From IMG/VR virus record IMGVR_UViG_3300021387_000535, positions 1 to 64,000 of that record: a stretch of 64,000 nucleotides of DNA; one strand, 5' to 3'. How positions within the stretch are numbered: the stretch's first letter is position 1; every line of letters begins with the position of its first letter. Positions 1 to 64,000 of this stretch are shown here, piece after piece. This stretch comes from a virus (taxonomy: Duplodnaviria > Caudoviricetes). The notes below the pieces were generated by a model. The model ran no database searches. It saw only the letters and a program-made list of their open reading frames with translations, and was not told the DNA's origin. The position numbers were made by a program, and so were the translations under genes.

Positions 1-393
1 ATGAACAAGGCACATATAAGACTACTCAAAGAGAACTACGAGAATGCTTGCAACGAATACCTAATGGCTTTCTGCTATCAATATGAACTTCAATGCGAGG
101 AAGATGCTTGGGTGGCAGGCGACGTAGGCACTATCGCATTGATAGGCGATTACTATATTGACTTTCAGAACATGATGTATATGCTCGACAATGGTGTTGC
201 GTTCGAGGAGTGGCTACGGTGGTATGACTATAGTCTTGATGCACATGACCTTGGACTTGATGTTCCAAACTTCCCATCATGGTACAAAGGATGCCCAAGA
301 CTGTCGGAAGAGCAAATACAGGAAATCAAAGACAAACGTCGAGAACTGAAAGAACTTATAGATTCGTACAAGAAGAACCAAAACGTATTTTAG
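1..393 (+). CDS. Hypothetical phage protein (may be 5'-truncated by the window)
   Basis: 130-aa ORF, co-oriented with downstream genes; no recognised motif. Confidence 0.6.
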   Translation: MNKAHIRLLKENYENACNEYLMAFCYQYELQCEEDAWVAGDVGTIALIGDYYIDFQNMMYMLDNGVAFEEWLRWYDYSLDAHDLGLDVPNFPSWYKGCPRLSEEQIQEIKDKRRELKELIDSYKKNQNVF

Positions 394-395
394 CT

Positions 396-683
396 ATGGT
401 ATCAAGAACTGCAAGATTCTATAGGACGCATCCAAGGTCGCGCGCAAAGCATAGGAGCTACCAAGCGAAATATAACAAGAAAGCGTCGCAAGTAAAAAAG
501 CGAAAAGAGCTTATAAAGCACAACCGCGAACACGACAAGAAATACGGAAAGGCTTCGCGGGTTGGCAAAGACGCAAGCCATACAAAGCACGGAATAGTAT
601 ATAAGAATAGCTCGGTTAATCGCGGTAGTAAAAGCGACATGGCTGGCGACCGCCGCGCCCGTGGAACAAGGAGAAAGAAATAA
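396..683 (+). CDS. Small, highly basic phage protein (HNH-remnant-like KDASHT...NR motif)
   Basis: ATG at 396 directly after the upstream TAG; K/R-rich 95 aa; the 279 start overlaps the previous gene and is unlikely. Confidence 0.55.
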   Translation: MVSRTARFYRTHPRSRAKHRSYQAKYNKKASQVKKRKELIKHNREHDKKYGKASRVGKDASHTKHGIVYKNSSVNRGSKSDMAGDRRARGTRRKK

Positions 684-710
684 TTAAACGAAAACAAATG
701 GATAGAATTT

Positions 711-1856
711 ATGGAAACAGGAGTGAGATTTAACACGGCAGAAGTCCTGCCTAATATAACTACATTAGCATCGGTGATAAATTCAATAAATGTACTACGG
801 ATACTTTCCGACATCAAGCTTGAATTCGATGGAGGTGACTATATCACCGCAACAACCGCCAATATGGAAACTTGGCTATCAATGCGGCTAAAGGTCATAG
901 GTAGTTGTGCGGAATTGTCGCCGTTCTGCATAAACGCATATTATTTCCTTAAAGCGTTAAGAAACTTACCAAACGTCGACGTGACAATGACGGTTAGCGA
1001 AGAAAAGCACACCGTTACATGTAATTATGGAATTGGACATTTCACCATGCCGTTTGAAAAAGCATCGGAATTTCCAGAGCCAAAGATGTCAATGGAAGGG
1101 GCGTTTGAATTCATGGTGTCGGATATACTAATAGCAAAAGCAATAGAGAAAACGAATTTCGCCGTTGCAAACGACCAGCTTAGACCGATAATGAATGGTA
1201 TTCATTTTGACTTTCATAATGATGCTATGACGGTTGCTTCAAGTGATGGGCAAAAACTTGTACGGTATCGAGATACGACGATAAAGCACAACGATAACGA
1301 CACATATAAACTTACAATCCCGTCAAAGCCATGCACAATCATTCACGATGTGTTGTCTCTAAGTGCAAGTGAAAACGAACAAAAGAAAGTACGATTCGCA
1401 TTCACCGATAACGCCGCCACAATAAACGGGGACGGGTTTGATATTACCACTCGGCTTATAGATGGTAGATACCCGAACTACGAAAGCGTTATACCAAAAG
1501 AAAGCACAAGCCTCGCTATCGTAAACAAAGACGCTCTTTGCCAAGCATTAAAACGCGTGTTGCCAATGGGTAGCACAACAAGCGAACTTGTATCGATGGA
1601 ATTCAAAAAAGGACGCGTTGTTATAAACGCGGAGGATATTGATTTTGGCAAATCGGCAAGCGAAATTGTTGCTTGTGAATTTAGCGGTAACGAACTATCA
1701 ATAGGCTTCAAGGGTTCTTCTATGATTCAGGTGCTTTCGAATCTCGATAGTGATAATGTTTCAATAGAAATGTCCGAACCATCAAGAGCGGCAATTGTGT
1801 ACGCTAATGACAAGGACACATACCTTTCACTTATAATGCCAATGTTATTACAATAG
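711..1856 (+). CDS. dnaN: DNA polymerase III beta sliding clamp
   Basis: 381 aa; RPIMNGIHF, ASSDGQKL, LIDGRYPNYESVIP, IGFKGSSM and C-terminal LIMPM motifs typical of beta clamps. Confidence 0.93.
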   Translation: METGVRFNTAEVLPNITTLASVINSINVLRILSDIKLEFDGGDYITATTANMETWLSMRLKVIGSCAELSPFCINAYYFLKALRNLPNVDVTMTVSEEKHTVTCNYGIGHFTMPFEKASEFPEPKMSMEGAFEFMVSDILIAKAIEKTNFAVANDQLRPIMNGIHFDFHNDAMTVASSDGQKLVRYRDTTIKHNDNDTYKLTIPSKPCTIIHDVLSLSASENEQKKVRFAFTDNAATINGDGFDITTRLIDGRYPNYESVIPKESTSLAIVNKDALCQALKRVLPMGSTTSELVSMEFKKGRVVINAEDIDFGKSASEIVACEFSGNELSIGFKGSSMIQVLSNLDSDNVSIEMSEPSRAAIVYANDKDTYLSLIMPMLLQ

Positions 1857-1859
1857 CGT

Positions 1860-2282
1860 ATGGAAGACTACGTTAACGGATATATCGAACGCGACAACAA
1901 CGGTGTGTACGCTGGCAAGCTAACTATTGACGGCGTACACATCGGATGTATCACGGGAGTGTATTTCAAGCGAGATGGCGACACATATCTTTGGTTGCGC
2001 CGCCGTAAGATTTTAGAATACAACGATACTACGATGACGTATAACGAACGAGACGCACGACCACGATGGGAATGCTATTTAAAAAAACAAATAGAAAACA
2101 ACGAGACCGTATATAGAGGAGAATTCACGTTTATACGGTTTCGATTTTCCATCGTTGGTTTATGGGACGCTATTCTTGGACACGACAAGAAACAACGTTT
2201 AAACCTATTTGTTGAACGCCTACCAATAAATGAACAGTCTATTATTAACAATATAAACGAAAGGAAAAGAAATGAGTTATGA
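1860..2282 (+). CDS. Hypothetical protein
   Basis: 140-aa ORF tightly packed in the operon. Confidence 0.7.
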   Translation: MEDYVNGYIERDNNGVYAGKLTIDGVHIGCITGVYFKRDGDTYLWLRRRKILEYNDTTMTYNERDARPRWECYLKKQIENNETVYRGEFTFIRFRFSIVGLWDAILGHDKKQRLNLFVERLPINEQSIINNINERKRNEL

Positions 2283-2763
2283 TAACGATGTTTCGAATAA
2301 GCTTCAAGAAATAGAGACATCCTACTTAGATGAGGTTTTAGAATGCCTAAAAAAAAGAGACGTTGCGATACGGAACTTTCTTGCGGATGTTGTCGCCACG
2401 CTTTGTGATGTTGATAAAAACGCCATGCTAACTACGGGGAACGTGGTCAATATCTCACAGGCACGTTGGCTCTTTTGGTATGCCTATCGATACATGACAA
2501 GCGAAAGCTACGCAAAGATAGCCGACATAACGGCAAGCCTAAACGGAAAACACTTTACACTACAAAGCGTTGCTTCGTCCGTTAGCCGTATGGCCATGAT
2601 GATAGACAAAGAACCTATGTGGAAGAAACGATGGGAAATATTAAGGCGTATCATTAAAAGCAACGAAAATACAACGAGTGAAAAGAATATCGACAACACT
2701 ATTGTCATACACGTTCCAAAGGGAATAAAAGAGTTTATCAATATCGAAATAAAGGAAAAATAA
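2272..2763 (+). CDS. DnaA domain IV-like helix-turn-helix protein
   Basis: VVATLCDVDKNAML...ISQARWLFWYAYRYMTSESYAKIA...H.T.QSV..SV parallels the DnaA C-terminal pattern (V..AR....Y..R..T..S...I...H.TV). Confidence 0.55.
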   Translation: MSYDNDVSNKLQEIETSYLDEVLECLKKRDVAIRNFLADVVATLCDVDKNAMLTTGNVVNISQARWLFWYAYRYMTSESYAKIADITASLNGKHFTLQSVASSVSRMAMMIDKEPMWKKRWEILRRIIKSNENTTSEKNIDNTIVIHVPKGIKEFINIEIKEK

Positions 2764-2770
2764 AAGAATT

Positions 2771-3163
2771 ATGTACGAGATTACGACAACGTTCACAAAC
2801 GTGAATGATAAGACGGTTAGGGAAAGCTACGTTCTTGAAAACGCAACATCTTTCTCGGATGCGGAACACACTATGTACGCACTACGTAGCGACTTTCCAG
2901 ACTTTGATGTAACGGCAATAAAGCGTAGTAGGGTAAAGGAAATACTCAACAAGCGTAGTAGCCAAATTGATTTGATTTGGCAAGCGGAGCTAATGGATAT
3001 GTTTGTAGACGAAGATGGCAATGAACATCCGATAAAATATAAAACATTGTTGTTCGCGGAAACGTTTGACGACGCAAAGGTCTTTGTTAGCGAATATATA
3101 AAGCAAGGGTACAACCTTAGTTTGATAAGTTTAAAGTTGACTAATTTCGAAGACATTCTATGA
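2771..3163 (+). CDS. DUF4494-like Bacteroidetes protein
   Basis: ESYVLENATSFSDAE motif and two-repeat layout recalled from DUF4494. Confidence 0.5.
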   Translation: MYEITTTFTNVNDKTVRESYVLENATSFSDAEHTMYALRSDFPDFDVTAIKRSRVKEILNKRSSQIDLIWQAELMDMFVDEDGNEHPIKYKTLLFAETFDDAKVFVSEYIKQGYNLSLISLKLTNFEDIL

Positions 3164-3564
3164 TTCATGAACAGACCATTCTCGGATCACCACCGAGCAA
3201 ATCAAATCAATACAAGGTGATAACGCTCAAAGGACACGGGTCTTTGGCAAAGACAAGTGCATTGAAAGAATACGAAAAGCGTTTCTTTCTTGAATGTGGC
3301 GCATACCGCAACAAGAATATAAAGGGCTTTTTTGAGTTGTATATCGACGTGTATTTTTCAAGTAATAGACCCGACCTCGACAACGCACTAAAAAGTACAC
3401 TTGATTGCTTGCAAGCATGTAAGGCTATCGCAAATGACCGTAATTGTGTCAAGATTGTCGCGAATAAGTTTGTTGACCCAATTCGACCGAGAGTTGAATT
3501 TACAATCAAGGAGGTTGATGGAATAGAAGTACACAAGAGTAACGAACCAAAATTATTTGAATAA
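3160..3564 (+). CDS. rusA: RusA-family Holliday junction resolvase
   Basis: PPSKSN, RPDLDNALKSTLDCLQ, NDR..V and PRVEFTI motifs. Confidence 0.88.
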   Translation: MIHEQTILGSPPSKSNQYKVITLKGHGSLAKTSALKEYEKRFFLECGAYRNKNIKGFFELYIDVYFSSNRPDLDNALKSTLDCLQACKAIANDRNCVKIVANKFVDPIRPRVEFTIKEVDGIEVHKSNEPKLFE

Positions 3565-4187
3565 TGATTTCATATCAAGATGCAACAGAAATACTACACA
3601 CAAGAGGTGTTTCGTTTGATATTAAACAATACCTATTCGTCTTGCAATGCGCACTATCCGAAGATGTTGGTGTTGCCTACGGAATGATATACGACACGGC
3701 TAACTTCAAAAAGGTGATAAACACCGAGGATGCCGTGGAATATATCGCAGAAAAAAAACGTGATGCCGACGTGATGTTGCAACAACAGGAATGCCAGCAT
3801 TTAAAGGAACTTATAGAAGAATGGAAACGAACGGAAATCCAAAACGAAGCAAGCGAGCTTAAGACATTTAAATATTCAAGCGAGGATGTAGCCAATATGC
3901 TATCCAACCTTTTGTTTGAAAGGTCGAAAAGCTTGGAAGACGCATCCGTTCGTGATATAGTACAGCTTATACGTGAGTTGAATTCGCAAGGCGCACTTGA
4001 CGGTAGCGGTAATGCGTTTTCCAAACACTTCGTATCCGTATATCCGCACATGACGGCATTATGCCCCGCGTGCCATAGGGAAACCGATGTTGCGGTTGGG
4101 ATGACGTGCTATTGTATAAGATGCGGTGCTGAATTCCGTTGGAGCGAAGAAGAACATAGATACTATCCTAAAGTAGAATCTATATAG
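3564..4187 (+). CDS. Hypothetical protein with C-terminal zinc ribbon
   Basis: CPAC-x12-C(Y)CIRC near the C-terminus. Confidence 0.65.
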   Translation: MISYQDATEILHTRGVSFDIKQYLFVLQCALSEDVGVAYGMIYDTANFKKVINTEDAVEYIAEKKRDADVMLQQQECQHLKELIEEWKRTEIQNEASELKTFKYSSEDVANMLSNLLFERSKSLEDASVRDIVQLIRELNSQGALDGSGNAFSKHFVSVYPHMTALCPACHRETDVAVGMTCYCIRCGAEFRWSEEEHRYYPKVESI

Positions 4188-4195
4188 TATATAGC

Positions 4196-4390
4196 ATGGA
4201 TGAAAATAGCATAAAAGAGATTGCAAATATGCAAGCAAAGATTGATAGATACGAGGCGTTCATTCTATCAACATGGTTTATGATAATCACAAAGGTAAAG
4301 GTTGATTGCCCGATATTCGTTAGAACGGATTATGATAGGCAAATGCGCGAAATTTGGAGATTTATCAAAGAAAAGAACGATATAGAATAA
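4196..4390 (+). CDS. Small hypothetical protein
   Basis: 64-aa ORF ending the + operon. Confidence 0.55.
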   Translation: MDENSIKEIANMQAKIDRYEAFILSTWFMIITKVKVDCPIFVRTDYDRQMREIWRFIKEKNDIE

Positions 4391-4397
4391 CATAAAA

Positions 4398-4431
4398 GCC
4401 GTGATTTGCTTGTTTTTAAGCCCGCCACGGC
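4398..4431. terminator. Possible hairpin between convergent operons
   Basis: GCCGTG...CACGGC inverted repeat in the convergent gap. Confidence 0.3.
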
Positions 4432-4481
4432 ATTATCTTTGCCTTTCTTTGATAGTTGCCCACCGAACAAAAGAAACGCGC

Positions 4482-4850
4482 TTATTCGGCTTTATTTCCG
4501 TTCAATGGGATTGCATACACTTCTTCCTTGTTTTCCTTTTCGTTCTCACCAAGTGTTTTCTTTAGATAATCCGTGCTTGTGCTTGGACTTCCCCATCCAC
4601 CACCAAACATAGAACTAAGAATGCCAAGTGCAAACATATTTCCAAGACCATTGTCAAACTGCATTTTCTTTCCCCAAAGCAATTCGCACAGCGTGCTAAG
4701 ATGTGCCTCGGTGGTCATCTTGTCCTTGTTGTACTTCTGCTTTTCAAACTCGTCAAGTTTGTAGAACTCTTCGCTATATACGAATTTTGTCTTCTCCACA
4801 ATGCTTTCAAGTGTAACCTTGTATTCCTCTAAAAGCTTTTCTCTTTCCAT
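4482..4850 (-). CDS. Hypothetical protein (cassette gene 6)
   Basis: Start reassigned to ATG 4850 after an (AAT)n A-rich leader; the poly-Asn extension is likely untranslated. Confidence 0.65.
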   Translation of the reverse strand: MEREKLLEEYKVTLESIVEKTKFVYSEEFYKLDEFEKQKYNKDKMTTEAHLSTLCELLWGKKMQFDNGLGNMFALGILSSMFGGGWGSPSTSTDYLKKTLGENEKENKEEVYAIPLNGNKAE

Positions 4851-4879
4851 ATTATTATTATTATTATTGTTTTTTTTAT

Positions 4880-5272
4880 TTAACGGCACGGAACGGCAAT
4901 GTTTTCGACGGCTAAACGCATCAACTCACCTTGTAGATATGCTGCTGGCTCTTCGTCGTAAGGTTCTCCGTAGTAATCGATAATTGCCGTAACCGCATGG
5001 TATAACTCATGGTTAAGTGTACTCCAAAACTCACTCGCACTTGTAGGCTCACCGATATAGATAACGGTCATACGTAAGCCACTATTGGAAACGGCCATAC
5101 CTGTATTAGGCGACGATAGAATTTGAATTGATTTTCTTATATCGCGTTCACTCATTCCAAATGAATAAAGAACGGCAGATATATCATCCCAATCATTCAT
5201 ATCAAAGTCATAGTTAACCAATATGCCCCAATCGTTGTCGCCTACCTCTAAATACTTTGTAATCATAGTCAA
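4880..5272 (-). CDS. HExxH (zincin-like) motif protein
   Basis: NHELYHAV motif plus downstream EPAAYLQG. Confidence 0.6.
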   Translation of the reverse strand: MTMITKYLEVGDNDWGILVNYDFDMNDWDDISAVLYSFGMSERDIRKSIQILSSPNTGMAVSNSGLRMTVIYIGEPTSASEFWSTLNHELYHAVTAIIDYYGEPYDEEPAAYLQGELMRLAVENIAVPCR

Positions 5273-5671
5273 CTACATATATAGTTCCCAATAAATAGGC
5301 ACACCCGCGTTACACATCTTTGTGACAAAACAATCAAGCACGTTTTCTGGTATTCCATCTGGGTCGCAAATCGTTTCCTCTACAAACATTGCGCGCGCCT
5401 CATCCGTCTTGCATGTCTTCGGGTAGTCTGCAAACGCCATATTGAAAAGATACCAAGCCGTATACATGAATTCATTCGGCAATTCAACATTAAACTCTTC
5501 AAGCACTTCCTTAACATCATCAAGCTTGCGTGATACAATAGGCTTCATCGTTTTTGTTGAAGCGTCTTTTGTTTCCATCTTGGAAATAGCCCACTCGGCA
5601 AGCTTTTTGCTAAACAAACCGTGATACGAGTCCTCGTATATAGCCCTATCCTCTGAAATATAATGTTTCAT
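5273..5671 (-). CDS. Conserved Bacteroidales phage protein
   Basis: FSKKLAEWAISKM motif recalled from Bacteroidales phages. Confidence 0.65.
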   Translation of the reverse strand: MKHYISEDRAIYEDSYHGLFSKKLAEWAISKMETKDASTKTMKPIVSRKLDDVKEVLEEFNVELPNEFMYTAWYLFNMAFADYPKTCKTDEARAMFVEETICDPDGIPENVLDCFVTKMCNAGVPIYWELYM

Positions 5672-5746
5672 TTTTTTCTTTTTCTTTCTATATTATAAAC
5701 GCTTAGAAAGGATTGGATAGGACGAACCCACCCAACCCCATCTTAA

Positions 5747-5977
5747 TTAAATATAACGACCCATAGAGTCTCTACGGCGGCGGTAATCCTGCTCCGTTTC
5801 ATCCTCATGGTCTTCCCATCCATGTCGATAGCCACGCCGATAATGCTCACTTGCATCGTCGCGCATCATAGCACTTGAACCACCGTAATTATTTCGGTAG
5901 CCACCACGCATGTTTCTACGCATCTGCGAACGCATGTCACCGCCTTCGCTTTCCTTGTCAACGAAAATCCAAGACAT
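5747..5977 (-). CDS. Small Arg/Gly/Asp-rich protein
   Basis: 76 aa, low complexity, ends RRRRDSMGRYI. Confidence 0.65.
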   Translation of the reverse strand: MSWIFVDKESEGGDMRSQMRRNMRGGYRNNYGGSSAMMRDDASEHYRRGYRHGWEDHEDETEQDYRRRRDSMGRYI

Positions 5978-6005
5978 AATCTATTCGGTTTTTAAGGATT
6001 AAACA

Positions 6006-6518
6006 TTACTTGGAAGGGGAGTCCAATTTCCTTAGAATAGACAAGATACTATCTAACTTTTGGTCAGTAGCGGTTTGTCTTTCCTCTAAAGTCTTTATTG
6101 TCCGCGCTTGACGTTTTTCCTCAGCATATCTAGGGTTCAAGGCTTCAAGCATCTTCTCTGACTCGGCAATCACGTTTTTGTGCAGCGGAATTTGCTCTAA
6201 CGCTTTCTTAGACGTTTGAAGCATGTTATCAACTGCCTGCAACATCGCCTCTCTACTACCGCTGAATGTCTCGTTACCTTGTGCGGCGATTTCGACATTC
6301 AAAGGTATGTTGTTGATAACCCTGTCGATTCCGTTTATCGTAACTGTCAAATCTACGACTTGCTGAAAGTTCATGCCATTCATCAAGTTCGGGGTTTGAG
6401 TTTGATACTGAGGACGAGGCTGCGTCTTAGCCTTGACCGTTCCAATTTCGAGCACTGGACGCTCACCTTTCTTTAATACATAGAACGGACTCCCGCTCGT
6501 AAGACTGTTTATATCCAT
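6006..6518 (-). CDS. Conserved Bacteroidales phage protein
   Basis: 170 aa; GSPFYVL N-terminus and coiled-coil C-terminus. Confidence 0.7.
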   Translation of the reverse strand: MDINSLTSGSPFYVLKKGERPVLEIGTVKAKTQPRPQYQTQTPNLMNGMNFQQVVDLTVTINGIDRVINNIPLNVEIAAQGNETFSGSREAMLQAVDNMLQTSKKALEQIPLHKNVIAESEKMLEALNPRYAEEKRQARTIKTLEERQTATDQKLDSILSILRKLDSPSK

Positions 6519-6551
6519 TGTTAATTACTTTTGATTGTTTAACACTTTGTA

Positions 6552-6896
6552 TTACACTATTGTTCGAGACAAAAGAGCCAAGATTCCGTTGAACTTATCG
6601 TTAAGAATCTCCATAACGCTTACGTTAAGAATGTCAGCAACAGTCACCGCATTTCCATTAGGTAGTAACAGTGGTCTTGTTACGCCATTCAGCGTAAGTG
6701 TTATTGGCAATGTTGTCGTTGCATCAGACGGAATAGGATTCTCCATTCGTACAATGAATTTTCCTATCGGCTGAATACGTCTCCAACCAAGTGCAATGTT
6801 CACGGTGTCGGTTCCTACGACAACTTGTGTATTCGCAATATACGGCTCACCACCTGCGTTAATTGTTATATTGCAGTTATTACAATTACAACTCAT
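6552..6896 (-). CDS. Beta-rich hypothetical protein
   Basis: 114 aa, Cys-rich N-terminus. Confidence 0.65.
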   Translation of the reverse strand: MSCNCNNCNITINAGGEPYIANTQVVVGTDTVNIALGWRRIQPIGKFIVRMENPIPSDATTTLPITLTLNGVTRPLLLPNGNAVTVADILNVSVMEILNDKFNGILALLSRTIV

Positions 6897-6920
6897 GCTT
6901 TTACCTCCTATGCCATAAAT

Positions 6921-7892
6921 TTAGAATACAAAGTTATTGCCACCGAAACCGTTGCCGTAATATCCATTGGGGTAAAAACCGCCACTTACATACGGTGTTG
7001 CGTTAAACACCTGCAAGTTTGGGTATTGAACGCTGACAGTTTCGGGCATACGACACTTGATGTCATCCACCTCACGAGCAAGTCCGTTGAGTTGTCCGAT
7101 TACTGGTGCTACCGCCTGTTGGACAACACCCGTTGTGAAGTTCTGCGACTTCAACGATGCAATCTCCGCCGTAAGCGCCGTAATCTCGCGGTCTTTCCTA
7201 TTCGACTCCATTGCATCAAGCTTATTGTCGATTGCAAGGAAATTGCGGTTCATGTTGTCGGTAAGCGCGTATGTCTGCTGACACATAGCCAACTGGTCGG
7301 CGGCGGCTTTTGCCTGTACTTGATTGCCTACGCCGTTAATAGCATTCTGCAAGGTGTTCGTCTGCTGGCATGTGGCAAGGGATTGGTCGCAACAACACTT
7401 TTGTATAGTGCTTGCAAGGTTCGCGTCGCCAGCCTGCACGGCGTTAATCATCTGCAACGTGGACATACCCTGTGCGTTTGCGATTTGATTAAGCGTATTC
7501 TGTGCCGACTGAATACCCGCGTTAACCAAGTTGAAGTCTTGACCAAGCATCGTACTAAGCGTTTGAATTGCCGTGCGGGAAGCCTCACCTTGATTGGTGA
7601 TAGCATTCATAATCAATTCACGCCCGCTATCGTTATTAAGCTGATTGGATAGGAAGCCAAGTTGTCCTCCATTACCACCCCAATTACCAAAGCCGCCACC
7701 AAAGCCGCCATTTCCCCAACCAAACATTGAGGCGATAATTGCAAGTCCGAACAAGTCCGCAATGCTGTTGAAGCCGCCATTTCCAAAGCCAAATCCGCCA
7801 TTACCATAGCCACCAAAGCCGATGGGGATTGAAAAAGGAATAGTAGCGTTGTTGCCGCTATTACTCTCAGGAAGTTGATAAATCTCACTCAT
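6921..7892 (-). CDS. Gly-rich coiled-coil protein (first gene of cassette)
   Basis: Start at 7892 downstream of a promoter; GFGG repeats, one hydrophobic segment, CCCDQSLATCQQT motif. Confidence 0.75.
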   Translation of the reverse strand: MSEIYQLPESNSGNNATIPFSIPIGFGGYGNGGFGFGNGGFNSIADLFGLAIIASMFGWGNGGFGGGFGNWGGNGGQLGFLSNQLNNDSGRELIMNAITNQGEASRTAIQTLSTMLGQDFNLVNAGIQSAQNTLNQIANAQGMSTLQMINAVQAGDANLASTIQKCCCDQSLATCQQTNTLQNAINGVGNQVQAKAAADQLAMCQQTYALTDNMNRNFLAIDNKLDAMESNRKDREITALTAEIASLKSQNFTTGVVQQAVAPVIGQLNGLAREVDDIKCRMPETVSVQYPNLQVFNATPYVSGGFYPNGYYGNGFGGNNFVF

Positions 7893-7947
7893 AATTCTTG
7901 TTTTACTTAAAATTGTTATACTTACTCTCTTTGTAACGTTACGGTTG

Positions 7948-7978
7948 CAAAGATAAGCGAAAAACAAGAAACGGCAAG
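7948..7978 (-). promoter_or_regulatory. Bacteroidetes sigma-A type promoter for the cassette
   Basis: CTTG-N19-TATCTTTG on the minus strand. Confidence 0.6.
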
Positions 7979-8074
7979 ACGGGACTTTTTAAAGTCCAAA
8001 CATTAAAATAAACGGTTGACTAATAGCGTGTTGTGTAACTTTCACGTCAATAAAAACACACAAAACAAAGAAAA

Positions 8075-8104
8075 TCCCACACTAACATAAACGTTAATGT
8101 GGGA
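8075..8104 (-). terminator. Intrinsic terminator ending the tail operon
   Basis: TCCCACA...TGTGGGA stem followed on the minus strand by TTTTCTTTGTTTTG. Confidence 0.65.
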
Positions 8105-8134
8105 CTTAAAAAACAATTCAACACAAAACAGCAA

Positions 8135-8548
8135 TCACTTCCATGCAGTCCACGTTCCGCTTGGGTAGCTCGTAACGCTTCTCCATTTCAACGAGGCAGA
8201 AGAACCACCGAGAACGAAGGCAACTTGAACCGCACCGTTTACATTCTTTATGGTAAGCACAACGCATGCCGTGTTAGATACGGGAATGTTACTAATAGAA
8301 CTCGAAACATACGCTACACTATTAAGCGGAAGATTATTTACCGACGTGATACCAGTTGTAGATGCAAGAGCTATTGAGCCGCAGTTCATAAGCGTACCGA
8401 CAAGGTTGCCAAAGTTCATCTTGCTTTTTAGGCCGTTCGCGTCAATGACAGGCATGTAATAGGAATCTTTAATGCCGTCGCCATATACTCCAGAGTCGGT
8501 GAGTTCGTTAATAACATCACCCATAGCTTGTCTTAATTCGTAAACCAT
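8135..8548 (-). CDS. Pyocin-knob-like tail fibre tip protein
   Basis: C-terminal QVAF...KWRS...SGTWTAWK pattern typical of fibre knob domains. Confidence 0.55.
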   Translation of the reverse strand: MVYELRQAMGDVINELTDSGVYGDGIKDSYYMPVIDANGLKSKMNFGNLVGTLMNCGSIALASTTGITSVNNLPLNSVAYVSSSISNIPVSNTACVVLTIKNVNGAVQVAFVLGGSSASLKWRSVTSYPSGTWTAWK

Positions 8549-8586
8549 ATTCTTTTCTTTTTTTTTGTTATTATATTATGTATTGT

Positions 8587-10875
8587 TTATATATCTACCC
8601 ATGTTCCGTTAACTAACTTTTTCACGCCACTATCATCGATACGCAACCCATGATTACCCCAACGGAACAATATACCATCATTATCCATCAAGGCATGGCG
8701 ATTACCTCCAGCGTTTACACAAAAACCATTAGGCGCTATTGTCGTCTTCGTATAAGCAACATTAACAAAGAAATTTGCCACGCCTAATTCTATTGTGCTA
8801 TCGCTACGTCCGTATAAAGTAAAGTTACTCGCGGATATGTTTTTTAAAGCCATCTCAACGTATAAGTAACAATATTCATCGGAGTTGGATACATACTTTC
8901 CTACATTCGTGTATTGTATGTCAAATAGCGAAAGGTTGTCAAACACATCGTCACGGTAAAGCTCGTAATCATTAGTGCTTTCCGCAAGAACCTTCGTGGA
9001 TGTCCTAAGTGTTAGCTTAACGCTTAAGGTAACGCCGTCGCTAAGTATTCTTCCGTATGCGCCAGAAGCGCTTTTCATGGCTATCACAAATCTTCCGCCT
9101 ACACTTTGGCCTACTCCAAGTTGGAATCCAATTTCCCCGTCTCTACGTTCAAGCGGGGTGTCCGCCCATATTGTAGCATTTTGCCCAACATTATATAAGT
9201 TCAATCCACGTCTTTCCCACAATGGATATTCCTTGTCTTCTTTCGGCTTTGTTACATTCCTTGTGCTCATACGAACCCGCTCGTTATTATTGGTGTCGTA
9301 CACAACAACGCCATCTTCTCCCTTGATTGTAACGTTACCTTGAATATCAGCACCAACACAAAACATCCTTCCGTTAATATCAACATAGAAGTTCGTGTTC
9401 GGGTCAATGGCGGTTTCGCCGCCAAGCCACAACGGATAAACCATATCACCCGAAACATTGCCGTCGGCATAGCCAATACCACCCATTACCTTATCTAACG
9501 AAGGGTTGAGTAGTAGGATTTGATTCGTTTGTAAGTATTCTATAAGCGCACGTTGCGCATACAACAAAGGTGTCATTATAGGTGCACCTTGTATCTCGAA
9601 CTCCGACCAATAATAACGCCACGCCGTGCTAATCCCAGGTCTATTGCCGTTGTTGCCGTCGGAACTTATAACACCATTATGTGTTGCTTTTGCATTATAC
9701 CACACGGCACTACCGCCTTCCGTTACACTTACAATATCAAGATACCGATGCCCATCATCGCTTAACATGTTTTCGTCGTAAACATCCTCGTCGTTACGGT
9801 AGTATTTACCTACCTCCCATTCCGATACACGTAAAATCAAGCCCTCGTATCCTTGTGGGCCAGTATCACCTTTGAGACCATCGCTAATAACGGGAATATC
9901 TTCTTCATCGTAGATTCCACCATCGGCGTTGTCAATAAGACGAAGGCGAAGAGATGTCTCGTTGCCAGTTAGTGGAACACCATAGTTGTCAAGGATAGCA
10001 CCGCCAACAATCTGTCTACTACAGTTACTCCATGTCGTGCCACCATCCTTGCTATACTTGGCCATCACTTTCACTCCCGAGCCAATCATCACCAAATTAC
10101 TCACCGTTCCGTCGCTAATCTTTACCGCGCCTACTTCAAGGAACACCGTCGGGGTGCGAACACCGTCCTTGTCAACCTTTATGACATTAAAAGATGGGCG
10201 TAGTTGATACACCTCACTCTTTCGGCTTTTCGTCACCGTGGCCGTGCATGCGCGTGTACCATTCAACGATGTGAGCGTTACAACAACCTTTATAACATCC
10301 GAGTCGGAAGCCGTAAGGTTTTTTACGGTTAACGTTGCACTTTGCCGATTGTTGGCTATAACAATCGTTGCTTTGTTTGTTGTTCTACCATTGATGGTTG
10401 CCGTCGCGGAAGTTATCGCGTCTGGGTTAACGCCATAATACAAACTGGCTATAGTAGTCCAAGTCCAACCAGATGGCGGCGTACCATCACCGTCGCAAAT
10501 GACCATCGTCATGTCATCATCAAGAGATGCGACAAGGGAAGTATCACCATCACTACCTTTAGCACCAGTGATACAAGTGTAGGTTGCATCTCCAGCTACA
10601 TAGTCTTGTATCGAATCATTCCACGTTTGCGGTATGCTACGCATCCACACATAAGGTTTCTCGCTTGTCGGAGACGGCAACGAAGGAGACCATTGGGTGC
10701 AATCTTGAGGATAATCACTTGAACTACCACCAATGATAGCACCAATACTCGAAAGGCTAAAACGTATTTCAGTCCAATCGCCACCTCTTCCGTCGTCGCC
10801 TTTGTCGCCCTTATCCCCTTTTTCTCCGTCGTGTATGGCTACCACGCTAAACGGTGCAGATACTCTTGTTCCCAT
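8587..10875 (-). CDS. Tail fibre / receptor-binding protein
   Basis: 762 aa; collagen-like G-x-x tracts (DGEKGDKGDKGDDG, DGLKGDTGPQG); beta-rich; in tail operon. Confidence 0.7.
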   Translation of the reverse strand: MGTRVSAPFSVVAIHDGEKGDKGDKGDDGRGGDWTEIRFSLSSIGAIIGGSSSDYPQDCTQWSPSLPSPTSEKPYVWMRSIPQTWNDSIQDYVAGDATYTCITGAKGSDGDTSLVASLDDDMTMVICDGDGTPPSGWTWTTIASLYYGVNPDAITSATATINGRTTNKATIVIANNRQSATLTVKNLTASDSDVIKVVVTLTSLNGTRACTATVTKSRKSEVYQLRPSFNVIKVDKDGVRTPTVFLEVGAVKISDGTVSNLVMIGSGVKVMAKYSKDGGTTWSNCSRQIVGGAILDNYGVPLTGNETSLRLRLIDNADGGIYDEEDIPVISDGLKGDTGPQGYEGLILRVSEWEVGKYYRNDEDVYDENMLSDDGHRYLDIVSVTEGGSAVWYNAKATHNGVISSDGNNGNRPGISTAWRYYWSEFEIQGAPIMTPLLYAQRALIEYLQTNQILLLNPSLDKVMGGIGYADGNVSGDMVYPLWLGGETAIDPNTNFYVDINGRMFCVGADIQGNVTIKGEDGVVVYDTNNNERVRMSTRNVTKPKEDKEYPLWERRGLNLYNVGQNATIWADTPLERRDGEIGFQLGVGQSVGGRFVIAMKSASGAYGRILSDGVTLSVKLTLRTSTKVLAESTNDYELYRDDVFDNLSLFDIQYTNVGKYVSNSDEYCYLYVEMALKNISASNFTLYGRSDSTIELGVANFFVNVAYTKTTIAPNGFCVNAGGNRHALMDNDGILFRWGNHGLRIDDSGVKKLVNGTWVDI

Positions 10876-10951
10876 AGTTTACTTTTTTTTAAAACATAAG
10901 CTAAGAACGCCGTAGGCATGCGGCTTTACACGCCCACGGCATATCGTTCGT

Positions 10952-12109
10952 TTAATTGGTCGCAACCAATATGCCATCCAATTGCCCGCCACAAAGCTCG
11001 ACCAAATCAAAGCTAATAGGCGCAGAGAAGTGGTTGCTTCCACTTGCCTTGCTACTATCCTCGGCGTTTGTCGTTTGGTTATAGTAGCCGCCACTACGTG
11101 CATTCCAGTTTGGAATACTTGCCGTGTATTCACTACCGTCGGTCTTGTATAGCTTGCACTTGAATTGCCAACCATCAATAACGGAGTCTGGGTCGTTTGC
11201 GTTTGCCGCCCAAGCGAATAGTGTAACAACTTGACCAGCACGAAGCTCGGCGTAACTTGATAGGCTATCAGAACCACTAACATCGCCGTTGTCAACCTTT
11301 GTTGCAAAGAACACTTCGTAATCATCGGAAACATCATCGACAACCTCGATGGCGGTTGCGTACACTTCGGTTAAGTCTTCGCTATTAAGGAAATCACACC
11401 TAACGTACAACTTGTCATCAACCTCATCCGCAGTAATTGTAATTGGGTTTCCAGTCTTCGACAATTCCTTACCCTCAAACGTCCACCTTGGAGTAAAACC
11501 AACCGTAGTTCCTTCGTCACTTCCGTTATACAACCTTGCGGTTAGTTGAACACTTTGATTTTCGGAATCGATAACGGTGTTGTTTCCGAATTGAATCATA
11601 CCAGTAAATCCAGCACCTTTTAGCTCCGTGAATCGTATTGGCCGCGACATATTGAAACTCATGGAAGACGAACTAAGGAGAACGGAGCCAGTGAACGTTA
11701 TCACGTCGTTATCCGTATTGTTACCCATTGCACTACCACCAAGATTATCGTATATGATAAGCGATGGTATAACCTTTCCACCTACGGTGTGTGTACTCCT
11801 TTTGAACTTACCAGCAAGTGCACCGTTTGTAGAAACATCACTTTCTCCTTTGTAAGTACCAAACACTATCGTAGTGCCATTGTATTGCCACGACCAATTG
11901 CCAAGTGATTCTTGACCAATACGCGTCCCGTCCCTATAGATGTCGGGATAGATAATTGGATTACCGCTTTTGTTTGTACTCCAATCGGGAATCCATACGC
12001 CAGTACCGTAGCTTTGCGTTAAAGAACCGTTTAGGTTTCTAAGCGTACCGCTTATTGTTACACCATCCTTGATGTTAACAACGGAAAACCTTGATGATAC
12101 ACTACTCAT
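10952..12109 (-). CDS. Minor tail protein (Ig-like/beta-rich)
   Basis: 385 aa; N-terminus SSRFSVVNIKDG resembles that of the adjacent gene (SAPFSVVAIHDG). Confidence 0.65.
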   Translation of the reverse strand: MSSVSSRFSVVNIKDGVTISGTLRNLNGSLTQSYGTGVWIPDWSTNKSGNPIIYPDIYRDGTRIGQESLGNWSWQYNGTTIVFGTYKGESDVSTNGALAGKFKRSTHTVGGKVIPSLIIYDNLGGSAMGNNTDNDVITFTGSVLLSSSSMSFNMSRPIRFTELKGAGFTGMIQFGNNTVIDSENQSVQLTARLYNGSDEGTTVGFTPRWTFEGKELSKTGNPITITADEVDDKLYVRCDFLNSEDLTEVYATAIEVVDDVSDDYEVFFATKVDNGDVSGSDSLSSYAELRAGQVVTLFAWAANANDPDSVIDGWQFKCKLYKTDGSEYTASIPNWNARSGGYYNQTTNAEDSSKASGSNHFSAPISFDLVELCGGQLDGILVATN

Positions 12110-12473
12110 TGCTCATTTCCTCCTCTTTTGTTTCTTCTTTTTCCTTACTACCAAGATTGTAACCACCATCCTTAATGGCTTTCTCGGCTTCTTTCTTTGT
12201 CATTCTAATTGCATCAACGCCATTTACATACTCGTCTGGCGTTAACATAAGCCTTTGCATTTCGCGTGAGGTGACAATACTACGACCGTCTTTCGTTTTG
12301 TACGTTGTATCCACTACACCACATCGTTCGGCTATGTCTTTAGATACGCTAAAATAGATGGATTCTTTCATATATCTTTTGCTTTTATTGTGTATATCTG
12401 CTTTTGTATACGCCGTGACCGTCGTATTCAACACTATCTCCGCTTGGGGAATATAACACCACATCAACACCAT
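12102..12473 (-). CDS. Small tail-operon protein
   Basis: ORF between tail genes; true start probably at MKESIYF. Confidence 0.55.
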   Translation of the reverse strand: MVLMWCYIPQAEIVLNTTVTAYTKADIHNKSKRYMKESIYFSVSKDIAERCGVVDTTYKTKDGRSIVTSREMQRLMLTPDEYVNGVDAIRMTKKEAEKAIKDGGYNLGSKEKEETKEEEMSNE

Positions 12474-13653
12474 CGATGACTATTTGTTCGAGCTGACCAC
12501 GCATCGTTACCTCGGGCATGATTAACACGCCATTATTTCCAAACCTACGTAGGCTATCGGCAGTAACTTCAACCTCTTGTCCGTACCCTATCGTAGCCTT
12601 ATTTTGGCCGTTGGTGTCCTCCCTTTTCCATACAGTTTGGAACATATCACCTGCCTTTGACGAGTCTATGTCATTTGTGCGTGTGCGGAGCATTAGGCGG
12701 AACTTCTTGTTTTTATCCCCATAACGTATAGCACGACCATTCAATGGCAATATATCACCCTTTACTTTTGGTATGTCCCATATTATCGTTCGGACTGCGG
12801 TACAAAGCGGGTTTTCGTCGCTATCCGCACTATGGAATACATACGCTTGGATTTTCGTTTTTTTGTCGTAACGAGCGTCCCACTTCAAGGTAGACCCGCC
12901 TTGTCCCACCATGTAGCCAGGATGGTCGCGCGTATATTCATACCCTATCATAGCTTCTTCGTCGCTAATCATCAACATTTTGTCTGGATACAATGCACTA
13001 CTCGCCCACCACTCGATATAAACTTCATCCGTGCATATCTCGCCATTCTTTCGCACAACTGCTGTAAAATTAAATTCCGAGCCTGCATCCTTTGGGTCGT
13101 CTGCAAGAAAGTCGCCGTCAAGTGGGTTGTATTTTACAACGTTCTCGGTGAGTATTTCGACCGTGTATTTGTCGTTAGGTTTGTTTACGCTCGTAAGAAG
13201 CACATATTCGTCTTTTGTTATTGGACGGCCACTATGCGGGTCTGTATAACTTGCGCGCAACAACAATGTCACGGGGGAATTAGGTGAAACGTTTTTTCTA
13301 ACGATAAGGTTTCCGTTATTGTCGATAGCGTAATCATGTGGCGTTGAGTCATACGCTTGTGTTATAAGCGTAAGAATTTCAGTATCACCATCCCTACCAA
13401 GTTTGTATGTTACATGATACCACATAAACGTAGGGTTCAGCGTCACCGATTGCCCACTTTCCGTATCTACGGCGGTAAGCATAGGCGACAACGTTAATGG
13501 GCTTATTGTTCTATCTGGCTCCCATTCGTTTTCGGTTTGATTAACGCTTTGGGTTAGTGGCGAAGCACCGACTTGTGTCACGCTCAACAAAGCACTTATA
13601 GGCTGATGGCTTGTCGAGATAACAACTGGCTTTGATATTCTTCCTATTTTCAT
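12385..13653 (-). CDS. Minor tail protein
   Basis: 422 aa, beta-rich, operon context. Confidence 0.65.
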   Translation of the reverse strand: MKIGRISKPVVISTSHQPISALLSVTQVGASPLTQSVNQTENEWEPDRTISPLTLSPMLTAVDTESGQSVTLNPTFMWYHVTYKLGRDGDTEILTLITQAYDSTPHDYAIDNNGNLIVRKNVSPNSPVTLLLRASYTDPHSGRPITKDEYVLLTSVNKPNDKYTVEILTENVVKYNPLDGDFLADDPKDAGSEFNFTAVVRKNGEICTDEVYIEWWASSALYPDKMLMISDEEAMIGYEYTRDHPGYMVGQGGSTLKWDARYDKKTKIQAYVFHSADSDENPLCTAVRTIIWDIPKVKGDILPLNGRAIRYGDKNKKFRLMLRTRTNDIDSSKAGDMFQTVWKREDTNGQNKATIGYGQEVEVTADSLRRFGNNGVLIMPEVTMRGQLEQIVIDGVDVVLYSPSGDSVEYDGHGVYKSRYTQ

Positions 13654-13666
13654 AACCTTATCTATC

Positions 13667-16600
13667 TTACATTATTATACTATTAGTCTGCGTTGTGCCA
13701 TCTTGGAGATAAGCTGTACATGTAAACACAACCGTATGTCCTTGATGCCAACTTAACGGCATGTCATTGTCCGTTATGCGAATGATACGACCAGCACCGT
13801 AATGCGTCGTATTCCACCCAGTGTCCGCCTCGGCGTTGTCGCTTTCTCGCGTCCATCGCCAAACAACCACATCATTGGAAATATCGGTATAGCCAAAAAA
13901 GACATATGGGGTTGCTGGAATGTCAACATAGCCGCTACGCGCCGAATATATTCCTTGCGTATCTATTTCCATTGTTATATTGGTGTTTCCCTCAACCAAT
14001 ATCCAATATTGCGAATTCCACGACGGTTCGTGGCCTATATTGTTCTTTGTGATATTACGCCAACGGCAACCGTTATGCCACACATCGGATGTTTCGATTA
14101 TCGGGTTTCCAACAATATCAATAACATCTTCGTTTTCTTGTTCGAAAAGATACGTCGTTATTGAGTCCCATTCGCCGTGGTCTACGTATGTGATAGCTGG
14201 CTGTTGTTCCTTTTCCGCAATTATGATTTGCGAAGCTATGATACCATCGGCGGCAATATAATCACGGCCATCAATTAGGCGGCGTTGCACCGAGCTATCG
14301 GTGTATAGCGATTCTGGATTACCGCCAGCAACCCAACCGTACATATACGCCTCTATTATTGGCTTATTTACCAATTTTAATTTCATTATCTTACCATCGG
14401 CGGTAAGATACAACGTTTGTTGTCTACGCAAGTGTTCTGCCGCGCGTATTCGCTTTTCGGCGATTTCTTGTTCCGTATCGCCTTCGTCTATAACGGTGTC
14501 GGCATCGGTGTATCCCGCGTTACCCCAACGGGCGATATTCATCATTGGGCACGGCTTGTAGTTCTTTCCGCTTGGCACTTGTTCATCGGCATATAATACT
14601 ACCTTTACCCAGTTGTCACCAGCAACGGCGTGAACACCATCTTCTTCGTCGCTAAGAATACGCATCCATGATGTGTAGTACGAATTACGACCTTCACGCT
14701 CGGTGGTGTCCTCTACATCAACATCGCTTATACCATCCATCTTGGCGGGTAGGGTGTTGAATATTCCTCTTAGAATATTGTGCTCGTATTGCGCGGTGAA
14801 ATAGCCATCGTATTTGTCTTTCAAGTGTAGCTTGTATACATTGTTCCCCAAGTCTTCTACACTTGTTATAGTATCACTTTCGGAACGGATTTCATCGCCC
14901 TCTATCGCGGCAAGTCGGTTAACGATAAGCTCCATCACCTCCATCGATGAACGGACGCGTAGGCTTTCCAACTCGGCGTTCCCAAGGTTGTCAATACGAC
15001 CACCACGACCCGTGTATATTCCCTCGATAAAGTTTCCGAATTCCGCGTCATCCATTGACACTAATCCGCGAACGAATGTTATTAACCCTTGTGCGGAATC
15101 ACTATTAACCCTTGAAAGCTTCTTGTCAAGTTCCGACCATACGTTTCTCGAATATTCTTGTCTAAGCGCGGAAATAAGCGACGTTAAATGCTCAACATCT
15201 TCGCTAACCTTTCCTATTTGATTGATGACGGCTTCGACATTATCCGTTAGCGTAATCTCGTATTCTGGCAACGGACTATTACCAAACTTTACCGTAAGTT
15301 GCTTTACGTATAGTTGCAATTCTTCGTTGGCGAACATGAACCTAACAACGCAATTTGGTTTTAACTGCGCCAAGATGCTTGTGTGTGTTGCAAGGAAAAA
15401 TTCGTCGAACTTCAACGGGTAGTCGAAGTAATACACGTTGTTCTCCAACATGTACGATTTCATTTCATCATCAAGACGAGATTCCGCGTTGCTAATGTAC
15501 TCTATCGGCAACGATATACCCAACACAACAAATTCGTCACCCGTGTGCGGTTGTTGGTATATGTTTGGCATTATAGTACCAAACGTAGAATATTCCTTTT
15601 GTAGAATAAGGTTTATGCTAACCTCGTTTGACTTTGGATATTTGTTAAGGTCGCGTTGTTCGCCGTTCGGAACAAAGTTTCCATCGGCATCGTAGAAATT
15701 CTTTCTATAATCATCCCAATCCACTTGAACGGGGAATGTACATCCAATACACGCGCCGCTACGCATGTTGATTTGCATTTCCTGTGTTATTGCGGCACAA
15801 GCGTATATGTCAAACGATAAAACGGGTAGCGTGATTTGGAAATAGCTTTGCACGTAGTTTCCATCATCATCTATTGTATCATCCCATTCTTCGACTACTT
15901 GGCGGTGATTATCTACGGGAACACATGCAACAATAGCTATTGGGCTTTGCCCGTCGTTCATTTCTGGCTTTACGTTCTCGAACTCATGTATCTCGTATGA
16001 TGGCGCAACGGGATTGATTTCGTTCGGGTATGGATAATCCAATGTTGCAATAGCGTCATAGTAATCTACAAGTTCAACCGTTGGGTCATAATCTTGTGCA
16101 TACGGGTTTACCTTTTTGTTCACCGACATACTATACACCGACGGCATGAGATGCGTGCGTGTAAACGGGTGCTTGATAAGCTTTACGTATGCGCCGCCAA
16201 CAATACCCATGTATAGTGGGTATGCACTTTCGGTAGGTGTTCCGTGTGGCTTGTTGTCTTCACCAATCATCGGGTCGTTGTTAACGTATGCGGTGTACTC
16301 CCAACGCGCATCACCCTCCCAAATGATTTGCGGATAACCGTAAGGTATGTTGTTCTCGCTACCGTATCCAGAAAGACGGGTTATTATCTTGTTGTTCCTT
16401 GGCGTGCGAGAATTATTTTTCAACCCTACACCCTTACCCATTTGGAACACATAGTTTTGATTGTACCTATCTACAATCTCATTCGATGGCAATCCAACAA
16501 CAACCTTAAAGCGTTTTCCGCTATTGTAATAGTTCTCCCCGTTTTTTATAACATCAACGACGTATGGTATGCCCCAAGTGTCATACATCGTCTTAAGGGC

Positions 16601-17170
16601 ATCGGCAATCGTGTTGTTGTCGAACGATAAGACATCACTCAATTCATTGTCTTTGTCTATAGGAAAACGCTCACTCTTTACAACTATCCATTCCGTTCGT
16701 TCTAAGTTCTTGTTTAACTTAGCAATGTAGTCGTTCGGATTTCCTATCCAATGAAACGATTTATTCTCGGACAAGTAGAGTTGTTCGTTAAGCGTAACAG
16801 CAACATCGCTAAACGGGAAATTGCCAAGCATGTACATCGGGTGATAGAATTCAAACGAGTATTTCGTCATACCGTTCAAATCCCCATTGCTTGACACAAT
16901 ACCCTCTCTGACTATCGTAGGTGGATTTACAAGAACATATCTTACGGCTTGCTCGTTTGCGTCATTAGGGTTTCTTTTGTATTCGATATACTCTTGCATC
17001 GTAACGGCAAGCGTGTTGTCCTTGTAGTATACATCACCAGTAATCTTGTCACCAAGCGACATGATAACGCTATCTACGGTCGCCTTTTTCATCCTTAATC
17101 CATGAAAAGGCGTTCCGTCCGCATTGTATATCTGGAACGTTATGTTACGCCCTAACGTGTTCGTAGCCAT
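13667..17170 (-). CDS. Large tail tip / baseplate hub protein
   Basis: 1167 aa; NKIITRLSGYGSENNIP and FDEFFL motifs typical of Bacteroidales phage tail-tip proteins. Confidence 0.75.
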   Translation of the reverse strand: MATNTLGRNITFQIYNADGTPFHGLRMKKATVDSVIMSLGDKITGDVYYKDNTLAVTMQEYIEYKRNPNDANEQAVRYVLVNPPTIVREGIVSSNGDLNGMTKYSFEFYHPMYMLGNFPFSDVAVTLNEQLYLSENKSFHWIGNPNDYIAKLNKNLERTEWIVVKSERFPIDKDNELSDVLSFDNNTIADALKTMYDTWGIPYVVDVIKNGENYYNSGKRFKVVVGLPSNEIVDRYNQNYVFQMGKGVGLKNNSRTPRNNKIITRLSGYGSENNIPYGYPQIIWEGDARWEYTAYVNNDPMIGEDNKPHGTPTESAYPLYMGIVGGAYVKLIKHPFTRTHLMPSVYSMSVNKKVNPYAQDYDPTVELVDYYDAIATLDYPYPNEINPVAPSYEIHEFENVKPEMNDGQSPIAIVACVPVDNHRQVVEEWDDTIDDDGNYVQSYFQITLPVLSFDIYACAAITQEMQINMRSGACIGCTFPVQVDWDDYRKNFYDADGNFVPNGEQRDLNKYPKSNEVSINLILQKEYSTFGTIMPNIYQQPHTGDEFVVLGISLPIEYISNAESRLDDEMKSYMLENNVYYFDYPLKFDEFFLATHTSILAQLKPNCVVRFMFANEELQLYVKQLTVKFGNSPLPEYEITLTDNVEAVINQIGKVSEDVEHLTSLISALRQEYSRNVWSELDKKLSRVNSDSAQGLITFVRGLVSMDDAEFGNFIEGIYTGRGGRIDNLGNAELESLRVRSSMEVMELIVNRLAAIEGDEIRSESDTITSVEDLGNNVYKLHLKDKYDGYFTAQYEHNILRGIFNTLPAKMDGISDVDVEDTTEREGRNSYYTSWMRILSDEEDGVHAVAGDNWVKVVLYADEQVPSGKNYKPCPMMNIARWGNAGYTDADTVIDEGDTEQEIAEKRIRAAEHLRRQQTLYLTADGKIMKLKLVNKPIIEAYMYGWVAGGNPESLYTDSSVQRRLIDGRDYIAADGIIASQIIIAEKEQQPAITYVDHGEWDSITTYLFEQENEDVIDIVGNPIIETSDVWHNGCRWRNITKNNIGHEPSWNSQYWILVEGNTNITMEIDTQGIYSARSGYVDIPATPYVFFGYTDISNDVVVWRWTRESDNAEADTGWNTTHYGAGRIIRITDNDMPLSWHQGHTVVFTCTAYLQDGTTQTNSIIM

Positions 17171-17559
17171 ATCAAAACTTTTACAATTGCAAAGATAAGA
17201 ACAATTATTGAAAACGCAAAAGCAAACTTGTAAATTTTAGGTATTTTTACAACTTCCTTTATATTTTCCTTGTATTGAATAGCTATACTATCACGCCAAC
17301 ATGTGTCACGGCGCTCAACAACATGGTCACGCCAACGTATCTTCGTGTTGTATTTCTCTATAAACACGGTGTCGCCTTTTATTCGCGTATACACATATAC
17401 ACTATCCGTTGACCTATCAATAAGCGTGTCGTGGACGGTATTCGTAATGTAATGATTAACATCACGGTCACGATATTCTATTTTCATCTTTGTAGCACAA
17501 GATGAAAGAAGAAGGATAAAGGAAAATAATATGACACGCAAACAATTCTTTTTCTTCAT
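17152..17559 (-). CDS. Unimolecular spanin candidate
   Basis: Start MKKKNCLRV (17559); lipobox LLSSC; C-terminal transmembrane helix; near lysis genes. Confidence 0.65.
   Translation of the reverse strand: MKKKNCLRVILFSFILLLSSCATKMKIEYRDRDVNHYITNTVHDTLIDRSTDSVYVYTRIKGDTVFIEKYNTKIRWRDHVVERRDTCWRDSIAIQYKENIKEVVKIPKIYKFAFAFSIIVLIFAIVKVLIWLRTR
17190..17220 (-). promoter_or_regulatory. Bacteroidetes promoter for the tail-tip operon, inside the spanin gene
   Basis: TTTG-N19-TATCTTTG, exact consensus. Confidence 0.7.
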
Positions 17560-17699
17560 TGTGAATCTTTCTTTTATGTTAGACAAAAAAGATACATAAT
17601 ACAAAGGCATGTTATCTCCGCCCAAAACGTGCTTCCTTGTAATGGAAGAACCTTCCGTGTACCACTCATGTGTGGTAGAATTGTAGTATCTCTTCATCA

Positions 17700-18383
17700 T
17701 CAAAATCGTTTCATGTCAATATTGTAGTTCTTCGTAAGCTCCTCCTGCGAAAGTTGCTTGTCATAGATACGGATAGAATGGATTTTACCAGTCAAGACCA
17801 TACCAATGAGGCCATTAAAACTCCTTGCGCCGAAGAGTGTCTGGTACTTGTTATTTTGGGACACACCATTAGTTGTACTTTTCGTTGTACTTCTGATAAC
17901 ACCATCAACAGACAGCTTTCTATTAGGCAATGCAGATGCAGTATGGAGTGCTGGCGGGACAAAAGGGGTGCCTTGATAGTCATTCGCACCTGTTCCTTTT
18001 GTTGCGACAATTAAGCGTCCACTTCCATTATATCCCATATAGTAGGAACCAGAGAACTGAAACGTCATCCAGCCATTGCTTCCAGTCATCGTTGCACATA
18101 TCTCTACAGTTTGGAAGGTGCCAAAATATGGCAATGCGCTTAAATATGCAACACTATTACTTCCGTTATATATTGCGCCATCATCTCCCCATGTAATATT
18201 CTCCAACAGCAAGTCGTTATCACCAACCAAATCCTTCCATTGCTCAGGACTTCCATGAACACCTACACCAGCATTCTCTATTCCGTCATACTGGCCAATC
18301 AATCCGTCTTGAACATAGGAAGAAGCAGTATAGCTTTCTCCGCTGTCTCCCATCACCCTTCGCCTGTTCAGTAGTGTTCCCAT
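17700..18383 (-). CDS. LamG/concanavalin-A-like domain protein
   Basis: YVQDGLIGQYDGIENAG start and GKIHSIRIYDKQLSQEE end typical of LamG-like domains. Confidence 0.7.
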   Translation of the reverse strand: MGTLLNRRRVMGDSGESYTASSYVQDGLIGQYDGIENAGVGVHGSPEQWKDLVGDNDLLLENITWGDDGAIYNGSNSVAYLSALPYFGTFQTVEICATMTGSNGWMTFQFSGSYYMGYNGSGRLIVATKGTGANDYQGTPFVPPALHTASALPNRKLSVDGVIRSTTKSTTNGVSQNNKYQTLFGARSFNGLIGMVLTGKIHSIRIYDKQLSQEELTKNYNIDMKRF

Positions 18384-18390
18384 AACCTTA

Positions 18391-20424
18391 CTAACTTGAT
18401 GCAACTAATTTCAACATACCAATAATCCATCCAATGCCGTTCCACAATGCGCTAACCTCATAGGTAGAATCAGCAGCAATCTCAAACCCATCAGAGTAGT
18501 AGATGGAATGTGTAGAAGAGAAGGTCACAGCAGGAGAAGACCCAGATGAAATATAGAAGCTCACCGTCTGAACCTTGGTGTTACCTGATGCAATAGTAGG
18601 CAAGGTAATAGCCAGCGTGCCTACGGAAGAAAGAGTGTAGTACTTGCCTACCTCTGCTGTTAAGGTAGCCCCGCTTGCAGAAACAATATCCACCTTATCC
18701 TCTTTACCGCTGACATCCTGATGCTGTGTCAGATACCCCGCATCATTATTAAACGCGCTCACATTGGTAGGAACCACAGGAATATGCGTCGTGTCAGGCA
18801 GTGCCCCTACATCCTCCGCTGAGAGGTTCACATTAGAAGATAGCGCCTTCCCATTGATAGTAGTCGTCTTGTCCACTTTCCCCGACACATCAGTAACAAC
18901 AGTACCAATGTCCACCACCCCGCTTGTCCCCTTGGAAGTACCATTCATGGTAATCCCCGTGATAGTACCCGTGTTCTTCGTAAAGCCCCAACCTGCAACC
19001 GTTGACTCGGTTACTTCTGATGGTATCGTCGGCTTGTTCTTAATGAAAGAACTTTTCGTGTTGTCCGTTTCGTTCCAATCGCTTTGCTCTTGTTCAAAAC
19101 TTCCGCCGTCCCATCTTTCCTTTTCTACGTCCGTAACTGTCCTATGCGTCGAGTCGGAGGTTAGTTGCGAAAGTTGTGTGGGGATGGTAGGCTTGTCGGT
19201 AAGGTCAAGGTACGAACCAGTGCTTGCTACGGTCGCAAGTGCACTTATCGCATCCTGTATGCTTTGATTTAACTGCGTTATCGTTGCATAGTTGCTTAAG
19301 TCTATATCCGTAGAACCAATCTTCTCCCAAATATATACGCCCGCGTTTTGTATGGTTATATATTCGTCTTTTATATTTCTACGTACTTGCGTTTCACTTG
19401 GAACAAGGTAGATTTTCTTTGTCGTATTGATAGACGCTGGAGGCAACGTACTAACATATACAAAACTAAACGTTTGCATCGCGGCAAGCAATGCGTTTAC
19501 CTCATCCTTGTTATACGAATGGTTCTTGTCGTAATAATTTGATTTAAGATGGCTATTCGTTGCGGTTATTTCGGCACGAATCGCGGTGTCATCATAGTTT
19601 TCAAGTGTTCCAAGCTTACTTTTTTCCTCATCCGTATAGTCGTTGGCAGACAATCCCATTCCATTTTCTTTGTCTACCTTTTCGTCTAACACGGAACGGA
19701 TGTACCTATCATCGTAGTTTTCTAAGCCATCAAGCTTTTGCTTATCCGCATTCGTGAAATCATTTGTGGATAACCCCTTTCCCGTTTCCTTGTCAACTTT
19801 AGTATTGATAACGCCGCGTAACTCGGTGTCGTCGTAATTCACGAGGCCGTCGAGTTTTGCTTTATATTCGTTTGTGAAGTCGTTTTCCGAAAGCCCTTTG
19901 CCGCTTTCTTTCTCTTGGTATATCGTAAGGTCTGGTTTGTTCCTTATATACGAACGCGCTTGGTCTAATTCCTCCGCCCAGTCGCTTTGTATTTGTTCAA
20001 ACACGCCACCGCCATAGGAAATAAACACACCGCCGCCAACAAGAGTATAGTCTTCGCTATCGAACTCTATACCCGCTTCTATACCCGCATCGATGGTTGC
20101 ATCAACAATTTCTATCACCGCACGAACCATGTAGCGATATGGGTTTCCGAGGTCGTCGTTACATTTAACCTCGACCTGATATTCACCTACCGTTAACGTG
20201 CCGTCATCTTGCATAGATGCAACATTGTCTTCCACCTCGGCAACATAACTTTTCGTTAACCCAACGTCTTTTTTGAGGTTTATATACGTTGGATAATAAG
20301 GACTTGGTATGAAGTCCTTTTCTTCCTCCGTTATCTCGCCGTCTATAAGACGCTTAATCTTTACGGTGAGTGGAACGTGCAACCGTAGAACGTTACCCTT
20401 TACATGTTTTATTCTTACTGCCAT
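18391..20424 (-). CDS. Fibre/structural protein with N-terminal BppU-like domain and internal repeats
   Basis: Start MAVRIK (20424); three KVDKExGKGLSxNDFT repeats; coiled and beta segments. Confidence 0.7.
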   Translation of the reverse strand: MAVRIKHVKGNVLRLHVPLTVKIKRLIDGEITEEEKDFIPSPYYPTYINLKKDVGLTKSYVAEVEDNVASMQDDGTLTVGEYQVEVKCNDDLGNPYRYMVRAVIEIVDATIDAGIEAGIEFDSEDYTLVGGGVFISYGGGVFEQIQSDWAEELDQARSYIRNKPDLTIYQEKESGKGLSENDFTNEYKAKLDGLVNYDDTELRGVINTKVDKETGKGLSTNDFTNADKQKLDGLENYDDRYIRSVLDEKVDKENGMGLSANDYTDEEKSKLGTLENYDDTAIRAEITATNSHLKSNYYDKNHSYNKDEVNALLAAMQTFSFVYVSTLPPASINTTKKIYLVPSETQVRRNIKDEYITIQNAGVYIWEKIGSTDIDLSNYATITQLNQSIQDAISALATVASTGSYLDLTDKPTIPTQLSQLTSDSTHRTVTDVEKERWDGGSFEQEQSDWNETDNTKSSFIKNKPTIPSEVTESTVAGWGFTKNTGTITGITMNGTSKGTSGVVDIGTVVTDVSGKVDKTTTINGKALSSNVNLSAEDVGALPDTTHIPVVPTNVSAFNNDAGYLTQHQDVSGKEDKVDIVSASGATLTAEVGKYYTLSSVGTLAITLPTIASGNTKVQTVSFYISSGSSPAVTFSSTHSIYYSDGFEIAADSTYEVSALWNGIGWIIGMLKLVASS
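19585..19920 (-). repeat. Three tandem ~40-aa intragenic repeats
   Basis: GKGLSENDFT..KLDGLVNYDD / GKGLSTNDFT..KLDGLENYDD / GMGLSANDYT..KLGTLENYDD. Confidence 0.85.
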
Positions 20425-20437
20425 ATATTCTCGCGAG

Positions 20438-21046
20438 CTAAATGTTTCGATATTCTTTTGTTGCGTCAAACGACGGGCATGCTTTTATTGCAAAATCCCG
20501 ATGACCGTATATCTTAGCATTTGGATAAAGTGCCTTTAGCCTTTTAAGCAAGGACAACAACGAGGCTTTCTGCTTGTCCGTTCGCGTATCTTTCGGTGTC
20601 TTGCCATCCGACGCAAGGCCACCTATGTAGCAAACGCCAATAGATATGCTATTGTGGTTTGTGCAATGCGCGCCACTAACATTCACATCACGCCCTTGGT
20701 GTATTGCACCGTCGCGGTATACTACATAATGATACCCTATCGTCGAAAAACCACGTTGCTTATGCCACCGTGTAATGTCGCCAACGGTATAGTCCTTTCC
20801 CTCTTTTGTGGCGGAGCAATGGACGATTATCTCCTTTATGTTCCTACGGGACTTAATTAGACCACCATTTATCGCTTGCCACGTTTTTTCGCCGACAATG
20901 CCGTCTATCGTGAGGTTGTTTTCACGTTGGAACTCCTTGACGGCTTCCTCGGTAAGTGCGCCGAATATTCCATCAACATATAAGTGCAAGGCTCTTTGTA
21001 ACACCTTGACTTCTTCTCCTCTACATCCTTTTCTTAATACCATCAT
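20438..21046 (-). CDS. Endolysin: peptidoglycan-binding domain plus N-acetylmuramoyl-L-alanine amidase (T7-lysozyme type)
   Basis: DGIFG..T..AV..FQ...DGIVG..TW; IIVHCSAT, IGYHYV, GAHC, GHRD, CPSFD. Confidence 0.92.
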   Translation of the reverse strand: MMVLRKGCRGEEVKVLQRALHLYVDGIFGALTEEAVKEFQRENNLTIDGIVGEKTWQAINGGLIKSRRNIKEIIVHCSATKEGKDYTVGDITRWHKQRGFSTIGYHYVVYRDGAIHQGRDVNVSGAHCTNHNSISIGVCYIGGLASDGKTPKDTRTDKQKASLLSLLKRLKALYPNAKIYGHRDFAIKACPSFDATKEYRNI

Positions 21047-21408
21047 TTTCTTTTCCTTTCATTTGTTAATGATTGTATTTGTCTACCTTGCCGCGCAATA
21101 TCATTCTTAAGTTCGTTGATTTGCTCTTCAAGCTTGATAATCTTGTTACGCAAAGCGCTGTTTTCCTCGCGTAGCTTTTCATTCTCAACTCTTAGCAAAT
21201 CCCTATCATTCCGTATGTATTCGCACGTATTCTTAAGGTCTTCTATTGTTTGTTGATAGACATCTTGCTGCGCTTTCCACCCATCGGCCTCAGCTTGTGT
21301 TGCCTCGCCGTTTGCCTTGCGCTTATATGCGCGGTACGTAAACAACCATCCCGTGCCAAGTATTAGTGTGGCTACGCCCAACAAGAACTCCATCCATCCC
21401 ATAACCAT
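21043..21408 (-). CDS. Holin-like protein (one TM helix plus coiled coil)
   Basis: N-terminal hydrophobic helix; overlaps the endolysin start. Confidence 0.5.
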   Translation of the reverse strand: MVMGWMEFLLGVATLILGTGWLFTYRAYKRKANGEATQAEADGWKAQQDVYQQTIEDLKNTCEYIRNDRDLLRVENEKLREENSALRNKIIKLEEQINELKNDIARQGRQIQSLTNERKRK

Positions 21409-22940
21409 TAGCTATTTATTTCTGCTTGTTCAACCTCCATTTTATCCTCGTTGTCACGGATGATGTCGTTTCGATTAGCCGCCATTGATGCAGCCTTTTC
21501 AGCCGTCGAACTTATTGTTTGGTCGTTACGACTTATCAAGCTACCACGTTCAGCTATTATTCTATCAACCTCATCTGGTGCAGCATCAGGGCAACGCTCG
21601 ACTATTGTCTGCGTCGAAAGATACGGAGCTTCCATGCCAAGGTTCAACAACTTCGTATTGTTCGTTTCAAGCGACCAAGGAATAATCTTTGCGCCAATGC
21701 GAACATCGGTATATTTCGTCGTGCCGTTGTTTTCCAATTCAAGCCCCTCTTGGTGCAAGTATACCATTTCATTGATGAACCTACGCCAATCAACGGCGGA
21801 TTGAACGGCAAGCGAGTAGTCGTTCGACATGGCAAGCGCAATACCGTTACCACCGCTATTCGATGTTGTTATGTCTTTCGGCGTGATAAAAGACGTGGAT
21901 GAAAATAGTGATATTTTTTCCTCAAGTGTCTTAAGGTACTTATCCATCGTTTGCGGTTCTGGGAAATCCAAAACTTTCGCCTCTTGCTTTCCATTTGTCG
22001 TATCACTTGAAAGATTGATTATAAGCGTGCTTGAATCGCGTTTAAACGAATCGGTGTCCATTTCACCAGTAAACACCAAGGCGAACGTTCCAAAGCGTTT
22101 TAGCGCTATATCTTGTATGTTCGCCATAAGTTCCCACATTTCAATTGAACTTTCGGCGTATTCCCAAGCCACCTTTCCTCGTTTATGTAACAACGGACAA
22201 CGACTAAAGCCGTGGTTTTCCGATTGAACCTCCCATCCGTTAGCGGTTTGTGTGCAACGATAATGGTTGGTCGCGTCGTATGTGTCTATTACAATATTCT
22301 CGTTTACTTGGTACGCCAAAGAGCGGGCTATCTCTATTCCGTATTCATCGTAATTGGGTATGATTTGATAACCATCCTCGTAGCTATAATTTGTTACATC
22401 GTAGCGTTGGCGCTCTTTGTCAAAACTAAACAATACGCCACAATTACCAAGTTGCTTGCATGTGTTTATTGCTTGGTACTTGTTCCATTCCATGTCACGC
22501 CACATCCATTCTTGCTTGATAACGCTAAAGACCTTTCTTTCACTTTCGTCTGGAGTTTCGTTGCAAAGATTGAATTCAATCGGATTTGCGGTGAGATTCC
22601 TTACGTGTGCGGAATGAATTAGCTTTTGAAAGGATGCCGTTTGCGTAAGTTCCATCGTTCCGTTAGGCAACGGACAACCATCAATCGATATTTTAATGTG
22701 TGGTATTGTACGATTTAGAATGATGTGATGAAGGTCTGGTCTATACTCCGTGATGTACGTGTCTTGCGATATTGGATGCAACTCAAGGTTTGCAAACCCC
22801 GTGTCTATCGTATCGTTGTTTAGTATTTTTTGGTTCTCAAATCCATGCGAAGACATCGCGCCGCCGCGAGTAAAAGGCTTCATTAGTAGCAACCGCGTCG
22901 GGTCATCCAAAAACCATCGTATGTTTCTTTCTCTTATCAT
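21408..22940 (-). CDS. Portal protein
   Basis: 510 aa directly downstream of terminase; SPP1-like layout. Confidence 0.8.
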   Translation of the reverse strand: MIRERNIRWFLDDPTRLLLMKPFTRGGAMSSHGFENQKILNNDTIDTGFANLELHPISQDTYITEYRPDLHHIILNRTIPHIKISIDGCPLPNGTMELTQTASFQKLIHSAHVRNLTANPIEFNLCNETPDESERKVFSVIKQEWMWRDMEWNKYQAINTCKQLGNCGVLFSFDKERQRYDVTNYSYEDGYQIIPNYDEYGIEIARSLAYQVNENIVIDTYDATNHYRCTQTANGWEVQSENHGFSRCPLLHKRGKVAWEYAESSIEMWELMANIQDIALKRFGTFALVFTGEMDTDSFKRDSSTLIINLSSDTTNGKQEAKVLDFPEPQTMDKYLKTLEEKISLFSSTSFITPKDITTSNSGGNGIALAMSNDYSLAVQSAVDWRRFINEMVYLHQEGLELENNGTTKYTDVRIGAKIIPWSLETNNTKLLNLGMEAPYLSTQTIVERCPDAAPDEVDRIIAERGSLISRNDQTISSTAEKAASMAANRNDIIRDNEDKMEVEQAEINS

Positions 22941-24712
22941 ATCGAACTTAGTACATTTAATATTTCGCTTGCGTTACGTATCTTTCTTGGACGGCGAATA
23001 CGCGTGTCGTTTTCATCGTCCGTGTTTATGTTTAGCATCGAAAGCATGTCGTCTGATTGTATCTTCTTTCGCATAACGCCAGCATCATCGCGTAGCATGC
23101 GATAACAATCATAAATCTGCCCACCACATAACAATATAATGTTATCCGTAAGGTCTGGCGACATACCCTTTAACAACGACTTCATTGATTCTTTTGCCAT
23201 CATCGTGATACGCCCGTTCGGTGTCTTGTCGAATTGGAAAATCCTACTTTCAAAAAGCATGTGCTTAAGGATTGTTGTCCCACCCTCGCGTTTCATGTTC
23301 TTATGATTGTAGTGCGCATTGGCAAGGCGAGGTTCATAGTGTATGAGGCCAGACTGAATCATTTCCATCGCGACATGGCCAGCCTCATCTTTAAACGACT
23401 TAAATTGCGACTTTCCACGGTTGGATGTCACACCCGCACCACTAAAAAGTATTGCACGTGGAAAACAATCTTTCAAGAAGCCAAAACCTTGCACGTCGAT
23501 AATCATATCCCGTTCTTGTAGGTTGTGCTTATCCCTAAATTGTATTGCCATCATTACGGCCTCACGGTTTGTATTGTGCATGGAATACTTTATATCTTTG
23601 CAAATGAACCCGTAATGTGACCATTTCTCCCAATACTTGAGTATAAGGTTGTCAAAACCAGTGGATGCCATGTCGATTGTCATAAGCCGTTTCTCCAAGA
23701 CGCTATCATTCGGGATAGACATTGGGCGAAACATGCGCTCTATGTCAACCTGATTAAGTTCAACGCGCGTTAGGTCTTCTACAAACACATCGCTATCGGT
23801 GATGGAATAGTTCCAATTCTCGTTATACGCTGATGCAGCCGTTGATGCGTTCGCCGCAAGGCCACGGTATCGCTTGTTCTTTGCAAGCATCTTTTTGTTG
23901 TCACGGACACTAAACGTGAAGAACACCATCGAAAGAATGAAATCTTCGTATGTCATATCTGGGTCTTGTGCGATTAAAGCGTCTATATGCGGCTTGCATT
24001 TCTCGTAGACCTCTTCTTTCGTCCTACCCCAATATGTCTTTTCAATATCACCTTCCTCCATATTGAAGTACATGACAACGCCATCCATGTCCTTGTCAAC
24101 ACTTCCATCGTCGTTTATCCAACCACCGCCATGTATACCTTTGCCGCAAAGCTTTCGCAAGAAGCATTCGCGCTCTGGGTTTTGCGCAAGATATATTTGA
24201 GCCTTTCCCGAACTATCTGAACGCAAACGCGGCATGAATGCCGTTATTGTGCGCCAATCAAACTTGTTACATTCGTCGAATATAAGCTTTTTTGCTTGCA
24301 ATCCCTTTGCAATCTTATCGATGATGACTGGGCTTTCGTTATCCAACTGCTGAAACTTTATCTCGCTACCGTTGTAAAGCTTCATACCCATGTCTTCTTG
24401 TCGCCGAATAATCTCGCCAATCGGGTCGTGTGGTTGTTTTTTCACGGAACGGTCTATAAGCGGATACATTTTCTTTAACGTATCACTAACCTTACCCGCA
24501 CCCCAAAAGTCCGAAATGTTACGCATGAAACATACAATCTTCGCATTGTCGTTCATTGCGAGGTATTCTATAGGCGCATAATAAAGGGCGTAAGACTTGC
24601 CGCCACCCGTGCCACCAGTGAACACGACGATGTCGGCATTGGAACGAATGGCATATTTTTGATTACCATCTTCCAACGGAGCAAGCACCGAGTCGTTTCT
24701 TTTTCCCGCCAT
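22937..24712 (-). CDS. terL: Terminase large subunit
   Basis: Walker A GGTGGGKS, Walker B LIFDE, nuclease TIDMA; start MAGKRND downstream of a promoter. Confidence 0.88.
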   Translation of the reverse strand: MAGKRNDSVLAPLEDGNQKYAIRSNADIVVFTGGTGGGKSYALYYAPIEYLAMNDNAKIVCFMRNISDFWGAGKVSDTLKKMYPLIDRSVKKQPHDPIGEIIRRQEDMGMKLYNGSEIKFQQLDNESPVIIDKIAKGLQAKKLIFDECNKFDWRTITAFMPRLRSDSSGKAQIYLAQNPERECFLRKLCGKGIHGGGWINDDGSVDKDMDGVVMYFNMEEGDIEKTYWGRTKEEVYEKCKPHIDALIAQDPDMTYEDFILSMVFFTFSVRDNKKMLAKNKRYRGLAANASTAASAYNENWNYSITDSDVFVEDLTRVELNQVDIERMFRPMSIPNDSVLEKRLMTIDMASTGFDNLILKYWEKWSHYGFICKDIKYSMHNTNREAVMMAIQFRDKHNLQERDMIIDVQGFGFLKDCFPRAILFSGAGVTSNRGKSQFKSFKDEAGHVAMEMIQSGLIHYEPRLANAHYNHKNMKREGGTTILKHMLFESRIFQFDKTPNGRITMMAKESMKSLLKGMSPDLTDNIILLCGGQIYDCYRMLRDDAGVMRKKIQSDDMLSMLNINTDDENDTRIRRPRKIRNASEILNVLSSI

Positions 24713-24731
24713 ACGTTCCCTTTCTTTTTTG

Positions 24732-24856
24732 CAAAAATACACACATTTATTCGCGCGTTCATTTCTATTATATGGAAAGGTTGTTTATTTTGATGTAGTT
24801 TCAACAACTAATAAAACGCACGTTGTTTTCGCCTTGTCTTTTTAATCTTAAATTTG
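24732..24856. promoter_or_regulatory. Divergent promoters for the packaging/tail operon and the capsid operon
   Basis: TATTTTTG (minus, 24732-24739) and TAAATTTG (plus, 24849-24856), both TAnnTTTG. Confidence 0.55.
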
Positions 24857-24899
24857 CGCAAACATTTGTTTTAAATTCACGTTTTAATAGGAGAGAACT

Positions 24900-25532
24900 A
24901 TGACAAAAGAAGAGGTTTTGCAGAGAGCAAACGACTATTGTAGCGAGAGAAGCTACGACGAATCAACCCTTACATTAGAGTTTAAAGACAAGTTCGCTGA
25001 TTTCTTTGCGAAAAGAAACCCAGAAGGCGACATTAACGATGAAGCCATCATTGCGGACTTGAAGTTTAACCTTGACACGGCAAGAAGCGCTGCGTTGCGT
25101 GGTATAGCCACATCAAAGAATGAATTTGAAACCAAGGAAAACGAATTAAAGGCTCAAATTGAAGAGTTGAACAAGAAAATTGGCAAGAAAACAACACCGA
25201 AAGTAGAGCAGGTTATCCCGAAAGAGATACAAGAGCAGCTTGACGAGTTGAAGATGTTTAGGAACAACGAAGCGAAAAAAGAGAAGTTTAAAAACATCAT
25301 GGGAATTGCCAAGAAAGGTATACGCCAAGATTTGCACAAGTCGTTCGAGACATTTGCTGCCGATTATAGCGTAGATCTTGATAAGGACGACAAGGAACAA
25401 GCAACGGCTATGGTATCACGATTCCAAGAAATCTTTAGGGATTCTATCGGTGACATTAAGCCACTTGCACCGCAACAAATTAGAAAGCGTGACGCGGAAG
25501 CCATGTCGGCCTTGAAACCGATGAAAGTTTAA
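24900..25532 (+). CDS. Capsid scaffolding protein
   Basis: Charged coiled-coil protein at the head of the capsid operon. Confidence 0.65.
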   Translation: MTKEEVLQRANDYCSERSYDESTLTLEFKDKFADFFAKRNPEGDINDEAIIADLKFNLDTARSAALRGIATSKNEFETKENELKAQIEELNKKIGKKTTPKVEQVIPKEIQEQLDELKMFRNNEAKKEKFKNIMGIAKKGIRQDLHKSFETFAADYSVDLDKDDKEQATAMVSRFQEIFRDSIGDIKPLAPQQIRKRDAEAMSALKPMKV

Positions 25533-25549
25533 TTTTTAATTAAGTAATT

Positions 25550-26248
25550 ATGTCACAAGTTACAAACTTAGCTTATTTTTACGAAATTTCGCGTAAGGTA
25601 CGCGGAGGTCGTTCGGTTTGGGTGAAAGATAGTAACGGCGAGAACCGCAAGAACGTTCTCCTTGGTGGTACTATTCTTAATCCAAACAAAGGCTTTGGGC
25701 ATTTGTGGGCAGCACAGCTTGTGCAATATGACCCATCCGTAGGTTGTCTTATCTTCCGTTCGTTTGAGGTTAGCACGGCTTCTGGTTCAAGTGCCACAAC
25801 GATTAAGATTAAGGGTGACGGCTTTAGTGATGCACCCGAGGTCGGAATGTATCTCATGAAAGCACCGAGCGCAGCTACCACATCGGGCGCTTATGGCCAG
25901 GTAACAGCCGTTACATACGACGCAACAACCGAAGAGTTTACGGTTACTATTAGTGCTGCCGTTGGCGCACTTTCCGTTGGCGACATCCTCGTGGAGGCTG
26001 ACGCAGCCGCCGATGCAAGCGCACAATCGCCCACGGGTTCTGCAAAGGTTCTTGTTCCCAACCCCAACACATTTGTTGAAGCGGATGCAGACCTTATGCC
26101 GACCGAAGGCTACGGTCTTGTTAGCAACGCAAACTACTCGATTAGCACGGTTCACGACAAGGAGGCTTGGATTGCAAAGATGCAACCACTCCCAACCTAT
26201 GTTCTTGCAAAGAACCGTTCGCACATCAATGGTATTTTCTGGATTTAA
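25550..26248 (+). CDS. Head decoration / minor capsid protein
   Basis: Ala/Thr/Ser-rich beta protein between scaffold and capsid. Confidence 0.55.
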   Translation: MSQVTNLAYFYEISRKVRGGRSVWVKDSNGENRKNVLLGGTILNPNKGFGHLWAAQLVQYDPSVGCLIFRSFEVSTASGSSATTIKIKGDGFSDAPEVGMYLMKAPSAATTSGAYGQVTAVTYDATTEEFTVTISAAVGALSVGDILVEADAAADASAQSPTGSAKVLVPNPNTFVEADADLMPTEGYGLVSNANYSISTVHDKEAWIAKMQPLPTYVLAKNRSHINGIFWI

Positions 26249-26268
26249 AGTAAAGGAGGAATAAAAGT

Positions 26269-27567
26269 ATGCCAAACGCACTTAAGAATTTTTGGACTCC
26301 CGACGAGACGCTTGATAGACTTTTCACCAAGCTCTTCGACACCGATAATGTTGGTTATCTTCAGCAACTTGTAGATACCATCGAACTTGACGAAAACGCC
26401 AACTTCTGGACTGAGCACTTCCAAGTAGAAGGTAACGAGTACGACATTGATATTTCGGATACGCACAAGAACCCCGCATGGACTGTTCGCCAGCGCGACA
26501 TCCGCGTTGTTCCTATGGCCGACCCGATGGCTCCCCTCTCGGAAACCCGTCAGCTTGAAACCGAGGGCTACACCGAGAAGACTGGTTCTATCTATGGCTA
26601 TGGCCGTGGCCTTTTCAACACAAGCATGTCTAAGCTTGAAATGCAGGCACGCCTTGCTCAGATGTCGCCCGAGGATAGAAGTCTTGTAACCGCAATGCAA
26701 CGCGGCGTTGCCGACCTCATCAAGACACACAACCTCCGCCTTTCCAATATGGCCGCAATGACGCTTTCTTACGGCGGTGCGTATAACACCACTACCGCGC
26801 AGAATATTGTTCCCGCAGGTCAATCTCCGACACTCACATCACAAGGCTTTAGTGGTGTTACCGTTAGCCAAAGCCCATATATCCCGCTTGCGAACTTCAA
26901 GACCGCTGGCGTAAAGGCTTGGACGGACATGACCTCTGGTGCCGAATGTGACATCCCGTCGCAGATGCAGAAGATTGAGTACGACTTCAAGGTTGCCAAT
27001 AATCTTGACGAATCAACACCGTTTGAGTGGGACATCCCCTACGACATCGTTGTTAACGTCCTTTTGCCCAACCCGTACTTTATCGCCGAGGTTAACCGTT
27101 ATATCCGTCTTGAAGCACCCGACAAGGTTGTTATCATTAGCAACTCGCAGTCGGCTATCGATACGACAAGCATCACATGGGAGCAGCTTGTGGCTTACAC
27201 TCGTTCGAGCATTAGTAAGATTTCACCCATCCGTGTCGTTCGTGAGCAGCAAACGGTACAAGGTATCACCACGTACTACACCGTTCGTGGTTGGAAGCCC
27301 AACACCGCCGTTCTCCGTCCTCTCGGCCATGCGGGTGTCGTTGTACACGCCGTTCCCGAATGGGTTAAGTTGATGCGTAGTGGAGAGGTTAACAACAACG
27401 TGCAATGGTCACTTGCTAAGTGGAACAACCTCATCTACATCATCAACAAGATTGTGCCCAACGGCATGTTGAAGTCTTATCACACCGATGCTATTGGCCG
27501 TTACGCAACCGTGCTTAACGAAAGCCAGTACCATGTATGTGTTGACATTTCGACGGCAGATAATTGA
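26269..27567 (+). CDS. Major capsid protein
   Basis: 432 aa, high-expression codon usage, canonical position. Confidence 0.8.
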   Translation: MPNALKNFWTPDETLDRLFTKLFDTDNVGYLQQLVDTIELDENANFWTEHFQVEGNEYDIDISDTHKNPAWTVRQRDIRVVPMADPMAPLSETRQLETEGYTEKTGSIYGYGRGLFNTSMSKLEMQARLAQMSPEDRSLVTAMQRGVADLIKTHNLRLSNMAAMTLSYGGAYNTTTAQNIVPAGQSPTLTSQGFSGVTVSQSPYIPLANFKTAGVKAWTDMTSGAECDIPSQMQKIEYDFKVANNLDESTPFEWDIPYDIVVNVLLPNPYFIAEVNRYIRLEAPDKVVIISNSQSAIDTTSITWEQLVAYTRSSISKISPIRVVREQQTVQGITTYYTVRGWKPNTAVLRPLGHAGVVVHAVPEWVKLMRSGEVNNNVQWSLAKWNNLIYIINKIVPNGMLKSYHTDAIGRYATVLNESQYHVCVDISTADN

Positions 27568-27625
27568 TTGGTTTTCATAAGTGTTTTAGTTTTTGGGGTA
27601 GTTAGATTGTTTTAGGATTGTTAAG

Positions 27626-28012
27626 ATGACGGTATTAGAATGGTTAAAGGCTTCGACGCGATACACGTTTGATACGGTAACGTTTGAAAAGATTGCATTG
27701 GACAGGGAATGCGACCCGAATGTTGATGTTTACGGCGACGAGGTAACGAAGCGCCAACGGGAGTTGATGACAGCAGACATTATATTCACCGCCGTTCTCC
27801 TTAGTCCTTCTAATACCGCATCTTTGCATCAAGCCCACAACGGTTATCAAAAAACCATTGGACAAGAGCAAGATTTCTACCAAGACGAAAAAATTAAGTA
27901 CGCTATAAGAATATACAATCGATACGAAGATGATAGGGGTGACACGTTAGAAGAGCTTGCAAACTCAAAGAAAATTCGTTTTGTTCCAATCGTTGATGTT
28001 GATAGGGTATGA
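27626..28012 (+). CDS. Head-tail adaptor (DUF6706-like)
   Basis: Position after capsid; MTVLEWLK..., RELMTAD motif. Confidence 0.6.
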   Translation: MTVLEWLKASTRYTFDTVTFEKIALDRECDPNVDVYGDEVTKRQRELMTADIIFTAVLLSPSNTASLHQAHNGYQKTIGQEQDFYQDEKIKYAIRIYNRYEDDRGDTLEELANSKKIRFVPIVDVDRV

Positions 28013-28344
28013 TACGCGACGAGATTCTTGAATATCCGTATACGGGAACTATAACCCGCGTAATCGCTGGTAATGGCATGCAAAGAGACCAAGTGCTTAC
28101 GATTTACGAAGGCATGATGGACGAACACATGGCTACCGACGAAGAGGGGCGCACAATGCAAACGGCAAGCTATATCATATCTATTCCTTTAACAAAGGAT
28201 GAAGATGATAATTGGATTGTACCACGCAAAGGCGATAAGATTTCCTTGACACGCTACGGAGAAACATTCTCGTTAACCGTTGACAATGCCGACCCGTCGC
28301 AAATCGGCGGTGTAAGCATCTACGCATCACGTAATAGCTGGTAA
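28009..28344 (+). CDS. Head closure protein
   Basis: Size and synteny. Confidence 0.55.
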   Translation: MIRDEILEYPYTGTITRVIAGNGMQRDQVLTIYEGMMDEHMATDEEGRTMQTASYIISIPLTKDEDDNWIVPRKGDKISLTRYGETFSLTVDNADPSQIGGVSIYASRNSW

Positions 28345-28351
28345 TGTCTCT

Positions 28352-28996
28352 ATGATTAAAGGTAGGATAGTCGGTTTTGATTCAAAAAAGATGGCGGAGC
28401 AAATGATGAAAGTCGTCATCGAAGAGCAGAACCGTCGGCTTATCGAATACGCGAAAGAGAAGATTGGTAAAATCGGTGATAGGATACGCGAATACCATAG
28501 CCGCAACAACATGGATAGAACAGGCAATTTGCTTGATAGTCTTTGTTGGGGCGTTTCCTATAATGGGAAGTTGGTTGAAGGCGGTTTTTATCGGCAAGCA
28601 AGCGCAAGTAGAACATCGTATCTACACGAATGGTTTTCTGGCGACGTAAAATACCTTATACCAGTTAGTGGGCATCAATTGGCTGAGTCTTACATAGAAA
28701 AGTACGGGAACAATGGCGCGCAGGGTTGGCGTGTTTTCTTTGCAATTCTCGCACCGTATTGGGGTTATTGGGAAAAAGGATTTAATATGAAGCGTGGCGG
28801 TGGAATACTAAGAGTTGGCTCAAAGCCGTTCAAAGTCCCACAAACGACACGGTTCATGCAATTCGCCGTAATGACGCAATTCTACGACGAAATAAAAGCA
28901 GACCTTAAACCCGCACGTGTTCGTTTCCGTACAAGTGTTGCAAAGTACGAACGGCAAACCCTCGAGAAAAGGTGGCATAAAATTTCTGGTCTATGA
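28352..28996 (+). CDS. Tail completion / neck protein
   Basis: DRTGNLLDSL motif (gp10-like) and synteny. Confidence 0.55.
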   Translation: MIKGRIVGFDSKKMAEQMMKVVIEEQNRRLIEYAKEKIGKIGDRIREYHSRNNMDRTGNLLDSLCWGVSYNGKLVEGGFYRQASASRTSYLHEWFSGDVKYLIPVSGHQLAESYIEKYGNNGAQGWRVFFAILAPYWGYWEKGFNMKRGGGILRVGSKPFKVPQTTRFMQFAVMTQFYDEIKADLKPARVRFRTSVAKYERQTLEKRWHKISGL

Positions 28997-29017
28997 TCGC
29001 GTAATACAACAAAGGAT

Positions 29018-29455
29018 ATGCTTAACAAGTCACGAATCGATATATATAATTACCTATATAACCTTTTCTTTGAAACGGTTACGGAGAATGTGTATTCGAT
29101 GAACGAGCCACAGGAACTCACTCCAGACGACACTAACGATGGATTTATTGTTATTCGTGTTGGCGATGTTATTGACGATAGTGAGTTTAGTGGTGAGGCT
29201 TATGGGCATGTGCGTTGTTACGTTGAGGCTTTCGTTCCCCCGATAAGTCGTGGTAGGCTTGATGTCGAAAAGTACAAGGCTTTTGAAGATAGTATTAACG
29301 ATGTCATTGCGGTTGCTACGATGGAAACTGGTGGTGAATACCACGTTCGAGAGGATAGTGTCATTTCTATGGATGGCGACGTTGCAAGCACGGCTAACAA
29401 TACCTATTTTTCTTTTATCAAATCATTTATCGTAGATATTACACAAATAGAATAA
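29018..29455 (+). CDS. Tail terminator
   Basis: Acidic 145 aa directly before the tail tube. Confidence 0.55.
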   Translation: MLNKSRIDIYNYLYNLFFETVTENVYSMNEPQELTPDDTNDGFIVIRVGDVIDDSEFSGEAYGHVRCYVEAFVPPISRGRLDVEKYKAFEDSINDVIAVATMETGGEYHVREDSVISMDGDVASTANNTYFSFIKSFIVDITQIE

Positions 29456-29498
29456 GTAATTACAATAAGTTTAACAACTAAAGAGAAAGGGAAATAAA

Positions 29499-29990
29499 AT
29501 GGCAAAGAAAACCACATTGAAGGCTATTAGCCTTGGTTATCGCGCAGTTGGTGCAACCACTGGCGACTATACTCCTCTTATGGGTGTTCTTAAGGGTCTT
29601 ACCATCGCACAGGATGACCCCGATAGCACCGAGATTGAGGCCGAGTTCTATGATGCTCCGTTTGATATTCAGTACGAAGGCAATCCCGTAACTTTCAACT
29701 TCGAGCTTGCAAACTACGACCTTTCGGAGCTGCCAGCAATCTTTGGCGGTACATACGATAGCCAGAACGACACCTACGAGGCTGCGCCAAGTGCATTCAC
29801 ATCCGAGCACGAGTGGAAGCTTGACTTCCAGCGCGGAAACGCTTCGCTCATCATCTACAAGGGGCTTACCGTTGGTACGGTAAAGAAAGACGAAGACGGA
29901 GCATTGAACTTCGCTGTTACCATCTCGTCGCTTGTTTACACCGACACGAATCAGGTCGACCACATGTACAAGATTGTTGGTGGTTCATAA
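29499..29990 (+). CDS. Major tail (tube) protein
   Basis: Acidic beta protein with high-expression codons, followed by a terminator and the chaperone gene. Confidence 0.75.
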   Translation: MAKKTTLKAISLGYRAVGATTGDYTPLMGVLKGLTIAQDDPDSTEIEAEFYDAPFDIQYEGNPVTFNFELANYDLSELPAIFGGTYDSQNDTYEAAPSAFTSEHEWKLDFQRGNASLIIYKGLTVGTVKKDEDGALNFAVTISSLVYTDTNQVDHMYKIVGGS

Positions 29991-30019
29991 TGTAGCGATT
30001 CTTTTGTTTTCGTGAACGT

Positions 30020-30063
30020 GGGGAGCGTTTATAGGGGTGTCCCCTGTGACGCTCCCCTTTTGG
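30020..30063 (+). terminator. Hairpin terminator/attenuator after the tail tube gene
   Basis: GGGAGCGT...ACGCTCCC stem with inner GGGG/CCCC, followed by TTTT. Confidence 0.65.
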
Positions 30064-30117
30064 TTTCACGTAGACAACAATAAATACTATTACAAACAAG
30101 AAAAACGTTCACGAAAT

Positions 30118-30702
30118 ATGGCAATAGAAAAAAAAGAAACAAAGGTGGAAGAGGACGGGCTAAAGGAGTTCCCGATAGATGTCAAGCGCGACATATTAGA
30201 CATAATAAACGATGCACCGTCACTTGTAAGGCTTGGTTCAAAGGAATACAAGGTTAAGGGTATGCGTTTCTATAGTGTCTATCGTATAGCGCGCTTGTGC
30301 TTGGATATGAAAGAGGCTGATGAGTTAATGGTAAGTGACGACAATAAGATTGTAACCGCGCTATGTACGGATTTAGATGCCATGTGTGAGATTATGGCTA
30401 TAATCCTTTGTAATCACTTGTTTACGCCAGATGGTGTATCAAGTAATGAAGAGGCTAACGAAAGGAACGAACGGCTTATTAGCACGATGAAAATGAAAGT
30501 TATGAATAGCACGTTTGAACCTAACGAATGGGCGGCAATCATATTGGGCGCATTGAAGAGCATCGATTTATCCGCTTTTTTTTTACTCAAAAAATCGGTG
30601 AGTACGGCTACGGATTCACTTCTGATGCGGAAGAGGAAATCACAGGAGACAGTATCACAGTTTATGGAAGCACTATCGTTGCAGACGCGGCAGACTTCAT
30701 AA
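30118..30702 (+). CDS. Tail assembly chaperone (G-like)
   Basis: Start MAIEKKE; lies between tube and tape measure genes. Confidence 0.75.
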   Translation: MAIEKKETKVEEDGLKEFPIDVKRDILDIINDAPSLVRLGSKEYKVKGMRFYSVYRIARLCLDMKEADELMVSDDNKIVTALCTDLDAMCEIMAIILCNHLFTPDGVSSNEEANERNERLISTMKMKVMNSTFEPNEWAAIILGALKSIDLSAFFLLKKSVSTATDSLLMRKRKSQETVSQFMEALSLQTRQTS

Positions 30703-30968
30703 GGGCATTTCCACAATACACCCTCAACGACTACCTTTTCACATTAAGTTGTGCGCAGATACAATTCATGGCGGTAGATAACACACACACGAAATACCTA
30801 CGTGGTACGGATAAGAAGGCGTGGAACAACTACGCGGAGGCGTTAAAGGCGCAGAACAAGCTTGGTAATTTCTTGGGCGGGCTTAACATGCCAAAGCTAA
30901 AGAAAGGCGAGGAGTACGAAGTTCCGATTAGAAAGCGGGACAACAAGAAAGTGAAAGATAAGAAATAA
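30576..30968 (+). CDS. -1 frameshift extension of the tail chaperone (GT-like)
   Basis: T9 run at 30576-30584 read GCT TTT TTT TTA; the -1 frame stays open to 30968, just before the tape measure ATG. Confidence 0.75.
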   Translation, partial: FFFTQKIGEYGYGFTSDAEEEITGDSITVYGSTIVADAADFIRAFPQYTLNDYLFTLSCAQIQFMAVDNTHTKYLRGTDKKAWNNYAEALKAQNKLGNFLGGLNMPKLKKGEEYEVPIRKRDNKKVKDKK

Positions 30969-30986
30969 CTTCTAAATCATATACGT

Positions 30987-33900
30987 ATGGCAACAAACCC
31001 AACCGTTGTTGTTGGTCACTTGAACGACCAAGAGTTAAAGAACAACATTAACGCCCTTGTTCAACATGTGAATGAGGGTATGAACAAGATTGTTCAAAGC
31101 ACGAATACAGCCGTTGAGAACATAAAGAACAAGCTAAAAGAGCTTGGTAACATAAATGTTAATGAACCGTCTTCAAAAAGCGGTTCTAATCGCGTGAGAA
31201 AGCAGAAGGAGGAAACCGAAGCGGTTAAAGAAACAACGAGGGCACGAAAAGAATTAAAGGTTACATTAGACCAAGAAGCAGCGGCTATGCAGAAAGCTTC
31301 TGCACCGAAAAGTGCGCGCGATAGCTTCTACGCCTTTGCTCAGGCATTTAAAGAAAGACGCGATGCGCTTGCACAACAAATTTCCGCGTTGGAAAAAACC
31401 GTCAATATGGCTATAGAAAAGAGAACGAATAATATAAATAGGCAAATAGACGAAGCGCGTAGAAAGATAATAGGGCTTAAAGACGAGTTAAACAAAGCAA
31501 ATGCTACAAATAATACCGCATGGGCACAGCAAGCAACAAGGGGTATTGAACAAGAAACGAACCACATTAAGAATCTTAAAAAAGAGCTTGCAAACGTAAA
31601 CAACGAGTTTGCAATACAGAGATTACAATTAGCGATGATGGCCGCGGAACATCATAAGGTCGCAAACGCAATGAACGAAAGTGTGGCTATTTCCGCAAAA
31701 AACACATCAGAAGCAAGAAGGAGAGCTTCTGCTGAAATGGATGCAACAAACGAAGCAAGGAAGCATACTGATGAAATAAGTCGTCAAGCTGGCGAGTTAA
31801 GAAAAGTTGTTGCTGCAGAAACACAAGAAATACAAGATTTGGAAACTATAACCAAGCTCGCAAAAGAAGCGCGACAATACATGAAAGAAACTGGTCGCAC
31901 GGCTTTTGATATTCCATATCTTCGTACCAATAGTGGTCTTACGTTTATTTACGCAGAAAACGACGAACGCGCAAAGGGTCTTACAATAGAACAACAAATT
32001 GCGAATCGTCTAAAAGAAAATAGTTCTTTATACCAAGAAAACGCGGTTTCTGCATCCAAGGTCGTTGACGAAGAGCGTAAAATAACGCAAGAGTTAGACA
32101 AAAGAAAGACATACAAAACGCCGACTACGGAAATCAACGAATCTTTCAAAAGGCTCACCGCAAAAGCTATTGGTATAGACCCATCTAATATGGTTAGTGG
32201 CGCAAGCACTGAAATTTCCAAAATGACAGCTTATGTGCGCCAACTTGAAACGGCATACACAAATCTTACCGAACGCGAAAGAAGAACACCATTTGGTCTT
32301 CAGCTTAGACAAGAAATACAAGCCACTTCGCGCACAATAAAAGGATTGCGTGCAGAGATGTCTCGCCCAATCAACTTAAAGGATGCTCTTGCTGGCTCGG
32401 AAAAAACATTGGACGATATTGCCTACAAAATACAACGTCTAAATGACTACAAGCGCGGTTTGAATATCACCGACCCAAAGCAAGTTGCGGAAATGCAACA
32501 AGTGGATAATGAGATAAATAGGTTGAATAAAGACTTGCAAAAGTACATGAGTAACACTAAGCAAGCCACACAATTGAACAACGCGCTATCCCGTTCGTGG
32601 AACTACATGAAAAACCGTCTTGCTTTCTACTTTACCGTTGGTGCAAGCACACAATTCGTGAAGAACCTTATCGACATTCGTTCGCAATACGAAATGAACG
32701 AACGTGCGTTGGGCATTCTTATCAATAGCGCGGAGCGTGGTACGCAGATATTTAACCAACTTTCGCAGATGGCGCTTGTATCGCCGTACACACTTATTGA
32801 ATTGTCTGCCGCAGCAAAGCAACTTGTGGCATACGATGTTGCCGCCCGTGATGTTGTGGATACTACACGTCGTTTGGCAGACATGGCAAGCGCCGTTGGC
32901 GTTCCAATGGAGCGTCTTACATACGCACTCGGTCAAATCAAAGCTTATGGTTATCTTAACTCGCGTGATAACCGTATGTTTGCTAATGCTGGCATTCCAC
33001 TTGTCAAACAACTCGCCGATTATTATACCGAGTTTGAAGGTAAGCTTGTTAGCACCGCCGATGTGTACGATAGAATTAAGAAAAAAGCCGTAAGCTATGG
33101 CGATGTGATGCAAGTCATTAACAAAATGACGGACGAAGGTGGAAAGTTCTTCGATTTCCAAGCGAAGATGGCAGATACGCTTAAAGTTCGCCTTGCTAAC
33201 CTTACGCTTGCATGGAACAACATGCTTAATGACATAGGTAAGGAAACGCAAGGGGTTTTAACTTTCGGCATCGGTGCACTAAAACAATTATTCTTAAATT
33301 GGAAAGCCTTTGATAAGGCCATAAAAGACGCAGCGATTGCTGGAGTAATAGTTGTTGCGTTTAGAGCTTTGAATGTAATGCTTGTAAAATCGGGGTTACA
33401 GTGGCGTATTCTTAGCAAGGAAATGACAACCGCTGGAATTGCAGGCGCTGGCGTCGCAAACAAAATGAATTTACTTGGCCGCTCGCTTGCGGGGCTTGCT
33501 AAAAATTCACTTACATGGTGGTCGTTGCTTGTTTTTTGGCTTGTTGAAGTTTTTCATGGTATATCCGACGCAAATGCAGCACAACGCGAATTCAATAAAT
33601 CCATGCGTGACGGTGCAAAAGACAACTACGACAACATTACTAAGTACCTTGACCAATATAAAAAGATACGCAATAGCTTATACAAAAACGAAGAATATTC
33701 CTTTGTAGACCCAGGCGGAATAGAGCGAACGCGCGTAAGGACTGTCGAGCAAGATATAGATAAAGGCGAAGCGTCAAAGGTTTGGGAATCAATGCGCGAG
33801 CAAATAGAGCTTACAACAACGGCAAGTAATGCTTATGTAGGCCAACTATTGCGCATAGATAACATTTCCGAAAGATTAAGGCGTGGATTTGCCATACTTG

Positions 33901-36900
33901 ATAATATACAGGAAGTTAACGCTGCTCTAAAAGATGTTGACGAAGATACAATAGAAGTAAATGGCGATTTGTCGTCTTGGTGGAATCTTTGGATGTTACC
34001 AGACGGTTTAATTGACAACCTTAAGGACTATAGAAAACAAATAAAGTTGGTTACTGATTCGTGGGGGAGTGTTCAAGAAGCAAGCAAAAATGCAAGCGTA
34101 GCAGCCGCAGACGACTTAGCCAACCTTTCTACGCAAGCAAGGAGGTTTCAATCCGACTTGAAAGATACAACAGATTCCATAATTGAGTTTATAAATTTAA
34201 AAGGGTGGGGTAATGATGAAAATAAAATTAATGAGGCTTTTGAACAAATAACAAATAAAATAGTAACCGAAAACCAACTAAGCCCGCAAGAAGCATTCGA
34301 ACTTCAACTTGGAGTGGAAAACGCACGTTCTCAAGCCGCAAAACAAGCGTTAGAAGCACGAATAGAAGACGAGAAAGCCGCACTAAAGGTAGCGTATAGC
34401 GATGAGGTTGCCGAAGCGTTGAAAGCCGACCAAACAAGGCTTGCCAATTGGGCTAAGTTCAACGGTGAAAGCCGCGTGTATTGGGATAACTTCACGAAGT
34501 ACATCAAGGAACGCCACATAAGCGAATTGCAAGCCGCCTATAACAAGATGACCGAGAACGGTACGGTTGCAATGAACTACCAATCGCAAGAATGGTTCGA
34601 ATTCGTCCGTAGTTGGGCTAACAAGTATGAAAAAGAAAACGGTTACGCCCAAGATAGCGTTTTCAATAGGTTGCGTAATTGGATTAACGACGCGAATAAT
34701 TGGAAGGTGTTTATCAAGCTTACGATTAGCACCGAGGACGGCAAGTCAGTTTATGATGTACTAACGGAGGCCGACACCGCCGCGAATGATGCTTATAAGA
34801 AGATTGAACGCCTTAAAAGACGTAGAGGTGAATTAGAGAAAATGGGTGGTGCTGCTTCATCAGACCTTAAGGTTGCAACGGAATATCGTAATACGGTCAA
34901 GGAGATAGCTACCGCCGAACAACATTACAACGACGCACTTGCGAAAGGTGGCCACTCGCAAAAAGAAGATACCGAGAACAAGAAAGCGGGAGCAAGGGCA
35001 GCACGCGAGGCGGCAAAAGCACAACGCGAGGCCGAATCGGAATTGCAACGCGCACTTAAAGACGAATTGTCCTTGATTGACAAGGTGCGTAGCCAATACA
35101 AGAAGCTAACCGATGCGGGCGTGTCAAATACCACCGCCTTAACGATGGTTACAACGCAGTTCAATAACTCAATAGAACATATTAACAAGGTTCTTGGAAA
35201 GAACGGTTTGCCGTTGTTTAACATCAAAACGTTTGCTGGTACGGACAATCCGCGCGAAATCCTTAACATGCTTAAGGCTCAACTCGAAGCGGCAAAGCTC
35301 GCAAAGAATATCAAGCCAGCGGAAATCAAAGACCTTGAAATCAAGTATGGCGAAATCGTTATAGACGCGAAAGCTTACGATACTAAAAAAATCGCCGATG
35401 GGCTTAACAATGAACTTGGCAAGATTAAGGACGAATACGAACTTGCCGTGGAATTGGATGCAAACCCAGAATTGGGCGGTTTGTTTGAGGACATGCTCGG
35501 CATAGACATGAGGGATTTGCCACAAACATTCGGCGAGGCTTTTGATAAGGCTAACGACATAGCAAAAAAGAAGCTTTCCGAACTAAAGGTCGATGTTCGC
35601 GACTTTGACTTGATGCGTACCGTTATAACGCCCGATGAAAACAACATGTGGGAGGGGCTTACGTTCGATAGCGAATTTGTTAAGAACCTTACAAAATGGC
35701 AAAAGACATTCCGCGATATGTTCCAAAAGAACATTGCAGATACGGAAAAGATGCTTGACGACTTTGTTAAAAAGTACGGCGACTATTCGGATAAGATGGC
35801 GGAAATCGAGGCCAATAGGCTTAACGAAATTAAGCGATTGAATGAAGCGTATTACACGGAGGAAATGCGCACACGCCCCGAATACCTCGCAAAGCTCAAC
35901 GCGATAGAGGCAAAGGCGAATAAGGAGCGTGGGCGTGTAAAGCTTGACGAGTTCAAGAATTCAAGTCTTTACGTCGCAATGTTTGAAAACCTACAATATG
36001 CCGCCACCGAAACGCTTGTTGCTATCCGCGAAAAGCTTGATACGCTTAAGAAGGAAATGGGCGAGTTAGACCCCCAACAACTCAAATCGATACAACAACA
36101 GTTTGAGAAGATAAACACGGAACTTTTGCGGCGTAATCCGTACAAAGGGCTTATAAAGAACGCGAAGAACTACATTAAAACGTTGGGCAAGAGTAGAAAG
36201 ATTGCGCAACAAGACTTTAAGATTGCACAAGACAAATACGACGCGCAACTTGAAATCGTTACAAAGAAGAAAGAGGAACTTGAGCAAATAAAGGCGCAAG
36301 AACCCTTTAACAAATTTGCCATAGCAATAGTTGCCGCTCAAGTTGGCAAGGAGGACGAAAAACTCCAAAAGCTAAAAAAAGAGCTTGAGCTTGCCAACGA
36401 ACTCAACGACCAGTACAACTTGATGACCAAAATCTTCAAGGAACAAGCAAACGCAATAGCAACCGATGTTCAGAAAATAGCGAACAACCTACAAGCCCTT
36501 GGTGAGTTCCGTGATACACTTAACGGTTTGTTCGGTATTGACGCATCGAAAGGAGAAACGTTGCTTGGACACAACATCGATGGTATTGTTGATGGCTTGA
36601 CGAAAGTCGGCGACGGGCTTAACCAAGTCGTTTCATCCGCGCAAAGCCACAACGCGGTTGGTGTTGCTACTGGCGTTATCAATACCGTTGCTGGTATCGG
36701 TGATTCTATCGCAAGCGTGTTTGGTGATGGTTCGGCACGCACGCGGCGCTTGAACCGCGAGATTTACAAAAGCAAAGATGCGGTGCGTGAACTTAACCTC
36801 GCGTACAAAGACCTTGAGCGTGCCGTTGAGCGTGCCACGGGTACTGAAGAGACTTCCGCACGGCGAATGGAAATCGCGAACAAGGAGGCCGAGATGGCCG

Positions 36901-37691
36901 AGATACAACGCCAGATGGAACTTGAACGTAGAAAGCGCTCGAAAGACCGCGATAACGACGCGATAAAAGAGTACGAGGAAACGATTCAAGATTTGCGTAA
37001 TGAGATAGCGGATTTGAAAGACGACCTTGTGAACAACCTACTTGGTAGCGACGTGAAATCCGCCGCCGAAGACTTTGTTGACACTTGGGTTGATGCTTGG
37101 CGTGCGGGCGAGACCACGCTTGATGCCATAACAACGAAGATGGATGAAATGATTTACAATCTCATCAAGAAGGCGGCAACATCAAAGATTGTAAGCGTGT
37201 TGTTAGACCCGTTGTACAAAGCCGTTGATAGGTTCACGCAAACAAGTTCGGAGGGTGGCTACGACTTAACGACGAACGAGTTGAGTTCCATCGCACAGTT
37301 GGCTGGTGAACTTGGCATTAAGATTAACGATGCACTTGGTGCTTTCTACGGTAATCTTGCCAACCTTAATATTATCAACAAGAACATTGAAAACGGCGAC
37401 GACGAGTTGTCGGCACTACAAGCTGGCATACAAGGTATCACCGAAGACACCGCTGGCGCTTTGGAAGCCTACATGAATAGTGTATCACAACAAGTGTACC
37501 TACAAAGTGACTTGCTAACACAAATCCGTGATGCGGTCGTGATGTTCAATACGGATGTGCAGGTCGCTACGATAAGTCAGATATTGCTTCAACTACAAAG
37601 TAGCTATCAAGTGCAAATGTCGATACAAGGTATTCTTGAAGGATGGTCAAATGCAAGTGGCCAAGCAATGCGTGTTGAACTAATGAACTAA
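30987..37691 (+). CDS. Tape measure protein
   Basis: 2234-aa helical protein; tape-measure domain ALVSPYTLIEL..AAKQL.AY...LGQIKA.G.L. Confidence 0.92.
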   Translation: MATNPTVVVGHLNDQELKNNINALVQHVNEGMNKIVQSTNTAVENIKNKLKELGNINVNEPSSKSGSNRVRKQKEETEAVKETTRARKELKVTLDQEAAAMQKASAPKSARDSFYAFAQAFKERRDALAQQISALEKTVNMAIEKRTNNINRQIDEARRKIIGLKDELNKANATNNTAWAQQATRGIEQETNHIKNLKKELANVNNEFAIQRLQLAMMAAEHHKVANAMNESVAISAKNTSEARRRASAEMDATNEARKHTDEISRQAGELRKVVAAETQEIQDLETITKLAKEARQYMKETGRTAFDIPYLRTNSGLTFIYAENDERAKGLTIEQQIANRLKENSSLYQENAVSASKVVDEERKITQELDKRKTYKTPTTEINESFKRLTAKAIGIDPSNMVSGASTEISKMTAYVRQLETAYTNLTERERRTPFGLQLRQEIQATSRTIKGLRAEMSRPINLKDALAGSEKTLDDIAYKIQRLNDYKRGLNITDPKQVAEMQQVDNEINRLNKDLQKYMSNTKQATQLNNALSRSWNYMKNRLAFYFTVGASTQFVKNLIDIRSQYEMNERALGILINSAERGTQIFNQLSQMALVSPYTLIELSAAAKQLVAYDVAARDVVDTTRRLADMASAVGVPMERLTYALGQIKAYGYLNSRDNRMFANAGIPLVKQLADYYTEFEGKLVSTADVYDRIKKKAVSYGDVMQVINKMTDEGGKFFDFQAKMADTLKVRLANLTLAWNNMLNDIGKETQGVLTFGIGALKQLFLNWKAFDKAIKDAAIAGVIVVAFRALNVMLVKSGLQWRILSKEMTTAGIAGAGVANKMNLLGRSLAGLAKNSLTWWSLLVFWLVEVFHGISDANAAQREFNKSMRDGAKDNYDNITKYLDQYKKIRNSLYKNEEYSFVDPGGIERTRVRTVEQDIDKGEASKVWESMREQIELTTTASNAYVGQLLRIDNISERLRRGFAILDNIQEVNAALKDVDEDTIEVNGDLSSWWNLWMLPDGLIDNLKDYRKQIKLVTDSWGSVQEASKNASVAAADDLANLSTQARRFQSDLKDTTDSIIEFINLKGWGNDENKINEAFEQITNKIVTENQLSPQEAFELQLGVENARSQAAKQALEARIEDEKAALKVAYSDEVAEALKADQTRLANWAKFNGESRVYWDNFTKYIKERHISELQAAYNKMTENGTVAMNYQSQEWFEFVRSWANKYEKENGYAQDSVFNRLRNWINDANNWKVFIKLTISTEDGKSVYDVLTEADTAANDAYKKIERLKRRRGELEKMGGAASSDLKVATEYRNTVKEIATAEQHYNDALAKGGHSQKEDTENKKAGARAAREAAKAQREAESELQRALKDELSLIDKVRSQYKKLTDAGVSNTTALTMVTTQFNNSIEHINKVLGKNGLPLFNIKTFAGTDNPREILNMLKAQLEAAKLAKNIKPAEIKDLEIKYGEIVIDAKAYDTKKIADGLNNELGKIKDEYELAVELDANPELGGLFEDMLGIDMRDLPQTFGEAFDKANDIAKKKLSELKVDVRDFDLMRTVITPDENNMWEGLTFDSEFVKNLTKWQKTFRDMFQKNIADTEKMLDDFVKKYGDYSDKMAEIEANRLNEIKRLNEAYYTEEMRTRPEYLAKLNAIEAKANKERGRVKLDEFKNSSLYVAMFENLQYAATETLVAIREKLDTLKKEMGELDPQQLKSIQQQFEKINTELLRRNPYKGLIKNAKNYIKTLGKSRKIAQQDFKIAQDKYDAQLEIVTKKKEELEQIKAQEPFNKFAIAIVAAQVGKEDEKLQKLKKELELANELNDQYNLMTKIFKEQANAIATDVQKIANNLQALGEFRDTLNGLFGIDASKGETLLGHNIDGIVDGLTKVGDGLNQVVSSAQSHNAVGVATGVINTVAGIGDSIASVFGDGSARTRRLNREIYKSKDAVRELNLAYKDLERAVERATGTEETSARRMEIANKEAEMAEIQRQMELERRKRSKDRDNDAIKEYEETIQDLRNEIADLKDDLVNNLLGSDVKSAAEDFVDTWVDAWRAGETTLDAITTKMDEMIYNLIKKAATSKIVSVLLDPLYKAVDRFTQTSSEGGYDLTTNELSSIAQLAGELGIKINDALGAFYGNLANLNIINKNIENGDDELSALQAGIQGITEDTAGALEAYMNSVSQQVYLQSDLLTQIRDAVVMFNTDVQVATISQILLQLQSSYQVQMSIQGILEGWSNASGQAMRVELMN

Positions 37692-37701
37692 TCATACGTA
37701 T

Positions 37702-38286
37702 ATGGATAAAGAATTTTTCGGTTTCCTTAAGGACGCTTACGAAAGTGGGCTATGCAACGAATATAGGGACGAACTACGGCGATGCGGCGATGACAAGCTC
37801 CTACTTATGGGGCTTGCCATGCGCCAACAATCAATCCCGTATATCGCAACAAAATTGCACGATGGTGTACTTACTAAGGAATGGGTGCAAAATGCGTTTA
37901 GCGGCTATTTAAACGGCTTTATATTGAATGATTGCGATGGCGTTGATGGCTACAAGTACACATGGTACATCGATTACGATTACGCAAATGATTTGTTGGT
38001 TGATGTTGATGTTATGCACATATCATTCACAAAGGGGGCTTACGTGAACGTTCCGATAACACGTTGCCCGATTATCTATGTGAGCAATGATAGCGACATA
38101 CGGTTGTCTTGCGATGGCTTTAATAACATAAAGCTATACATGTTTGACACATCAAAGGTAACACTTGACGATATTGATAGCGACACGCAAGTAACTATAT
38201 ACAAATATAGCGATAGTGCTTGTGTCGACTACGGTAGATTTTGTTTTGGTAAGATTAAAGAATTCAATAAAGAACTACGATTATGA
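37702..38286 (+). CDS. Hypothetical tail-associated protein
   Basis: Operon position. Confidence 0.6.
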   Translation: MDKEFFGFLKDAYESGLCNEYRDELRRCGDDKLLLMGLAMRQQSIPYIATKLHDGVLTKEWVQNAFSGYLNGFILNDCDGVDGYKYTWYIDYDYANDLLVDVDVMHISFTKGAYVNVPITRCPIIYVSNDSDIRLSCDGFNNIKLYMFDTSKVTLDDIDSDTQVTIYKYSDSACVDYGRFCFGKIKEFNKELRL

Positions 38287-38765
38287 ATGACAGTAGGAAT
38301 AGGTATTATGTCAAGAAGGAAAGCGGTGAACAGTTTACCGATATTACAGAGCTTTTCGACGGCGTTGCCGTACTTAAGATGAATGGATTGCTTGCAAAGG
38401 GAAAGCCAGTGAACATTTACACGGCGCAATGGATTGACGAACAAGAAGAAGACTTTTTGATAACAACAATCGATGAGCACAACACACCCGTTGTCATCCG
38501 CGAGAACGTTGACATAGAGCTAACGTTTATCATCCGCGAGAAATATGCGGTAGGTAATATCGATGTACAAACCGTACACGACAACTTTGTGTCGTATATG
38601 ACCGATTCGGACGTATGGCTTAAAACGTCGTACCTTGGGAACAAGTATGCGCATTGTGTTTGTCTCAAAGAATATCAACCGACCACGATTAAGCTTGACC
38701 GAGGTGAGAAATCATACATCATGGGAACTATTACCTTACATTGCTTGGATACACCGAAGCTTTGA
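38283..38765 (+). CDS. Distal tail (Dit)-like protein
   Basis: 160-aa beta protein after the tape measure gene. Confidence 0.5.
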   Translation: MNDSRNRYYVKKESGEQFTDITELFDGVAVLKMNGLLAKGKPVNIYTAQWIDEQEEDFLITTIDEHNTPVVIRENVDIELTFIIREKYAVGNIDVQTVHDNFVSYMTDSDVWLKTSYLGNKYAHCVCLKEYQPTTIKLDRGEKSYIMGTITLHCLDTPKL

Positions 38766-38811
38766 ACATATTGCTATTATACGTGCTACTATTTTCTTAT
38801 TTGTAAGAAAC

Positions 38812-38843
38812 AAAGCCCGACATCCGTGAGGACATCGGGCTTT
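38812..38843. terminator. Bidirectional terminator between convergent operons
   Basis: AAAGCCCGA...TCGGGCTTT stem with CC-GTGA-GG apex. Confidence 0.75.
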
Positions 38844-38864
38844 ACCCATTTAACCCTTGTTATC

Positions 38865-39110
38865 TTAATCCCGTTTGAATAGTCGGGCGTACCAAGGTTT
38901 TTTCTCCGACGCGTCGCTACATGTGGCAACGCTTGCAATTTGGCTATCCAAGCGGTCTTGCATGTTCTTGATAACACCTTTAAGCCTTTCGTTTTCCGCG
39001 ATGACGGAATCAAGCTTGTTTTGCAATGTCGTGTTCCGCGACTTCATTCCAACAAGACGTTTCTTTAGATGCCTTACGTCTTCAATCTTGTTTTCTTGTT
39101 CTTCACTCAT
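38865..39110 (-). CDS. Small coiled-coil protein
   Basis: 81 aa, ends KKPWYARLF. Confidence 0.6.
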   Translation of the reverse strand: MSEEQENKIEDVRHLKKRLVGMKSRNTTLQNKLDSVIAENERLKGVIKNMQDRLDSQIASVATCSDASEKKPWYARLFKRD

Positions 39111-39143
39111 TTTTTTAAACGTTTAAAAAGTAAATATATATAT

Positions 39144-39551
39144 TTAGAAATCAGGTCTATTATAGTCGTCCAAGTTCGGTTGCTCGGTGCTATTCCCAAA
39201 CGACTCGGCTATCATTTTTTTCTCAACCTTTAACGACTTCCTTGGGTATGCCGCGATGTTTATCGCTTGTATTAGCACGCTATAGCCATCCACCATGCGA
39301 CCTTGTTCTATCGCGTATGGCATAATCTCGCCCTTCACTTGCACCAACATGCCACGGCTAAAATACTTGTTGATATATCCGCGCTTCTTTTCGTTTCCGC
39401 TATAGATACATTTCCATGATATTACCTTATCATCGATTATCTCGCCATTAGCCTTACGGTAGCCTTTCTTATATTCATCAACCCATATCAAGATACATTC
39501 TTGTTGGTATTTGATGTTTGTTATATGTCCCAATACTTGAAAGTCCGCCAT
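39144..39551 (-). CDS. ssb: Single-stranded DNA-binding protein
   Basis: OB-fold pattern (KGMLVQVKGE-like RGMLVQVKGE) and acidic/Phe C-terminal tail (DDYNRPDF). Confidence 0.65.
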   Translation of the reverse strand: MADFQVLGHITNIKYQQECILIWVDEYKKGYRKANGEIIDDKVISWKCIYSGNEKKRGYINKYFSRGMLVQVKGEIMPYAIEQGRMVDGYSVLIQAINIAAYPRKSLKVEKKMIAESFGNSTEQPNLDDYNRPDF

Positions 39552-39557
39552 AACATT

Positions 39558-39920
39558 TCATTTAAGCCCGTTTCCGCGCGTTCTAAGCGATTTTCTACCC
39601 GCGTGTGGGCAAGTTATCGGCTCACCATCAGAAACGCCGTTAGAATCGATTTGCGTGCCTTTGTCGATTTCCACAACTGTCATCACGCAATATGTGGCTA
39701 TATCAAGTAGGTTATCGCGCATACTTTCATGGTATTTCATTTTCTGCCCCTTTAGCATGTTCTTGATGCGATTGAGCTTGTCGTTGATGCGCGCAACGGC
39801 TGGAACATAGCCAAACTCCGCGATGGTGTCGCCAAAGCTATTGCCATAGTCGGAATTCTTGGCTTCAAACGTTTGTAGCATTTCCTCCAATACGATGTCA
39901 AATGATTCAATACTTGCCAT
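39558..39920 (-). CDS. Nucleotide-modification-associated domain 1 (DUF1599/Nmad1-like)
   Basis: KNSDYGNSF, RINDKLNR, ESMRDNLLDIATY motifs. Confidence 0.8.
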   Translation of the reverse strand: MASIESFDIVLEEMLQTFEAKNSDYGNSFGDTIAEFGYVPAVARINDKLNRIKNMLKGQKMKYHESMRDNLLDIATYCVMTVVEIDKGTQIDSNGVSDGEPITCPHAGRKSLRTRGNGLK

Positions 39921-39923
39921 AAC

Positions 39924-40346
39924 TTAACCCTTTCCTTTATTTTGTTTTTCGTAATCGAATAATATGCCGACTATTGCACGACAAATATCATGTGTTGACC
40001 TTTCCGTCGGTTTGGGAATCTTGTCGTAGTTGTGACATAGCCAATCCGCGAGTTTTTCCATACCGCCAAGCTTGGCTAATGAAACATCTTGTATGTCACT
40101 CGCCTTTTGGCACATGAACATATCACGTAGATACATTCCCCTTGTTATCGAACGCCCGTAAGTATGCTTTGCGACTACCCATACGCCCTCGTCGAGCGTG
40201 TCGTACAAACGCATGCTTATAGGCTCGTAGCAATACTTTTTACCACGGCGTACCTTTCGATACAACGCATTGTTGTAAGGAGGGCTTGGCTCAACGTACT
40301 CGACGTATCGTCCTTTTTCATTCTTGTAATAAAGTTTTCTTTCCAT
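39924..40346 (-). CDS. Hypothetical protein
   Basis: 140-aa ORF downstream of a consensus promoter. Confidence 0.65.
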   Translation of the reverse strand: MERKLYYKNEKGRYVEYVEPSPPYNNALYRKVRRGKKYCYEPISMRLYDTLDEGVWVVAKHTYGRSITRGMYLRDMFMCQKASDIQDVSLAKLGGMEKLADWLCHNYDKIPKPTERSTHDICRAIVGILFDYEKQNKGKG

Positions 40347-40373
40347 TTTGTGAACGTTTTATTTTTTTGTTTG

Positions 40374-40405
40374 CAAAGATAATTACTTAATTTCGATTCC
40401 GCAAA
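40374..40405 (-). promoter_or_regulatory. Bacteroidetes promoter
   Basis: TTTG-N20-TATCTTTG. Confidence 0.75.
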
Positions 40406-40425
40406 GATTTTTCGATATTTAACCA

Positions 40426-42501
40426 TTAGAACGGGGCTTCGTCGTATGTTGTTGCGGCGAAAGGCATTCCATCATCCGCGACCGCATTATCAAAAGCAAC
40501 CACCGTTTGTGTTGCTTGTCTTTCCCATCCATAGTGCACGTTTTCTTCTACCGTGTTCTTAAAGCGGCGGCTTTCAATTTCATATTGCATACCTACCATA
40601 AGGTCAACAACACCATAAAGTCTTTCTTTGCACACTTCAATGACATTTCCGAAACCTTGAAAACGCTGGATTTCGCTTTGCCCGAAAAACTCCGCACCAG
40701 CACGGAAAAAGTCATTATTCACACGATGGATTATAAATATTTTATCAACCGCATTTTGCAAATCCGATGTTCCGCTTATATCGTTTTTTCTAAGGAACGT
40801 GGTCACTTTCCTGGGGTGTGCAACCAATATGATGTGGACTTGGTTCTTTTTCGCAAAGTCCTTTATTTGTAAAATCAATTCACGTTGTTTGCTATTCTTG
40901 TCACCATCAAGAATGTCAATATCAAGGCTAAACAAATTATCCAAAGCAAAAACTTTTACACCAGCCTTTAACAACAATTCCATGTCGTGAAAGATTTGTT
41001 GCCATTTTGCCCCGTAATCGTTGTTGTACAAGAAAAACTTTCCGTCTAACCATTGGTCTATACGTTCGGCTATATTGTTCGGCACATAATATTTTCCGTC
41101 ACCATAGGTCGATTGTCGTAGGTTATTCTTACCTGCAGCAACCATTTGTACCCACGTTTTAAGAATGTCTGGCCGTAATTCTCCTGACCATAGCGCAACC
41201 TTTGCTCCTTGTTGTATTATATTTAGCAATAATGTATTCAACCACGATGATTTACCACTTGCATTACTACCAGATAATATGGTTACTTCGGACATATAAA
41301 GACCGATTATGTTCTTGTCAAGTTCGGTAAAGCCAGTAGCATAATGTTCCAACTTTGACAAATCCACTTTTTGTATAGATGACATGGAAAGCCATTTTTC
41401 TCCAAGTTCTGGAATTTCTTCTTTTATTTCATACCTTGGTTTTTGTGGCGCATATTGACGTGGTGCATATTGCGGTTGATACACAGGCCTGTCATAAGCA
41501 TTAGGCTCGTAGAACAAACGAAAATCTTTCCATCGTTTATCCTTACAATGCGAATGGGCGCACGTATATGTTATTTTCCCATCGGCATCTTGGAATAATG
41601 CAGATGAAAATGGATTGTTTGATGAATGAGTTTCGTGCCAAGGACACGTCTTTATTTCGTATTTTGTCGATGTTCCTTCTTGTTTTTTGCGATATTCTAT
41701 ACCATGTGACACCAACCAACTTTCCAAATCAAAACGTTCGCCTACACGCAACATTTTTGCCATCGGTTTAGGCTCTTCTTTCTTTGGCAACAAGTCCGCA
41801 AGTTCCTTGAATTTCTCTATCGGTGTAAGATTCAATTCCTTTGGAACGTATATTATTTCCGACATACGCCACGGTCTATCTTGTAAGTTTGCACCCTTCT
41901 TTGCCATTGTTCCATACAACTTACAAAGACGCGCAAGATTGAAAACCTTTGTGTCTATATCTACTTTATCGTCCGTATATACACTTGCAAGATATTCGTA
42001 GAACCGTTTCAACGTTTCCGTTGTTTCAACATCGTTCGGCATATCCACCTTGTAAACAAGATGTAATCCGTTACCGCTCTTGCATATTATAGGCTCACTA
42101 AAACCACAACCACGAAGAAAGACAAATACTTGCTGCGCTTTCTTGTGCGCGTATTCAAATTCTTCATTACTTGCGTTCGTGCCAGACTTTCTTACTGGGT
42201 CAAAATCCACAAATACAAAACAACGCTTAACTATATCGTTGTCGTTTGTCGTTATCTTTGGTGACTTGATTATTTTCTCACTTTGTTGTCTGCCATAACA
42301 AGCCGCATCAATTTTATTAAGAACAAAATAAATTTGTTCGTCATCCATTTCGGCGTATGGCTTTATCGTGTCGATAAGTTTTTCAACGTTGCTAAAGTAA
42401 CCGCTATATTGGAATCGCCCAAGAACACGTACCTCGGTAAAGCCGTTTTCCTTAACAAATAAATCCCACCACTTTCGTATAGTATCTTCGTTTATCATCA
42501 C
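40426..42501 (-). CDS. Primase-helicase fusion (AEP-like N-terminus plus SF4/Twinkle-like helicase)
   Basis: FVDFDP and SGNGLHL (AEP motifs); CPW..H..CAHSHC zinc site; Walker A GSNASGKS; ALDNL, VAHPRK, ISGTSD. Confidence 0.85.
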   Translation of the reverse strand: MMINEDTIRKWWDLFVKENGFTEVRVLGRFQYSGYFSNVEKLIDTIKPYAEMDDEQIYFVLNKIDAACYGRQQSEKIIKSPKITTNDNDIVKRCFVFVDFDPVRKSGTNASNEEFEYAHKKAQQVFVFLRGCGFSEPIICKSGNGLHLVYKVDMPNDVETTETLKRFYEYLASVYTDDKVDIDTKVFNLARLCKLYGTMAKKGANLQDRPWRMSEIIYVPKELNLTPIEKFKELADLLPKKEEPKPMAKMLRVGERFDLESWLVSHGIEYRKKQEGTSTKYEIKTCPWHETHSSNNPFSSALFQDADGKITYTCAHSHCKDKRWKDFRLFYEPNAYDRPVYQPQYAPRQYAPQKPRYEIKEEIPELGEKWLSMSSIQKVDLSKLEHYATGFTELDKNIIGLYMSEVTILSGSNASGKSSWLNTLLLNIIQQGAKVALWSGELRPDILKTWVQMVAAGKNNLRQSTYGDGKYYVPNNIAERIDQWLDGKFFLYNNDYGAKWQQIFHDMELLLKAGVKVFALDNLFSLDIDILDGDKNSKQRELILQIKDFAKKNQVHIILVAHPRKVTTFLRKNDISGTSDLQNAVDKIFIIHRVNNDFFRAGAEFFGQSEIQRFQGFGNVIEVCKERLYGVVDLMVGMQYEIESRRFKNTVEENVHYGWERQATQTVVAFDNAVADDGMPFAATTYDEAPF

Positions 42502-42677
42502 AAATTTGCTATTTCGTTGTCAATTTCAATAATTGTTTTCTTAGCAAGCGAAACCGCAGCATCAAGAATTATCCCGTTGCTTGTAAATATCGTAAAGTCG
42601 CTAACGTATATAAAGTTCGCAAGTTGTTCCCTACGTTTTATAAGCGCATTATATTTTTGAACTTGTTGCTCTGTCAT
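42498..42677 (-). CDS. Small 59-aa protein (not in ORF track)
   Basis: MTEQQVQKYNALIKRREQL...; ATGA-type overlaps at both ends. Confidence 0.55.
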   Translation of the reverse strand: MTEQQVQKYNALIKRREQLANFIYVSDFTIFTSNGIILDAAVSLAKKTIIEIDNEIANL

Positions 42678-43534
42678 TGCTTCTTGTATTTTTCGCTAAT
42701 TATACAGGGGATAGCGTTTTCCCATTTAATTCTATGGTGTAATCTTTGAATATGACTACCCATTGGTGCGATTTGAACACATGATGGTGCAACCATAACT
42801 GTATAAAATGATTTAACATAAGTCCCAACATCTTTGTAAAGTTCCGTTATACCTCCCTTGTTTTGTTGTGTATCTGCTTGGTCTAATTGAAACGGCAAAT
42901 AAGTAAGGAAAATATCTCCAGTTGCTCCAAGACCAACATAAGTATTTACAACTTCATTAAGAATACCCCTAAACGAAAATGGTCTATTTGTTAGGCAAAT
43001 AAAACTATTCATTGCTTTACGTTTCCAAATTACAGTTTCGTCATAACCGCCTATATGGTCTCCACCTTGACTAAAAGCGATAGTTTTTACATTTTCATTT
43101 GTGTTTAATAAAAACTCAACAAACCATCTAATTATAAGATTATAAGAACAAGTTTTTTTTGCACGTTCTTTGCGATGATGCCCAAAATAATAATAATCGT
43201 CATCCAATTCTTGAAAATAATCATATCCCAATTCCCTTGCTATATCAAAACACACATTTCTTGCAAATAAAATTGCATTTCTCTTTCCAAAATTATTCAT
43301 GGAATCTACATGTCTTGATGTTTCAAGTTTGTCAAATACATAAACATTTTCTTTTCCGTATTCATTGTAATACTCGTTTATTGTAGAATCTTCGTTATCA
43401 CAAACCACAATTATTCTACCAGTATATCCACAAGAACGCAGTAAATCATAAGTATCTCTAAGATGTGGTCTTCCGTGTGAAAGTATAAAAACCACAAATT
43501 TTCTAAAATCCATTTTAAGCAAGTTCGAGTTCAT
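42674..43534 (-). CDS. GREB1-like / TET-associated glycosyltransferase (TAGT, GT-A fold)
   Basis: ILSHGRP, VCDNED, ARN.CFDIA.ELGY.YF.ELDDDY (DxD), AFSQGGD, GGITELY..GTYVKSFY.VM..PS, HH.I.W motifs. Confidence 0.8.
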   Translation of the reverse strand: MNSNLLKMDFRKFVVFILSHGRPHLRDTYDLLRSCGYTGRIIVVCDNEDSTINEYYNEYGKENVYVFDKLETSRHVDSMNNFGKRNAILFARNVCFDIARELGYDYFQELDDDYYYFGHHRKERAKKTCSYNLIIRWFVEFLLNTNENVKTIAFSQGGDHIGGYDETVIWKRKAMNSFICLTNRPFSFRGILNEVVNTYVGLGATGDIFLTYLPFQLDQADTQQNKGGITELYKDVGTYVKSFYTVMVAPSCVQIAPMGSHIQRLHHRIKWENAIPCIISEKYKKQ

Positions 43535-43913
43535 ATAATTTCTTCATTTTATCATTCAACGAAACAAAACCTAATTCAATAGCCTTATCAAAATCTATTA
43601 TCACAAGTGCAAGTTTTTCCATAAGTTCTTGCATTTCGCTGCTTGCGCTTGCGTAATAATCGGCTATTGACTCATAATTAAATTCAATAAACCTTGAAGC
43701 AGCCCTTTGCAAAAATATCTTTTCCTGCTGTGTTATATTAGCATTCTCTATTTGCCTAATAAGCCTCAGATATTTTTGGTCGTCATAACAAGCGTGAATA
43801 TTCCCCCCATTTTCTCTTGGTGTATAAATTGGGGTTTGTACTTTGCGAGAATATTTCTTTTCGGTATCGCTTAATTCAATTTTTTCGTAGCCAAATAAAT
43901 CTTGTTGTTTCAT
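43515..43913 (-). CDS. TAGT-linked partner protein
   Basis: YS.K...PIY.P, FL..AA.R...FNY..IADYYA, MEKLALVIIDFDKAIE.GFV motif recalled from phage genes adjacent to TAGT. Confidence 0.65.
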   Translation of the reverse strand: MKQQDLFGYEKIELSDTEKKYSRKVQTPIYTPRENGGNIHACYDDQKYLRLIRQIENANITQQEKIFLQRAASRFIEFNYESIADYYASASSEMQELMEKLALVIIDFDKAIELGFVSLNDKMKKLYELELA

Positions 43914-43925
43914 AGCTTTATATTT

Positions 43926-44804
43926 TTATATTTTATTCCACATTTTGTTATTACTATCCCAAACAATAAAACCGCCACCATTTCCAAGAAACACCTTTGC
44001 GCCGTTAGGACGGTTTTCATCGGTATATCCATCCGAAACATGGCCATAGTACATTCCAACATAAACATAGCAATTAAAGTAATCGCTCCATGATAAAGCA
44101 CCGTCGCATATTGGCGTGTATTCGTCCGTTTTTATATCCTCACCAACGGTAACGTATAATTCCCATGCACGTTGTTTGCCAAGATAGGTTTGTAGCATCT
44201 TTGGTTCTGGAAAGAATTTCTTTTGTGCTTTTGCTTGATTACGTGCCTTTGTTTCGCGTTGTACGGCCAATTCAAGATACGGCAATACTTTTTGCCAATC
44301 CTTATGTCGTTTGGTAAAATCTTTATATTCCGTATCAATGCCACGCGACTTTCCTCCCATTTTCTTGTATGCGGAAACAAACTCGGCAAACTTTTCTTTA
44401 TATTCTTTTTCTTCTTTCTTTATTTCTTTATCAAAGATATTCTTAGTATTACGAATAATATTATTATTAGTATTTATTTGTGATTGATTATCCACATTAA
44501 GGTTTTCCATATTTGGGTTTTCGTAAAAAGTATAGTCGTTTCCTAAAATCATTCCCTTTTCGTTTCTATTAGTTACAACCTTGCAATATCCGCGTTCTTT
44601 AAGTTCATCTATTGCAGAATAAACGGCGGTTGTTCCTTCCTTAATAGTCGCACAAATCCCCTTTATTGAAAAATCCCAATTTTCTGGTAAAGACAAAATA
44701 GTAGCCAACAATCCCTTCGCTTTCAATGATAGTTCTTTGTCGCGCAAGAACACGTTGGATATTGTCGTGTAATTGGCATTTTTAATTCTTGTTACTTTGT
44801 TCAT
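43926..44804 (-). CDS. Phage replication initiator (N-terminal winged HTH)
   Basis: NYTTISN..LRDKELSLKAKGLL..ILSLP..WDFS...ELKERGY motif. Confidence 0.8.
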   Translation of the reverse strand: MNKVTRIKNANYTTISNVFLRDKELSLKAKGLLATILSLPENWDFSIKGICATIKEGTTAVYSAIDELKERGYCKVVTNRNEKGMILGNDYTFYENPNMENLNVDNQSQINTNNNIIRNTKNIFDKEIKKEEKEYKEKFAEFVSAYKKMGGKSRGIDTEYKDFTKRHKDWQKVLPYLELAVQRETKARNQAKAQKKFFPEPKMLQTYLGKQRAWELYVTVGEDIKTDEYTPICDGALSWSDYFNCYVYVGMYYGHVSDGYTDENRPNGAKVFLGNGGGFIVWDSNNKMWNKI

Positions 44805-44826
44805 ATAGCAGTTTTATTAAAAACCT

Positions 44827-44936
44827 AATGGGCAATACTACTCGTTGCTGCTATTCAACTTTCATATCGCCCATTTCGGCAAAAATAGTTATAACTTTAT
44901 ATCTTTACGTCTTTGCGTCTAAATAGCAGACAACGC
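44827..44936 (-). ncRNA. Putative cis-regulatory leader RNA with complementary loops (rep)
   Basis: Two hairpins; loop AAUAGCAG complementary to CUGCUAUU; second hairpin followed by a U-run. Confidence 0.55.
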
Positions 44937-44958
44937 ATCAACGATTAAATTCTTTGTG

Positions 44959-44990
44959 CAAAGATAACACATCTAACCTATATATGCAAA
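44959..44990 (-). promoter_or_regulatory. Bacteroidetes promoter for the replication operon
   Basis: TTTG-N20-TATCTTTG. Confidence 0.8.
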
Positions 44991-45003
44991 TTTTTAACCT
45001 ACA

Positions 45004-45747
45004 TTAACCAAATAGGCTCGTTTGCACTATGGTTTGCCCGTTTTTATCTTTTATAATGCCGTGGCATAACCTTTCAAATCGCTCATTGCCCTTGTTAAAA
45101 TATAGCGGCTCTACCTCGCAACCCACATAATCAAAACCCATCTTATAGGCGGCAACCCTACTCGATTGGCTACCCATCATAGGGTCGAATATCAAATCAC
45201 CATCATTGGCATAGTTCTTCAATATCCACGCATACAAATCGACTGGCTTTTGCGTGGGATGGAAACGAACATCATCCTTCGTGCTTTGTTGCCTAAACTC
45301 GACAATCTTTGCATTGCCTTGGAACGACGTCCAAGCATACTCACACATCGCCATAGAGAAATTCTCTGGTATGTGCTTCTTCCATACTAAAAAACATCGC
45401 GTAGGCGGCATGCCGCTAAAATAATTAGCACCCCATATAATCTGGTTCTTGCTAACACGGAATAATTGCTCAAAGAACTCATCACTAGGCGTTTTATCCC
45501 ACTCGTTAATGTCAATGGAAACGCCATCGATATTGCGATAACGATTAAAACGCCCCTTGTGGAAACGACCGCCCTTGATGAATGCTTCACTATTGTCATG
45601 CGAGTACGGAGGGTCAGCTATCGCCAAATCAAAGTAATCGTCTTTTAGTGTGCGCATAAAAGTTACACAGTCAACATTATAAACATCCGACTTAATTTCT
45701 TTCTTCGTATTTCCATTCATATCCTTTGTGATGTTTTCTTTTTCCAT
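45004..45747 (-). CDS. DNA amino-methyltransferase (beta class, m6A/m4C)
   Basis: IADPPY (motif IV), HPTQKP, DPMMGSQSS (variant motif I); start may be 45720. Confidence 0.88.
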   Translation of the reverse strand: MEKENITKDMNGNTKKEIKSDVYNVDCVTFMRTLKDDYFDLAIADPPYSHDNSEAFIKGGRFHKGRFNRYRNIDGVSIDINEWDKTPSDEFFEQLFRVSKNQIIWGANYFSGMPPTRCFLVWKKHIPENFSMAMCEYAWTSFQGNAKIVEFRQQSTKDDVRFHPTQKPVDLYAWILKNYANDGDLIFDPMMGSQSSRVAAYKMGFDYVGCEVEPLYFNKGNERFERLCHGIIKDKNGQTIVQTSLFG

Positions 45748-46180
45748 TACAACATTTTGCTATTAGTTGGTTGGTGAAACCGTCTTTTTCCGCTTCTCTC
45801 GCAGAGCGATAACGCTTTATAACAACTCCGTTGAGTAACCTTTCAACGGGTCGCTCACGTTTGTTTAATCCATTTCTATATGCGTGTATTAAATTCTCGC
45901 TATAAGTACACCATTCGAGATTGTCAACGCGGTTATTTTGCTTGTCCCCATCTTTGTGATTTATACACGGATATATGTTTGGATTTTGTATAAAATGTTC
46001 AGCCACAATTCTGTGTATATTATAAGTTCTACCATCAATTTTCACATTTAGATAGCCACTCTTTTGTAGTTGAGGGATAATTTTCCTGCCGCTACGCAAA
46101 GAATAAACATTCCCGAAACTACTTATGCGGTATCTATCCTCAAAGTTTTTTATAGGTAGCCATTTTTCAGTATCTATCAT
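45692..46180 (-). CDS. NUMOD4-HNH homing endonuclease
   Basis: WLPIKNFEDRYRISSFGNV (NUMOD4); IHRIVAEHF, INHKDGDKQNNRVDNLEWCT..EN (HNH); NUMOD1-like tail. Confidence 0.92.
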   Translation of the reverse strand: MIDTEKWLPIKNFEDRYRISSFGNVYSLRSGRKIIPQLQKSGYLNVKIDGRTYNIHRIVAEHFIQNPNIYPCINHKDGDKQNNRVDNLEWCTYSENLIHAYRNGLNKRERPVERLLNGVVIKRYRSAREAEKDGFTNQLIAKCCNGKRKHHKGYEWKYEERN

Positions 46181-46186
46181 TGTTTT

Positions 46187-46280
46187 ATAAAAAAATCCCC
46201 AAGTGTTCAGAGTATGGGTCGAGCATACACCTACTTACAAGGGAATTAAGTATTTCTATTCGGATTCTCGACCAATCCAA
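46187..46280 (-). ncRNA. Putative kissing-loop leader RNA (HNH)
   Basis: Hairpin loops GGUCGAG and CUCGACC are exactly complementary; second hairpin followed by U7. Confidence 0.6.
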
Positions 46281-46294
46281 TCAACTTTCTTATG

Positions 46295-46326
46295 CAAAGG
46301 TACTAATAATTCCGCATATAGCCAAA
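46295..46326 (-). promoter_or_regulatory. Bacteroidetes promoter for the HNH gene
   Basis: TTTG-N20-TACCTTTG. Confidence 0.78.
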
Positions 46327-46345
46327 CGAACAAATTGCATTTTAC

Positions 46346-46399
46346 TTATATTTGCAAAACGAAATCAATATTGTAAACTTCACTTCTTAATTCTTTCAT
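46346..46399 (-). pseudogene. Orphaned 5' end of a methyltransferase gene
   Basis: MKELRSEVYNID matches KEIKSDVYNVD at the methyltransferase N-terminus. Confidence 0.65.
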
Positions 46400-46775
46400 C
46401 TTTCTTTTGTTTCGCTGCATACAACATCGCACTAACCTTGGAATAAATACCAACGTGCCGTAGCTTCTTTATCTTATCAAAATCACCGTCATCATTCGCT
46501 TGACGATAAGACTTACAAAGCATCTTTGGGACATCCAAACGCGATATTCGCTCATCATCACACAAACGACTCAACATGCTTACTTCTTTCTCCGTCGCCA
46601 CACACTCTCCGCGCATGTTGTCGGATATGATGCCATCAAGCCAAGTACCTAAACCGTGCTTCGTCGCCATGTGCCGCAGCCGTGATAGATAACTACGGCA
46701 CATGGCTTGAAGAGATTCGTTACGAAGATAATCCATAAAACCCTCTTTTGCTTTCGTAAACGAACATAACATCAT
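46380..46775 (-). CDS. Hypothetical protein
   Basis: Operon context. Confidence 0.6.
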   Translation of the reverse strand: MMLCSFTKAKEGFMDYLRNESLQAMCRSYLSRLRHMATKHGLGTWLDGIISDNMRGECVATEKEVSMLSRLCDDERISRLDVPKMLCKSYRQANDDGDFDKIKKLRHVGIYSKVSAMLYAAKQKKDERIKK

Positions 46776-47128
46776 TAGAACGGCAAACCGTCGTTAGAAG
46801 CTTGAGGACTCACCACCTGCGGTTGTGGCTTCGACGGCGGAGCTACCTCTTGATTTACTCCGCCAACCAACGACACACGATAGGCCACGACATCGTTGAA
46901 CCACTTGCCATTCCACTCACGCGCACTTATGTCAAAAAACACTTGCACATCCTTTCCCGTCATAATACCCATCTGCGACCATTTCTCTTCACCGAAGACT
47001 ACAAACGCACACTTCTTCGGGTACTCACCTCGCGTCTCTATCACAAAGCCGTTTTTGACAATCTCACCATTCTTGCCGTTGAAACGTTGCGTCTCCAAGA
47101 CGGCAATAACTTTTCCTGTAATATCCAT
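46775..47128 (-). CDS. DUF3127-family OB-fold (SSB-like) protein
   Basis: GKVIAVLE, YPKKCAF.VFG, FDISAREWNGKWFNDV.AY, DGLPF tail. Confidence 0.85.
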   Translation of the reverse strand: MDITGKVIAVLETQRFNGKNGEIVKNGFVIETRGEYPKKCAFVVFGEEKWSQMGIMTGKDVQVFFDISAREWNGKWFNDVVAYRVSLVGGVNQEVAPPSKPQPQVVSPQASNDGLPF

Positions 47129-47212
47129 AAAACTATATTTTAAAATAAACTTAATTGTTGCTTTTCTAACATGATTCTTTTGTTTGCCTTTTCATAATAT
47201 CCTTTGCTCAAT

Positions 47213-47434
47213 TCAAAGCCGCCGCATCCGCTTGTCGAAGATGCGCGTAAAAAACAGGTAGCGGATGCGACGCGGCGACGTGTAGTCCGCCCAGTGGAAG
47301 ACGGGCAGCCGCCTCGCCTTCAGCACCGGCCGCCGCAGCGTGTCGAGGTGGTGCCGCCACCAGACGGTGGCCGTCTCTCGGTCGCGCTCCAGTTCGGCAT
47401 ACACCTCCGCGTGGGTCATGGTTTGTGTGAGCAT
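47213..47434 (-). pseudogene. Probably 3'-truncated GC-rich gene at an island edge
   Basis: ORF ends where composition switches from GC-rich to AT-rich (~47215). Confidence 0.45.
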
Positions 47435-47441
47435 GATTCTA

Positions 47442-47482
47442 AGTTAAGAGTTAAGAGTGAAGAGTGAAGAATTTGCTACCGC
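47442..47482 (+). repeat. Prevotella-type heptamer interspersed repeat
   Basis: AGTTAAG x2, AGTGAAG x2, then AATTTGCTACCGC. Confidence 0.6.
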
Positions 47483-48132
47483 ACCAGCTCGAAGGTGTAG
47501 GCGAATACCCACGGGTTGCTGTTCCATGTACCACGCTTGCATACTTTATCAATGAGCGACTGAAAAGCGAGCCGTGGAGTCTTGAACGTGATATGGTTTG
47601 GAACGTCACCCCACTCGTCGAAGTAATACTTATCCCATGTATTCATGAACTCGCCCTCATGTATGCCCTCACGCATGATGTCGGCCTCGCTGATGCTTTG
47701 CAAGCGTTCAGCCTTGATGCTCTTAATGCGGATACGGTTCGGGCAGTAGTAGGCACTCACAAACATCTTGTTTTCCCAACCGCCTGAATCCATGAGTTCT
47801 CCGATATACTGACCATTCGCCTCCAGTTGAGAGTCAAGCCATTCTCGGTTCTGCTGAGCTGTCACCTTGTAGGGCTGTGCGATGGCTATTTCTTCCCCCA
47901 CCCTGTAGGCAGGCTGATTATCCTTTGGCACCAGGTAGCCGTTGCGCCCTATCTGGAACAGAGCCGTGCCGTCGCTCGCTATAAACATATCGTCGGGCTC
48001 TATGGCTTCCATTGTGCCGTTCTCTAACTTGCGGTGCAATGTCAGCGTACAAATGCGCCGCGTCATGTCCTTTGTCCCATCGAGCACTGACTGCTGGAGT
48101 CCGAAGTGCTCGTTAAACATTATCTTCTTCAT
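47476..48132 (-). CDS. ASCH/PUA-like domain protein
   Basis: MKKIMF...VLDG.K.MTRR start; ERLQSISE.D...EG; W..NPWVFAY.F end. Confidence 0.7.
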   Translation of the reverse strand: MKKIMFNEHFGLQQSVLDGTKDMTRRICTLTLHRKLENGTMEAIEPDDMFIASDGTALFQIGRNGYLVPKDNQPAYRVGEEIAIAQPYKVTAQQNREWLDSQLEANGQYIGELMDSGGWENKMFVSAYYCPNRIRIKSIKAERLQSISEADIMREGIHEGEFMNTWDKYYFDEWGDVPNHITFKTPRLAFQSLIDKVCKRGTWNSNPWVFAYTFELVR

Positions 48133-48134
48133 GG

Positions 48135-48473
48135 CTATTCAAGCTTGATAAATTCCTCGAACTCCTTTTGCTCTATCTCGTCGAGTCTTTTTGCAAGTTT
48201 CTCGCCTACGCGGATAGCCTGCTCGATGACTCTATCTTCGGCTTCCTCATCATTTACAAAATAATGAGCGAAATGCCCATTGATGACAGAGTTCGCCACA
48301 TAGAAACGACGGTCAATCATTGCCGCCTTTCGCCCCATATCGTAGGCAAGCACGGCTTCATTTACGGCATTCATCATCGAAACGACTTCCATTCCGCACT
48401 CCATCTTGGCGGCAGGTATAGCCATTTTCTTGATGCGAGCCACAATCATGTTAGTGTCACTTGTCAGTTTCAT
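48135..48473 (-). CDS. Hypothetical protein
   Basis: 112-aa ORF in the island. Confidence 0.55.
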   Translation of the reverse strand: MKLTSDTNMIVARIKKMAIPAAKMECGMEVVSMMNAVNEAVLAYDMGRKAAMIDRRFYVANSVINGHFAHYFVNDEEAEDRVIEQAIRVGEKLAKRLDEIEQKEFEEFIKLE

Positions 48474-48483
48474 AGTTCCTTGA

Positions 48484-48517
48484 AATTCGTGTAAATCCGT
48501 GATAATTCGTGTTCAAA
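48484..48517 (+). repeat. Bacteroidetes REP-like short repeat
   Basis: AATTCGTGT / AATCCGTG / AATTCGTGTTCAAA tandem units in an intergenic gap. Confidence 0.45.
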
Positions 48518-48568
48518 AAAGTGAAATCGGCGGCAAAAACCGTTGCCTGTCGCCGATTCCGTCAGGGT

Positions 48569-49051
48569 TCACTCAGCCGTGTCGGTGTCCGGCTCCTCGA
48601 TGTCGATTTTGAGGTTCGCCTCCTTCGCCTCGATGCGGAGCCGCTGTGTCAGCACGTCCAGATAGTCGTGCATCGCCTGGTGCTGACGGAAGAGCAGCGT
48701 GCGGCTGGTCTCCGACAACAGCTGGCACTTGTCCGACGCCAAGAAGTCCGACATCCGCTCGTACCTGCCGCGCAACTCGTCCTCACCGTGTCCGAGGGTG
48801 ATGGTGCCCTTGCCGTCCTTGACGGTCAGCGTGGCGGGCACGCCCTTGGTCAGCTGCTCCAGCAAACCGATGACCGCCTTGCCAGTCCTGTCCGCCATGC
48901 GTCCCAACTGCCCCACACGATAGAGCGCGTAGGCCATCAGCGCACCGAAGCTCGCCATCAGCACGTCGCCCATGCAAAAGTTAATCACTGCGACCGTGTA
49001 CATCGCCACGGCCAGAACCGAAAGAAGAATAATCACTGTCTTGTTCTTCAT
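48569..49051 (-). CDS. Membrane protein with C-terminal crAss001_48-like helical domain
   Basis: Two N-terminal TM segments; L..R...M..FL.S.K...L....R.LL..Q..AM..Y..VL..R pattern. Confidence 0.5.
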   Translation of the reverse strand: MKNKTVIILLSVLAVAMYTVAVINFCMGDVLMASFGALMAYALYRVGQLGRMADRTGKAVIGLLEQLTKGVPATLTVKDGKGTITLGHGEDELRGRYERMSDFLASDKCQLLSETSRTLLFRQHQAMHDYLDVLTQRLRIEAKEANLKIDIEEPDTDTAE

Positions 49052-49082
49052 CTTGCTTGTTGTTTTTTTAATTGTTGAAAAA

Positions 49083-49871
49083 TTAGAATAATGTGAGTTG
49101 TCTTTGTTCCCAGTCGATGCGCTTGCAAGCCATATCGTAGTAGTCTTTGCTCAATTCAAAGCCGACGAAATGCCGCTTTTCCTTGATGCAAGCGATGGCC
49201 GTCGTGCCGCTGCCCATACAGTTGTCGAGCACCGTGTCGCCCTCGTTGGTGTAGGTGAGAACGAGATAGCGCAACAGGTCAACGGGCTTTTGGGTGGGGT
49301 GAAACTGCTTGTTTACATCGTGCTCTTTTTCGATGTCGATAATTGACAATGGGAACTTCTCAGTCGTAATGACATCGGAACGTGCCCACGGGTCGAACTT
49401 GCCATAGCATCCGTTCTTCAACTTGCCGCCACCATGACCGCGTGTGTGGTTCGGGAATCCCGTTCGCATTTGCGGATTGTATGTCGGCAGCTTGTCGTAG
49501 AAGATTACGATGTCTTCATGGTTGCGCAATGGCATTCGGTTGGCATTGAGGAAACCGCTTGCCCTATCGCCTTTCTTCCATATCAGATTGTATCGCCACA
49601 TCTTCCGATTGCTGTGCATGAGATCAGCCGTGAACATTCCCTGAGCGAACAGCACGATTGCTGCAGTAGGCTTGCATACTCTGCGATATTCAGCCCATAG
49701 CGGTTCAAACGGGATTATCGTGTCCCATGAGCCGCCCTCGCTTTCGCCATTCAGCACCCCATACGGCAAATCGCAAATCACCGCGTCAATCGTTCCGTCG
49801 GGAATGGCTTTCATCCCCTCCAGGCAGTCCATGTTGTATATCGTATCAAGCTCTATCATAAAACTAATCAC
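49083..49871 (-). CDS. DNA amino-methyltransferase (beta class, m6A/m4C)
   Basis: DCLEGM, CDLPYG, HPTQKP, LDNCMGSGTT. Confidence 0.92.
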   Translation of the reverse strand: MISFMIELDTIYNMDCLEGMKAIPDGTIDAVICDLPYGVLNGESEGGSWDTIIPFEPLWAEYRRVCKPTAAIVLFAQGMFTADLMHSNRKMWRYNLIWKKGDRASGFLNANRMPLRNHEDIVIFYDKLPTYNPQMRTGFPNHTRGHGGGKLKNGCYGKFDPWARSDVITTEKFPLSIIDIEKEHDVNKQFHPTQKPVDLLRYLVLTYTNEGDTVLDNCMGSGTTAIACIKEKRHFVGFELSKDYYDMACKRIDWEQRQLTLF

Positions 49872-50175
49872 TACTATCTACACTATAAGATAAACCTAAC
49901 TCGGAACAATAATAATGATGGTCGGTTCGACGATAACCCGTATCCCAACCCTTGTCAAACCTAAAACCTTGACAACCAAAAGCGTGCACGACTGCCTTCT
50001 CCATGTCACCATACATCCAACCACTACAACCGTCGGTATTCCAATACCAACCGTTCGCGTAACCTAAATCACCAATAGGCGACAAACGACGTAAATCACT
50101 AAGGCCAAACAAACCAATCTTACGCACTAAATCACGCTTCCATGAAGGAACACGACTAAAATCCTTGTACTTCAT
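49864..50175 (-). CDS. Hypothetical protein
   Basis: 103-aa ORF in the skewed region. Confidence 0.55.
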   Translation of the reverse strand: MKYKDFSRVPSWKRDLVRKIGLFGLSDLRRLSPIGDLGYANGWYWNTDGCSGWMYGDMEKAVVHAFGCQGFRFDKGWDTGYRRTDHHYYCSELGLSYSVDSSD

Positions 50176-50220
50176 AATAATAACAAAATTAAATAAAACA
50201 AATATTATTTAATAAACACA

Positions 50221-50781
50221 CTAAGCATTGTTCTTGCCGTAATTCGGGTCTTCCTTGCGCTTGCGCATGATAGAACGCGCCTTGCTCTTCATTAAACCGT
50301 ACATGTTGTCACACTTGTCTGCCCAAACCAAATCACGCATGTAACCCGTGTTCTCCTGCAAATAACGTAACTTGTCCTTAGACAAAGACATCACATCACG
50401 AATGTCATTGAACATCTCTATGTACATCGACTTGTCATAACGATGCAAGATGTCATCCATGTCCATCACCGACGTCTCAATAATATCAGCACACATGAAA
50501 CATACCAATAACAACGACATCAATTCCTCCTTGGCCAACAACGGTATATCCATCGTAGCTATCTCAACCCTTTCCACCTCACAAGCGGCATTGGAAACAT
50601 ACTCGTCAACAACCTGGGCAAACAACGACTCTATATCACGAGACAACGACAACGCCTCACGAAACTTCATTTCACGCTTGAACATCTCAACACGAACACG
50701 CAAAGAACGAACACTCGGGTCAGACTCAAAACGCTCACGTAACTTACTTAATAAGTCATTCGGTAATTCACTAACTTTCAT
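50221..50781 (-). CDS. Hypothetical protein
   Basis: 186-aa helical ORF with upstream promoter. Confidence 0.65.
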   Translation of the reverse strand: MKVSELPNDLLSKLRERFESDPSVRSLRVRVEMFKREMKFREALSLSRDIESLFAQVVDEYVSNAACEVERVEIATMDIPLLAKEELMSLLLVCFMCADIIETSVMDMDDILHRYDKSMYIEMFNDIRDVMSLSKDKLRYLQENTGYMRDLVWADKCDNMYGLMKSKARSIMRKRKEDPNYGKNNA

Positions 50782-50817
50782 AAATATATTTCTTTGTTTT
50801 CATTGTAAAACGTAATG

Positions 50818-50850
50818 CAAAGATAATATATTAAATCACTAAATTGCAAA
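50818..50850 (-). promoter_or_regulatory. Bacteroidetes promoter
   Basis: TTTG-N21-TATCTTTG. Confidence 0.7.
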
Positions 50851-50971
50851 TTTATTAACAAACTACAACATATTTAACTTATTTAAATGTATTTACTAAT
50901 TTAAACTATACACTTATTAAATAAGTATTATATTTATACACACATGCGCGTGTGTACGCGCGCGAGAAAAT

Positions 50972-51847
50972 CTAAAAATCCAAACCTATACCAAAATAGT
51001 TTTCTAAATATACCTTGCAATCAACACTCGCACCAAACAAATCACCATCACCACGGAAACGACGAAGAAAATCATCGTAATCCTTACATAATACATCACT
51101 AACAAACCATTCGTATACATCACGATAACGACTACGAACGGAAGAATCTTGATGACTATCCCAATATACTAAACCAGCACGAAGATAAAAACGAACCATA
51201 CGAGGGTTCTCCATAAACTCACTTATACGGTGCTTGAACGAAGACAAAGGACAACACATGCAACCTAAACGACGCTCTACATGAAAAACACCATCGGCAT
51301 CATAATACAACGGATGACACTTGATACCACGCCACTCTATAAATTCACGAACATCATCGTTAGACCAATCCAATATGGGATAATACTGTATCGCCTTGCC
51401 ACGACCATTGTATGTGCGACACTGCTCTGGCTCTAAATATAACTTCCTACGACTAACACTCTCACAACGACGAATACCTAATAAAGCATAATCCTCAACG
51501 GCATACTCCTTCAACTCACCACAACAATGACGAATATAACGATTCGGAAAACCACTACGATGTATACAACCACGAAAATCTAAACGAGGACGCAAAACCT
51601 CAACACCAAGAGACTTGACATGAGATAACGTACCACGAGGGTCTATCGACGTACTCTTGTGTAAAGGACGCAACCACTCTCCACCCCAAACACCCGACAT
51701 CTTACATAACTCTATCAATACATCACTATCCTTACCACCACTAATACATACCTCTAACTTACTACGACGATGACGACAATGACGATACGCCTTACGTATC
51801 AATAAACAACTACGAGTAATCTTCTTATCTAATTCTTCACTAATCAT
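50972..51847 (-). CDS. PAPS reductase family (PP-loop) protein
   Basis: SGGKDS PP-loop, LGIRRCES..R, PILDWS..DV, RLGCMCCP; start MISEEL at 51847. Confidence 0.85.
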   Translation of the reverse strand: MISEELDKKITRSCLLIRKAYRHCRHRRSKLEVCISGGKDSDVLIELCKMSGVWGGEWLRPLHKSTSIDPRGTLSHVKSLGVEVLRPRLDFRGCIHRSGFPNRYIRHCCGELKEYAVEDYALLGIRRCESVSRRKLYLEPEQCRTYNGRGKAIQYYPILDWSNDDVREFIEWRGIKCHPLYYDADGVFHVERRLGCMCCPLSSFKHRISEFMENPRMVRFYLRAGLVYWDSHQDSSVRSRYRDVYEWFVSDVLCKDYDDFLRRFRGDGDLFGASVDCKVYLENYFGIGLDF

Positions 51848-51875
51848 AAAATAACTAATATAAAATAACAATACG

Positions 51876-51907
51876 CAAAAGTAAACATATTTAAGCATTA
51901 CAACAAA
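51876..51907 (-). promoter_or_regulatory. Bacteroidetes promoter
   Basis: TTTG-N20-TACTTTTG. Confidence 0.7.
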
Positions 51908-51949
51908 TATTTTATCACAAAAATACATAAAACGCATTTAAACGCGCTA

Positions 51950-53100
51950 CAAACGATTATCTACACACTAGACTAATAAGTACCCACAACACACAAAAGA
52001 ACGCGCCAGAACGGCTTAAAACGCGCTTAAAACGAATTCTACATAACTAAACACATAAGAACAAAACACAAAACAACGACGAAATACAAAATACATAAGA
52101 AAACACAACGACGAAAAACACGAAGTGAAGAAAAAAATTTCAGAAAAAAATTTTTAAAAAAAGAAGGGGAGTTGCACCATATAACTTCCGCCGACCTATT
52201 ATCCCCCCCCCCTCCCCCGTTTTTTGCTTATGTGGCCAAACGTGGCGTTTTTCCGATTTTATATTTTTTGCATGTGTTCGTTTGAAAAAAATATGTAAAA
52301 ATCTTTACAAAATTATATGTTTTCCCGTTTTCCCGTTTTCCTTATTTTTTCCCGATCTTTCGTTTTCGGCCTAAATAAAAAAATCATGTTGTTTGCAATA
52401 TGTATATGTATATATATTTATTTTTCTTTTTCTTCATTCTTTCATAATTACGTACATGTTTAAATGTACTTTGTTTATGTACTAAATAAATAGTGTACTA
52501 TTAAAATAATACACTAATATATTATTACATAATATTGTTTATATATAATGTATATTGCGCGTAATTTTTACGCAATACTTTTAGGCCATATTGATTTTTT
52601 GCACATTTTAGCCCGTTTTGTGCAATATTTTCCCGTGCTTGTGTTATTTTGTTCTTTTTGCGAAATAAATTATTCTAAAATACGGGAAATAACACAAATA
52701 TCAAAAATTATAGTTTTCGTATCAAAAATTAAAGTTTTCATGTCATTTTTCATATTACTTTTGCAAACGAAAAACGGAGGGTGGCCGTTTCAAAAATACC
52801 CAACAAGTTCTTTGACATATTGAAAAACGAAAAAAGCAAATAAAGGAGTGTTTTCTTTGTGTATTGCTAAAGAGTTAACGGGAGTCGGGAGTGCCGACAT
52901 AAAAAGCACTTTTTTTAAGTGTTATAAAAAGGTTGAAAAAGTTATTTATACATGCTTACCTCTCCGTCAAAAAACAAAGATTTATTGCTTTTCTAAAAGT
53001 AAGAAACAAAAAACATGTGACAGATGTAAATTGTATTTTAGATGTAATTGGCAAAACAGACATTCGTAGTAATTTTCTTTTTTCGGCAAATATACCTAAA
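51950..53100. other. Low-complexity non-coding region: candidate genome end, packaging site or origin
   Basis: A-rich to T-rich switch around a C10-T-C5 tract (52203-52218); repeated TTTCCCG; genes diverge on both sides. Confidence 0.45.
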
Positions 53101-53197
53101 TGAAGGTGACGCCCACACATTTACGTATAATTGATACAAGCAAGTCCTATTTTTTTAGGCTGCAAAAAAAGATAGTTTAAACGGCAGTCCATCTGCC

Positions 53198-53205
53198 TAT
53201 CTTTG
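53198..53205 (+). promoter_or_regulatory. Early promoter -7 element
   Basis: TATCTTTG followed by CA upstream of the early gene array. Confidence 0.55.
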
Positions 53206-53466
53206 CACTATAAACATTTTGTACTTTGTGACATGTTATATGTTTAGTTTTGATTAAAAAGAGTAGCTTTTGACAGTGAAAAACAAAGGTGCAAAAGAAA
53301 TAAACAAAGGTTTTTTGTATATGTGTTTATTTAACAAATGTGCAGAAAAGCGCAGGCCGCAGGGTAGGCGCAGACCTCGGGAGTTTTCGCGACTTTTGCC
53401 CGAGGCGCTATTTATAGTAACTATTTATTTAATTAACTTAAAACAAAAAAATTGGAGGTCAAAATT

Positions 53467-54048
53467 ATGACAAAGAAGAATGAAAACAACAGCAAGAGAG
53501 TAAACGAATTCGCAGTAATTAACAATTTGCGCACAAAGTGTGCACCTGTCCACAAAAGTGCAGGCACATTCAACCAGGCGCTGAAAGCACTTCAGGGTCT
53601 GGAGAAGCAATACGAAGAGGTATGTGAGGCGCTCCATGTGGATAGCTTCAAATTTAAGTCTATCTGCGCAGGCTGGTCAGACGAGCTCCGTCTGAATGTA
53701 GACGGGAGGGACGTTATGGGTCTGTATGTGGACGAGGCTGCAAAGATCACCGTCACGACCGAGAAGGGCGAACAGAAGGAGGTGAACATATACGAGCGCA
53801 CTGTCAATAAGAAGGGCGAGGTCAAATTCCGCGCAGTGAAGAGGCGCGTGCTGGCTACTCCCGATATGTGGGATGACGGGCTCATTCTCGAAGGTCTCAT
53901 TCAGTCAGCCATGTTAGGTCTTGCAAAGAAGGAGGCAGAGGTAGCAGAAAAGCATTATAACGACCTGCTGGCCTCTGGCGAGGTGTACATTAAGAAGACC
54001 GAGCACGCCGCAGACGGCAGTAGCAGCATCACCTTCGAGCAGGTATAA
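53467..54048 (+). CDS. First early-region hypothetical protein
   Basis: GC-rich, strongly biased codons; A-rich leader. Confidence 0.7.
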   Translation: MTKKNENNSKRVNEFAVINNLRTKCAPVHKSAGTFNQALKALQGLEKQYEEVCEALHVDSFKFKSICAGWSDELRLNVDGRDVMGLYVDEAAKITVTTEKGEQKEVNIYERTVNKKGEVKFRAVKRRVLATPDMWDDGLILEGLIQSAMLGLAKKEAEVAEKHYNDLLASGEVYIKKTEHAADGSSSITFEQV

Positions 54049-54068
54049 TTATAGCCATGTGGAAAATG

Positions 54069-54167
54069 TGCACGACCGAGCGTGCAGTGAAAAGCAATAA
54101 ATAGGCGTCAGGCTCGGTGCGTTATTACGGGTGCAGTGTGTGCGCGCTGCATCCGTTTTAGGTCGCA
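54069..54167 (+). ncRNA. Pistol self-cleaving ribozyme
   Basis: P1 TGCACG/CGTGCA; loop ACCGAG pairs with CTCGGT; AAATA, TCAGG and GCG core; P2 GCG/CGC; P3; G-G-T cleavage context. Confidence 0.8.
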
Positions 54168-54194
54168 AAATTATTAACTAAAAGCATAAAGAAA

Positions 54195-54383
54195 ATGAAA
54201 GCATTTTTGTTTAAGGTTACACTTGTCAGCGGGCTGGCAGTGTTACAGAGTGGGATCGGTTATAATGTTAACGAGGCTCTTATGGACGCCTGTGATGTGA
54301 TGGCTCAGTGTGGCGAATTGAATGAGGACGAAGTCCAGAGTGTCGAATTAGTAAATACGGAGGAGGAGCGTCATCATGCGTAA
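54195..54383 (+). CDS. Small acidic hypothetical protein
   Basis: 62 aa. Confidence 0.6.
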   Translation: MKAFLFKVTLVSGLAVLQSGIGYNVNEALMDACDVMAQCGELNEDEVQSVELVNTEEERHHA

Positions 54384-54588
54384 CTGGTTTGCAATAATAG
54401 TGCTGAGCGTTATCGGCTTCTTCATGTGTGTGTTGTGTTTGGCGCTCGCAGCCATGTTCGCGCGAGCAGGTCAACAGTGGTGCGCAGGCGGATGCTTTTT
54501 AGCTCTTGTGTGCGTGATGTTTAGCACGGCCACAGTAGTGATGGACGTCTATTTCTATAACGAAAACGTGGATTTTTTCTTAAAGTAA
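54376..54588 (+). CDS. Small membrane protein
   Basis: Two hydrophobic helices. Confidence 0.55.
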   Translation: MRNWFAIIVLSVIGFFMCVLCLALAAMFARAGQQWCAGGCFLALVCVMFSTATVVMDVYFYNENVDFFLK

Positions 54589-54629
54589 GCAAACAATAAT
54601 TATTAACTAAAAACAAAGGAGATTTTATT

Positions 54630-56054
54630 ATGAAGTTCAGAAACATTAGTACGGGTGAAGTATTCAACGTGTCAAACCTTAAGATGCGCGACGGTCGTAT
54701 CTTCTTCCAGGTGCGCGGCAAAGGCTGTGGCACGAAGTTTTTCAACAGGAATGTGTGCCTCGTGCTCGACGAGCATGTAAGTGACGGTACGTACCTCAAG
54801 GTCGCTGACGGCTGGGAGCTGGCCGAGGAGCGCAAGGAGCGCAAGCCGCGTGCACCGAAAGCACCGCGATCACCGAAAGCAGAGTCGAAGGAGCAGGAGT
54901 CCGCGTTCACACTCAACACGCCGCCCACCGAGCCGTCCGTTGAAGCGGTCGAAGTGAAGTCCATCCCAGCAGAAGAAGCCGAGGCGATCGCAAGCGAGCT
55001 CAACGCTGGCGTTGACGCGGAGGCTTTGCGCGCAGAGCTATCAGCAAAGTATGGCACGATGGGCGAGGACATCTTTGTGTATGCAAGTCGTTTGGCTGAG
55101 ATTATTCGTCCCGAGGCGAAGGTGAGTGAAGAGGGCTTAAAGAAGGCTGCCGAGGAGGCCGCAGAGCGCGTTGTGGAAGTCAAAATGACCGAGTGGTCTG
55201 AGCGTGGCCGTTCGTTCGGCACGAAGACTATCGAGGTCGTGTCTCCGCAGGGTCGGCACAAAGTGTCGGGTGCAACGGCAGAAAATTTCGACATATATTG
55301 TAACTTAGTTCAGGCGGGCAAGCCGTTGTACATGTACGGCCCAGCGGGTTCGGGTAAGTCGTACACAGCGAAGCAGATTGCCGAGGCGCTCGGTCTTGAC
55401 TATTATGAGACCTCGCAGGCGATGTTCGCCCACGAGTTGAAGGGCTATGGTGACGCAGCGGGAAAGTTTGTAGAAACGGCATTCTATAGGGCTTTTGCCA
55501 ACGGTGGCGTGTTCTTCTTGGATGAGGTGGATGCAAGCGCGCCAGAGGCGTTGGTTGTATTAAACAATGCAATTGCCAACAAGCGTTTCGACTTCCCCGT
55601 TATCGGCAACATCGAGGCACACGAGAATTTCCGAGTGATTGCAGCGGGCAACACCCGTATGACGGGTGCAACGTTGGAGTACACCGCGCGTCAGATGCAG
55701 GACACATCGTTCAAGAACCGCTTTTTCTTTGAGGTGGTGACCTATAGCCGTGACGTCATGATGGAGATTGCGGGCGGTGACGAGGAGATTGTCAACTTTG
55801 GCGCAGACCTCCGCAGGGCAGCACGCGAAACGGGTATTTCCCAGCTATTCTCATATAGGCAGTGTGCCGACCTTGCAACGTTGCAGGCCGCGTGCAATAA
55901 CGATGACGCACACTTGCTGCGTGGTAGCGTGTTGCAGGAGAAGGAGGTCGACGATGCGCTCAACCTTTACGAACACCTTGAAAACAAGCGTAACCGCTGG
56001 GCAAAGGCGATGAAGAAGTGCATCGAGCATATGAAGACCGAGGAGGTGTGGTAA
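54630..56054 (+). CDS. MoxR/CbbQ/CobS-like AAA+ ATPase
   Basis: Walker A GPAGSGKS, Walker B FFLDEVD, IAAGNT, R-finger NRF. Confidence 0.88.
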   Translation: MKFRNISTGEVFNVSNLKMRDGRIFFQVRGKGCGTKFFNRNVCLVLDEHVSDGTYLKVADGWELAEERKERKPRAPKAPRSPKAESKEQESAFTLNTPPTEPSVEAVEVKSIPAEEAEAIASELNAGVDAEALRAELSAKYGTMGEDIFVYASRLAEIIRPEAKVSEEGLKKAAEEAAERVVEVKMTEWSERGRSFGTKTIEVVSPQGRHKVSGATAENFDIYCNLVQAGKPLYMYGPAGSGKSYTAKQIAEALGLDYYETSQAMFAHELKGYGDAAGKFVETAFYRAFANGGVFFLDEVDASAPEALVVLNNAIANKRFDFPVIGNIEAHENFRVIAAGNTRMTGATLEYTARQMQDTSFKNRFFFEVVTYSRDVMMEIAGGDEEIVNFGADLRRAARETGISQLFSYRQCADLATLQAACNNDDAHLLRGSVLQEKEVDDALNLYEHLENKRNRWAKAMKKCIEHMKTEEVW

Positions 56055-56102
56055 AAACCACACTTCCTTAAATACTAACGTAACGAAAGAAAGGGAAATA
56101 CA

Positions 56103-56879
56103 ATGTTTAAGAAGTACGAAAGCATTGATGCTATGGTGCGCGACCTCAACCGAATAAGCGGTGGGTACGAGAGCAACTCCACGTCCAACCCAGAATGGTA
56201 CGGGTCGGCGAGTTATGACGAAGCCGTTGACCGCATAAAGCGTGGTGACGATGAACTTGCAAAAAAGCTCAAAGGTAGTGAAAAGCTCGACATACACATT
56301 CCGTCAGCGGGTGTAAAGAAAAAGATTGTCACGCGGGTTGCAGGGTTCGCGCCACATGTTCCTAACTACTTGGCTGGCGTTCCGAATAACATGCTATGGT
56401 GTGTCGAGAAAAAGATTAACAAGAAAGTGTTAACCGTCATCTATGGTTGCAATACGTGGGCATACGAGTCTGCTACCGAGATTGCTCATGTGAGCGCAAG
56501 GGTTGTGTCGTGCATCATGTCGTTGGAGCGCAAAGGCTATCGGGTGCAGTTGTACGCAAGCAACTGCGCCACAAGCGGAAGAAAGGAAACAGGGTTCATA
56601 ACAAAGCTAAAGGACGCAGGGCAACACATTGACGTGTTAAAGATGGCGTTCCCATTATTGAGTGCATCGTGGAATCGTAGGTTTGGTTTCCGTTATCGTG
56701 AAATGTGCGGATGGCACTCGGTGGGTTCAAGCATGGATGGGTACGATCTTAGGGAGTATCTGAGGAGAAACAACGTAACGTATGACGTTGCGTTGAGCTT
56801 CTATGATGCAAAGAACATCAAGACGGTCGAGGAGCTTGAAAAACTCTTCATCGATAAGTCGAGTAAAATAACAAAGTAA
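56103..56879 (+). CDS. VWA-like partner of the AAA+ ATPase
   Basis: GFAPHVPNYLAGVP motif, beta-alpha layout, TKLKDAGQ; directly downstream of the ATPase. Confidence 0.6.
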   Translation: MFKKYESIDAMVRDLNRISGGYESNSTSNPEWYGSASYDEAVDRIKRGDDELAKKLKGSEKLDIHIPSAGVKKKIVTRVAGFAPHVPNYLAGVPNNMLWCVEKKINKKVLTVIYGCNTWAYESATEIAHVSARVVSCIMSLERKGYRVQLYASNCATSGRKETGFITKLKDAGQHIDVLKMAFPLLSASWNRRFGFRYREMCGWHSVGSSMDGYDLREYLRRNNVTYDVALSFYDAKNIKTVEELEKLFIDKSSKITK

Positions 56880-56906
56880 ACAAAACATTTAAAAACATTA
56901 AAAGCA

Positions 56907-57344
56907 ATGAAAACAATGAATGCAAAAGATTTGGAGTATTTGAAGGAGATAACGGGTCTTGTTAGTGAAGGTGAGACCCAAGTGACTAACAACACTATGG
57001 CGGTTGCTACACCAGACGACGAAAACCTCAAGGTGTGGGTAGGTAAATTTGTCGATGTGACGGACAAGACGGGCACACACACAGGCATGATTGACCGCGT
57101 ACATGGAACTCGGTTGGGGTTCGTGTTCGCCACCAAGGATGGATGGACGGCGAGGTTGGTATGGCCAGCAAACGTGCGCGTTGCATCGGACGAGAAAAGG
57201 GCAAAGCGTAGTGCCGAGACTTACTACAACGAGGAGAGCACAAGCCTCCGTTGCCGCATCCGTCGCAACATCGTTGGTGACGACAAGGTTATGTTGAACA
57301 GGATGCTTGCGAACTGCGAGTCTTGGCTTCGTAAGCTCGTGTAA
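56907..57344 (+). CDS. Hypothetical early protein
   Basis: 145 aa. Confidence 0.65.
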   Translation: MKTMNAKDLEYLKEITGLVSEGETQVTNNTMAVATPDDENLKVWVGKFVDVTDKTGTHTGMIDRVHGTRLGFVFATKDGWTARLVWPANVRVASDEKRAKRSAETYYNEESTSLRCRIRRNIVGDDKVMLNRMLANCESWLRKLV

Positions 57345-57363
57345 AAAGTTGTTCACAATCAAC
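57345..57363 (+). repeat. 19-bp direct repeat, copy 1
   Basis: AAAGTTGTTCACAATCAAC, identical at 63759-63777. Confidence 0.8.
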
Positions 57364-57376
57364 GGGCGGTTCACTT

Positions 57377-57428
57377 GTGGCGTGGCGACAACGCGTGTTG
57401 TCGGGCGGTTCGACTCCGCCGCCGCTAC
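57377..57428 (+). ncRNA. tRNA-like mini-structure (T-arm plus acceptor-like stem)
   Basis: GGCGG-TTCGACT-CCGCC T-arm; GACAAC/GTTGTC hairpin; no D-arm, anticodon arm or CCA. Confidence 0.45.
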
Positions 57429-57458
57429 GAATTTTATTAACTTAAAACACAGTGAGAT

Positions 57459-57677
57459 ATGAGTAAGATTAGTGAAAAGCGTATGATGTACGCCAAGGTT
57501 CTCACCGAGAATGGTGTTGACCTTACAAAGAGTTACTACGCACAGCCAGACAGTCAGTTGCGCGTCGTCTTCAAGTCGTGTGAAATATTCAAGTTCAAAA
57601 GCACAAACCCGTGTCGCACGAATGCCGAGCAGTTCTATTATGCGGCGCAGGCAGGTTTCAAACTATTAAACAAGTAA
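57459..57677 (+). CDS. Small early protein
   Basis: 72 aa. Confidence 0.6.
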   Translation: MSKISEKRMMYAKVLTENGVDLTKSYYAQPDSQLRVVFKSCEIFKFKSTNPCRTNAEQFYYAAQAGFKLLNK

Positions 57678-57681
57678 GATT

Positions 57682-57972
57682 ATGACAGTATTATCGAGCA
57701 AGAACTTTTCGTTCTATGAGATAGACGAAGAGCTTAAAGAAAACTTCAAGGCTGTGTTATGGGATGAGCTTTCTTCGTATCATGCCGAATGCTTGAAGTG
57801 GGTTGGCAATGCTATTCGCCCCGTTGACTCCCAATGGTTCTGGTCGGGTGGCGCGTATTGTTGGTATGATAAAACACAAACGCACGAATATCGCGTTTGG
57901 CAGACCGTTAACGGAAACCTCATGTATGAGGATTGCACTAATGATAAATTATATGTGGTTCATTTTAATTGA
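57682..57972 (+). CDS. Small early protein
   Basis: 96 aa, aromatic-rich. Confidence 0.6.
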   Translation: MTVLSSKNFSFYEIDEELKENFKAVLWDELSSYHAECLKWVGNAIRPVDSQWFWSGGAYCWYDKTQTHEYRVWQTVNGNLMYEDCTNDKLYVVHFN

Positions 57973-57987
57973 TAGGAGAAAAGGATT

Positions 57988-58434
57988 ATGACATGTAAAG
58001 AATATTGGAACAACATAGTATGTGAGTTGAATAAGAAAAGCCTTCCGATTCGTAGTTTTGGTTTCGGCGAGTTCTACACAGAGGTTCAGTACGTTACACT
58101 TGACGCGCTTAGACGAGAGGATTGGCCGAATGGGATTGCGGAAAACAGTGTGTACGTTACGTTCGGAATAGACATGGCAATGATGACGGTTGAATGCGCA
58201 TCTTGCGGCCATATTTGGTTGACGAATGAAGACAAAAGAAAGTCCAACCTCGCCATGTGTAGCATCAAGAAAGCGCACAAGGCTATCGGAAAGACTTGGA
58301 TGAGGAAGTCTAAGTTTAAGAATACCGAGGACTTGGCTAAGAAAATCGACAAGTTCTGGTCATCAGTTCTTGAAACTCTCAATGAAGTTACGGGTGGTTA
58401 TCCATACAAGGAAATGAAAATAAATATTTATTGA
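57988..58434 (+). CDS. Hypothetical early protein
   Basis: 148 aa. Confidence 0.65.
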   Translation: MTCKEYWNNIVCELNKKSLPIRSFGFGEFYTEVQYVTLDALRREDWPNGIAENSVYVTFGIDMAMMTVECASCGHIWLTNEDKRKSNLAMCSIKKAHKAIGKTWMRKSKFKNTEDLAKKIDKFWSSVLETLNEVTGGYPYKEMKINIY

Positions 58435-58435
58435 T

Positions 58436-58621
58436 ATGATAAGTTTTGAAGTTCATGTTATCGGCTTTAATGTCGATACATTTATAACGAGATACGCTTG
58501 GTATATCAAATCATGGACGCGTAGCTGGTATGATGGTAGAATATTTAATCTAATTGCACCGCAAGAGGTTTACAACGAGATTGACTCCTTAACCGAAGAG
58601 TGTATTGAAATCCTTAAATAA
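58436..58621 (+). CDS. Small early protein
   Basis: 61 aa. Confidence 0.5.
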   Translation: MISFEVHVIGFNVDTFITRYAWYIKSWTRSWYDGRIFNLIAPQEVYNEIDSLTEECIEILK

Positions 58622-58736
58622 AAAATGACAAATGGCAAAGTTTAATTTTGGAAACTATATACCTGTTGACTTAAGAGTTTTATAAACTTTGTGATATTTA
58701 TTATTATAATAACGAAACAAACATATATAAAGAAAT

Positions 58737-59105
58737 ATGAAGAGAATAACAAGATTAACAGAAAGTGACCTTCGTAGAATCGTGAAAGAGTCTGTAAAGA
58801 AGGTATTAAAAGAAGGAGTTTTTGATAGTAAACGTATACAAGTGGAACTTGATAATTCTTTAGGTGGTGGGGCGATGGTTGCCGATTTTTATTCAAGTGA
58901 CGATATGGTAACAATTATCACACGTGGTAATGGGGTTAATTTACACGAACTTGATACTGTTATGAATGAATTAGGGTATGAGAAATTTCGAATGATTCCA
59001 AAGGCTTGCGATGAACACCTTTTCATCCATAAAGATAGTTTAGGGAAGTATTATGATGACGAAACCACAAATAGGCTAAAAATGGAACACGGTTTTGATG
59101 TTTAA
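58737..59105 (+). CDS. Passenger gene with MKRITRLTESDLRRIVKESV N-terminal motif
   Basis: 122-aa ORF wholly inside the TIRs. Confidence 0.75.
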   Translation: MKRITRLTESDLRRIVKESVKKVLKEGVFDSKRIQVELDNSLGGGAMVADFYSSDDMVTIITRGNGVNLHELDTVMNELGYEKFRMIPKACDEHLFIHKDSLGKYYDDETTNRLKMEHGFDV

Positions 59106-59125
59106 GCAACCTTACACAGCCTTAA

Positions 59126-59233
59126 TTAACTCCAAGTAACAATCACTCCAATGGACTTGTTGAACATATCCTCAAAGCGTTCCAATCGGGACGCTTTTCT
59201 TGTGTTCCAACAATACATGCTTTTATTGACATC
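59126..59233 (-). pseudogene. C-terminal remnant of an IS1595-family transposase
   Basis: DVNKSMYCWNTRKASRLERFEDMFNKSIGVIVTWS* resembles the recalled Y.DE..FRWNTR....ERF..M tail. Confidence 0.6.
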
Positions 59234-59534
59234 TTCACTTCAGTCAACAGGTATATAATTCCCTTAATTTTTCAATCACGGCGCACGTTAATAATGGCGC
59301 TATGGTTATTTATTCAAAAGACTATGTCTTCAATGTAACGCAGTTAGTTCGGTTTTGACATTAGCCGAATTTTGCATGCCGTTTAGACATTGGTCTATTG
59401 ATGATGGCGATGATGTTGTAGGTTGCACTTATTGTCAATATGTGTCTTATGATGACAACAAAGAGGACTACCTACTTGCATCGTGGTACGAGGTCGACGA
59501 AGATGATTGTATAATACTTTAACACTACAATGAT

Positions 59535-60021
59535 ATGAAAAACGTAGAATTAAACAAGATGATTGAAGAAATGTGTGCTTTTGTAAAGGAGCACACAAGC
59601 GACGACATGAGTGAGCAGATCAAGCCGTTCGTGGATGAGTTTGGAGGTCATGCGGTGTTCGCCTATGCACATTGGTACGAGCGTAACTTCGAACGCAATT
59701 TGCGTAGTGACTACAAGCGCAAGACAACCTACACGTCGGACTTCTCTATCGCCGAGTGGCGTGTTGGCGTTGAGGGTATGTCGGCCATTGCAGACACATT
59801 GCGCAATGCACTAACGAATTGGCATGACGACATTGAGTTCTTTGCGGAGATTATTATTGTGCTAAATATGAAGGCTTGGGAACATTGCGCGTGGTAATTA
59901 CAATTACGCAAGGATGTATAGCACGCTCTACCTCGACGCGAAATGCTTGTACTTTGATTGGTTTGATGAGTCTCATAAAGACCACAACAAAGCAATGGAA
60001 TATTATTTACAATTATGTTGA
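59535..60021 (+). pseudogene. Frameshifted early gene (stop at 59897, continuation in another frame)
   Basis: ...KAWEH / ARGNYNYARMYSTLY... reading resumes after a slip near 59886. Confidence 0.45.
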
Positions 60022-60026
60022 CTAAT

Positions 60027-60260
60027 ATGAAATACAAAAAAGAATTACAAAGATTTATCGGTATCGTTAATGAATTAGGCGAATACTATATTCATGACGC
60101 TTCGATTAAATATAATTTCGAGAAGTGGGTTATGCTTCCGTCTTGTGGTCGTAGATTTAAGATGAACGAAGAGCAATTCAAAGAGTTTACGGATAAGACG
60201 ACGGCAAAGTTTCTCGGGTATTGTACTTATGGACAAGGTATAGGTTTAGACAAGTTATAA
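60027..60260 (+). CDS. Small early protein
   Basis: Start MKYKKEL. Confidence 0.55.
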   Translation: MKYKKELQRFIGIVNELGEYYIHDASIKYNFEKWVMLPSCGRRFKMNEEQFKEFTDKTTAKFLGYCTYGQGIGLDKL

Positions 60261-60263
60261 AAT

Positions 60264-60464
60264 ATGAAGAGTGTAATTAATTATCTGGTTTGTACGGCGG
60301 TTCTCTTTGTAGCCACCGTACTTACTTGCAGTGGCGGTTGGTTGTCGCTTGTGGGTTTGTGTTGGTGTGGCTTGCTTTATGCAAGCGGTAAGCTATTTCC
60401 TAAGTTTTGGAAATCTTTCTGGGTTAGTAACATCAAAATATTGTCTTATTTTAATTGCTTATGA
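60264..60464 (+). CDS. Small membrane protein
   Basis: Two hydrophobic segments. Confidence 0.55.
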   Translation: MKSVINYLVCTAVLFVATVLTCSGGWLSLVGLCWCGLLYASGKLFPKFWKSFWVSNIKILSYFNCL

Positions 60465-60558
60465 ATACGACGGAAATACGAAGGCGCGTAATGATTCATA
60501 ACGGTCTTTAACGCGCACGCACGGGTAATAAATAATTATTAAATATAAATAATAAACA

Positions 60559-61350
60559 ATGAAACAATATGTAACCTATCTTCGCGTCTCGACTCAGCGT
60601 CAAGGCGCACAAGGACTTGGTATCTCTGCACAGAGGAATATGTGCGAGAACTTTATCAAACAAAACAAAGGAAAGCAAGTCCAAGAATTTATGGATGTAG
60701 AAAGTGGTACGCATCGTGACAGAAAGGGTCTATGGCAAGCGATTGACTACTGCAAGAAGAATGGTTGCAGCTTAGTAATTGCGAAGTTGGACAGAATGAG
60801 CAGGGATGTGGAGTTTACTTTCAAGGTAATTAACACAGGCATAGACATTCACTTTACGGATATGCCCGTTGTCAATTCAATGATACTAGGTGTATTTGCC
60901 GCCGTTGCTCAATACGAGCGGGAAATGGTATCAGATAGAACAAAGAAGGCTCTCGCGGTCAAGAAGGCGCAAGGTTGCAAGATGGGTGCTGCAAACGAAA
61001 TATACCGTCTTAATTACAAGAACAAAACCGAAGAAGAAAAGGCGAAAGTTCAGGCGGCAAAGGGGACATCAAAGAGGAATGGCCATCACGCTTCTAAAGA
61101 CGTGCAAGGTTTCATTAAGGTTGTGCGTAAGGAGTTCAAGCAACTTAAATCGGACAACCCGAGCGAATGGAATTGGTCTATCGTTAATTGCAAAAGACCG
61201 CATCTTAACAACATGCTTGAAAGAATGCAAGAGTATCAGATGTTTGATTCATCTTTGTTTGAGAGATGGGACTTCAATGCGCCGAACGTTGAGCAGAAAT
61301 TTAGGAGTTACATGCAGGCGTTCAAGAAGTCTTATTATAGTGTGTGTTAA
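60559..61350 (+). CDS. Small serine recombinase (resolvase/invertase family)
   Basis: YLRVSTQRQ (catalytic Ser), ESG...R, LVIAKLDRMSRD, AQYEREMVSDRTK. Confidence 0.92.
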   Translation: MKQYVTYLRVSTQRQGAQGLGISAQRNMCENFIKQNKGKQVQEFMDVESGTHRDRKGLWQAIDYCKKNGCSLVIAKLDRMSRDVEFTFKVINTGIDIHFTDMPVVNSMILGVFAAVAQYEREMVSDRTKKALAVKKAQGCKMGAANEIYRLNYKNKTEEEKAKVQAAKGTSKRNGHHASKDVQGFIKVVRKEFKQLKSDNPSEWNWSIVNCKRPHLNNMLERMQEYQMFDSSLFERWDFNAPNVEQKFRSYMQAFKKSYYSVC

Positions 61351-61522
61351 ACTTAACCAAATAACAACTTAAAACAAAATCATTATGGCAATAATCGTAT
61401 TTATCGGATTCTTTTTCTATCTTATTGGTGGTTGCTGGAACAAATAAACTGTTAACAATCAACACGGAGGCGCGGATGTGCCGATAAGAAATCAAGTAAT
61501 AAACTAAAAACAAAGAAAGATT

Positions 61523-61888
61523 ATGAAATACTATAATTACGAACAGTTCAAACAAATGAAAAAGAAAGCCTTCAATTGGAAGATTGACGGCATTCTAAAT
61601 AAATATTTTGACGACACATTCGGTGCTGACGTATTGTGTGACATGAATGGAAATGTTGATACGATTGAGATATGCAAGCTTTCCGATGTCTCGGTCAATT
61701 CGGAAACATGGACACATTATGCTAATATCGTTTTGTGGGATGATGGAACGTGGGAAGTTAACTCGCAGTTCAACGGAGAACGCGAGGACGAAATGTGGGT
61801 GTACGTATACTACAAGCGTTTTGCCGATGCTTGCAAATGTGTAGCTAACGGAAAGTTTGAAAATATGAAACCTATCAAAATATATTGA
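61523..61888 (+). CDS. Hypothetical early protein
   Basis: 121 aa. Confidence 0.6.
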   Translation: MKYYNYEQFKQMKKKAFNWKIDGILNKYFDDTFGADVLCDMNGNVDTIEICKLSDVSVNSETWTHYANIVLWDDGTWEVNSQFNGEREDEMWVYVYYKRFADACKCVANGKFENMKPIKIY

Positions 61889-62042
61889 CTATGAAGTATT
61901 ATGATGCACAAGGTAACGAGGTTAGTAAGTCAAGGTACTACTACCTTTTAGGTAAGACAAAGAAAGGGGAATTCTATCTCACTTATGAAGTCAAAGAAGA
62001 TGGCTATCGTGAGTTGTTACATTCAATTTAAATTAAAAAAAT

Positions 62043-62324
62043 ATGGGGAAAGAAATAGACGTTGCAAAAGGCGTAGGGATGTCCGAACGCCAATTTGCTA
62101 TGATAACTGGTTATAGGTTCGGATTAGATGTTTCACGTTACCAAACGTCGCTTGCTATAGCAAACGAAATACAAGACGACAAGGTGATGTGGACAGGATA
62201 CAAGGCAAAGGTCGTTAAGGATACACTTAAGAAAATCATCCGATTTCTTGGTGGTTCTACCGACGTTAAGATGAGTGATTATTTCGACACTAATGCGAGT
62301 ACGATTGATTGTTTTACAAAATAA
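62043..62324 (+). CDS. Hypothetical early protein
   Basis: 93 aa. Confidence 0.55.
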   Translation: MGKEIDVAKGVGMSERQFAMITGYRFGLDVSRYQTSLAIANEIQDDKVMWTGYKAKVVKDTLKKIIRFLGGSTDVKMSDYFDTNASTIDCFTK

Positions 62325-62332
62325 TAATTAAA

Positions 62333-62476
62333 ATGAAAGAAAAAGTATGCTGCATTTGTGGTAAGTCGTTCACTGGCTATGGTAACAACCCTTGGCCGAT
62401 TATGAACGAAGGTGAGTGTTGTGACGAATGCAATAAAAAAGTTATTGCAGAACGTTTATTATTGTTGTACAAATAA
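62333..62476 (+). CDS. 47-aa zinc-finger microprotein (not in ORF track)
   Basis: CCICGKSFTGYGNNPWP...CCDECN. Confidence 0.7.
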   Translation: MKEKVCCICGKSFTGYGNNPWPIMNEGECCDECNKKVIAERLLLLYK

Positions 62477-62485
62477 GACTATAGT

Positions 62486-62719
62486 ATGGTTAACGTTAAC
62501 GAGAACAAAGAGCAAAGCATGTCGCAGTGCAACATGATTGCCGAGTGGTTGAACAAGGGTTATTCCCTTACGAGTCTTGATGCGTTGCGGTTGTTTGGAT
62601 GCATGCGGCTCGCATCCCGCATCCACGACCTTCGTGAACGTGGTATGAACATTAACGCCTGTAAGATTAAAACCGAAACGGGCAAGTATGTAACCGAGTA
62701 TGTATTATCTTCTAACTAA
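62486..62719 (+). CDS. Winged helix-turn-helix protein (HTH_39-like)
   Basis: LTSLDAL..FGCMRLASRIHDLRERG. Confidence 0.75.
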   Translation: MVNVNENKEQSMSQCNMIAEWLNKGYSLTSLDALRLFGCMRLASRIHDLRERGMNINACKIKTETGKYVTEYVLSSN

Positions 62720-62726
62720 AACGATT

Positions 62727-63017
62727 ATGGAAACAAGAGTATGTGAGACATGTGGTCGTGAACTCACCATCGACCACTTTGCAAGAAACAAGTATGGCAT
62801 GGCTCGTTCGTGCAAGGAATGTAACGGAAGAAAAATATCCGAAGGACGCGCTTTCAAGAACAAAGTCAGTGAGCTTGAGAAGGAACTAATTGAGGCAAAG
62901 AATATTCGCCTTAAGGATTTCACACCGCGTGAGCTTATGGAAGAGCTTGCAAGGCGCGGCTATCGTGGCAAGCTAACGTATACACAAGTGCACGAAATCG
63001 ATTTAAACAACATCTAA
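62727..63017 (+). CDS. Zinc-ribbon protein
   Basis: CETCGREL...F...CKEC and FTPRELMEELARRGY.G.L. Confidence 0.7.
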   Translation: METRVCETCGRELTIDHFARNKYGMARSCKECNGRKISEGRAFKNKVSELEKELIEAKNIRLKDFTPRELMEELARRGYRGKLTYTQVHEIDLNNI

Positions 63018-63128
63018 GGCATTCTAACGGCGTTTCTTTGTTGTTGTGGGATAACTACCCACCCGACAAAAGAAATGCGCTTACAGGCGTGATACAACAA
63101 CGAATATAATTTTAAACAAAATAACATT

Positions 63129-63350
63129 ATGGATTACAAAATTGTAGACAACTTCATGTACTATGTATTTAACGACTGGTGCAGGGAAGAGGCTGTAAGG
63201 ATTTATGGCGAGAATCTTGGCATGCACATCTTTAAGAAATGGGAGGTGTGCAGGATAGACGGTGGCGACCAATTAGAATGGTATGCTAACCTTGACTCTG
63301 AATGTAGGCGAAAGCTTGTTGAACGTGCAAACGAAGTGTATAACAAATAA
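63129..63350 (+). CDS. Small early protein
   Basis: 73 aa. Confidence 0.6.
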   Translation: MDYKIVDNFMYYVFNDWCREEAVRIYGENLGMHIFKKWEVCRIDGGDQLEWYANLDSECRRKLVERANEVYNK

Positions 63351-63362
63351 TAGAATTAAGCT

Positions 63363-63599
63363 ATGAACAAAGAAAGAAGAAATACTATTGACGGAATAAT
63401 CGATAGCCTCAACAAAGTTAGTGATGACCTTTATTTCGTACAAGAAGAAGAACAAAGTGCATACGACAACCTATCGGATGGCCTAAAGGAAACCGAACGT
63501 GGGGAGAGGATACAAGAATGCGCGGACGAACTTCAAGATGCTTTTGATAATCTACGTGATGTAATCGAAAGTTTGGAGAATATTATTAACGAGTATTGA
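63363..63599 (+). CDS. Acidic coiled-coil phage protein
   Basis: MNKERR...EEEQSAYDNL...ERGE pattern. Confidence 0.7.
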   Translation: MNKERRNTIDGIIDSLNKVSDDLYFVQEEEQSAYDNLSDGLKETERGERIQECADELQDAFDNLRDVIESLENIINEY

Positions 63600-63601
63600 T
63601 T

Positions 63602-63760
63602 ATGGACGAATATCAGTTAGACGAGTATTGCCGTAGGCATCCGTATTGCGATTGCAAATGTCATTCGTGTTTGGCGTTCATACAACACATAAGGCACGAA
63701 ATGGGTTGGGACGAATGCGAAGAAGACTACGAAGTTGAAGACGACGACGATGATGAATAA
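63602..63760 (+). CDS. 52-aa Cys/His-rich protein with acidic tail (not in ORF track)
   Basis: MDEYQLDEYCRRHPYCDCKCHSCLAF...EEDYEVEDDDDDE. Confidence 0.6.
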   Translation: MDEYQLDEYCRRHPYCDCKCHSCLAFIQHIRHEMGWDECEEDYEVEDDDDDE

Positions 63761-63777
63761 AGTTGTTCACAATCAAC
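63759..63777 (+). repeat. 19-bp direct repeat, copy 2
   Basis: AAAGTTGTTCACAATCAAC, identical at 57345-57363. Confidence 0.8.
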
Positions 63778-64000
63778 ACCGCCGCCGCGCGTTCGTTTGA
63801 AATTTTAACAACGGGGCGGAATGAAAGGAAAAATATAAATATGCTTAATAAATTTTGCATATCAAAAATAAATGCGTATTTTTGCATTGATTTTTCATAT
63901 TAAATTCTTGTGTTTTTAGTTAGTTACCTTGATTTGTCTGTGAAAGATAATAAATCATAGGAATAGTTTTAAGTTGATTTTTGCACCGCAAGGCTTGTGA

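Follow-up and report, generated by a model that had tools for sequence, protein, structure and literature searches.

A structured RNA leader with covarying loop sequences ahead of the replication initiator gene of uncultured Bacteroidota phages

What does the gap upstream of a phage replication initiator gene encode, and could it control how much initiator is made? The question is raised by a virus record (IMGVR_UViG_3300021387_000535), a 72.9-kb virus contig that is 92% complete and whose first 64,000 nucleotides were analysed here (the window). Two minus-strand genes, one for a DNA methylase and the other, rep, for a replication initiator / helicase-loader-like protein, are separated by a 199-nt gap (44805-45003) that holds the leader studied here. 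Downstream of rep, the same strand carries genes for a ParB-like protein, a TAGT glycosyltransferase and a DnaB-like helicase. An earlier reading made from the letters alone (the sequence-only reading) had placed in this gap a promoter and two hairpins with complementary loops, and had proposed an RNA-only attenuator whose loop sets an immunity or incompatibility group. We find that the leader has its own promoter, complementary hairpin loops that covary, and a U-run ahead of the gene. It is a real folded RNA that is absent from catalogues, and its source is a gut/rumen Bacteroidota phage.

A tyrosine integrase had no match in the 92%-complete 72.9-kb genome, so lysogenic immunity is an unlikely role for the leader. 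The relative G003 (85 kb), which carries the same leader, has direct terminal repeats. On these two grounds the phage group looks virulent. The genes for the TET-associated glycosyltransferase (TAGT) and the small ParB-like protein occupy 42674-43913, between rep and the DnaB-like helicase gene, and the order rep, ParB-like, TAGT, DnaB-like helicase recurs in relatives L214 and L215.

We take the rep leader to be a structured regulatory RNA, ~125-130 nt long and read from the rep-sense strand (Table 1). Its promoter fits the Bacteroidota consensus and not that of sigma-70, and transcription probably starts near 44950-44953. Both promoter boxes are kept in most homologous leaders. The TTTG/TAnnTTTG promoter is missing in some relatives, among them L086 (1-110), L119, L146 and L212 (388-456), which carry a G+C-rich hairpin just upstream of the leader instead; there, the leader must be transcribed from elsewhere.

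Table 1. Positions of the features discussed, in the window unless a relative is named.
Feature	Position	Strand	Description
DNA methylase gene	45004-45747	minus	upstream neighbour of the leader
Promoter, Bacteroidota type	44959-44990	minus	-33 TTTG 44987-44990; -7 box TAtcTTTG (TAnnTTTG) 44959-44966; 20 nt apart
Hairpin H1	44908-44943	minus	upper stem 44914-44937 (6 bp); lower stem 44908-44911 with 44940-44943 (4 bp); small internal loop; 12-nt loop
Site 1	44923-44929	minus	sense 7-mer CUGCUAU(U) in the H1 loop (sequence)
Linker palindrome	44887-44896	minus	perfect, 10 nt; between H1 and H2
Hairpin H2	44824-44879	minus	2-bp base and 12-bp outer stem, GAA/AGUA internal loop, 4-bp inner stem, 8-nt apical loop
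H2 internal loop	44860-44863 and 44839-44843	minus	GAA 44861-44863, AGUA 44839-44842; highly conserved
Anti-site	44848-44854	minus	antisense 7-mer AUAGCAG in the H2 apical loop; complementary to sites 1 and 3
U-run	44819-44823	minus	U5, directly 3' of the H2 base
Site 3	44805-44811	minus	second sense CUGCUAU; adjoins the rep start codon
rep ATG	44802-44804	minus	14 nt past the U-run
rep	43926-44804	minus	292 aa, gene under control; Pfam HTH_36; PHROG: replication initiation protein, DnaD-like helicase loader
Second leader	46187-46326	minus	before a NUMOD4/HNH gene; promoter, H1 loop GGUCGAG, long terminator-like hairpin with loop CUCGACC, U7, ATG
Divergent rep-leader family member	L165:2063-2172	minus	42.9 bits (model R1); loops GCUCUAC/GUAGAGC; two-site only; before a 175-aa NUMOD4/HNH gene
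Inserted HNH genes	L213:105-653; L220:77-598		between leader and rep
Inserted weak GIY-YIG-like gene	L086:256-696		between leader and rep
Further inserted homing-endonuclease-like genes	L104; L165:104-544		between leader and rep

Hairpin H1 (MFE -10.1 kcal/mol) presents site 1 in its loop. Hairpin H2 is branched and terminator-like (MFE -21.3 kcal/mol) with a CC/GG base, and its 8-nt apical loop, AAUAGCAG at 44848-44855, is the exact complement of the H1-loop motif. A stretch of at least UUU after H2 is near-invariant across leaders, and the U-run is weak in some relatives. H2 was not called by a simple terminator scan; the 'loop' of the branched hairpin exceeds the limit of the scan. The CUGCUAU 7-mer has four occurrences in the 64-kb window, counting both strands, three of them in this leader, which exceeds chance. 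A search of the window for further targets of the antisense loop returned a single extra 7-mer (72-78, plus strand), which is within chance.

These elements bear out the sequence-only reading on the promoter at 44959-44990, which is of the Bacteroidota type, and on both hairpins: the first, claimed at 44915-44936, comprises the upper stem at 44914-44937 and a lower stem besides, and the second, claimed at 44827-44875, spans 44824-44879 with an exactly complementary loop. RNAalifold finds each hairpin independently. The rep ATG does come after the U-run, at a counted 14 nt in place of the approximate 20 nt given before. Site 3 (44805-44811), the palindrome (44887-44896) and the conserved GAA/AGUA internal loop had been missed.

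In the consensus of the loop E or bulged-G (sarcin-ricin-like) motif, AGUA of one strand faces GAA of the other. By its letters, the H2 internal loop matches this consensus. Across 22 leaders, each GAA and AGUA letter is either invariant or conserved to at least 90%, and these positions supply several of the few invariant alignment columns; no part of the leader is better conserved than this internal loop. A similar AGUA/GAA pair, with the strands swapped, is found in H2 of the second leader of the window, the one before an HNH gene.

As a single sequence, the leader folds modestly better than its shuffles (z = -2.1), and the case for structure is thus built on relatives. More than 1000 relatives of Rep are present in metagenomes. 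Leaders were gathered by Rep-alignment scans of viral, metagenome and genome contigs, supplemented with one DNA pattern scan and single-protein look-ups, and ~30 distinct homologous leaders were recognised with nhmmer and a covariance model built in this analysis. Conservation of the leader often exceeds that of the gene downstream, and it precedes Reps that are just 28-31% identical to the window Rep. The Rep family is itself a mosaic, as seen in the window Rep and in L100, L119, L121, L124, L146, L164 and L005: the C-terminal domain is conserved and is fused to N-terminal domains of at least six unrelated kinds, with the same leader ahead of every one. The kinds of N-terminal domain include HTH_36/DnaD_N and DUF6291, and some are without a Pfam match.

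Unguided, RNAalifold recovers the H1 upper stem and the two H2 stems from 22 leaders, with compensatory changes in 19 of 22 pairs. The proposed structure pairs 94.8% of the cells in this set, a value that none of 500 shuffles reaches, and sliding the 3' partner by 1-3 columns lowers pairing to 33-51%. In a covariance-model alignment of 30 leaders, 95.5% of cells pair, and both sides have changed in 34 of the 35 pairs. This includes all six upper-stem and all four lower-stem pairs of H1 as well as all 18 pairs of H2, where 98-99% of cells are paired. The stems contain 75 G.U (~14% of cells, 75/550) against 6 A.C. Such an excess of G.U shows that the helices form as RNA on the rep-sense strand, and not on the opposite strand or as a symmetric DNA cruciform.

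The two hairpin loops are tied together even more strictly. Site 1 is the reverse complement of the H2-loop 7-mer in 22/22 and then in 29/29 distinct leaders, and the helix between the loops is Watson-Crick in 203/203 cells (29 distinct leaders; 154/154 in the 22-leader set), with six of seven pairs covarying. Compensatory loop changes across homologs had been named beforehand as a test of the sequence-only reading, and these are the changes observed. G.U never occurs in this helix, which could hint at a constraint beyond simple RNA pairing.

Two further elements were tried as parts of the leader and rejected. A candidate leader peptide would come from a 13-codon ORF, the only short one, that begins in the 5' arm of H1; several leaders lack its ATG or have acquired an early stop. 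For an antiterminator, the 5' side of H1 would pair with the 3' inner stem of H2, and the extended pairing seen in the window is not kept in L124 and others.

The sense 7-mer recurs at the start codon as site 3. In 21 of 22 leaders, this copy is exact and 0-4 nt separate it from the ATG; the remaining leader (L104) has 6/7 letters. Across all leaders, the distance from the start codon is 0-5 nt, and once 12 nt (L212). The spacing between site 3 and the foot of H2 is 10-15 nt, and L212 holds it despite the 12 nt that separate its site 3 from the ATG. In 26 of the 27 three-site leaders, site 3 covaries with site 1 and the anti-site; among the leaders added later, site 3 pairs via a G.U wobble in L222 and is shifted by one base in L223. 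The alignments show one antisense loop that could pair with either of two identical partners, the H1 loop or the rep initiation region.

Other leaders have two sites. The second leader of the window, before the NUMOD4/HNH gene, has the same design and an unrelated sequence, and carries neither a third copy nor a palindrome. The window contains 12 strict promoter motifs, and loop-loop 7-mers occur at two leaders only, those of rep and the HNH gene. The 85-kb phage behind L165, in which the divergent family member is likewise two-site, has two two-site leaders, both before HNH genes. Two-site leaders also precede rep-like genes in L168 (contigs binned with a Bacteroidales genome) and L181 (a Prevotellaceae genome bin). 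From these relatives without site 3, we conclude that the conserved core is the kissing of H1 and H2 and not the masking of the start codon; site 3 and the palindrome are therefore additions in the rep leaders of this phage group.

The leaders fall into ~10 loop types. Predicted cognate duplexes have energies of -9.6 to -14 kcal/mol, and most non-cognate pairs of types are weak, many of them near zero. The window type and the L100 type are predicted to be orthogonal (-0.3 and -1.5 kcal/mol), and their scaffolds are 93.8% identical outside the sites while 4/7 letters differ at every site. Conversely, scaffolds that are very different carry the same few types. The Reps of L119 and L100 are 55% identical with closely similar N-terminal domains, and their loop types differ; the Reps of the window and L119 are 28% identical, and their loop type is shared. 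Iterons or operators would be expected to track the DNA-binding domain of their cognate protein. In these protein comparisons, the loop type does not follow the DNA-binding domain of Rep, which speaks against co-evolving protein-binding sites on DNA. Antisense-controlled plasmids and P1/P7 use nucleic-acid codes that are under pressure to diversify, and the pattern argues for the loops being a nucleic-acid code under such diversifying pressure. Specificity types on near-identical scaffolds fit the proposal that the loop sets an incompatibility group; immunity, in its lysogenic sense, is unlikely in a genome with no integrase match.

We favour an antisense switch encoded on the same strand, akin to P4 CI or P1 c4, that would gate rep, and put this family of mechanisms at a probability of roughly 60%. 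Most likely, the leader gates initiator synthesis in a type-specific way. The H2 loop would alternate between site 1, in a kissing complex with H1 as a decoy, and site 3 at the start codon. In Bacteroidota, Shine-Dalgarno pairing plays a small part and the initiation region has to be open, so masking through site 3 would matter. Pairing there, in cis or by a free short RNA, would cover the ribosome landing region and turn initiator synthesis off, and pairing with site 1 would tie up the antisense loop. H1 may be a decoy or a second target with an effect of its own on what happens at H2. H2 and its U-run probably end most transcripts, which would yield an abundant short leader RNA. This RNA would accumulate with gene dosage and could reach site 1 and site 3 of new transcripts in trans. 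The outcome would be a dosage-dependent negative feedback on Rep, with the loop letters defining specificity types that are blind to one another. Within the antisense-switch reading, we give trans action about even odds. The RNA-only attenuator of the sequence-only reading is sustained in its RNA structure and covariation; pure attenuation is not, as site 3 likely shifts control to the initiation of rep translation.

Several points weigh against the antisense switch. In a free short RNA, the intramolecular kiss of H1 and H2 would hide the antisense loop and complicate trans action. The two-site leaders call for an account in which the start codon plays no part, and some leaders (L086, L119, L146) are without a promoter. 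In public data, two RNA runs contain short pieces of relatives, and one 187-nt contig spans 44732-44922; these are assembled contigs and uninformative on ends, strand and level.

A fold that acts in cis alone would account for part of the evidence. The kiss between H1 and H2 would then shape or stabilise the leader, for example by tuning the efficiency of the terminator or shielding the 5' end from nucleases, with site 3 as a cis partner and no role for a trans RNA or for loop specificity. It agrees with the two-site leaders of the same design that precede homing-endonuclease genes with no copy at the start codon, and the narrow spacing of 10-15 nt between site 3 and the H2 foot, kept even in L212, fits the geometry of a fold-back. 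We nevertheless regard it as somewhat unlikely, because scaffolds that are 93.8% identical differ at 4/7 letters in all three sites and the same few types sit on very different scaffolds; rapid, coordinated switching of this kind is expected of determinants that are read in trans, not of the neutral drift of a cis contact. It is improbable that the H2 loop instead activates rep by forming a pseudoknot with the start-codon sequence, the H1 loop being a competing inhibitor. In IncI-alpha, IncB and IncL-M plasmids, a hairpin loop does pair beside the rep initiation region, and its letters define incompatibility groups, so the topology is alike. In those plasmids, translation is switched on by the pseudoknot and inhibited by a counter-transcript of the other strand, and a leader peptide is required. 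In the rep leader, no leader peptide is kept, since several leaders have lost the ATG that lies in the 5' arm of H1, and no antisense, plus-strand Bacteroidota promoter motif is present. Site 3 moreover lies at -1 to -12 of the ATG, inside the ribosome footprint, where a helix should block, and neither the MFE nor the consensus folds contain a hairpin over the start codon that would need opening.

The 7-mers could also act as DNA. Two direct copies and one inverted copy, together with the palindrome, would in that case be operators or iterons of Rep or of a phage repressor that covary with the specificity of the protein. Autoregulatory sites and origins often sit directly upstream of initiator genes, and this region lies directly 5' of one; a perfect palindrome stands among the repeats, and those in the H1 and H2 loops are always exact Watson-Crick copies, never G.U. 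The copies fall, however, precisely in the loops of two covarying hairpins whose G.U:A.C ratio is 75:6 on one strand, and the motif type is uncoupled from the N-terminal DNA-binding domain of Rep. The deviations at site 3 are compatible with RNA pairing (the G.U of L222, the register shift of L223 and the 6/7 letters of L104), and the palindrome varies in sequence while its symmetry stays, which suits nucleic-acid pairing better than a fixed protein site. Sites of this sort therefore appear highly improbable to us.

The linker palindrome invites a reading of its own. It is found at a length of at least 8 nt (8-16 nt) in 27/27 three-site leaders, approximately midway between site 1 and the anti-site, and is absent from three two-site leaders. 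At least eight sequence variants exist, with compensating changes at mirrored positions. Shuffles of single sequences give p values of 0.002-0.24, which is weakly significant in AT-rich sequence, so the argument is the symmetry kept through differing sequences. We speculate, while judging it unlikely, that the leader is a self-addressed RNA dosage sensor in which two copies pair in antiparallel orientation and dimer formation depends on the concentration of the RNA, and through it on phage genome copy number. Three symmetric contacts would hold such a dimer, namely H1 loop with H2 loop twice and the self-complementary palindrome, and on dimerisation would depend the availability of the antisense loop for covering the rep start codon. 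If true, the letters of loop and palindrome would amount to an incompatibility code, written in RNA alone, among virulent Bacteroidota phages that co-infect.

The antisense switch that we favour has relatives in kind among enterobacterial elements. The CI RNA of P4 pairs with seqA upstream and seqC downstream of itself and shuts off the replication genes (PMC4825925). As with P4 CI (seqB), the rep leader has an antisense element on the same strand, in the untranslated leader of a replication operon, and control would be by RNA only. In both, complementary sites flank the antisense element on the same transcript, one upstream and one downstream. Site 1, the anti-site and site 3 stand in this order before rep, all of them covarying, which is the P4 CI-type layout. 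P4 differs in acting by premature transcription termination in the prophage state, and its CI RNA is cut out of the transcript by RNases. Unlike in P4, a terminator-like hairpin here presents the antisense letters in its apical loop, the downstream site adjoins the start codon and no integrase was found; there is also no homology to CI in sequence or structure.

The c4 RNA of P1 and P7 offers a second comparison. In work attributed to Citron and Schuster (1990, 1992), this antisense RNA is reportedly co-transcribed with its target, which is said to overlap the ribosome binding region of the next gene, with similar upstream sites, a1 and b1. A few letters in the c4 loops are likewise said to decide P1 versus P7 heteroimmunity. 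The c4 RNA represses Ant (PMC8546580). The rep leader resembles it in its co-transcribed antisense element, a candidate target at the initiation region of the next gene and a specificity that would reside in loop letters. In contrast, c4 has two loops, is a processed RNA of 77 nt and controls an antirepressor instead of an initiator. For IsrK of Gifsy-1, one promoter yields both a short terminated RNA and a read-through mRNA, with the short RNA acting in trans on the long one (PMC4825925). IsrK differs in activating translation of its target, and has no homology to the rep leader and no three-site design.

Comparisons with collections of known RNAs and phages returned no relative of the leader. 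Rfam 15, scanned with cmscan at E values up to 10 over 43500-46500 and 44790-44995, gave no hit to the C4 clan (C4 RF01695, c4-2, c4-a1b1). All hits were at chance level and to unrelated eukaryotic and Xanthomonas families, scoring 14-19 bits against gathering scores of 40-70. A sensitive DNA search with the leader had no match in 50,697 deposited phage records. No such leader is present upstream in the cultured Bacteroides phages BK649P1 and VA7, whose Rep N-terminal domain is 55-59% identical and where the model gave noise only, with filters off; overall, no cultured carrier was found. Full-text literature searches likewise returned no description of such a leader. The analogy with P4 CI and P1 C4 drawn by the sequence-only reading is brought closer by site 3 at the start codon, and does not extend to a match with the C4 clan of Rfam. 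The leader is a known kind of control in a new build, with no membership in the C4 or CI families.

RNA-only antisense control of phage replication genes from the same strand has few known models, which are enterobacterial (P4, P1/P7). The same logic would be assembled here from unrelated parts, in uncultured gut and rumen phages of Bacteroidota. The ~10 loop types on otherwise similar scaffolds amount to a natural 'mutagenesis series' and predict which phages cross-regulate. If the loops act in trans, incompatibility or exclusion groups could structure phage co-infection in the gut. The compact design with orthogonal loops could also serve gene control in Bacteroides.

The leader has further neighbours in homing-endonuclease-like genes. 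In L165, another HNH gene follows a close homologue of the HNH leader of the window, and the loops of the two leaders are the same. In several relatives of the rep leader, homing-endonuclease-like genes are inserted exactly between leader and rep (Table 1), and site 3 then precedes the inserted gene. Capture of the start-codon site by an endonuclease insertion suggests that mobile genes exploit the switch.

What the first reader, a model, noticed from the sequence alone, without database searches (positions are those of the whole stretch)
46187..46326. Second, sequence-unrelated leader with the same design: perfect 7-nt kissing loops before the HNH gene
Seen (minus strand): promoter; hairpin UUGGAUU-[GGUCGAG]-AAUCCGA (46260-46280); long hairpin with apex GUAUG-[CUCGACC]-CAUAC (46212-46228) closed by UCCC/GGGA-type pairs; then U7 and the ATG. 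The loops are exact reverse complements. The same architecture with different sequence at the rep leader is natural covariation within one genome. Inference: a reusable kissing-loop attenuator class in Bacteroidales mobile DNA, here limiting a toxic nuclease.
Basis: partly seen in the sequence, partly recalled or inferred. Interest (0 to 1): 0.76.

Follow-up and report, generated by a model that had tools for sequence, protein, structure and literature searches.

The report
Kissing-loop leader RNA before HNH gene
The stretch in front of this phage's selfish DNA-cutting (HNH) gene is a real, uncatalogued folded RNA leader: the tips of two hairpins pair with each other, the second hairpin looks like a transcription stop signal, and it probably gates how much nuclease is made.

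Summary
On the minus strand there is a Bacteroidota-type promoter, hairpin 1 (46260-46280, loop GGUCGAG), a 48-nt hairpin 2 with apical loop CUCGACC (46217-46223), U7, and the HNH start codon 16 nt later.

Loop-loop complementarity of 7 nt or more appeared in 0 of 1000 shuffles. The element belongs to a conserved RNA family with no Rfam match. I collected 24 copies from rumen and gut phage contigs. In them the 7-bp loop-loop helix is 96.8% paired, and 4 of its 7 pairs change on both sides, giving seven loop alleles of the form G-NNNN-AG / CU-NNNN-C. Geometry is rigid: linker 15-17 nt, hairpin 2 always 48 nt, and a U-rich tail.

Every intact copy precedes a homing-endonuclease-type gene. The leaders are 60-99% identical while the proteins behind them are only 19-43% identical. 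A sigma-70-promoter version occurs in Clostridia phages. Sequence-unrelated analogues include the rep leader.

Function is inferred, not shown. The most likely role is a kissing-loop-gated terminator. Whether the kiss favours termination or read-through (as in guanidine-IV) is open. This scan has already reported the same family in at least 12 other genomes.

The parts
46323..46326 (-). -33 element TTTG of a Bacteroidota-type promoter
   Evidence: Read directly. It lies 20 nt upstream of the -7 box. The same layout is seen in all Bacteroidota-type family members.
46295..46302 (-). -7 box TACCTTTG (TAnnTTTG consensus); the transcription start is inferred near 46288-46290
   Evidence: A promoter box stands at the same place in every family copy. 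The start site itself is inferred, not mapped.
46260..46280 (-). Hairpin 1: 7-bp stem (one G.U pair) with 7-nt loop GGUCGAG (46267-46273)
   Evidence: MFE and centroid fold. In the family, 6 of the 7 stem pairs change on both sides. Natural variants at 46261 and 46279 are compensatory in L089 and run X2.
46245..46259 (-). A-rich linker between the hairpins; the most variable part
   Evidence: DNA variants in three other metagenomes cluster here, at 46244-46256. Measured between the conserved pairs of H1 and H2, the linker is 15-17 nt in all 24 copies.
46196..46244 (-). Hairpin 2, terminator-like. It has a G/C-rich base (UCCC/GGGGA), a purine-rich 3x3 internal loop (AAG / AAC), the apical stem GUAUG/CAUAC, and loop CUCGACC (46217-46223) complementary to the loop of hairpin 1
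   Evidence: The span between conserved closing pairs is exactly 48 nt in 24 of 24 copies.
46189..46195 (-). U7 tract immediately after hairpin 2. It is U6 in relatives and in other samples
   Evidence: All copies have 5-8 U in the 9 nt after hairpin 2.
46188..46283 (-). Extent of the match to covariance model R1 built from the family (96.9 bits)
   Evidence: This is the only hit in the window at E<=1.
45692..46180 (-). NUMOD4-HNH homing-endonuclease gene (162 aa) controlled by the leader. Its 3' end overlaps the start of the DNA methyltransferase gene 45004-45747
   Evidence: Pfam NUMOD4, HNH_3 and I-HmuI_NUMOD-like, and PHROG 59.
46364..46399 (-). Left flank of the cassette: a remnant of a methyltransferase N-terminus (MKELRSEVYNID). 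The cassette (promoter, leader, HNH) begins just after it
Evidence: L089 has a different flank but a near-identical cassette from GTTTTGCAAATATAAG onward. Backbone relatives lack the cassette.

Best explanation
This is the 5' leader of a self-promoted homing-endonuclease cassette, and a member of a conserved, uncatalogued RNA family.

Shown:
- A host-type promoter is followed by hairpin 1, a 15-17-nt A-rich linker, and a 48-nt hairpin 2 with a G/C-rich base.
- A U-tract follows, and the nuclease start codon lies 8-16 nt further on.
- The 7-nt loop of hairpin 1 forms a Watson-Crick helix with the 7-nt apical loop of hairpin 2 (a kissing, or pseudoknot, interaction). This helix is kept by compensatory changes.

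Inferred:
- Hairpin 2 plus the U-tract acts as an intrinsic terminator.
- The loop-loop helix decides how often that terminator completes. The leader would then gate transcription, both from the cassette's own promoter and from upstream, into the nuclease gene and keep its expression low or conditional.

The direction of the effect is not settled. I lean slightly (about 55:45) to the second.

My odds: real kissing-loop RNA, about 0.95; acts at transcription termination, about 0.55.
For: Structure:
- Both hairpins are the MFE and the centroid.
- Loop complementarity of 7 nt or more occurred in 0 of 1000 shuffles.
- A pattern scan that did not constrain hairpin 1 retrieved 14 homologues, all with a matching loop 1.
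- In alignment A3 the loop-loop helix is 100% paired, with 2 of 7 pairs changed on both sides.
- Model R1 carries no pseudoknot information, yet it found 7 further copies.
- In alignment A4 the loop-loop helix is 96.8% paired, with 4 of 7 pairs changed on both sides. Whole-structure covariation is 0.466 against 0.172 in shuffles (0 of 500 reach it) and at most 0.146 with partners slid.
- RNAalifold independently recovers both hairpins.
- Many G.U pairs place the structure on the sense RNA strand.

Terminator reading:
- The base of hairpin 2 is G/C-rich, there are 5-8 U in the next 9 nt, and the hairpin spans a fixed 48 nt in 24 of 24 copies.
- In the sigma-70 versions (L192, L395) the U-tract comes before a separate Shine-Dalgarno site, so it is not merely a ribosome landing pad.

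Kiss rather than alternative helix:
- A nested fold that uses the loop-loop helix is 3.6-11 kcal/mol worse than the two-hairpin fold. The loop duplex itself is worth -8 to -11 kcal/mol.

Link to nucleases:
- Every intact copy precedes a NUMOD4-HNH or other endonuclease-like gene.
- One contig carries 4 copies in front of 4 such genes.

Precedents:
- T4-family homing-endonuclease genes are limited by terminators and regulatory hairpins (PMC2988022).
- In guanidine-IV, a kissing loop between an upstream hairpin and the terminator loop hinders the terminator stem (PMC11611296).
Against: - No termination, start-site or 3'-end data exist.
- The only RNA-library evidence is one assembled contig spanning 46087-46250, across hairpin 2 and U7 into HNH. 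It shows at most that read-through molecules exist, and it may be DNA carry-over.
- The fold is not unusually stable (z = -0.67).
- Several copies have interrupted U-tracts, for example ACUACUUUU.
- A promoter followed at once by its own terminator is paradoxical unless something modulates it, and no modulator has been identified.
- Geometry does not settle whether the kiss and the full hairpin 2 can coexist. The coaxial length is about 95 A, against about 90-100 A for a fully stretched 15-17-nt linker. This is my own estimate.
Confidence: 0.55

Rival explanations
1. The leader is a promoter-proximal terminator unit that is opened by a phage-encoded antitermination factor, as in lambda PR' - 6S RNA - tR' with Q. 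It would terminate by default, producing a ~105-nt RNA. Nuclease expression would be switched on at a set time by a protein acting at the promoter or on the folded leader. The kiss would only shape the RNA that the factor recognises.
For: The order promoter, short structured RNA, terminator, gene is the classical layout of such units. The promoter boxes are consensus-strength and conserved in every copy. The rep leader in the same phage has the same layout.
Against: No Q-, N- or NusG-like gene was identified near the element; I did not search the whole genome for one. The same RNA works behind both Bacteroidota-type and sigma-70-type promoters, which argues against a promoter-specific factor. 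The variable loop 'addresses' would be odd for a single protein recognising all copies.
Confidence: 0.12
2. The leader is a 5' UTR stability or translation element with no role in termination. The compact kissing fold would protect the mRNA 5' end from RNases, and the U/A-rich stretch after hairpin 2 would be the unstructured ribosome-loading site typical of Bacteroidota mRNAs.
For: In many copies hairpin 1 starts within a few nt of the inferred transcription start. The start codon always lies 8-16 nt after hairpin 2. In two unrelated analogues (L068, L076) hairpin 2 or its loop holds the Shine-Dalgarno sequence, so there the kiss would act on translation.
Against: In the sigma-70 versions a separate Shine-Dalgarno site follows the U-tract. 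In the analogous long leaders L090 and L093 the module with its U-run lies about 350 nt upstream of the start codon. A G/C-rich stem base directly abutting a U-run is the signature of an intrinsic terminator.
Confidence: 0.13
3. The leader is a trans-acting small RNA or antisense system, like P1/P7 c4, P4 CI or pT181-type attenuation. The terminated leader, or a processed hairpin 1, would pair through its loop with the hairpin-2 loop of nascent transcripts from the same or a co-infecting cassette. This would give dosage feedback or immunity, with loop alleles acting as specificity groups.
For: Seven loop alleles exist. The four copies on one contig (L220) all differ, as expected if cross-talk matters. 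In c4 and P4 CI, the antisense RNA and its target lie on one transcript and covary between heteroimmune phages (my own knowledge; also noted in e1-5917060).
Against: Intramolecular pairing should out-compete pairing in trans. Alleles are not fully orthogonal: GUUGCAG can pair with CUGCGAC through one G.U (by inspection). There is no Rfam c4 or isrK hit. The only opposite-strand TAnnTTTG match nearby (45974-45981) has poor spacing and lies inside the ORF. Drift with compensation alone would also diversify the middle loop positions.
Confidence: 0.1
4. The element is mainly a DNA-level shuffling cassette, like the PeSLs of T4-type phages. The conserved ~130-bp promoter-plus-stem-loop block would persist because it provides homology for recombination that moves nuclease genes. 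The RNA fold would be secondary.
For: Leaders are 60-99% identical while the downstream proteins are 19-43% identical. Examples are L212 and L216 (98% against 30%), and L215 and L219 (99% against 35%). L209 and L221 share one leader but carry unrelated ORFs, with similarity ending at the ATG. There are several copies per genome. PeSLs are described in PMC2839356 and PMC4122927.
Against: Recombination homology does not explain compensatory changes, G.U-tolerant pairing on one strand only, a perfectly kept loop-loop helix, or fixed helix lengths. The two roles are compatible, so this rival is about which one is primary.
Confidence: 0.07

Closest known systems
Guanidine-IV (mepA motif) riboswitch
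   Same: An upstream hairpin is followed by a linker and a terminator hairpin, and the two apical loops form a kissing interaction that controls whether the terminator completes (PMC11611296).
   Different: There is no Rfam match. Here the kiss is a full 7-bp Watson-Crick helix with freely covarying middle positions, so no conserved ligand pocket is evident. The downstream genes are homing endonucleases, not guanidine exporters. The element is carried on phage cassettes with their own promoter.
Regulatory leaders of T4-family homing-endonuclease genes (I-TevI/II/III, segB, Aeh1 mobE hairpins; terminators in mobE and segF)
   Same: RNA hairpins and intrinsic terminators are placed at the start of selfish nuclease genes to hold their expression down (PMC2988022).
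   Different: Those are single hairpins that hide the ribosome-binding site, or terminators inside the coding region. None has a second hairpin kissing the first. In the window copy, hairpin 2 ends 16 nt before the ATG and hides no Shine-Dalgarno site.
PeSL promoter/stem-loop cassettes of T4-type phages
   Same: Both are ~100-bp conserved blocks of promoter plus stem-loop, present in several copies per genome, sitting upstream of highly variable genes, with exchange points near the ATG (PMC2839356, PMC4122927).
   Different: PeSL stem-loops lie within or upstream of the promoter and act on upstream transcription. Here the structure is transcribed from the promoter, has two hairpins with a covarying pseudoknot, and is specific to nuclease genes.
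P1/P7 c4 and P4 CI antisense RNAs; pT181/pIP501 antisense attenuation
   Same: Loop-presented sequences pair with complementary sites on the same leader to control termination or translation, and specificity changes through compensated loop changes (my own knowledge).
   Different: There is no Rfam hit. The target here is the apical loop of the terminator itself. No processed antisense RNA and no credible counter-transcript promoter were found.
Pistol ribozyme
   Same: A 5' hairpin whose loop forms a 6-7-bp pseudoknot with a downstream segment. A sub-threshold pistol match exists elsewhere in this window, at 54083-54167.
   Different: There is no pistol match in the leader at E<=10. The partner here is an apical loop, not the P2/P3 junction, and the pistol core nucleotides are absent.

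Membership tests
Kissing-loop leader RNA of homing-endonuclease cassettes (uncatalogued; defined here by model R1 plus the loop-loop helix) | Match to the family covariance model | tested here: met
   Window 46188-46283 (-) scores 96.9 bits, E 1.3e-22, full length. The window sequence was in the seed alignment, so its own score is partly circular. Seven non-seed copies score 34-53 bits.
Kissing-loop leader RNA of homing-endonuclease cassettes (uncatalogued; defined here by model R1 plus the loop-loop helix) | 7-nt loop of hairpin 1 fully complementary to the 7-nt apical loop of hairpin 2, in the form G-NNNN-AG / CU-NNNN-C | tested here: met
   GGUCGAG / CUCGACC in the window. In the family this helix is 96.8% paired, with 4 of 7 pairs changed on both sides.
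Kissing-loop leader RNA of homing-endonuclease cassettes (uncatalogued; defined here by model R1 plus the loop-loop helix) | Fixed geometry: linker 15-17 nt, hairpin 2 span 48 nt, U-rich tail, start codon 8-16 nt after hairpin 2 | tested here: met
   Window values: linker 16, span 48, 7 U in 9 nt, ATG at +16.
Kissing-loop leader RNA of homing-endonuclease cassettes (uncatalogued; defined here by model R1 plus the loop-loop helix) | Host-type promoter directly upstream and an endonuclease gene directly downstream | tested here: met
   TTTG-N20-TACCTTTG. NUMOD4-HNH gene downstream.
Guanidine-IV riboswitch (Rfam mepA motif) | Match to the Rfam model and its conserved loop nucleotides | tested here: not met
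   No Rfam hit at gathering score over the window, nor at E<=10 on 45900-46700.
Guanidine-IV riboswitch (Rfam mepA motif) | Association with guanidine-export or related genes | tested here: not met
   The downstream genes are HNH-type endonucleases in all intact copies.
Guanidine-IV riboswitch (Rfam mepA motif) | Ligand-dependent kissing loop that blocks the terminator | not testable with these tools
   This needs in-line probing or transcription assays.
P1/P7 c4 antisense RNA and P4 CI RNA | Match to the Rfam models, and a target site overlapping the downstream ribosome-binding site | tested here: not met
   No Rfam hit. The complementary site is the apical loop of hairpin 2, 37 nt or more upstream of the ATG.
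pT181/pIP501-type antisense attenuation | Counter-transcript promoter on the opposite strand within the leader | tested here: inconclusive
   There is no TAnnTTTG on the + strand within 46181-46300. The nearest, at 45974-45981, has a 17-nt spacing to a TTTG and lies inside the ORF. No RNA data are available.
PeSL cassettes | Conserved promoter-plus-stem-loop block repeated in a genome, bordering variable genes and marking exchange points | tested here: met
   Four copies on L220. Leaders 60-99% identical against proteins 19-43%. L209 and L221 share a leader with unrelated ORFs. This holds for relatives only. The window's own 72.9-kb record has just one copy: the single blastn match of the leader covers the whole record, and the single R1 hit covers the 64-kb window.
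PeSL cassettes | Stem-loop placed within or upstream of a sigma-70 promoter in T4-type myoviruses | tested here: not met
   Here the hairpins lie downstream of the promoter, and most copies use the Bacteroidota TAnnTTTG promoter.
Pistol ribozyme | Match to Rfam RF02679 in the leader | tested here: not met
   No hit at E<=10 in 45900-46700.

The most novel reading that the evidence does not exclude
The leader is a ligand-free, 'addressable' co-transcriptional switch. The perfectly matched 7-bp kiss would form before the 3' arm of the terminator is made, and would physically block the lower terminator stem. Only transcripts that present a correctly folded hairpin 1 (for example, those started at the cassette's own promoter) would then read through into the nuclease gene, while foreign read-through transcripts would be stopped. 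Each cassette would carry its own loop address so that several can coexist in one phage without cross-talk. That would be a new, portable class of cis-acting promoter-specific antiterminator carried by selfish genes across bacterial phyla.
Probability: 0.2. Interest if true: 0.85.

Novelty: new variant of a known kind. Interest (0 to 1): 0.62.

Why it matters
- It adds a well-supported structured RNA family, with a covarying pseudoknot, to phage biology. The family is absent from Rfam and from the papers I could search.
- It ties that family to the long-standing question of how free-standing homing endonucleases are kept harmless to their carriers.
- The rigid geometry, together with freely exchangeable 7-nt loop 'addresses', is what designers of orthogonal RNA transcription regulators look for. 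A natural library of such parts would be of practical interest.
- The same RNA sits behind Bacteroidota-type and sigma-70-type promoters. Its action must therefore rest on something universal, such as intrinsic termination by RNA polymerase, which makes it directly testable in vitro.

Tried and rejected
- **Phage collection search.** blastn of the leader against the GenBank phage collection gave no match.
- **Exact hairpin-1 scan.** An exact 19-mer of hairpin 1 found nothing in viral contigs.
- **Genome contigs by HNH protein.** Only distant proteins turned up. One useful analogue pair (L191, L192) came from this set.
- **Loose hairpin-flanked scan.** A scan for reverse-complement 7-mers flanked by hairpins gave 62 hits in the window against 46.5 in shuffles. 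It was too permissive to be informative, so I replaced it with the MFE-loop test.
- **Loop-free pattern.** GGATAAGTAGGNGNNTG returned only the same 12 members among 102 hits.
- **Rep-leader pattern.** It returned only two true relatives among 77 hits.
- **MAFFT with the Clostridia version.** It could not align that version with the Bacteroidota copies. R1 also did not hit L192, L094, L090, L093 or the rep leader at E<=1. I therefore treat L094, L090, L093, L068, L076, the second L209 leader and the rep leader as analogues. L192 and L395 I treat as probable distant homologues, by inspection only.
- **First loop-availability calculation.** It was confounded because the nested model paired loop 1 with loop 2, so I redid it.
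- **Upstream ORF starting at the AUG in the hairpin-2 apex.** I rejected this as the reason for conservation, because several homologues have UUG or GUG there and the variation pattern is RNA-like.
- **Reads.** All four runs were assembled contigs, so no starts, ends or expression levels could be read. The absence of RNA-library cover over hairpin 1 means nothing.
- **Chance and DNA operator readings.** I rejected these because of strand-specific G.U pairs and compensatory changes.
Full report
**1. What is in the window**

The window is part of a 72.9-kb uncultivated viral contig. Its gene content is that of a tailed phage. DNA nearly identical to this stretch occurs in gut and bovine-gut metagenomes from 11 studies.

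All the features below lie on the minus strand. The 199-nt gap between a 131-aa ORF (46380-46775) and a NUMOD4-HNH endonuclease gene (45692-46180) reads as follows:
- TTTG (46323-46326), 20 nt, then TACCTTTG (46295-46302). This is the Bacteroidota -33/-7 promoter consensus.
- Hairpin 1: UUGGAUU[GGUCGAG]AAUCCGA (46260-46280).
- A 15-nt A-rich linker.
- Hairpin 2 (46196-44): base UCCC/GGGGA, internal loops, and apex GUAUG[CUCGACC]CAUAC (46212-46228).
- U7 (46189-46195), then AUAAAACA, then the ATG at 46180.

**2. Is it more than chance?**

RNAfold returns both hairpins as the MFE and the centroid. The overall energy is ordinary (z = -0.67), so the signal is the loop-loop match, not fold stability.

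I measured the longest Watson-Crick match between hairpin loops of the MFE fold, then repeated this on 1000 dinucleotide shuffles. The results:
- HNH leader: 7 nt observed; 0 of 1000 shuffles reach 7.
- rep leader (44802-44958): 8 nt observed, CUGCUAUU/AAUAGCAG; 2 of 1000 shuffles reach 7.
- Leader of a 61%-identical HNH gene (L094): 1 of 1000 shuffles reaches the observed 6 nt (the MFE split its loop).

Of the 82 TAnnTTTG sites in the window, only the HNH and rep leaders have a loop-loop match of 7 nt or more downstream.

Forcing the loop-loop helix into a nested (non-pseudoknotted) fold costs 3.6-11 kcal/mol relative to the two-hairpin fold. The loop duplex alone is worth -8 to -11 kcal/mol. 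The complementarity is therefore best read as a kiss added to the two hairpins, not as an alternative helix.

**3. Known families**

Rfam 15 has no hit over the whole window at gathering score. It has nothing relevant at E<=10 on 45900-46700, and none at E<=1 in three related loci.

**4. The cassette**

Backbone relatives of the phage (L082-L088) carry the 131-aa gene followed directly by methyltransferase genes. They have no HNH gene and no leader.

In the window, a remnant of a methyltransferase N-terminus (46364-46399) precedes the leader. The intact methyltransferase gene restarts inside the 3' end of HNH.

L089 and L098 (HNH 98% identical) have a different left flank. From GTTTTGCAAATATAAG onward, however, the cassette is nearly the same. 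So the promoter, leader and HNH gene travel together.

**5. Close variants**

In L089, L098 and one contig of run X2:
- Pair 46279/46261 of hairpin 1 is changed on both sides (U.G to A-U).
- The base pair of hairpin 2 at 46244 goes from U.G to C-G.

Eight of the other changes cluster in the linker (46244-46256). The loops and the rest of hairpin 2 are untouched. In runs X4 and X5 only one side of the hairpin-1 pair is changed, which is an intermediate state.

**6. A family**

L111 (HNH 36% identical) has an alignable leader with loops GAGCGAG/CUCGCUC.

I then scanned viral contigs for TAAGTAGGNGNNTGCTCG. This pattern covers part of hairpin 2 only and says nothing about hairpin 1. It returned 18 loci, of which 14 are clear homologues. 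Every one has a hairpin 1 whose loop matches its own loop 2, either GGUCGAG/CUCGACC or GUACGAG/CUCGUAC.

On the 15-sequence alignment A3:
- The loop-loop helix is paired in 100% of cells, with 2 of 7 pairs changed on both sides.
- Hairpin 1 has 4 of 7 such pairs.

Covariance model R1 was built from the nested structure only, so it knows nothing of the pseudoknot. It found 24 copies in the loci held, 7 of them new. These bring further loop alleles: GUGAGAG/CUCUCAC, GUUGCAG/CUGCAAC, GUGGAAG/CUUCCAC and GUCGCAG/CUGCGAC.

On alignment A4:

| Measure | Value |
|---|---|
| Loop-loop helix, cells paired | 96.8% |
| Loop-loop pairs changed on both sides | 4 of 7 |
| Sequences carrying those changes | 10, 10, 6 and 4 |
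| All pairs changed on both sides | 23 of 34 |
| Covariation score | 0.466 |
| Score in shuffles | 0.172 (0 of 500 reach the observed value) |
| Score with partners slid | at most 0.146 |

RNAalifold independently predicts both hairpins. Frequent G.U pairs, for example UG in 20 sequences at columns 52/77 and GU in 12 at 46/83, show that the pairing is on the sense RNA strand and not in DNA.

Geometry is remarkably fixed across all 24 copies:
- Linker 15-17 nt.
- Hairpin 2 span exactly 48 nt.
- 5-8 U within the 9 nt after hairpin 2.
- ATG 8-16 nt after hairpin 2, except in one decayed copy.

**7. What the family is attached to**

All intact copies precede NUMOD4-HNH genes or other endonuclease-like genes. 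L224:7792 is followed by the C-terminal remnant of a decayed HNH gene. One contig (L220) has four copies within 13.5 kb, each with a different loop allele and each in front of such a gene.

The leaders are far better conserved than the proteins they serve: 60-99% nucleotide identity against 19-43% amino-acid identity. L212 and L216 show 98% against 30%; L215 and L219 show 99% against 35%. L209 and L221 share one leader but carry unrelated ORFs, and the similarity stops at the ATG.

This resembles the promoter/stem-loop 'PeSL' cassettes that mediate gene shuffling in T4-type phages (PMC2839356, PMC4122927). The strand-specific covariation, however, shows that an RNA function is selected as well.

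**8. Beyond Bacteroidales**

L191 and L192 come from Clostridia and Acutalibacteraceae genome bins. Four viral contigs (L395, L396, L398, L399) carry the same layout:
- A sigma-70 promoter (TTGACA/TATAAT type).
- The same hairpin-2 apex, GUAUG[loop]CAUAC.
- A U5-7 tract, then a separate Shine-Dalgarno site.
- Loops GUGUCAG/CUGACAC in one set and GUGCGAG/CUCGCAC in the other, again compensated at two pairs.

R1 does not reach these copies, so I infer homology by inspection only.

Sequence-unrelated analogues with the same design:
- The window's rep leader. Its relatives L082, L370 and L391 carry CAGCUAC/GUAGCUG instead of CUGCUAUU/AAUAGCAG.
- L094 (CCACCAC/GUGGUGG), L090 (GUGCUGG/CCAGCAC) and L093 (GUGGAAAG/CUUUCCAC).
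- A second HNH leader on L209 (GCUCUAC/GUAGAGC).
- L068 and L076, where loop 2 or the 3' arm of hairpin 2 holds the Shine-Dalgarno sequence.

Among 189 upstream regions of HNH genes, 6 reach a 7-nt loop-loop match, against 1 after shuffling.

**9. How it may work**

Shown: the structure, its conservation, and its position.

Inferred: hairpin 2 plus the U-tract is an intrinsic terminator, because of its G/C-rich base directly abutting the U-run. In the sigma-70 versions the U-run is distinct from the ribosome site. In L090 and L093 the analogous module lies about 350 nt upstream of the ATG.

T4-family homing-endonuclease genes are known to be held down by terminators and hairpins (PMC2988022), so a throttling role is plausible.

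The direction of the kiss's effect is open. The only studied RNA with this layout is the guanidine-IV riboswitch, where the kissing loop hinders completion of the terminator stem and gives read-through (PMC11611296).

My own reasoning points the same way. Loop 2 becomes available about 14 nt of synthesis before the polymerase reaches the end of the U-tract, and a 7-bp intramolecular kiss should form in milliseconds. Once it has closed a ring, the 3' arm cannot wind about 1.8 turns around the 5' arm without either opening the kiss or wrapping a linker that is too short.

On the other side:
- The fixed linker (15-17 nt, about 90-100 A when stretched) is just long enough to span a coaxial stack of hairpin 1, kiss and hairpin 2 (about 95 A). 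A compact fold with everything formed is therefore feasible if the hairpins form first.
- The Shine-Dalgarno-type analogues suggest a repressive lock.

I therefore commit only to 'kissing-loop-gated terminator', with a slight lean towards read-through.

One lead: in 13 of 23 copies, hairpin 1 is predicted to form in transcripts begun at the cassette's own promoter, but to be sequestered by upstream sequence in read-through transcripts. In the window's own subgroup it forms in both.

One assembled contig from an RNA library of the source sample spans 46087-46250, across hairpin 2 and U7 into HNH. That is compatible with read-through but is weak evidence.

**10. Earlier notes of this scan**

The same kind of leader has already been reported and followed up in at least 12 other genomes. 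One of them shares short words with this copy (e1-5891304). Those notes gave me the guanidine-IV and lambda PR'-tR' leads, and I checked the first against the paper.

**11. Verdict**

The design and the class are real, but 'attenuator' is untested, and the class is not restricted to Bacteroidales.
- Relative to public catalogues, this is a new RNA family that works on known principles.

Noticed in passing
window 54083-54167 (+): Sub-threshold Rfam match to the Pistol ribozyme (RF02679): 26.7 bits against a gathering score of 34.5, E 0.0068 on a 501-nt search, full-length model. It includes a hairpin-loop pseudoknot ACCGAG/CUCGGU. It did not appear in the whole-window search at gathering score.
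   Followed up: partly
window 44802-44990 (-); L082:4294+, L370, L391, L206: The rep-gene leader has the same design: promoter, a hairpin with CUGCUAUU in its loop, a long terminator-like hairpin with apical AAUAGCAG, and U5. Relatives carry CAGCUAC/GUAGCUG, with two pairs compensated. L206 has a near-identical leader in front of a Rep protein only 57% identical.
   Followed up: partly
window 46178-46224 (-); L089:787-1320: An AUG in the apical stem of hairpin 2 opens a 13-codon frame that stops just before the HNH start. In the U6 variants (L089; runs X2, X4, X5) the same AUG is in frame with HNH, and a gene caller produced a 177-aa form (P0001). The length of the U-run therefore toggles this frame.
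   Followed up: partly
window 45692-45747 and 46364-46399 (-): The HNH cassette sits inside the 5' end of a DNA methyltransferase gene. A short N-terminal remnant lies upstream, and the methyltransferase restarts within the HNH 3' end. HNH followed by an overlapping N6_N4 methyltransferase gene is also seen in L090, L093, L180 and L182. A published case of an HNH gene hidden in a phage methylase is PMC11855218.
   Followed up: partly
L090:1160-1500 and L093:1135-1500: About 350 nt of non-coding sequence is shared by two HNH loci, between the kissing module and the start codon. It has many possible stems and no Rfam hit at E<=1. The two loci share the promoter and this stretch, but carry different kissing modules in between.
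   Followed up: no
L212, L213, L215, L216, L218-L220, L222 and other family copies: In 13 of 23 copies, hairpin 1 is predicted to form only in transcripts started at the module's own promoter. A near-repeat of its 5' arm inside the promoter region competes for pairing in read-through transcripts. This does not hold for the window's subgroup.
   Followed up: partly
window 46311-46318 (-); L090:~933-940; L093:~915-922: The motif TGCGGAAT lies between the -33 and -7 promoter elements of the window leader and of two otherwise unrelated HNH leaders. Its meaning is unknown.
   Followed up: no
L220 (IMGVR_UViG_2061766007_000968) 2979-13208: Four homing-endonuclease-type genes lie within 13.5 kb, each with its own copy of the leader and a different loop pair. 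This is a dense array of self-promoted nuclease cassettes.
   Followed up: partly

Follow-up and report, generated by a model that had tools for sequence, protein, structure and literature searches.

Here we describe an intergenic RNA element of a tailed phage which is almost certainly a pistol ribozyme by descent and architecture, and whose connector between helices P1 and P2 measures 17 nt instead of the canonical 7 nt. Judging from sequence comparison, we consider it probable that this is a genuine pistol-class self-cleaving ribozyme that processes the RNA of its operon and tolerates the insertion, and we likewise think it likely that the long-linker form itself cleaves at a useful rate. 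Both the ribozyme class and its phage setting are known, and what is unusual is the architecture of the connector: a linker that has been described as fixed in length and engaged in tertiary contacts carries, in nature, 4 or 10 extra bases with the core otherwise intact. The chemistry of pistols is well understood, far better than their biological role. The window, that is, the whole stretch of 64,000 nt that was analysed, belongs to an IMG/VR record of 72,928 bp, estimated to be 92% complete, which encodes a terminase, a tape-measure protein, a primase-helicase and a sliding clamp; the setting of this phage is that of animal gut and rumen-type metagenomes.

The ribozyme lies in a spacer of 146 nt between two co-directional genes (Table 1) and carries the features by which pistols are recognised: (i) P1, which has 4–6 bp and a 6-nt loop in the class, is formed here by UGCACG and CGUGCA around ACCGAG; (ii) this loop and the internal loop form a 6-bp pseudoknot in which all six pairs are Watson-Crick; (iii) the junction between P3 and P2, which in pistols is strictly 2 nt long, is usually GU and holds the scissile bond (PMC4604425), consists of exactly two nucleotides, G54162 and U54163; and (iv) the window matches 17 of the 17 invariant columns (UAAAUAG, U, AGG, GCGU and GU) of an alignment of 70 pistols, A1. 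The connector is the feature that departs from the class, AUAAAUA being present within a total of 17 nt instead of 7 nt. An earlier note on this DNA had proposed a pistol at this place, and when the sequence was re-read its positions for P1, the 6-bp pseudoknot, the order of the core and P2 proved exact throughout. The closing of P3 by U54122.G54161 was also as proposed, with a long stem of 12–13 pairs beyond the UU/UU mismatch, and the approximately 10 additional nucleotides that had been placed after P1 are exactly 10 relative to the canonical connector. When positions 54060–54112 are folded alone, the 6-bp P1 is the centroid structure and the insertion is unpaired, while P3 has a predicted stability of -26.9 kcal/mol (z -4.9).

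Table 1. The pistol element, its parts and its flanking genes, in window coordinates.
Feature	Positions	Strand	Description and basis
Upstream gene A, 193 aa	53467-54048	+	ORF list; gene call on identical contig L184; homologues of about 191 aa
Spacer segment AGCCATGTGGAAAATG, running into the P1 5' strand	54053-54068	+	Retained in relatives whether or not the ribozyme is present
Pistol element	54069-54167	+	99 nt; all defining pistol features present
P1 5' strand, UGCACG	54069-54074	+	Sequence, R1 alignment, fold
P1 loop, ACCGAG (5' strand of the 6-bp pseudoknot)	54075-54080	+	Sequence, covariation
P1 3' strand, CGUGCA	54081-54086	+	Sequence, R1 alignment, fold; P1 of 6 bp
Lineage-specific 10-nt insertion in the P1-P2 connector, GUGAAAAGCA	54087-54096	+	Predicted single-stranded
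Canonical connector J1/2, AUAAAUA	54097-54103	+	Sequence, family alignment
P2 5' strand, GGCG (G.A plus GCG/CGC)	54104-54107	+	Sequence, Rfam alignment, covariation
UCAGG; G54111, purine-32 equivalent; G54112, G33 equivalent	54108-54112	+	Alignment; residue roles from PMC6154101
Pseudoknot 3' strand, CUCGGU	54113-54118	+	Six Watson-Crick pairs with ACCGAG
GCG; G54119, C54120 and G54121, equivalents of G40 (general base), C41 and G42	54119-54121	+	Alignment; PMC6154101
P3 hairpin, 40 nt	54122-54161	+	U54122.G54161 closing, UU/UU internal mismatch, then 12-13 pairs and a 4-nt loop
Predicted scissile step G54162/U54163 (2-nt junction)	54162-54163	+	Family alignments; site definition from PMC4604425
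P2 3' strand, CGCA	54164-54167	+	Forms P2 with GCG, and a G.A in addition
Predicted 32-nt leader of the 3' cleavage product	54163-54194	+	A/U-rich, unstructured; TTATTAACTAAAA at 54171-54183
Downstream gene, 62 aa, no known family	54195-54383	+	ORF list, gene calls

At the Rfam gathering thresholds there is no match anywhere in the window. In E-value mode, the Rfam Pistol model (RF02679) gives 26.7 bits, 7.8 bits short of the cut-off of 34.5, with E-values of 0.0047 on 351 nt and 0.87 on the whole 64-kb window, and it is the only plausible family match; hammerhead gives no match to the window in the Rfam scans. In the Rfam alignment a spurious 3-bp P1, taken from 54083-85 and 54094-96, is substituted for the true one, and we attribute the low score to the inability of the model to absorb the 10 bases inserted between P1 and AUAAAUA. 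Annotation at the Rfam cut-off overlooks natural architectural variants such as this one. Pistols were also gathered independently, by core-pattern scans of IMG/VR and of JGI metagenomes, and a covariance model, R1, was made from 70 aligned pistols with the lineage of the window excluded. R1 matches 54070-54167 with 38.3 bits (E about 2e-7), the next best match in the window reaching 11.8 bits; in its alignment P1 is the true one and 'agugaaaagca' is set apart as an insertion. A single occurrence of the core pattern TAAATA-N4-TNRGG-N6-GCGT was counted in the window, against none in 100 shuffles. A second, weak R1 match on the minus strand (50922-50953) was discarded, as it is merely a hairpin followed by TATAAATA, with the core absent.

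These results bear on the idea that an ordinary intergenic hairpin, a terminator or an RNase site happens to match the pistol motifs. Such a chance resemblance would account for the score below the Rfam gathering level and for the E-value obtained over the whole window, but the shuffles, the perfect complementarity of the 6-nt pseudoknot strands and the terminator scan, which does not call P3, speak against it, and it is effectively refuted by the R1 E-value, the canonical homologue found in the same slot and the covariation seen in relatives. That closest relative, present in a Logan assembly (L181) and having an upstream protein 72% identical to that of the window, carries a canonical pistol with P1 ACACG/CGUGU, a loop GCCAUG that pairs with CAUGGU, and a 7-nt connector. 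Its P2 reads the same as in the window (GGCG/CGCA) and its P3 is different yet paired; between the two elements, compensatory changes were recorded in P1, the pseudoknot, P2 and P3. Two pistols from JGI metagenomes (L203 and L214) have the pseudoknot sequence of the window and a normal connector, and two others (L209 and L235) have in common with the window the base of P3, including its internal mismatch. Among 13 related pistols, that of the window included, 90.4% of the cells pair, compared with 29–47% when the partners are slid by 1–3 columns, and double changes are seen in 13 of the 20 pairs of this alignment (five of the six in the pseudoknot helix). In the 70-sequence family set 93.7% of the cells are paired and 15 of 17 pairs have changed on both sides, family-wide values that are inflated by the choice of the sets with scripts requiring P1, pseudoknot and P2 pairing. 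The identity put forward in the earlier note is thus upheld by the sub-threshold Rfam match, the R1 model, the presence of all the invariant positions and a canonical same-slot homologue with compensatory changes.

The ribozyme is dispensable for this group of phages, since most syntenic relatives have none in the slot: the majority of the upstream-protein relatives (L172-L180, L182 and L183) retain roughly 20 bases from the start of the spacer, beyond which lies a 27-codon hydrophobic open frame, with no Rfam ribozyme match in these contigs. Relatives retrieved with the AAA ATPase (L002-L004) have DNA in common with the window only from 54627 onward and no pistol, and the contigs with more distant homologues of the downstream protein (L192 and L193) have none within the short upstream stretch that is retained. 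A blastn search against deposited phage genomes gave no match, and nothing was found when viral contigs were searched with the upstream protein. The 27-codon frame (MLVGTLLCGAVLCCLAC..., for example L172:3606-3689; also in L173-L180, L182 and L183) is probably a real gene for a small membrane peptide, its differences between contigs falling mostly in third codon positions. More speculatively, it might derive from a deleted pistol, as in a MAFFT alignment its flanks (TTATTA... and ...TTTAG) fall opposite the base of P3.

The nearest known system is that of the canonical pistols (RF02679; the env25 and env27 structures 5K7C and 5KTJ; Lysinibacillus sphaericus and Alistipes putredinis, PMC4604425). 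The window has in common with them the 6-nt P1 loop, the 6-bp pseudoknot, the AAA of the connector, P2, the purine-32/G33 pair, G40-C41-G42, P3, the 2-nt G/U junction as the cleavage site (here a predicted one) and the phage-associated intergenic location. It differs from them in three respects: (i) the connector has 17 nt versus 7 nt; (ii) P1 has 6 pairs versus 5; and (iii) P3 is long (40 nt). As to the pistols of the relatives (L181, L203, L214, L209 and L235), that of L181 occupies the same slot after a homologous upstream gene, that of L214 is preceded by the conserved 5' spacer segment of the window, and the TATTAAYYAAAA leader after the cut site is similar; in contrast to the window they have the standard connector of 7–8 nt, and their P1, pseudoknot and P3 differ by compensatory changes. 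Intergenic hammerhead and twister ribozymes, known from bacteria and phages (PMC6765202), are small self-cleaving RNAs which, like this element, lie between co-directional genes, and their proposed outcome is a pair of RNAs that differ in stability or translation; they have a different fold and a different catalytic core. Finally, a pseudoknot-containing hammerhead that mimics the pistol secondary structure (PMC11300833) has the same helix and pseudoknot connectivity, whereas the window has the nucleotides that are specific to pistols (AAAUA, AGG, GCG and the G/U junction).

The long linker pointed out in the earlier note is real, and the lineage of the window is the only one with an insertion among the 84 distinct pistols compared: P1 abuts the 7-nt connector in 72 of them and is one base off in 9, in which the last P1 pair is frayed, and the ten extra bases are confined to this lineage. 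An apparent 23-nt linker in L143 was rejected, since reading by eye revealed a canonical P1 (ACUG/CAGU around CUUGCA) adjoining AUAAAUA. Identical copies of the insertion are present in the L184, L185 and L187 assemblies, some of which perhaps belong to a single project; in L186 it is present with the change A54092T, and a bovine-gut run of 2025 that belongs to another study (X14 record 1) covers it, likewise with A54092T. As it appears in several assemblies and in a run from a separate study, the insertion is real DNA and not an assembly artefact. A variant in a run of the source study lacks 54089-92 and 54094-95, which leaves four extra bases and an 11-nt connector, and has in addition A54075G, by which an A-U pair of the pseudoknot becomes G.U, and a P3 loop longer by six bases. 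Three connector lengths, 7–8, 11 and 17 nt, are therefore found among close relatives. Within the lineage of the window, the variation seen in the ribozyme touches the insertion, the P3 loop and one pairing-neutral position of the pseudoknot, a pattern that, in a small sample, hints at constraint on the core. A relative from the X3 run has no listed differences over 54096-54244 and 22 over 54096-54697. Since close strains differ at few positions, there is little evidence that the core is under purifying selection. We found no published description either of connector insertions or of the placement bias described below in the part of the literature that was searched.

The fixed 7 nt in every other pistol examined suggests a constraint on length, under which the 17-nt version could be slow or dead. 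In the env25 SHAPE study, J1-2 is a 7-nt single-stranded segment whose A19-A21 form A-minor triples with P1 (PMC6101554). The element might be a relic, descended from a canonical pistol, in which stepwise expansion of the connector (7 to 11 to 17 nt) broke the A-minor docking or the fold and put an end to cleavage; it would survive as a young remnant, or its hairpins would serve otherwise, for instance as a 3' stability element for the message of gene A. The invariant connector length of all the other pistols compared, with its tertiary contacts (PMC6101554), speaks for such a loss of function, as do the occupation of the slot by something else in most relatives and the variation of the insertion in both sequence and length. 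We nonetheless regard a relic as rather unlikely: the remaining pairings are perfect, the invariant nucleotides are intact, the listed changes in the ribozyme spare the core, and the insertion is placed at the open end of P1, where, judging from how the fold has been described, extra bases need cause no clash.

A pistol that is active but regulated is a less probable alternative still, and in our opinion a distinctly improbable one. Here the single-stranded, A-rich extra bases would slow folding or bind a protein or RNA, or a hairpin between UGC 54083-85 and GCA 54094-96 would compete with P1, so that the cut fraction would be set, or switched, during infection. The 3-bp hairpin is the one that the Rfam model finds, and three connector lengths coexist in related samples; but this hairpin has just 3 bp and an 8-nt loop and is absent from the centroid fold, in which the 6-bp P1 dominates, and the lack of sequence conservation in the insertion (A54092T and the 6-nt deletion) speaks against a specific binding site. 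Tentative too, and less likely than not, is the proposal that the P1-P2 connector is a natural insertion-tolerant site, in which stepwise expansion through 7, 11 and 17 nt would, in this phage population, keep activity and tune the speed of cutting. If this were true, that speed would determine the share of the operon RNA that is freed as a 5'-OH message with a short, defined leader, and, taken with the placement bias, the role of pistols would become testable as leader-defining processing of phage mRNAs. Should the long-linker form be active, the site could accept engineered insertions, and the 7/11/17-nt series would represent a natural structure-function set.

The reading that we prefer, a genuine ribozyme in which the insertion is tolerated, would work as follows. 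During transcription of the operon P1 would fold first; its loop would then pair with 54113-18 as the pseudoknot, P3 and P2 would close, and the AAA of the connector would dock in the minor groove of P1. G54119, the equivalent of G40, would activate the 2'-OH of G54162 for attack on the G54162-U54163 phosphate, yielding an upstream product that comprises gene A and the folded ribozyme and has a 2',3'-cyclic phosphate at its end, and a downstream product with a 5'-OH, the 32-nt unstructured leader and the 62-aa gene. The 10 extra bases would represent a single-stranded expansion at the solvent-exposed base of P1, expected to loop out because the end of P1 from which they depart is the open one, by which the 5' flank leaves as well; they would be tolerated, perhaps at the price of slower folding or cleavage. 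In this scheme the cleavage chemistry is carried over from the pistol family, in which G40 is the general base, purine-32, G33 and G42 form the scaffold (PMC6154101) and the GU step is in-line (PMC6154101, PMC4604425), and we infer the effect on mRNA stability or translation.

Gene A has no Pfam or PHROG match; beyond the 62-aa gene come a 70-aa gene, a CobS-like AAA_5 ATPase and a DUF7192 protein. On the plus strand, promoter-like TAnnTTTG boxes occur at 53198 and 53245, both before gene A, with none between gene A and the ribozyme and the next only at 56678, and it is plausible that a single transcript runs across the ribozyme. Two contigs of an RNA library from the source sample are identical to 53700-53819 and 53978-54111, the second ending in sequencing adapter; being assembled contigs they do not display RNA ends, and they neither make transcription certain nor carry information on cleavage. 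The sequence TATCTTTG matches the Bacteroidota -7 box TAnnTTTG and recurs in gene gaps (50800-50830 on the minus strand, 53198-53205 on the plus strand). The motif is mildly enriched in the window, with 82 occurrences against 65 +/- 8 expected, and an assignment to a Bacteroidota host is weak because the enrichment is only mild; a scan of genome contigs for the host gave two unrelated MAGs only.

Pistols are frequent near phage genes (PMC4604425), and bacterial hammerheads and twisters have been proposed to process polycistronic RNA (PMC6765202). Starting from 84 loci (L008-L248), we determined, in the pistols with enough flank, how far the cut site lies from the first ATG of the same strand with an open frame of 50 or more codons. 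The cut site lies 18–50 nt before this ATG in 35 of the 63 loci and, after similar downstream proteins are merged, in 31 of 55, most of them at 24–32 nt; in the antisense control the median is 251 nt. P1 begins a median of 27 nt after the upstream stop codon. The window is typical in its placement, with 20 nt between the stop codon of gene A and P1 and 32 nt between the predicted cut site and the ATG at 54195, in agreement with the distance of about 30 nt that had been suggested earlier. This placement fits the proposed role in mRNA processing without proving it, and the statistics give a concrete hypothesis for the function of pistols, namely the definition of a short 5'-OH leader.

The ribozyme travels with the gene that it precedes, because L186 swaps the upstream gene (here of 128 aa) and retains the rest: its mosaic junction lies near window position 54052 (L186:1335-1375 versus window 54030-54068), and the spacer segment, the ribozyme, the leader and the 62-aa gene are unchanged. 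The ribozyme is thus a module that moves together with the downstream gene and its leader, which agrees with, but does not prove, a processing role like that proposed for the hammerhead and twister ribozymes of bacteria (PMC6765202). The spacer segment itself, of about 20 nt (CCATRTGRNAAAATKGCAC, 54053-54073), follows the stop codon of gene A, occurs once per contig and is also found in L172, L180, L183 and L214, conserved whether a pistol or the small frame comes next; it might serve as a promoter, an operator or a processing site. Within the leader, TTATTAACTAAAA is one of two copies in the window (54171-54183 and 54600-54612), each located 12–18 nt before a start codon, and among L235, L209, L214, L229, L172, L192 and L193 the close variants GTATTAAYYAAAA stand directly after the cut site of many pistols and also before genes that have no pistol. 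We take this type of motif to resemble the UUAACUUUA translational-enhancer stretch in the leader of T7 gene 10.

Two other arrangements were observed around pistols. In L181, the pistol is followed by a gene-free stretch of 180 nt with G+C-rich stems (L181:1702-1884), in which a terminator-like hairpin (GGCACG...CGTGCC and then TTTT) precedes the next gene. In several phage contigs, two same-strand pistols are separated by a few hundred bases and lie in successive gene gaps: L204:652-722 and 1406-1477, L208:8926-8992 and 9381-9445, L219:2086-2162 and about 2618-2694, as well as in L152 and L097.

Follow-up and report, generated by a model that had tools for sequence, protein, structure and literature searches.

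The window analysed here comprises the first 64 kb of an IMG/VR virus record, which has a length of 72.9 kb and an estimated completeness of 92%. Genes for a large terminase, a primase/helicase and a tail fibre are present, and the carrier is a rumen-type, virulent-type phage of 73 kb. At positions 58650-59263 lies a 614-bp element with 26-bp inverted ends, flanked by a perfect 8-bp direct repeat, TTAATTTT (58642-58649 and 59264-59271). The left terminal inverted repeat (TIR; 58650-58675, plus strand) is GGAAACTATATACCTGTTGACTTAAG, with one mismatch to the 22-nt end consensus of the family, GGGAACTATATACCTGTTGACT, and the right TIR (59238-59263, minus strand) is GGGAATTATATACCTGTTGACTGAAG, with at most one mismatch; read in order, the window gives TTAATTTT, GGAAACTATATACCTGTTGACTTAAG, 562 bp, CTTCAGTCAACAGGTATATAATTCCC and TTAATTTT. 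The two ends are identical at 23 of 26 positions and form the longest inverted repeat that a repeat finder returned for the region. Between them we found one intact ORF of 122 amino acids (58737-59105, plus strand) and the relic of a transposase gene (59126-59233, minus strand), and no transposase gene. A 614-bp cassette with TIRs, an 8-bp target duplication, a single intact passenger ORF and a 35-codon transposase tail had been proposed in a preliminary description of this DNA, and all of these features were recovered. The phage holds one copy of the cassette, the G+C content of which is ~30-37%, against 41-55% upstream of 58250.

The element interrupts a protein-coding gene. The first six codons of this gene (MAKFNF) occupy 58632-58649 (plus strand), their last eight bases being the left copy of TTAATTTT, and the remainder (59264-59522, plus strand) starts with the right copy, which places the insertion in codons 5-7, inside the gene rather than between genes. 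The stump now yields a 17-residue peptide, translation entering the element and then stopping, and the downstream part is itself split by a frameshift into pieces at 59263-59357, in one frame, and 59355-59522, in another. These pieces align to residues 5-33 and 39-95 of intact genes of 93-95 amino acids in four relatives, the frameshift coming with a short loss around residues 34-38. A 25-mer across the predicted empty site matched one viral contig, and a protein-guided scan recovered the same contig and three more. In these four related phages the target is uninterrupted, the empty allele that the preliminary description had proposed to look for; the gene start reads ATGGCAAAGTTTAATTTTTCAATCACGG, and the site reads ATGGCAAAGTT(T/C)AATTTTTCAAT.. 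or a close variant. The octamer occurs there as a single copy, exactly TTAATTTT in three of the four and TTATTTTT in the fourth. The target gene is conserved at 93-95 amino acids in relatives, with a truncated version of 86 amino acids in one locus, and the insertion has inactivated it. The frameshift would fit decay after inactivation, although either lesion may have come first. A small serine recombinase of 263 amino acids (DNA invertase/resolvase type, phrog_125) is encoded at 60559-61350, 1.3 kb downstream of the cassette, and no link between the two was seen.

Cassette and autonomous IS1595-family elements have GG-starting TIRs in common, and TIRs shared with the cassette bound IS1595 transposase genes in L052, L060, L063, L092, L095, L096, L098 and L172. 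The ends may also resemble the consensus of the ISNwi1 type, a subgroup of IS1595. The transposases of relatives match Pfam PF12762 and PF12760, and those of L060, L103, L106 and L172 match the NCBIfam model NF033547, 'IS1595 family transposase', at 193-208 bits (cut-off 75), in agreement with the earlier designation as IS1595-like. Two other classes were considered. An autonomous IS1595 insertion sequence was rejected, given that ~35 C-terminal codons are left and that a PF12762 search of the 92%-complete phage record found no IS1595 transposase. A short non-coding element bounded by insertion-sequence ends was rejected for the cassette on account of the intact gene inside; true non-coding siblings with the same ends do exist in L018 (238 bp) and L079 (136 bp). 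A chance origin of the ends and duplication is excluded because the same ends occur in dozens of loci and in 16 further complete elements. The element is an IS1595-derived mobile insertion cassette, and this category is an established one.

Cargo gene and its leader

The 122-residue passenger is preceded by a promoter-like motif, GATATTTATTATTATAATAA (58693-58712, plus strand), with a role suggested by its sequence. Its degenerate pattern, RNTATTTATWAT, occurs twice in the 64-kb window, one occurrence being this motif, and related TATTTAT-type motifs stand before each leader gene in L081 and L085 and before the neighbouring gene in L082. A sigma-70 promoter scan gave five sites, with 5.1 expected. 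The AlphaFold2 model of the protein (pLDDT 78) consists of an N-terminal helix and a small alpha/beta domain (residues ~30-120). No family was matched in Pfam, PHROGs or NCBIfam, the ESM Atlas returned only unnamed clusters below 0.85, Foldseek found nothing at E ≤ 0.001 in the PDB or BFVD, and the best hit of a wide structural search with VIA-align, the jumbo-phage protein 4m1x of unknown function, has a Z of 6.3, which is at noise level.

Eleven homologues of the protein were detectable. One, in L085 (59% amino acid identity), lies in a cassette with sister-type ends and its own transposase-tail remnant; another, in L081 (74% identity), is part of a run of tandem leader genes with a tail remnant on either side, and no family ends were found around it. 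The association between cargo and shell is therefore older than the present copy. The L081 array (3100-4900 of a 360-kb contig) contains four leader-bearing genes in tandem, each preceded by a CTATTTAT-type motif, and its two flanking tail remnants have the same orientation.

Only the first ~27 residues of the cargo are widely shared. This LTESDL leader, MKRITRLTESDLRRIVKESVKKVLKE (58737-58814, plus strand; residues 1-26), matched 3,784 protein clusters at E ≤ 0.001 in a profile search, the proteins among the matches listed being of 41-555 amino acids. The motif is usually N-terminal and at times internal or repeated. Across 181 instances its conservation ends at [L/I]-x-E, with L or I at position 19 in 91% and E at position 21 in 91%, and the sequence is variable thereafter. 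Three near-complete giant phages with sister elements (335-413 kb) have 7-30 leader ORFs each and a fourth record, an 11%-complete fragment, has three; all four of these records encode a Peptidase_S77 of the T4 gp21 type, which is found in four of the five records of phages with sister elements. Leader genes are also common cargo of autonomous elements, including the chromosomal one in L172. In the 73-kb carrier the cargo is the only leader ORF, and no Peptidase_S77 match was obtained in its 92%-complete record. The cargo is thus a leader gene of the giant-phage class, foreign to its carrier.

In phage T4, internal proteins bear a capsid-targeting sequence and the gp21 prohead protease cuts at (L/I)-x-E. 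The LTESDL leader resembles that sequence in being short, N-terminal and attached to otherwise unrelated small proteins, with conservation that stops at [L/I]-x-E, and the giant phages with many leader genes encode, like T4, a gp21-type Peptidase_S77. It differs in length (26 residues against ~10), in its unrelated sequence, in often being internal or repeated, and in that its cleavage and packaging are predicted; the carrier phage, unlike T4, has no S77 match. By this analogy, our best guess is that the leader is most likely a capsid-loading tag, predicted to be cut by a T4-type prohead protease. Since the carrier lacks such a protease, the cargo may be a passenger that has no role there. A literature search with the leader motif string returned nothing relevant.

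It could instead be that the 122-residue protein is itself active, either as a DNA-binding or recombination-directing mobiliser or in anti-defence or host takeover, rather than capsid cargo out of its context. The ORF is intact, it hardly varies between the two cassette copies described below, and in each phage it runs in the same direction as the phage genes around it; a small alpha/beta fold is confidently predicted for the protein. We nevertheless regard an active protein as improbable: none of the searches ties it to a known family or fold, and the leader places it in a class known from giant phages that have a T4-type head protease. Moreover, sister elements with the same ends carry wholly different cargo (TnpB, a SocA/Panacea-domain protein, unrelated ORFs), and the cargo therefore cannot be the mobilising function.

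Transposase remnant and probable parental layout

The relic at 59126-59233 consists of ~35 C-terminal codons and the stop codon of an IS1595-family transposase gene. Its minus-strand translation over 59141-59230, VNKSMYCWNTRKASRLERFEDMFNKSIGVI, aligns to residues 271-300 of the full-length transposase of L052 with 47% identity, and at DNA level the stretch 59114-59217 matches the 3' termini of the intact transposase genes of L094, L103 and L106 with 80-83% identity. Remnant and intact transposases have the motif WNTRK..RF..MF in common. As the similarity begins within ~7 bp of the inner edge of the right TIR, the deletion took the 5' leader and ~270 codons of the gene. In the elements of L060, L095, L103, L104 and L106, transposase and cargo genes converge, the cargo gene adjoining the stop codon of the transposase gene, and the cassette is a miniature of this layout. 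The exact autonomous parent, intact and with the same ends and tail type, was not found, because the remnant is closest to the transposases of elements with sister-type ends (GGCAAT-AATATA..AGTTGAC). One truncated copy in L063 has the same KAS-type tail, apparently inside an element with a GGGAAC-type left end.

Antisense within the transposase tail, and ~70 nt downstream of the cargo stop, there is a 10-bp hairpin, AAAGCGTTCC/GGGACGCTTT, with a T-tract (59174-59207, plus strand), the hairpin being followed on the cargo strand by TTTTCTTGT. A terminator scan returned two sites, with 0.4 expected, and the hairpin has an energy of -15.6 kcal/mol (z -4.8). Intact transposase genes of the nearest clade (L102-L107) contain a hairpin with a T-tract at the same place on the antisense strand, perfect and of 10-11 bp, and hairpins are also present in the L081 and L085 remnants; in a more distant transposase clade the hairpin with T-tract is absent. 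The hairpin has two variants at sequence level, coding for KAS..ERF and KMSESERF. These lie in shifted registers and are thus separate solutions, not compensatory pairs of one common structure. The hairpin is a putative terminator of the cargo transcript that would be built into the coding sequence of the transposase, and such an embedded terminator would explain a deletion derivative that kept exactly the transposase tail.

Taken as a whole, the locus is very probably best explained as a non-autonomous mobile insertion cassette, derived from a passenger-carrying IS1595 insertion sequence and moved in trans. Judging from the architecture of its relatives, the parent would have had, between its two TIRs, a transposase gene and then, convergent with it and directly adjoining its stop codon, a cargo gene with a leader. 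An internal deletion would then have removed the transposase gene from its 5' leader to about codon 270, leaving both 26-bp ends, the cargo with its upstream motif and the last ~35 transposase codons, probably kept for the antisense hairpin and T-tract that would terminate the cargo transcript. An IS1595 DDE transposase, supplied by the host Bacteroidales chromosome or by a co-infecting giant phage, would act in trans by binding the GGGAAC-TATATACCTGTTGAC ends and inserting the cassette at AT-rich octamers through an 8-bp staggered cut. In the window, the cassette landed in codons 5-7 of a small conserved phage gene and killed it.

Sister elements and a second copy

When viral contigs were scanned with the 16-nt core of the ends, many loci were recovered that have GGGAAC and an AT-rich flank before the core. 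The loci retrieved include 16 further complete elements that combine the same ends with a perfect 8-bp AT-rich duplication: L009 (379 bp; duplication AAATTTTA), L018 (238 bp; TTAAAAGA), L011 (1,438 bp; ATATATTA), the complete autonomous elements in L052 (CTTATTTT), L060 (TTAATTTT) and L063 (ATTAATTT), and those in L079, L092, L095, L096, L098, L104, L106, L111, L113 and L172. The elements in L052, L060 and L063 are of 2.3-3.1 kb, and each encodes a protein of 311-341 amino acids with Zn_ribbon_IS1595 and DDE_Tnp_IS1595 domains. Relatives bounded by the same TIRs are therefore abundant and include transposase-bearing ones, both the autonomous partners and the alternative cargo for which the preliminary description had suggested a search. 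A protein-guided scan gave 78 viral loci with related transposases, six of them with the same ends and perfect duplications, and four of these six are on contigs of 129-412 kb. Autonomous copies are found in giant-phage contigs of 235-412 kb. In a scan of one genome per prokaryote species, the ends occurred in 46 stretches, nearly all from Prevotella, Prevotellaceae, Paludibacteraceae and other Bacteroidales metagenome-assembled genomes of rumen or gut origin. A genuine Prevotellaceae chromosome holds an autonomous copy (L172, 7583-10534; duplication TTTTTTAA), with GH130 and epimerase genes to one side of it and a SusC/SusD pair to the other.

A second copy of the cassette is present in an unrelated phage of ~130 kb (L082; contigs of 127-131 kb), at a different site and with a different duplication, TAAAATAA. 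The two copies align over their full length with 557 of 571 aligned bases identical (97.5%) and have the same deletion junction; the cargo gene (369 bp) differs by one substitution, and the proteins are 99% identical. The second copy has a further deletion of 43 bp within the transposase tail. Outside the cassette, the two phages have no similarity except one 61-nt leader-coding match, and the contigs of the second phage also encode a protein of 1,129 amino acids that weakly matches a phage sheath domain. A 29-mer specific to the junction had no match in the viral_contigs collection, and in metagenome_contigs it matched only a contig of the L082 phage (L173). In all collections searched, the exact cassette is carried by two phage lineages only. 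The two insertion sites suggest that it was mobilised in trans by an IS1595 transposase, and its mobility may be rare or past, given that only two lineages carry it. An insertion-sequence-based shuttle moving genes between phages, as first suggested for the window copy, is supported by this near-identical copy with its own duplication and the same junction in an unrelated phage.

In the second phage the cassette sits in the upstream region of another leader gene (L082 3879-3919 and 4485-4593; also in L173). Of the 14 differences that separate the two copies, ten fall within the 24 bp that precede the cargo start, where the L082 copy resembles the upstream region of its neighbour, which suggests local gene conversion.

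Alternatively, the cassette could have arrived by recombination with a phage or the host, as a moron or through illegitimate or homologous exchange, the repeats being incidental. The upstream region and leader of the cargo have homologous counterparts at resident genes of other phages, and a 109-nt stretch of the sister copy in L173 is 79% identical to the upstream region of the neighbouring gene, so that exchange between such modules is possible in principle. Such an origin is nonetheless extremely improbable, as it is contradicted by the empty-site alignment, in which the duplicated octamer is the single-copy sequence in three of four relatives. The dissimilar flanks of the two copies and the perfect 8-bp duplications of the 16 same-ended elements also count against it.

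The cassette might also be a fossil, once mobile and now a scar rather than a working shuttle. Its ends differ from each other at three of 26 positions, its target gene has had time to acquire a frameshift, only two insertion sites of the exact cassette were found, and the 43-bp deletion shows that the sister copy has decayed further. Against this, each end is one mismatch from the consensus with the core TATATACCTGTTGAC intact, the 97.5% identity between copies in unrelated phages and the single substitution in 369 bp of cargo point to recent movement, and intact transposases with matching ends exist in the same habitat. We consider a fossil rather unlikely, while giving it appreciable weight, and favour a cassette that can still be mobilised in trans.

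Relation to known systems

Mobile insertion cassettes (MICs), such as MIC231 derived from IS231 in Bacillus cereus (De Palmenaer et al. 2004, as cited in PMC3129680), are described in that source as insertion-sequence ends around passenger genes, without a transposase gene and with the cognate transposase acting in trans. The present element resembles them in that inverted ends bracket one or a few passengers and no transposase gene, in its flanking target duplication and in its presumed dependence on a cognate transposase supplied in trans. It differs from MIC231 in deriving from IS1595 rather than IS4/IS231, in residing in a virulent-type phage rather than a chromosome or plasmid, in carrying a phage gene, and in having kept a 3' relic of the transposase gene, apparently as a terminator for the cargo. 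IS1595 elements with passenger genes have been termed 'transporter IS' (Siguier, Gagnevin and Chandler 2009, as cited in PMC3129680), and GG ends, an 8-bp duplication and a transposase with a zinc ribbon and a DDE domain are features of the family (PMC8101967). The cassette has such GG-start ends, the 8-bp duplication and an internal passenger, and the transposases of its relatives combine an N-terminal zinc ribbon with DDE_Tnp_IS1595; unlike a transporter IS, the window copy has lost its transposase.

TnpB genes within inverted-repeat ends of the DDE-transposase type have been reported (Altae-Tran et al. 2023, PMC10691335), and IS1595 is absent from the DDE partners that the main text of that paper names. 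Sister shells in L011 (5003-6440) and L029 (11438-12885), with the same IS1595-type ends, similarly carry tnpB alone and share the dependence on a borrowed DDE transposase, whereas the window cassette carries no nuclease. Their TnpB proteins are of 374-386 amino acids and match OrfB_IS605 and a Cas12f1-like TNB domain, and ~75-100 bp separate the 3' end of tnpB from one of the two element ends.

Transfer of genes between unrelated phages is generally attributed to recombination, and to our knowledge insertion sequences have rarely been documented inside genomes of virulent-type phages. Here the chain of evidence for transposon-mediated transfer is complete, comprising a filled site, four empty sites, a near-identical copy elsewhere and autonomous partners, the last known in both a host chromosome and giant phages. 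This is a clear though not unprecedented case of transposons moving genes between phages and Bacteroidales hosts; less usual are the phage carrier, the class of cargo, the proof of transfer between unrelated phages and the retained putative terminator. IS1595 cassettes can break phage genes, leader genes of giant phages leak into small phages and bacterial chromosomes, and the same IS1595 shell also carries the RNA-guided nuclease TnpB. For annotation, such small cassettes are easily mistaken for ordinary phage genes. More tentatively, and with the odds in our view against it, IS1595 shells might serve the Bacteroidales virome of rumen and gut as a general system for exchanging gene cassettes, in which self-contained expression units are moved by transposases of giant phages and hosts. 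Each shell would then comprise a single gene, the motif upstream of it and a terminator concealed within the transposase tail, and capsid-loaded proteins, TnpB and genes of the toxin-antitoxin type would be traded among bacteria and phages, both giant and ordinary, in a way loosely comparable to the exchange of integron cassettes between bacteria.

Several individual sister elements have features of their own. The 379-bp cassette in L009 (607-985) is nearly filled by an ORF of 107 amino acids that matches nine PHROG families of unknown function, in their C-terminal ~90 residues only, and a single domain is therefore travelling as cargo. Elements in L022 (1302-2631), L029 (11438-12885) and L036 (2239-3178) have perfect family ends and non-matching 8-bp flanks, which could reflect recombination between copies or adjacent insertions. 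The autonomous element in L172 carries a leader gene of the giant-phage type (199 aa) and is inserted just upstream of the SusC/SusD pair, in a polysaccharide utilisation locus of the mannan type. The autonomous element in L063 (4482-7628) has three passenger genes, one of them encoding a SocA/Panacea-domain (antitoxin-like) protein, with a neighbouring ORF of 145 amino acids, and it is adjoined by a second, truncated element that is interrupted by an IS3-like insertion.
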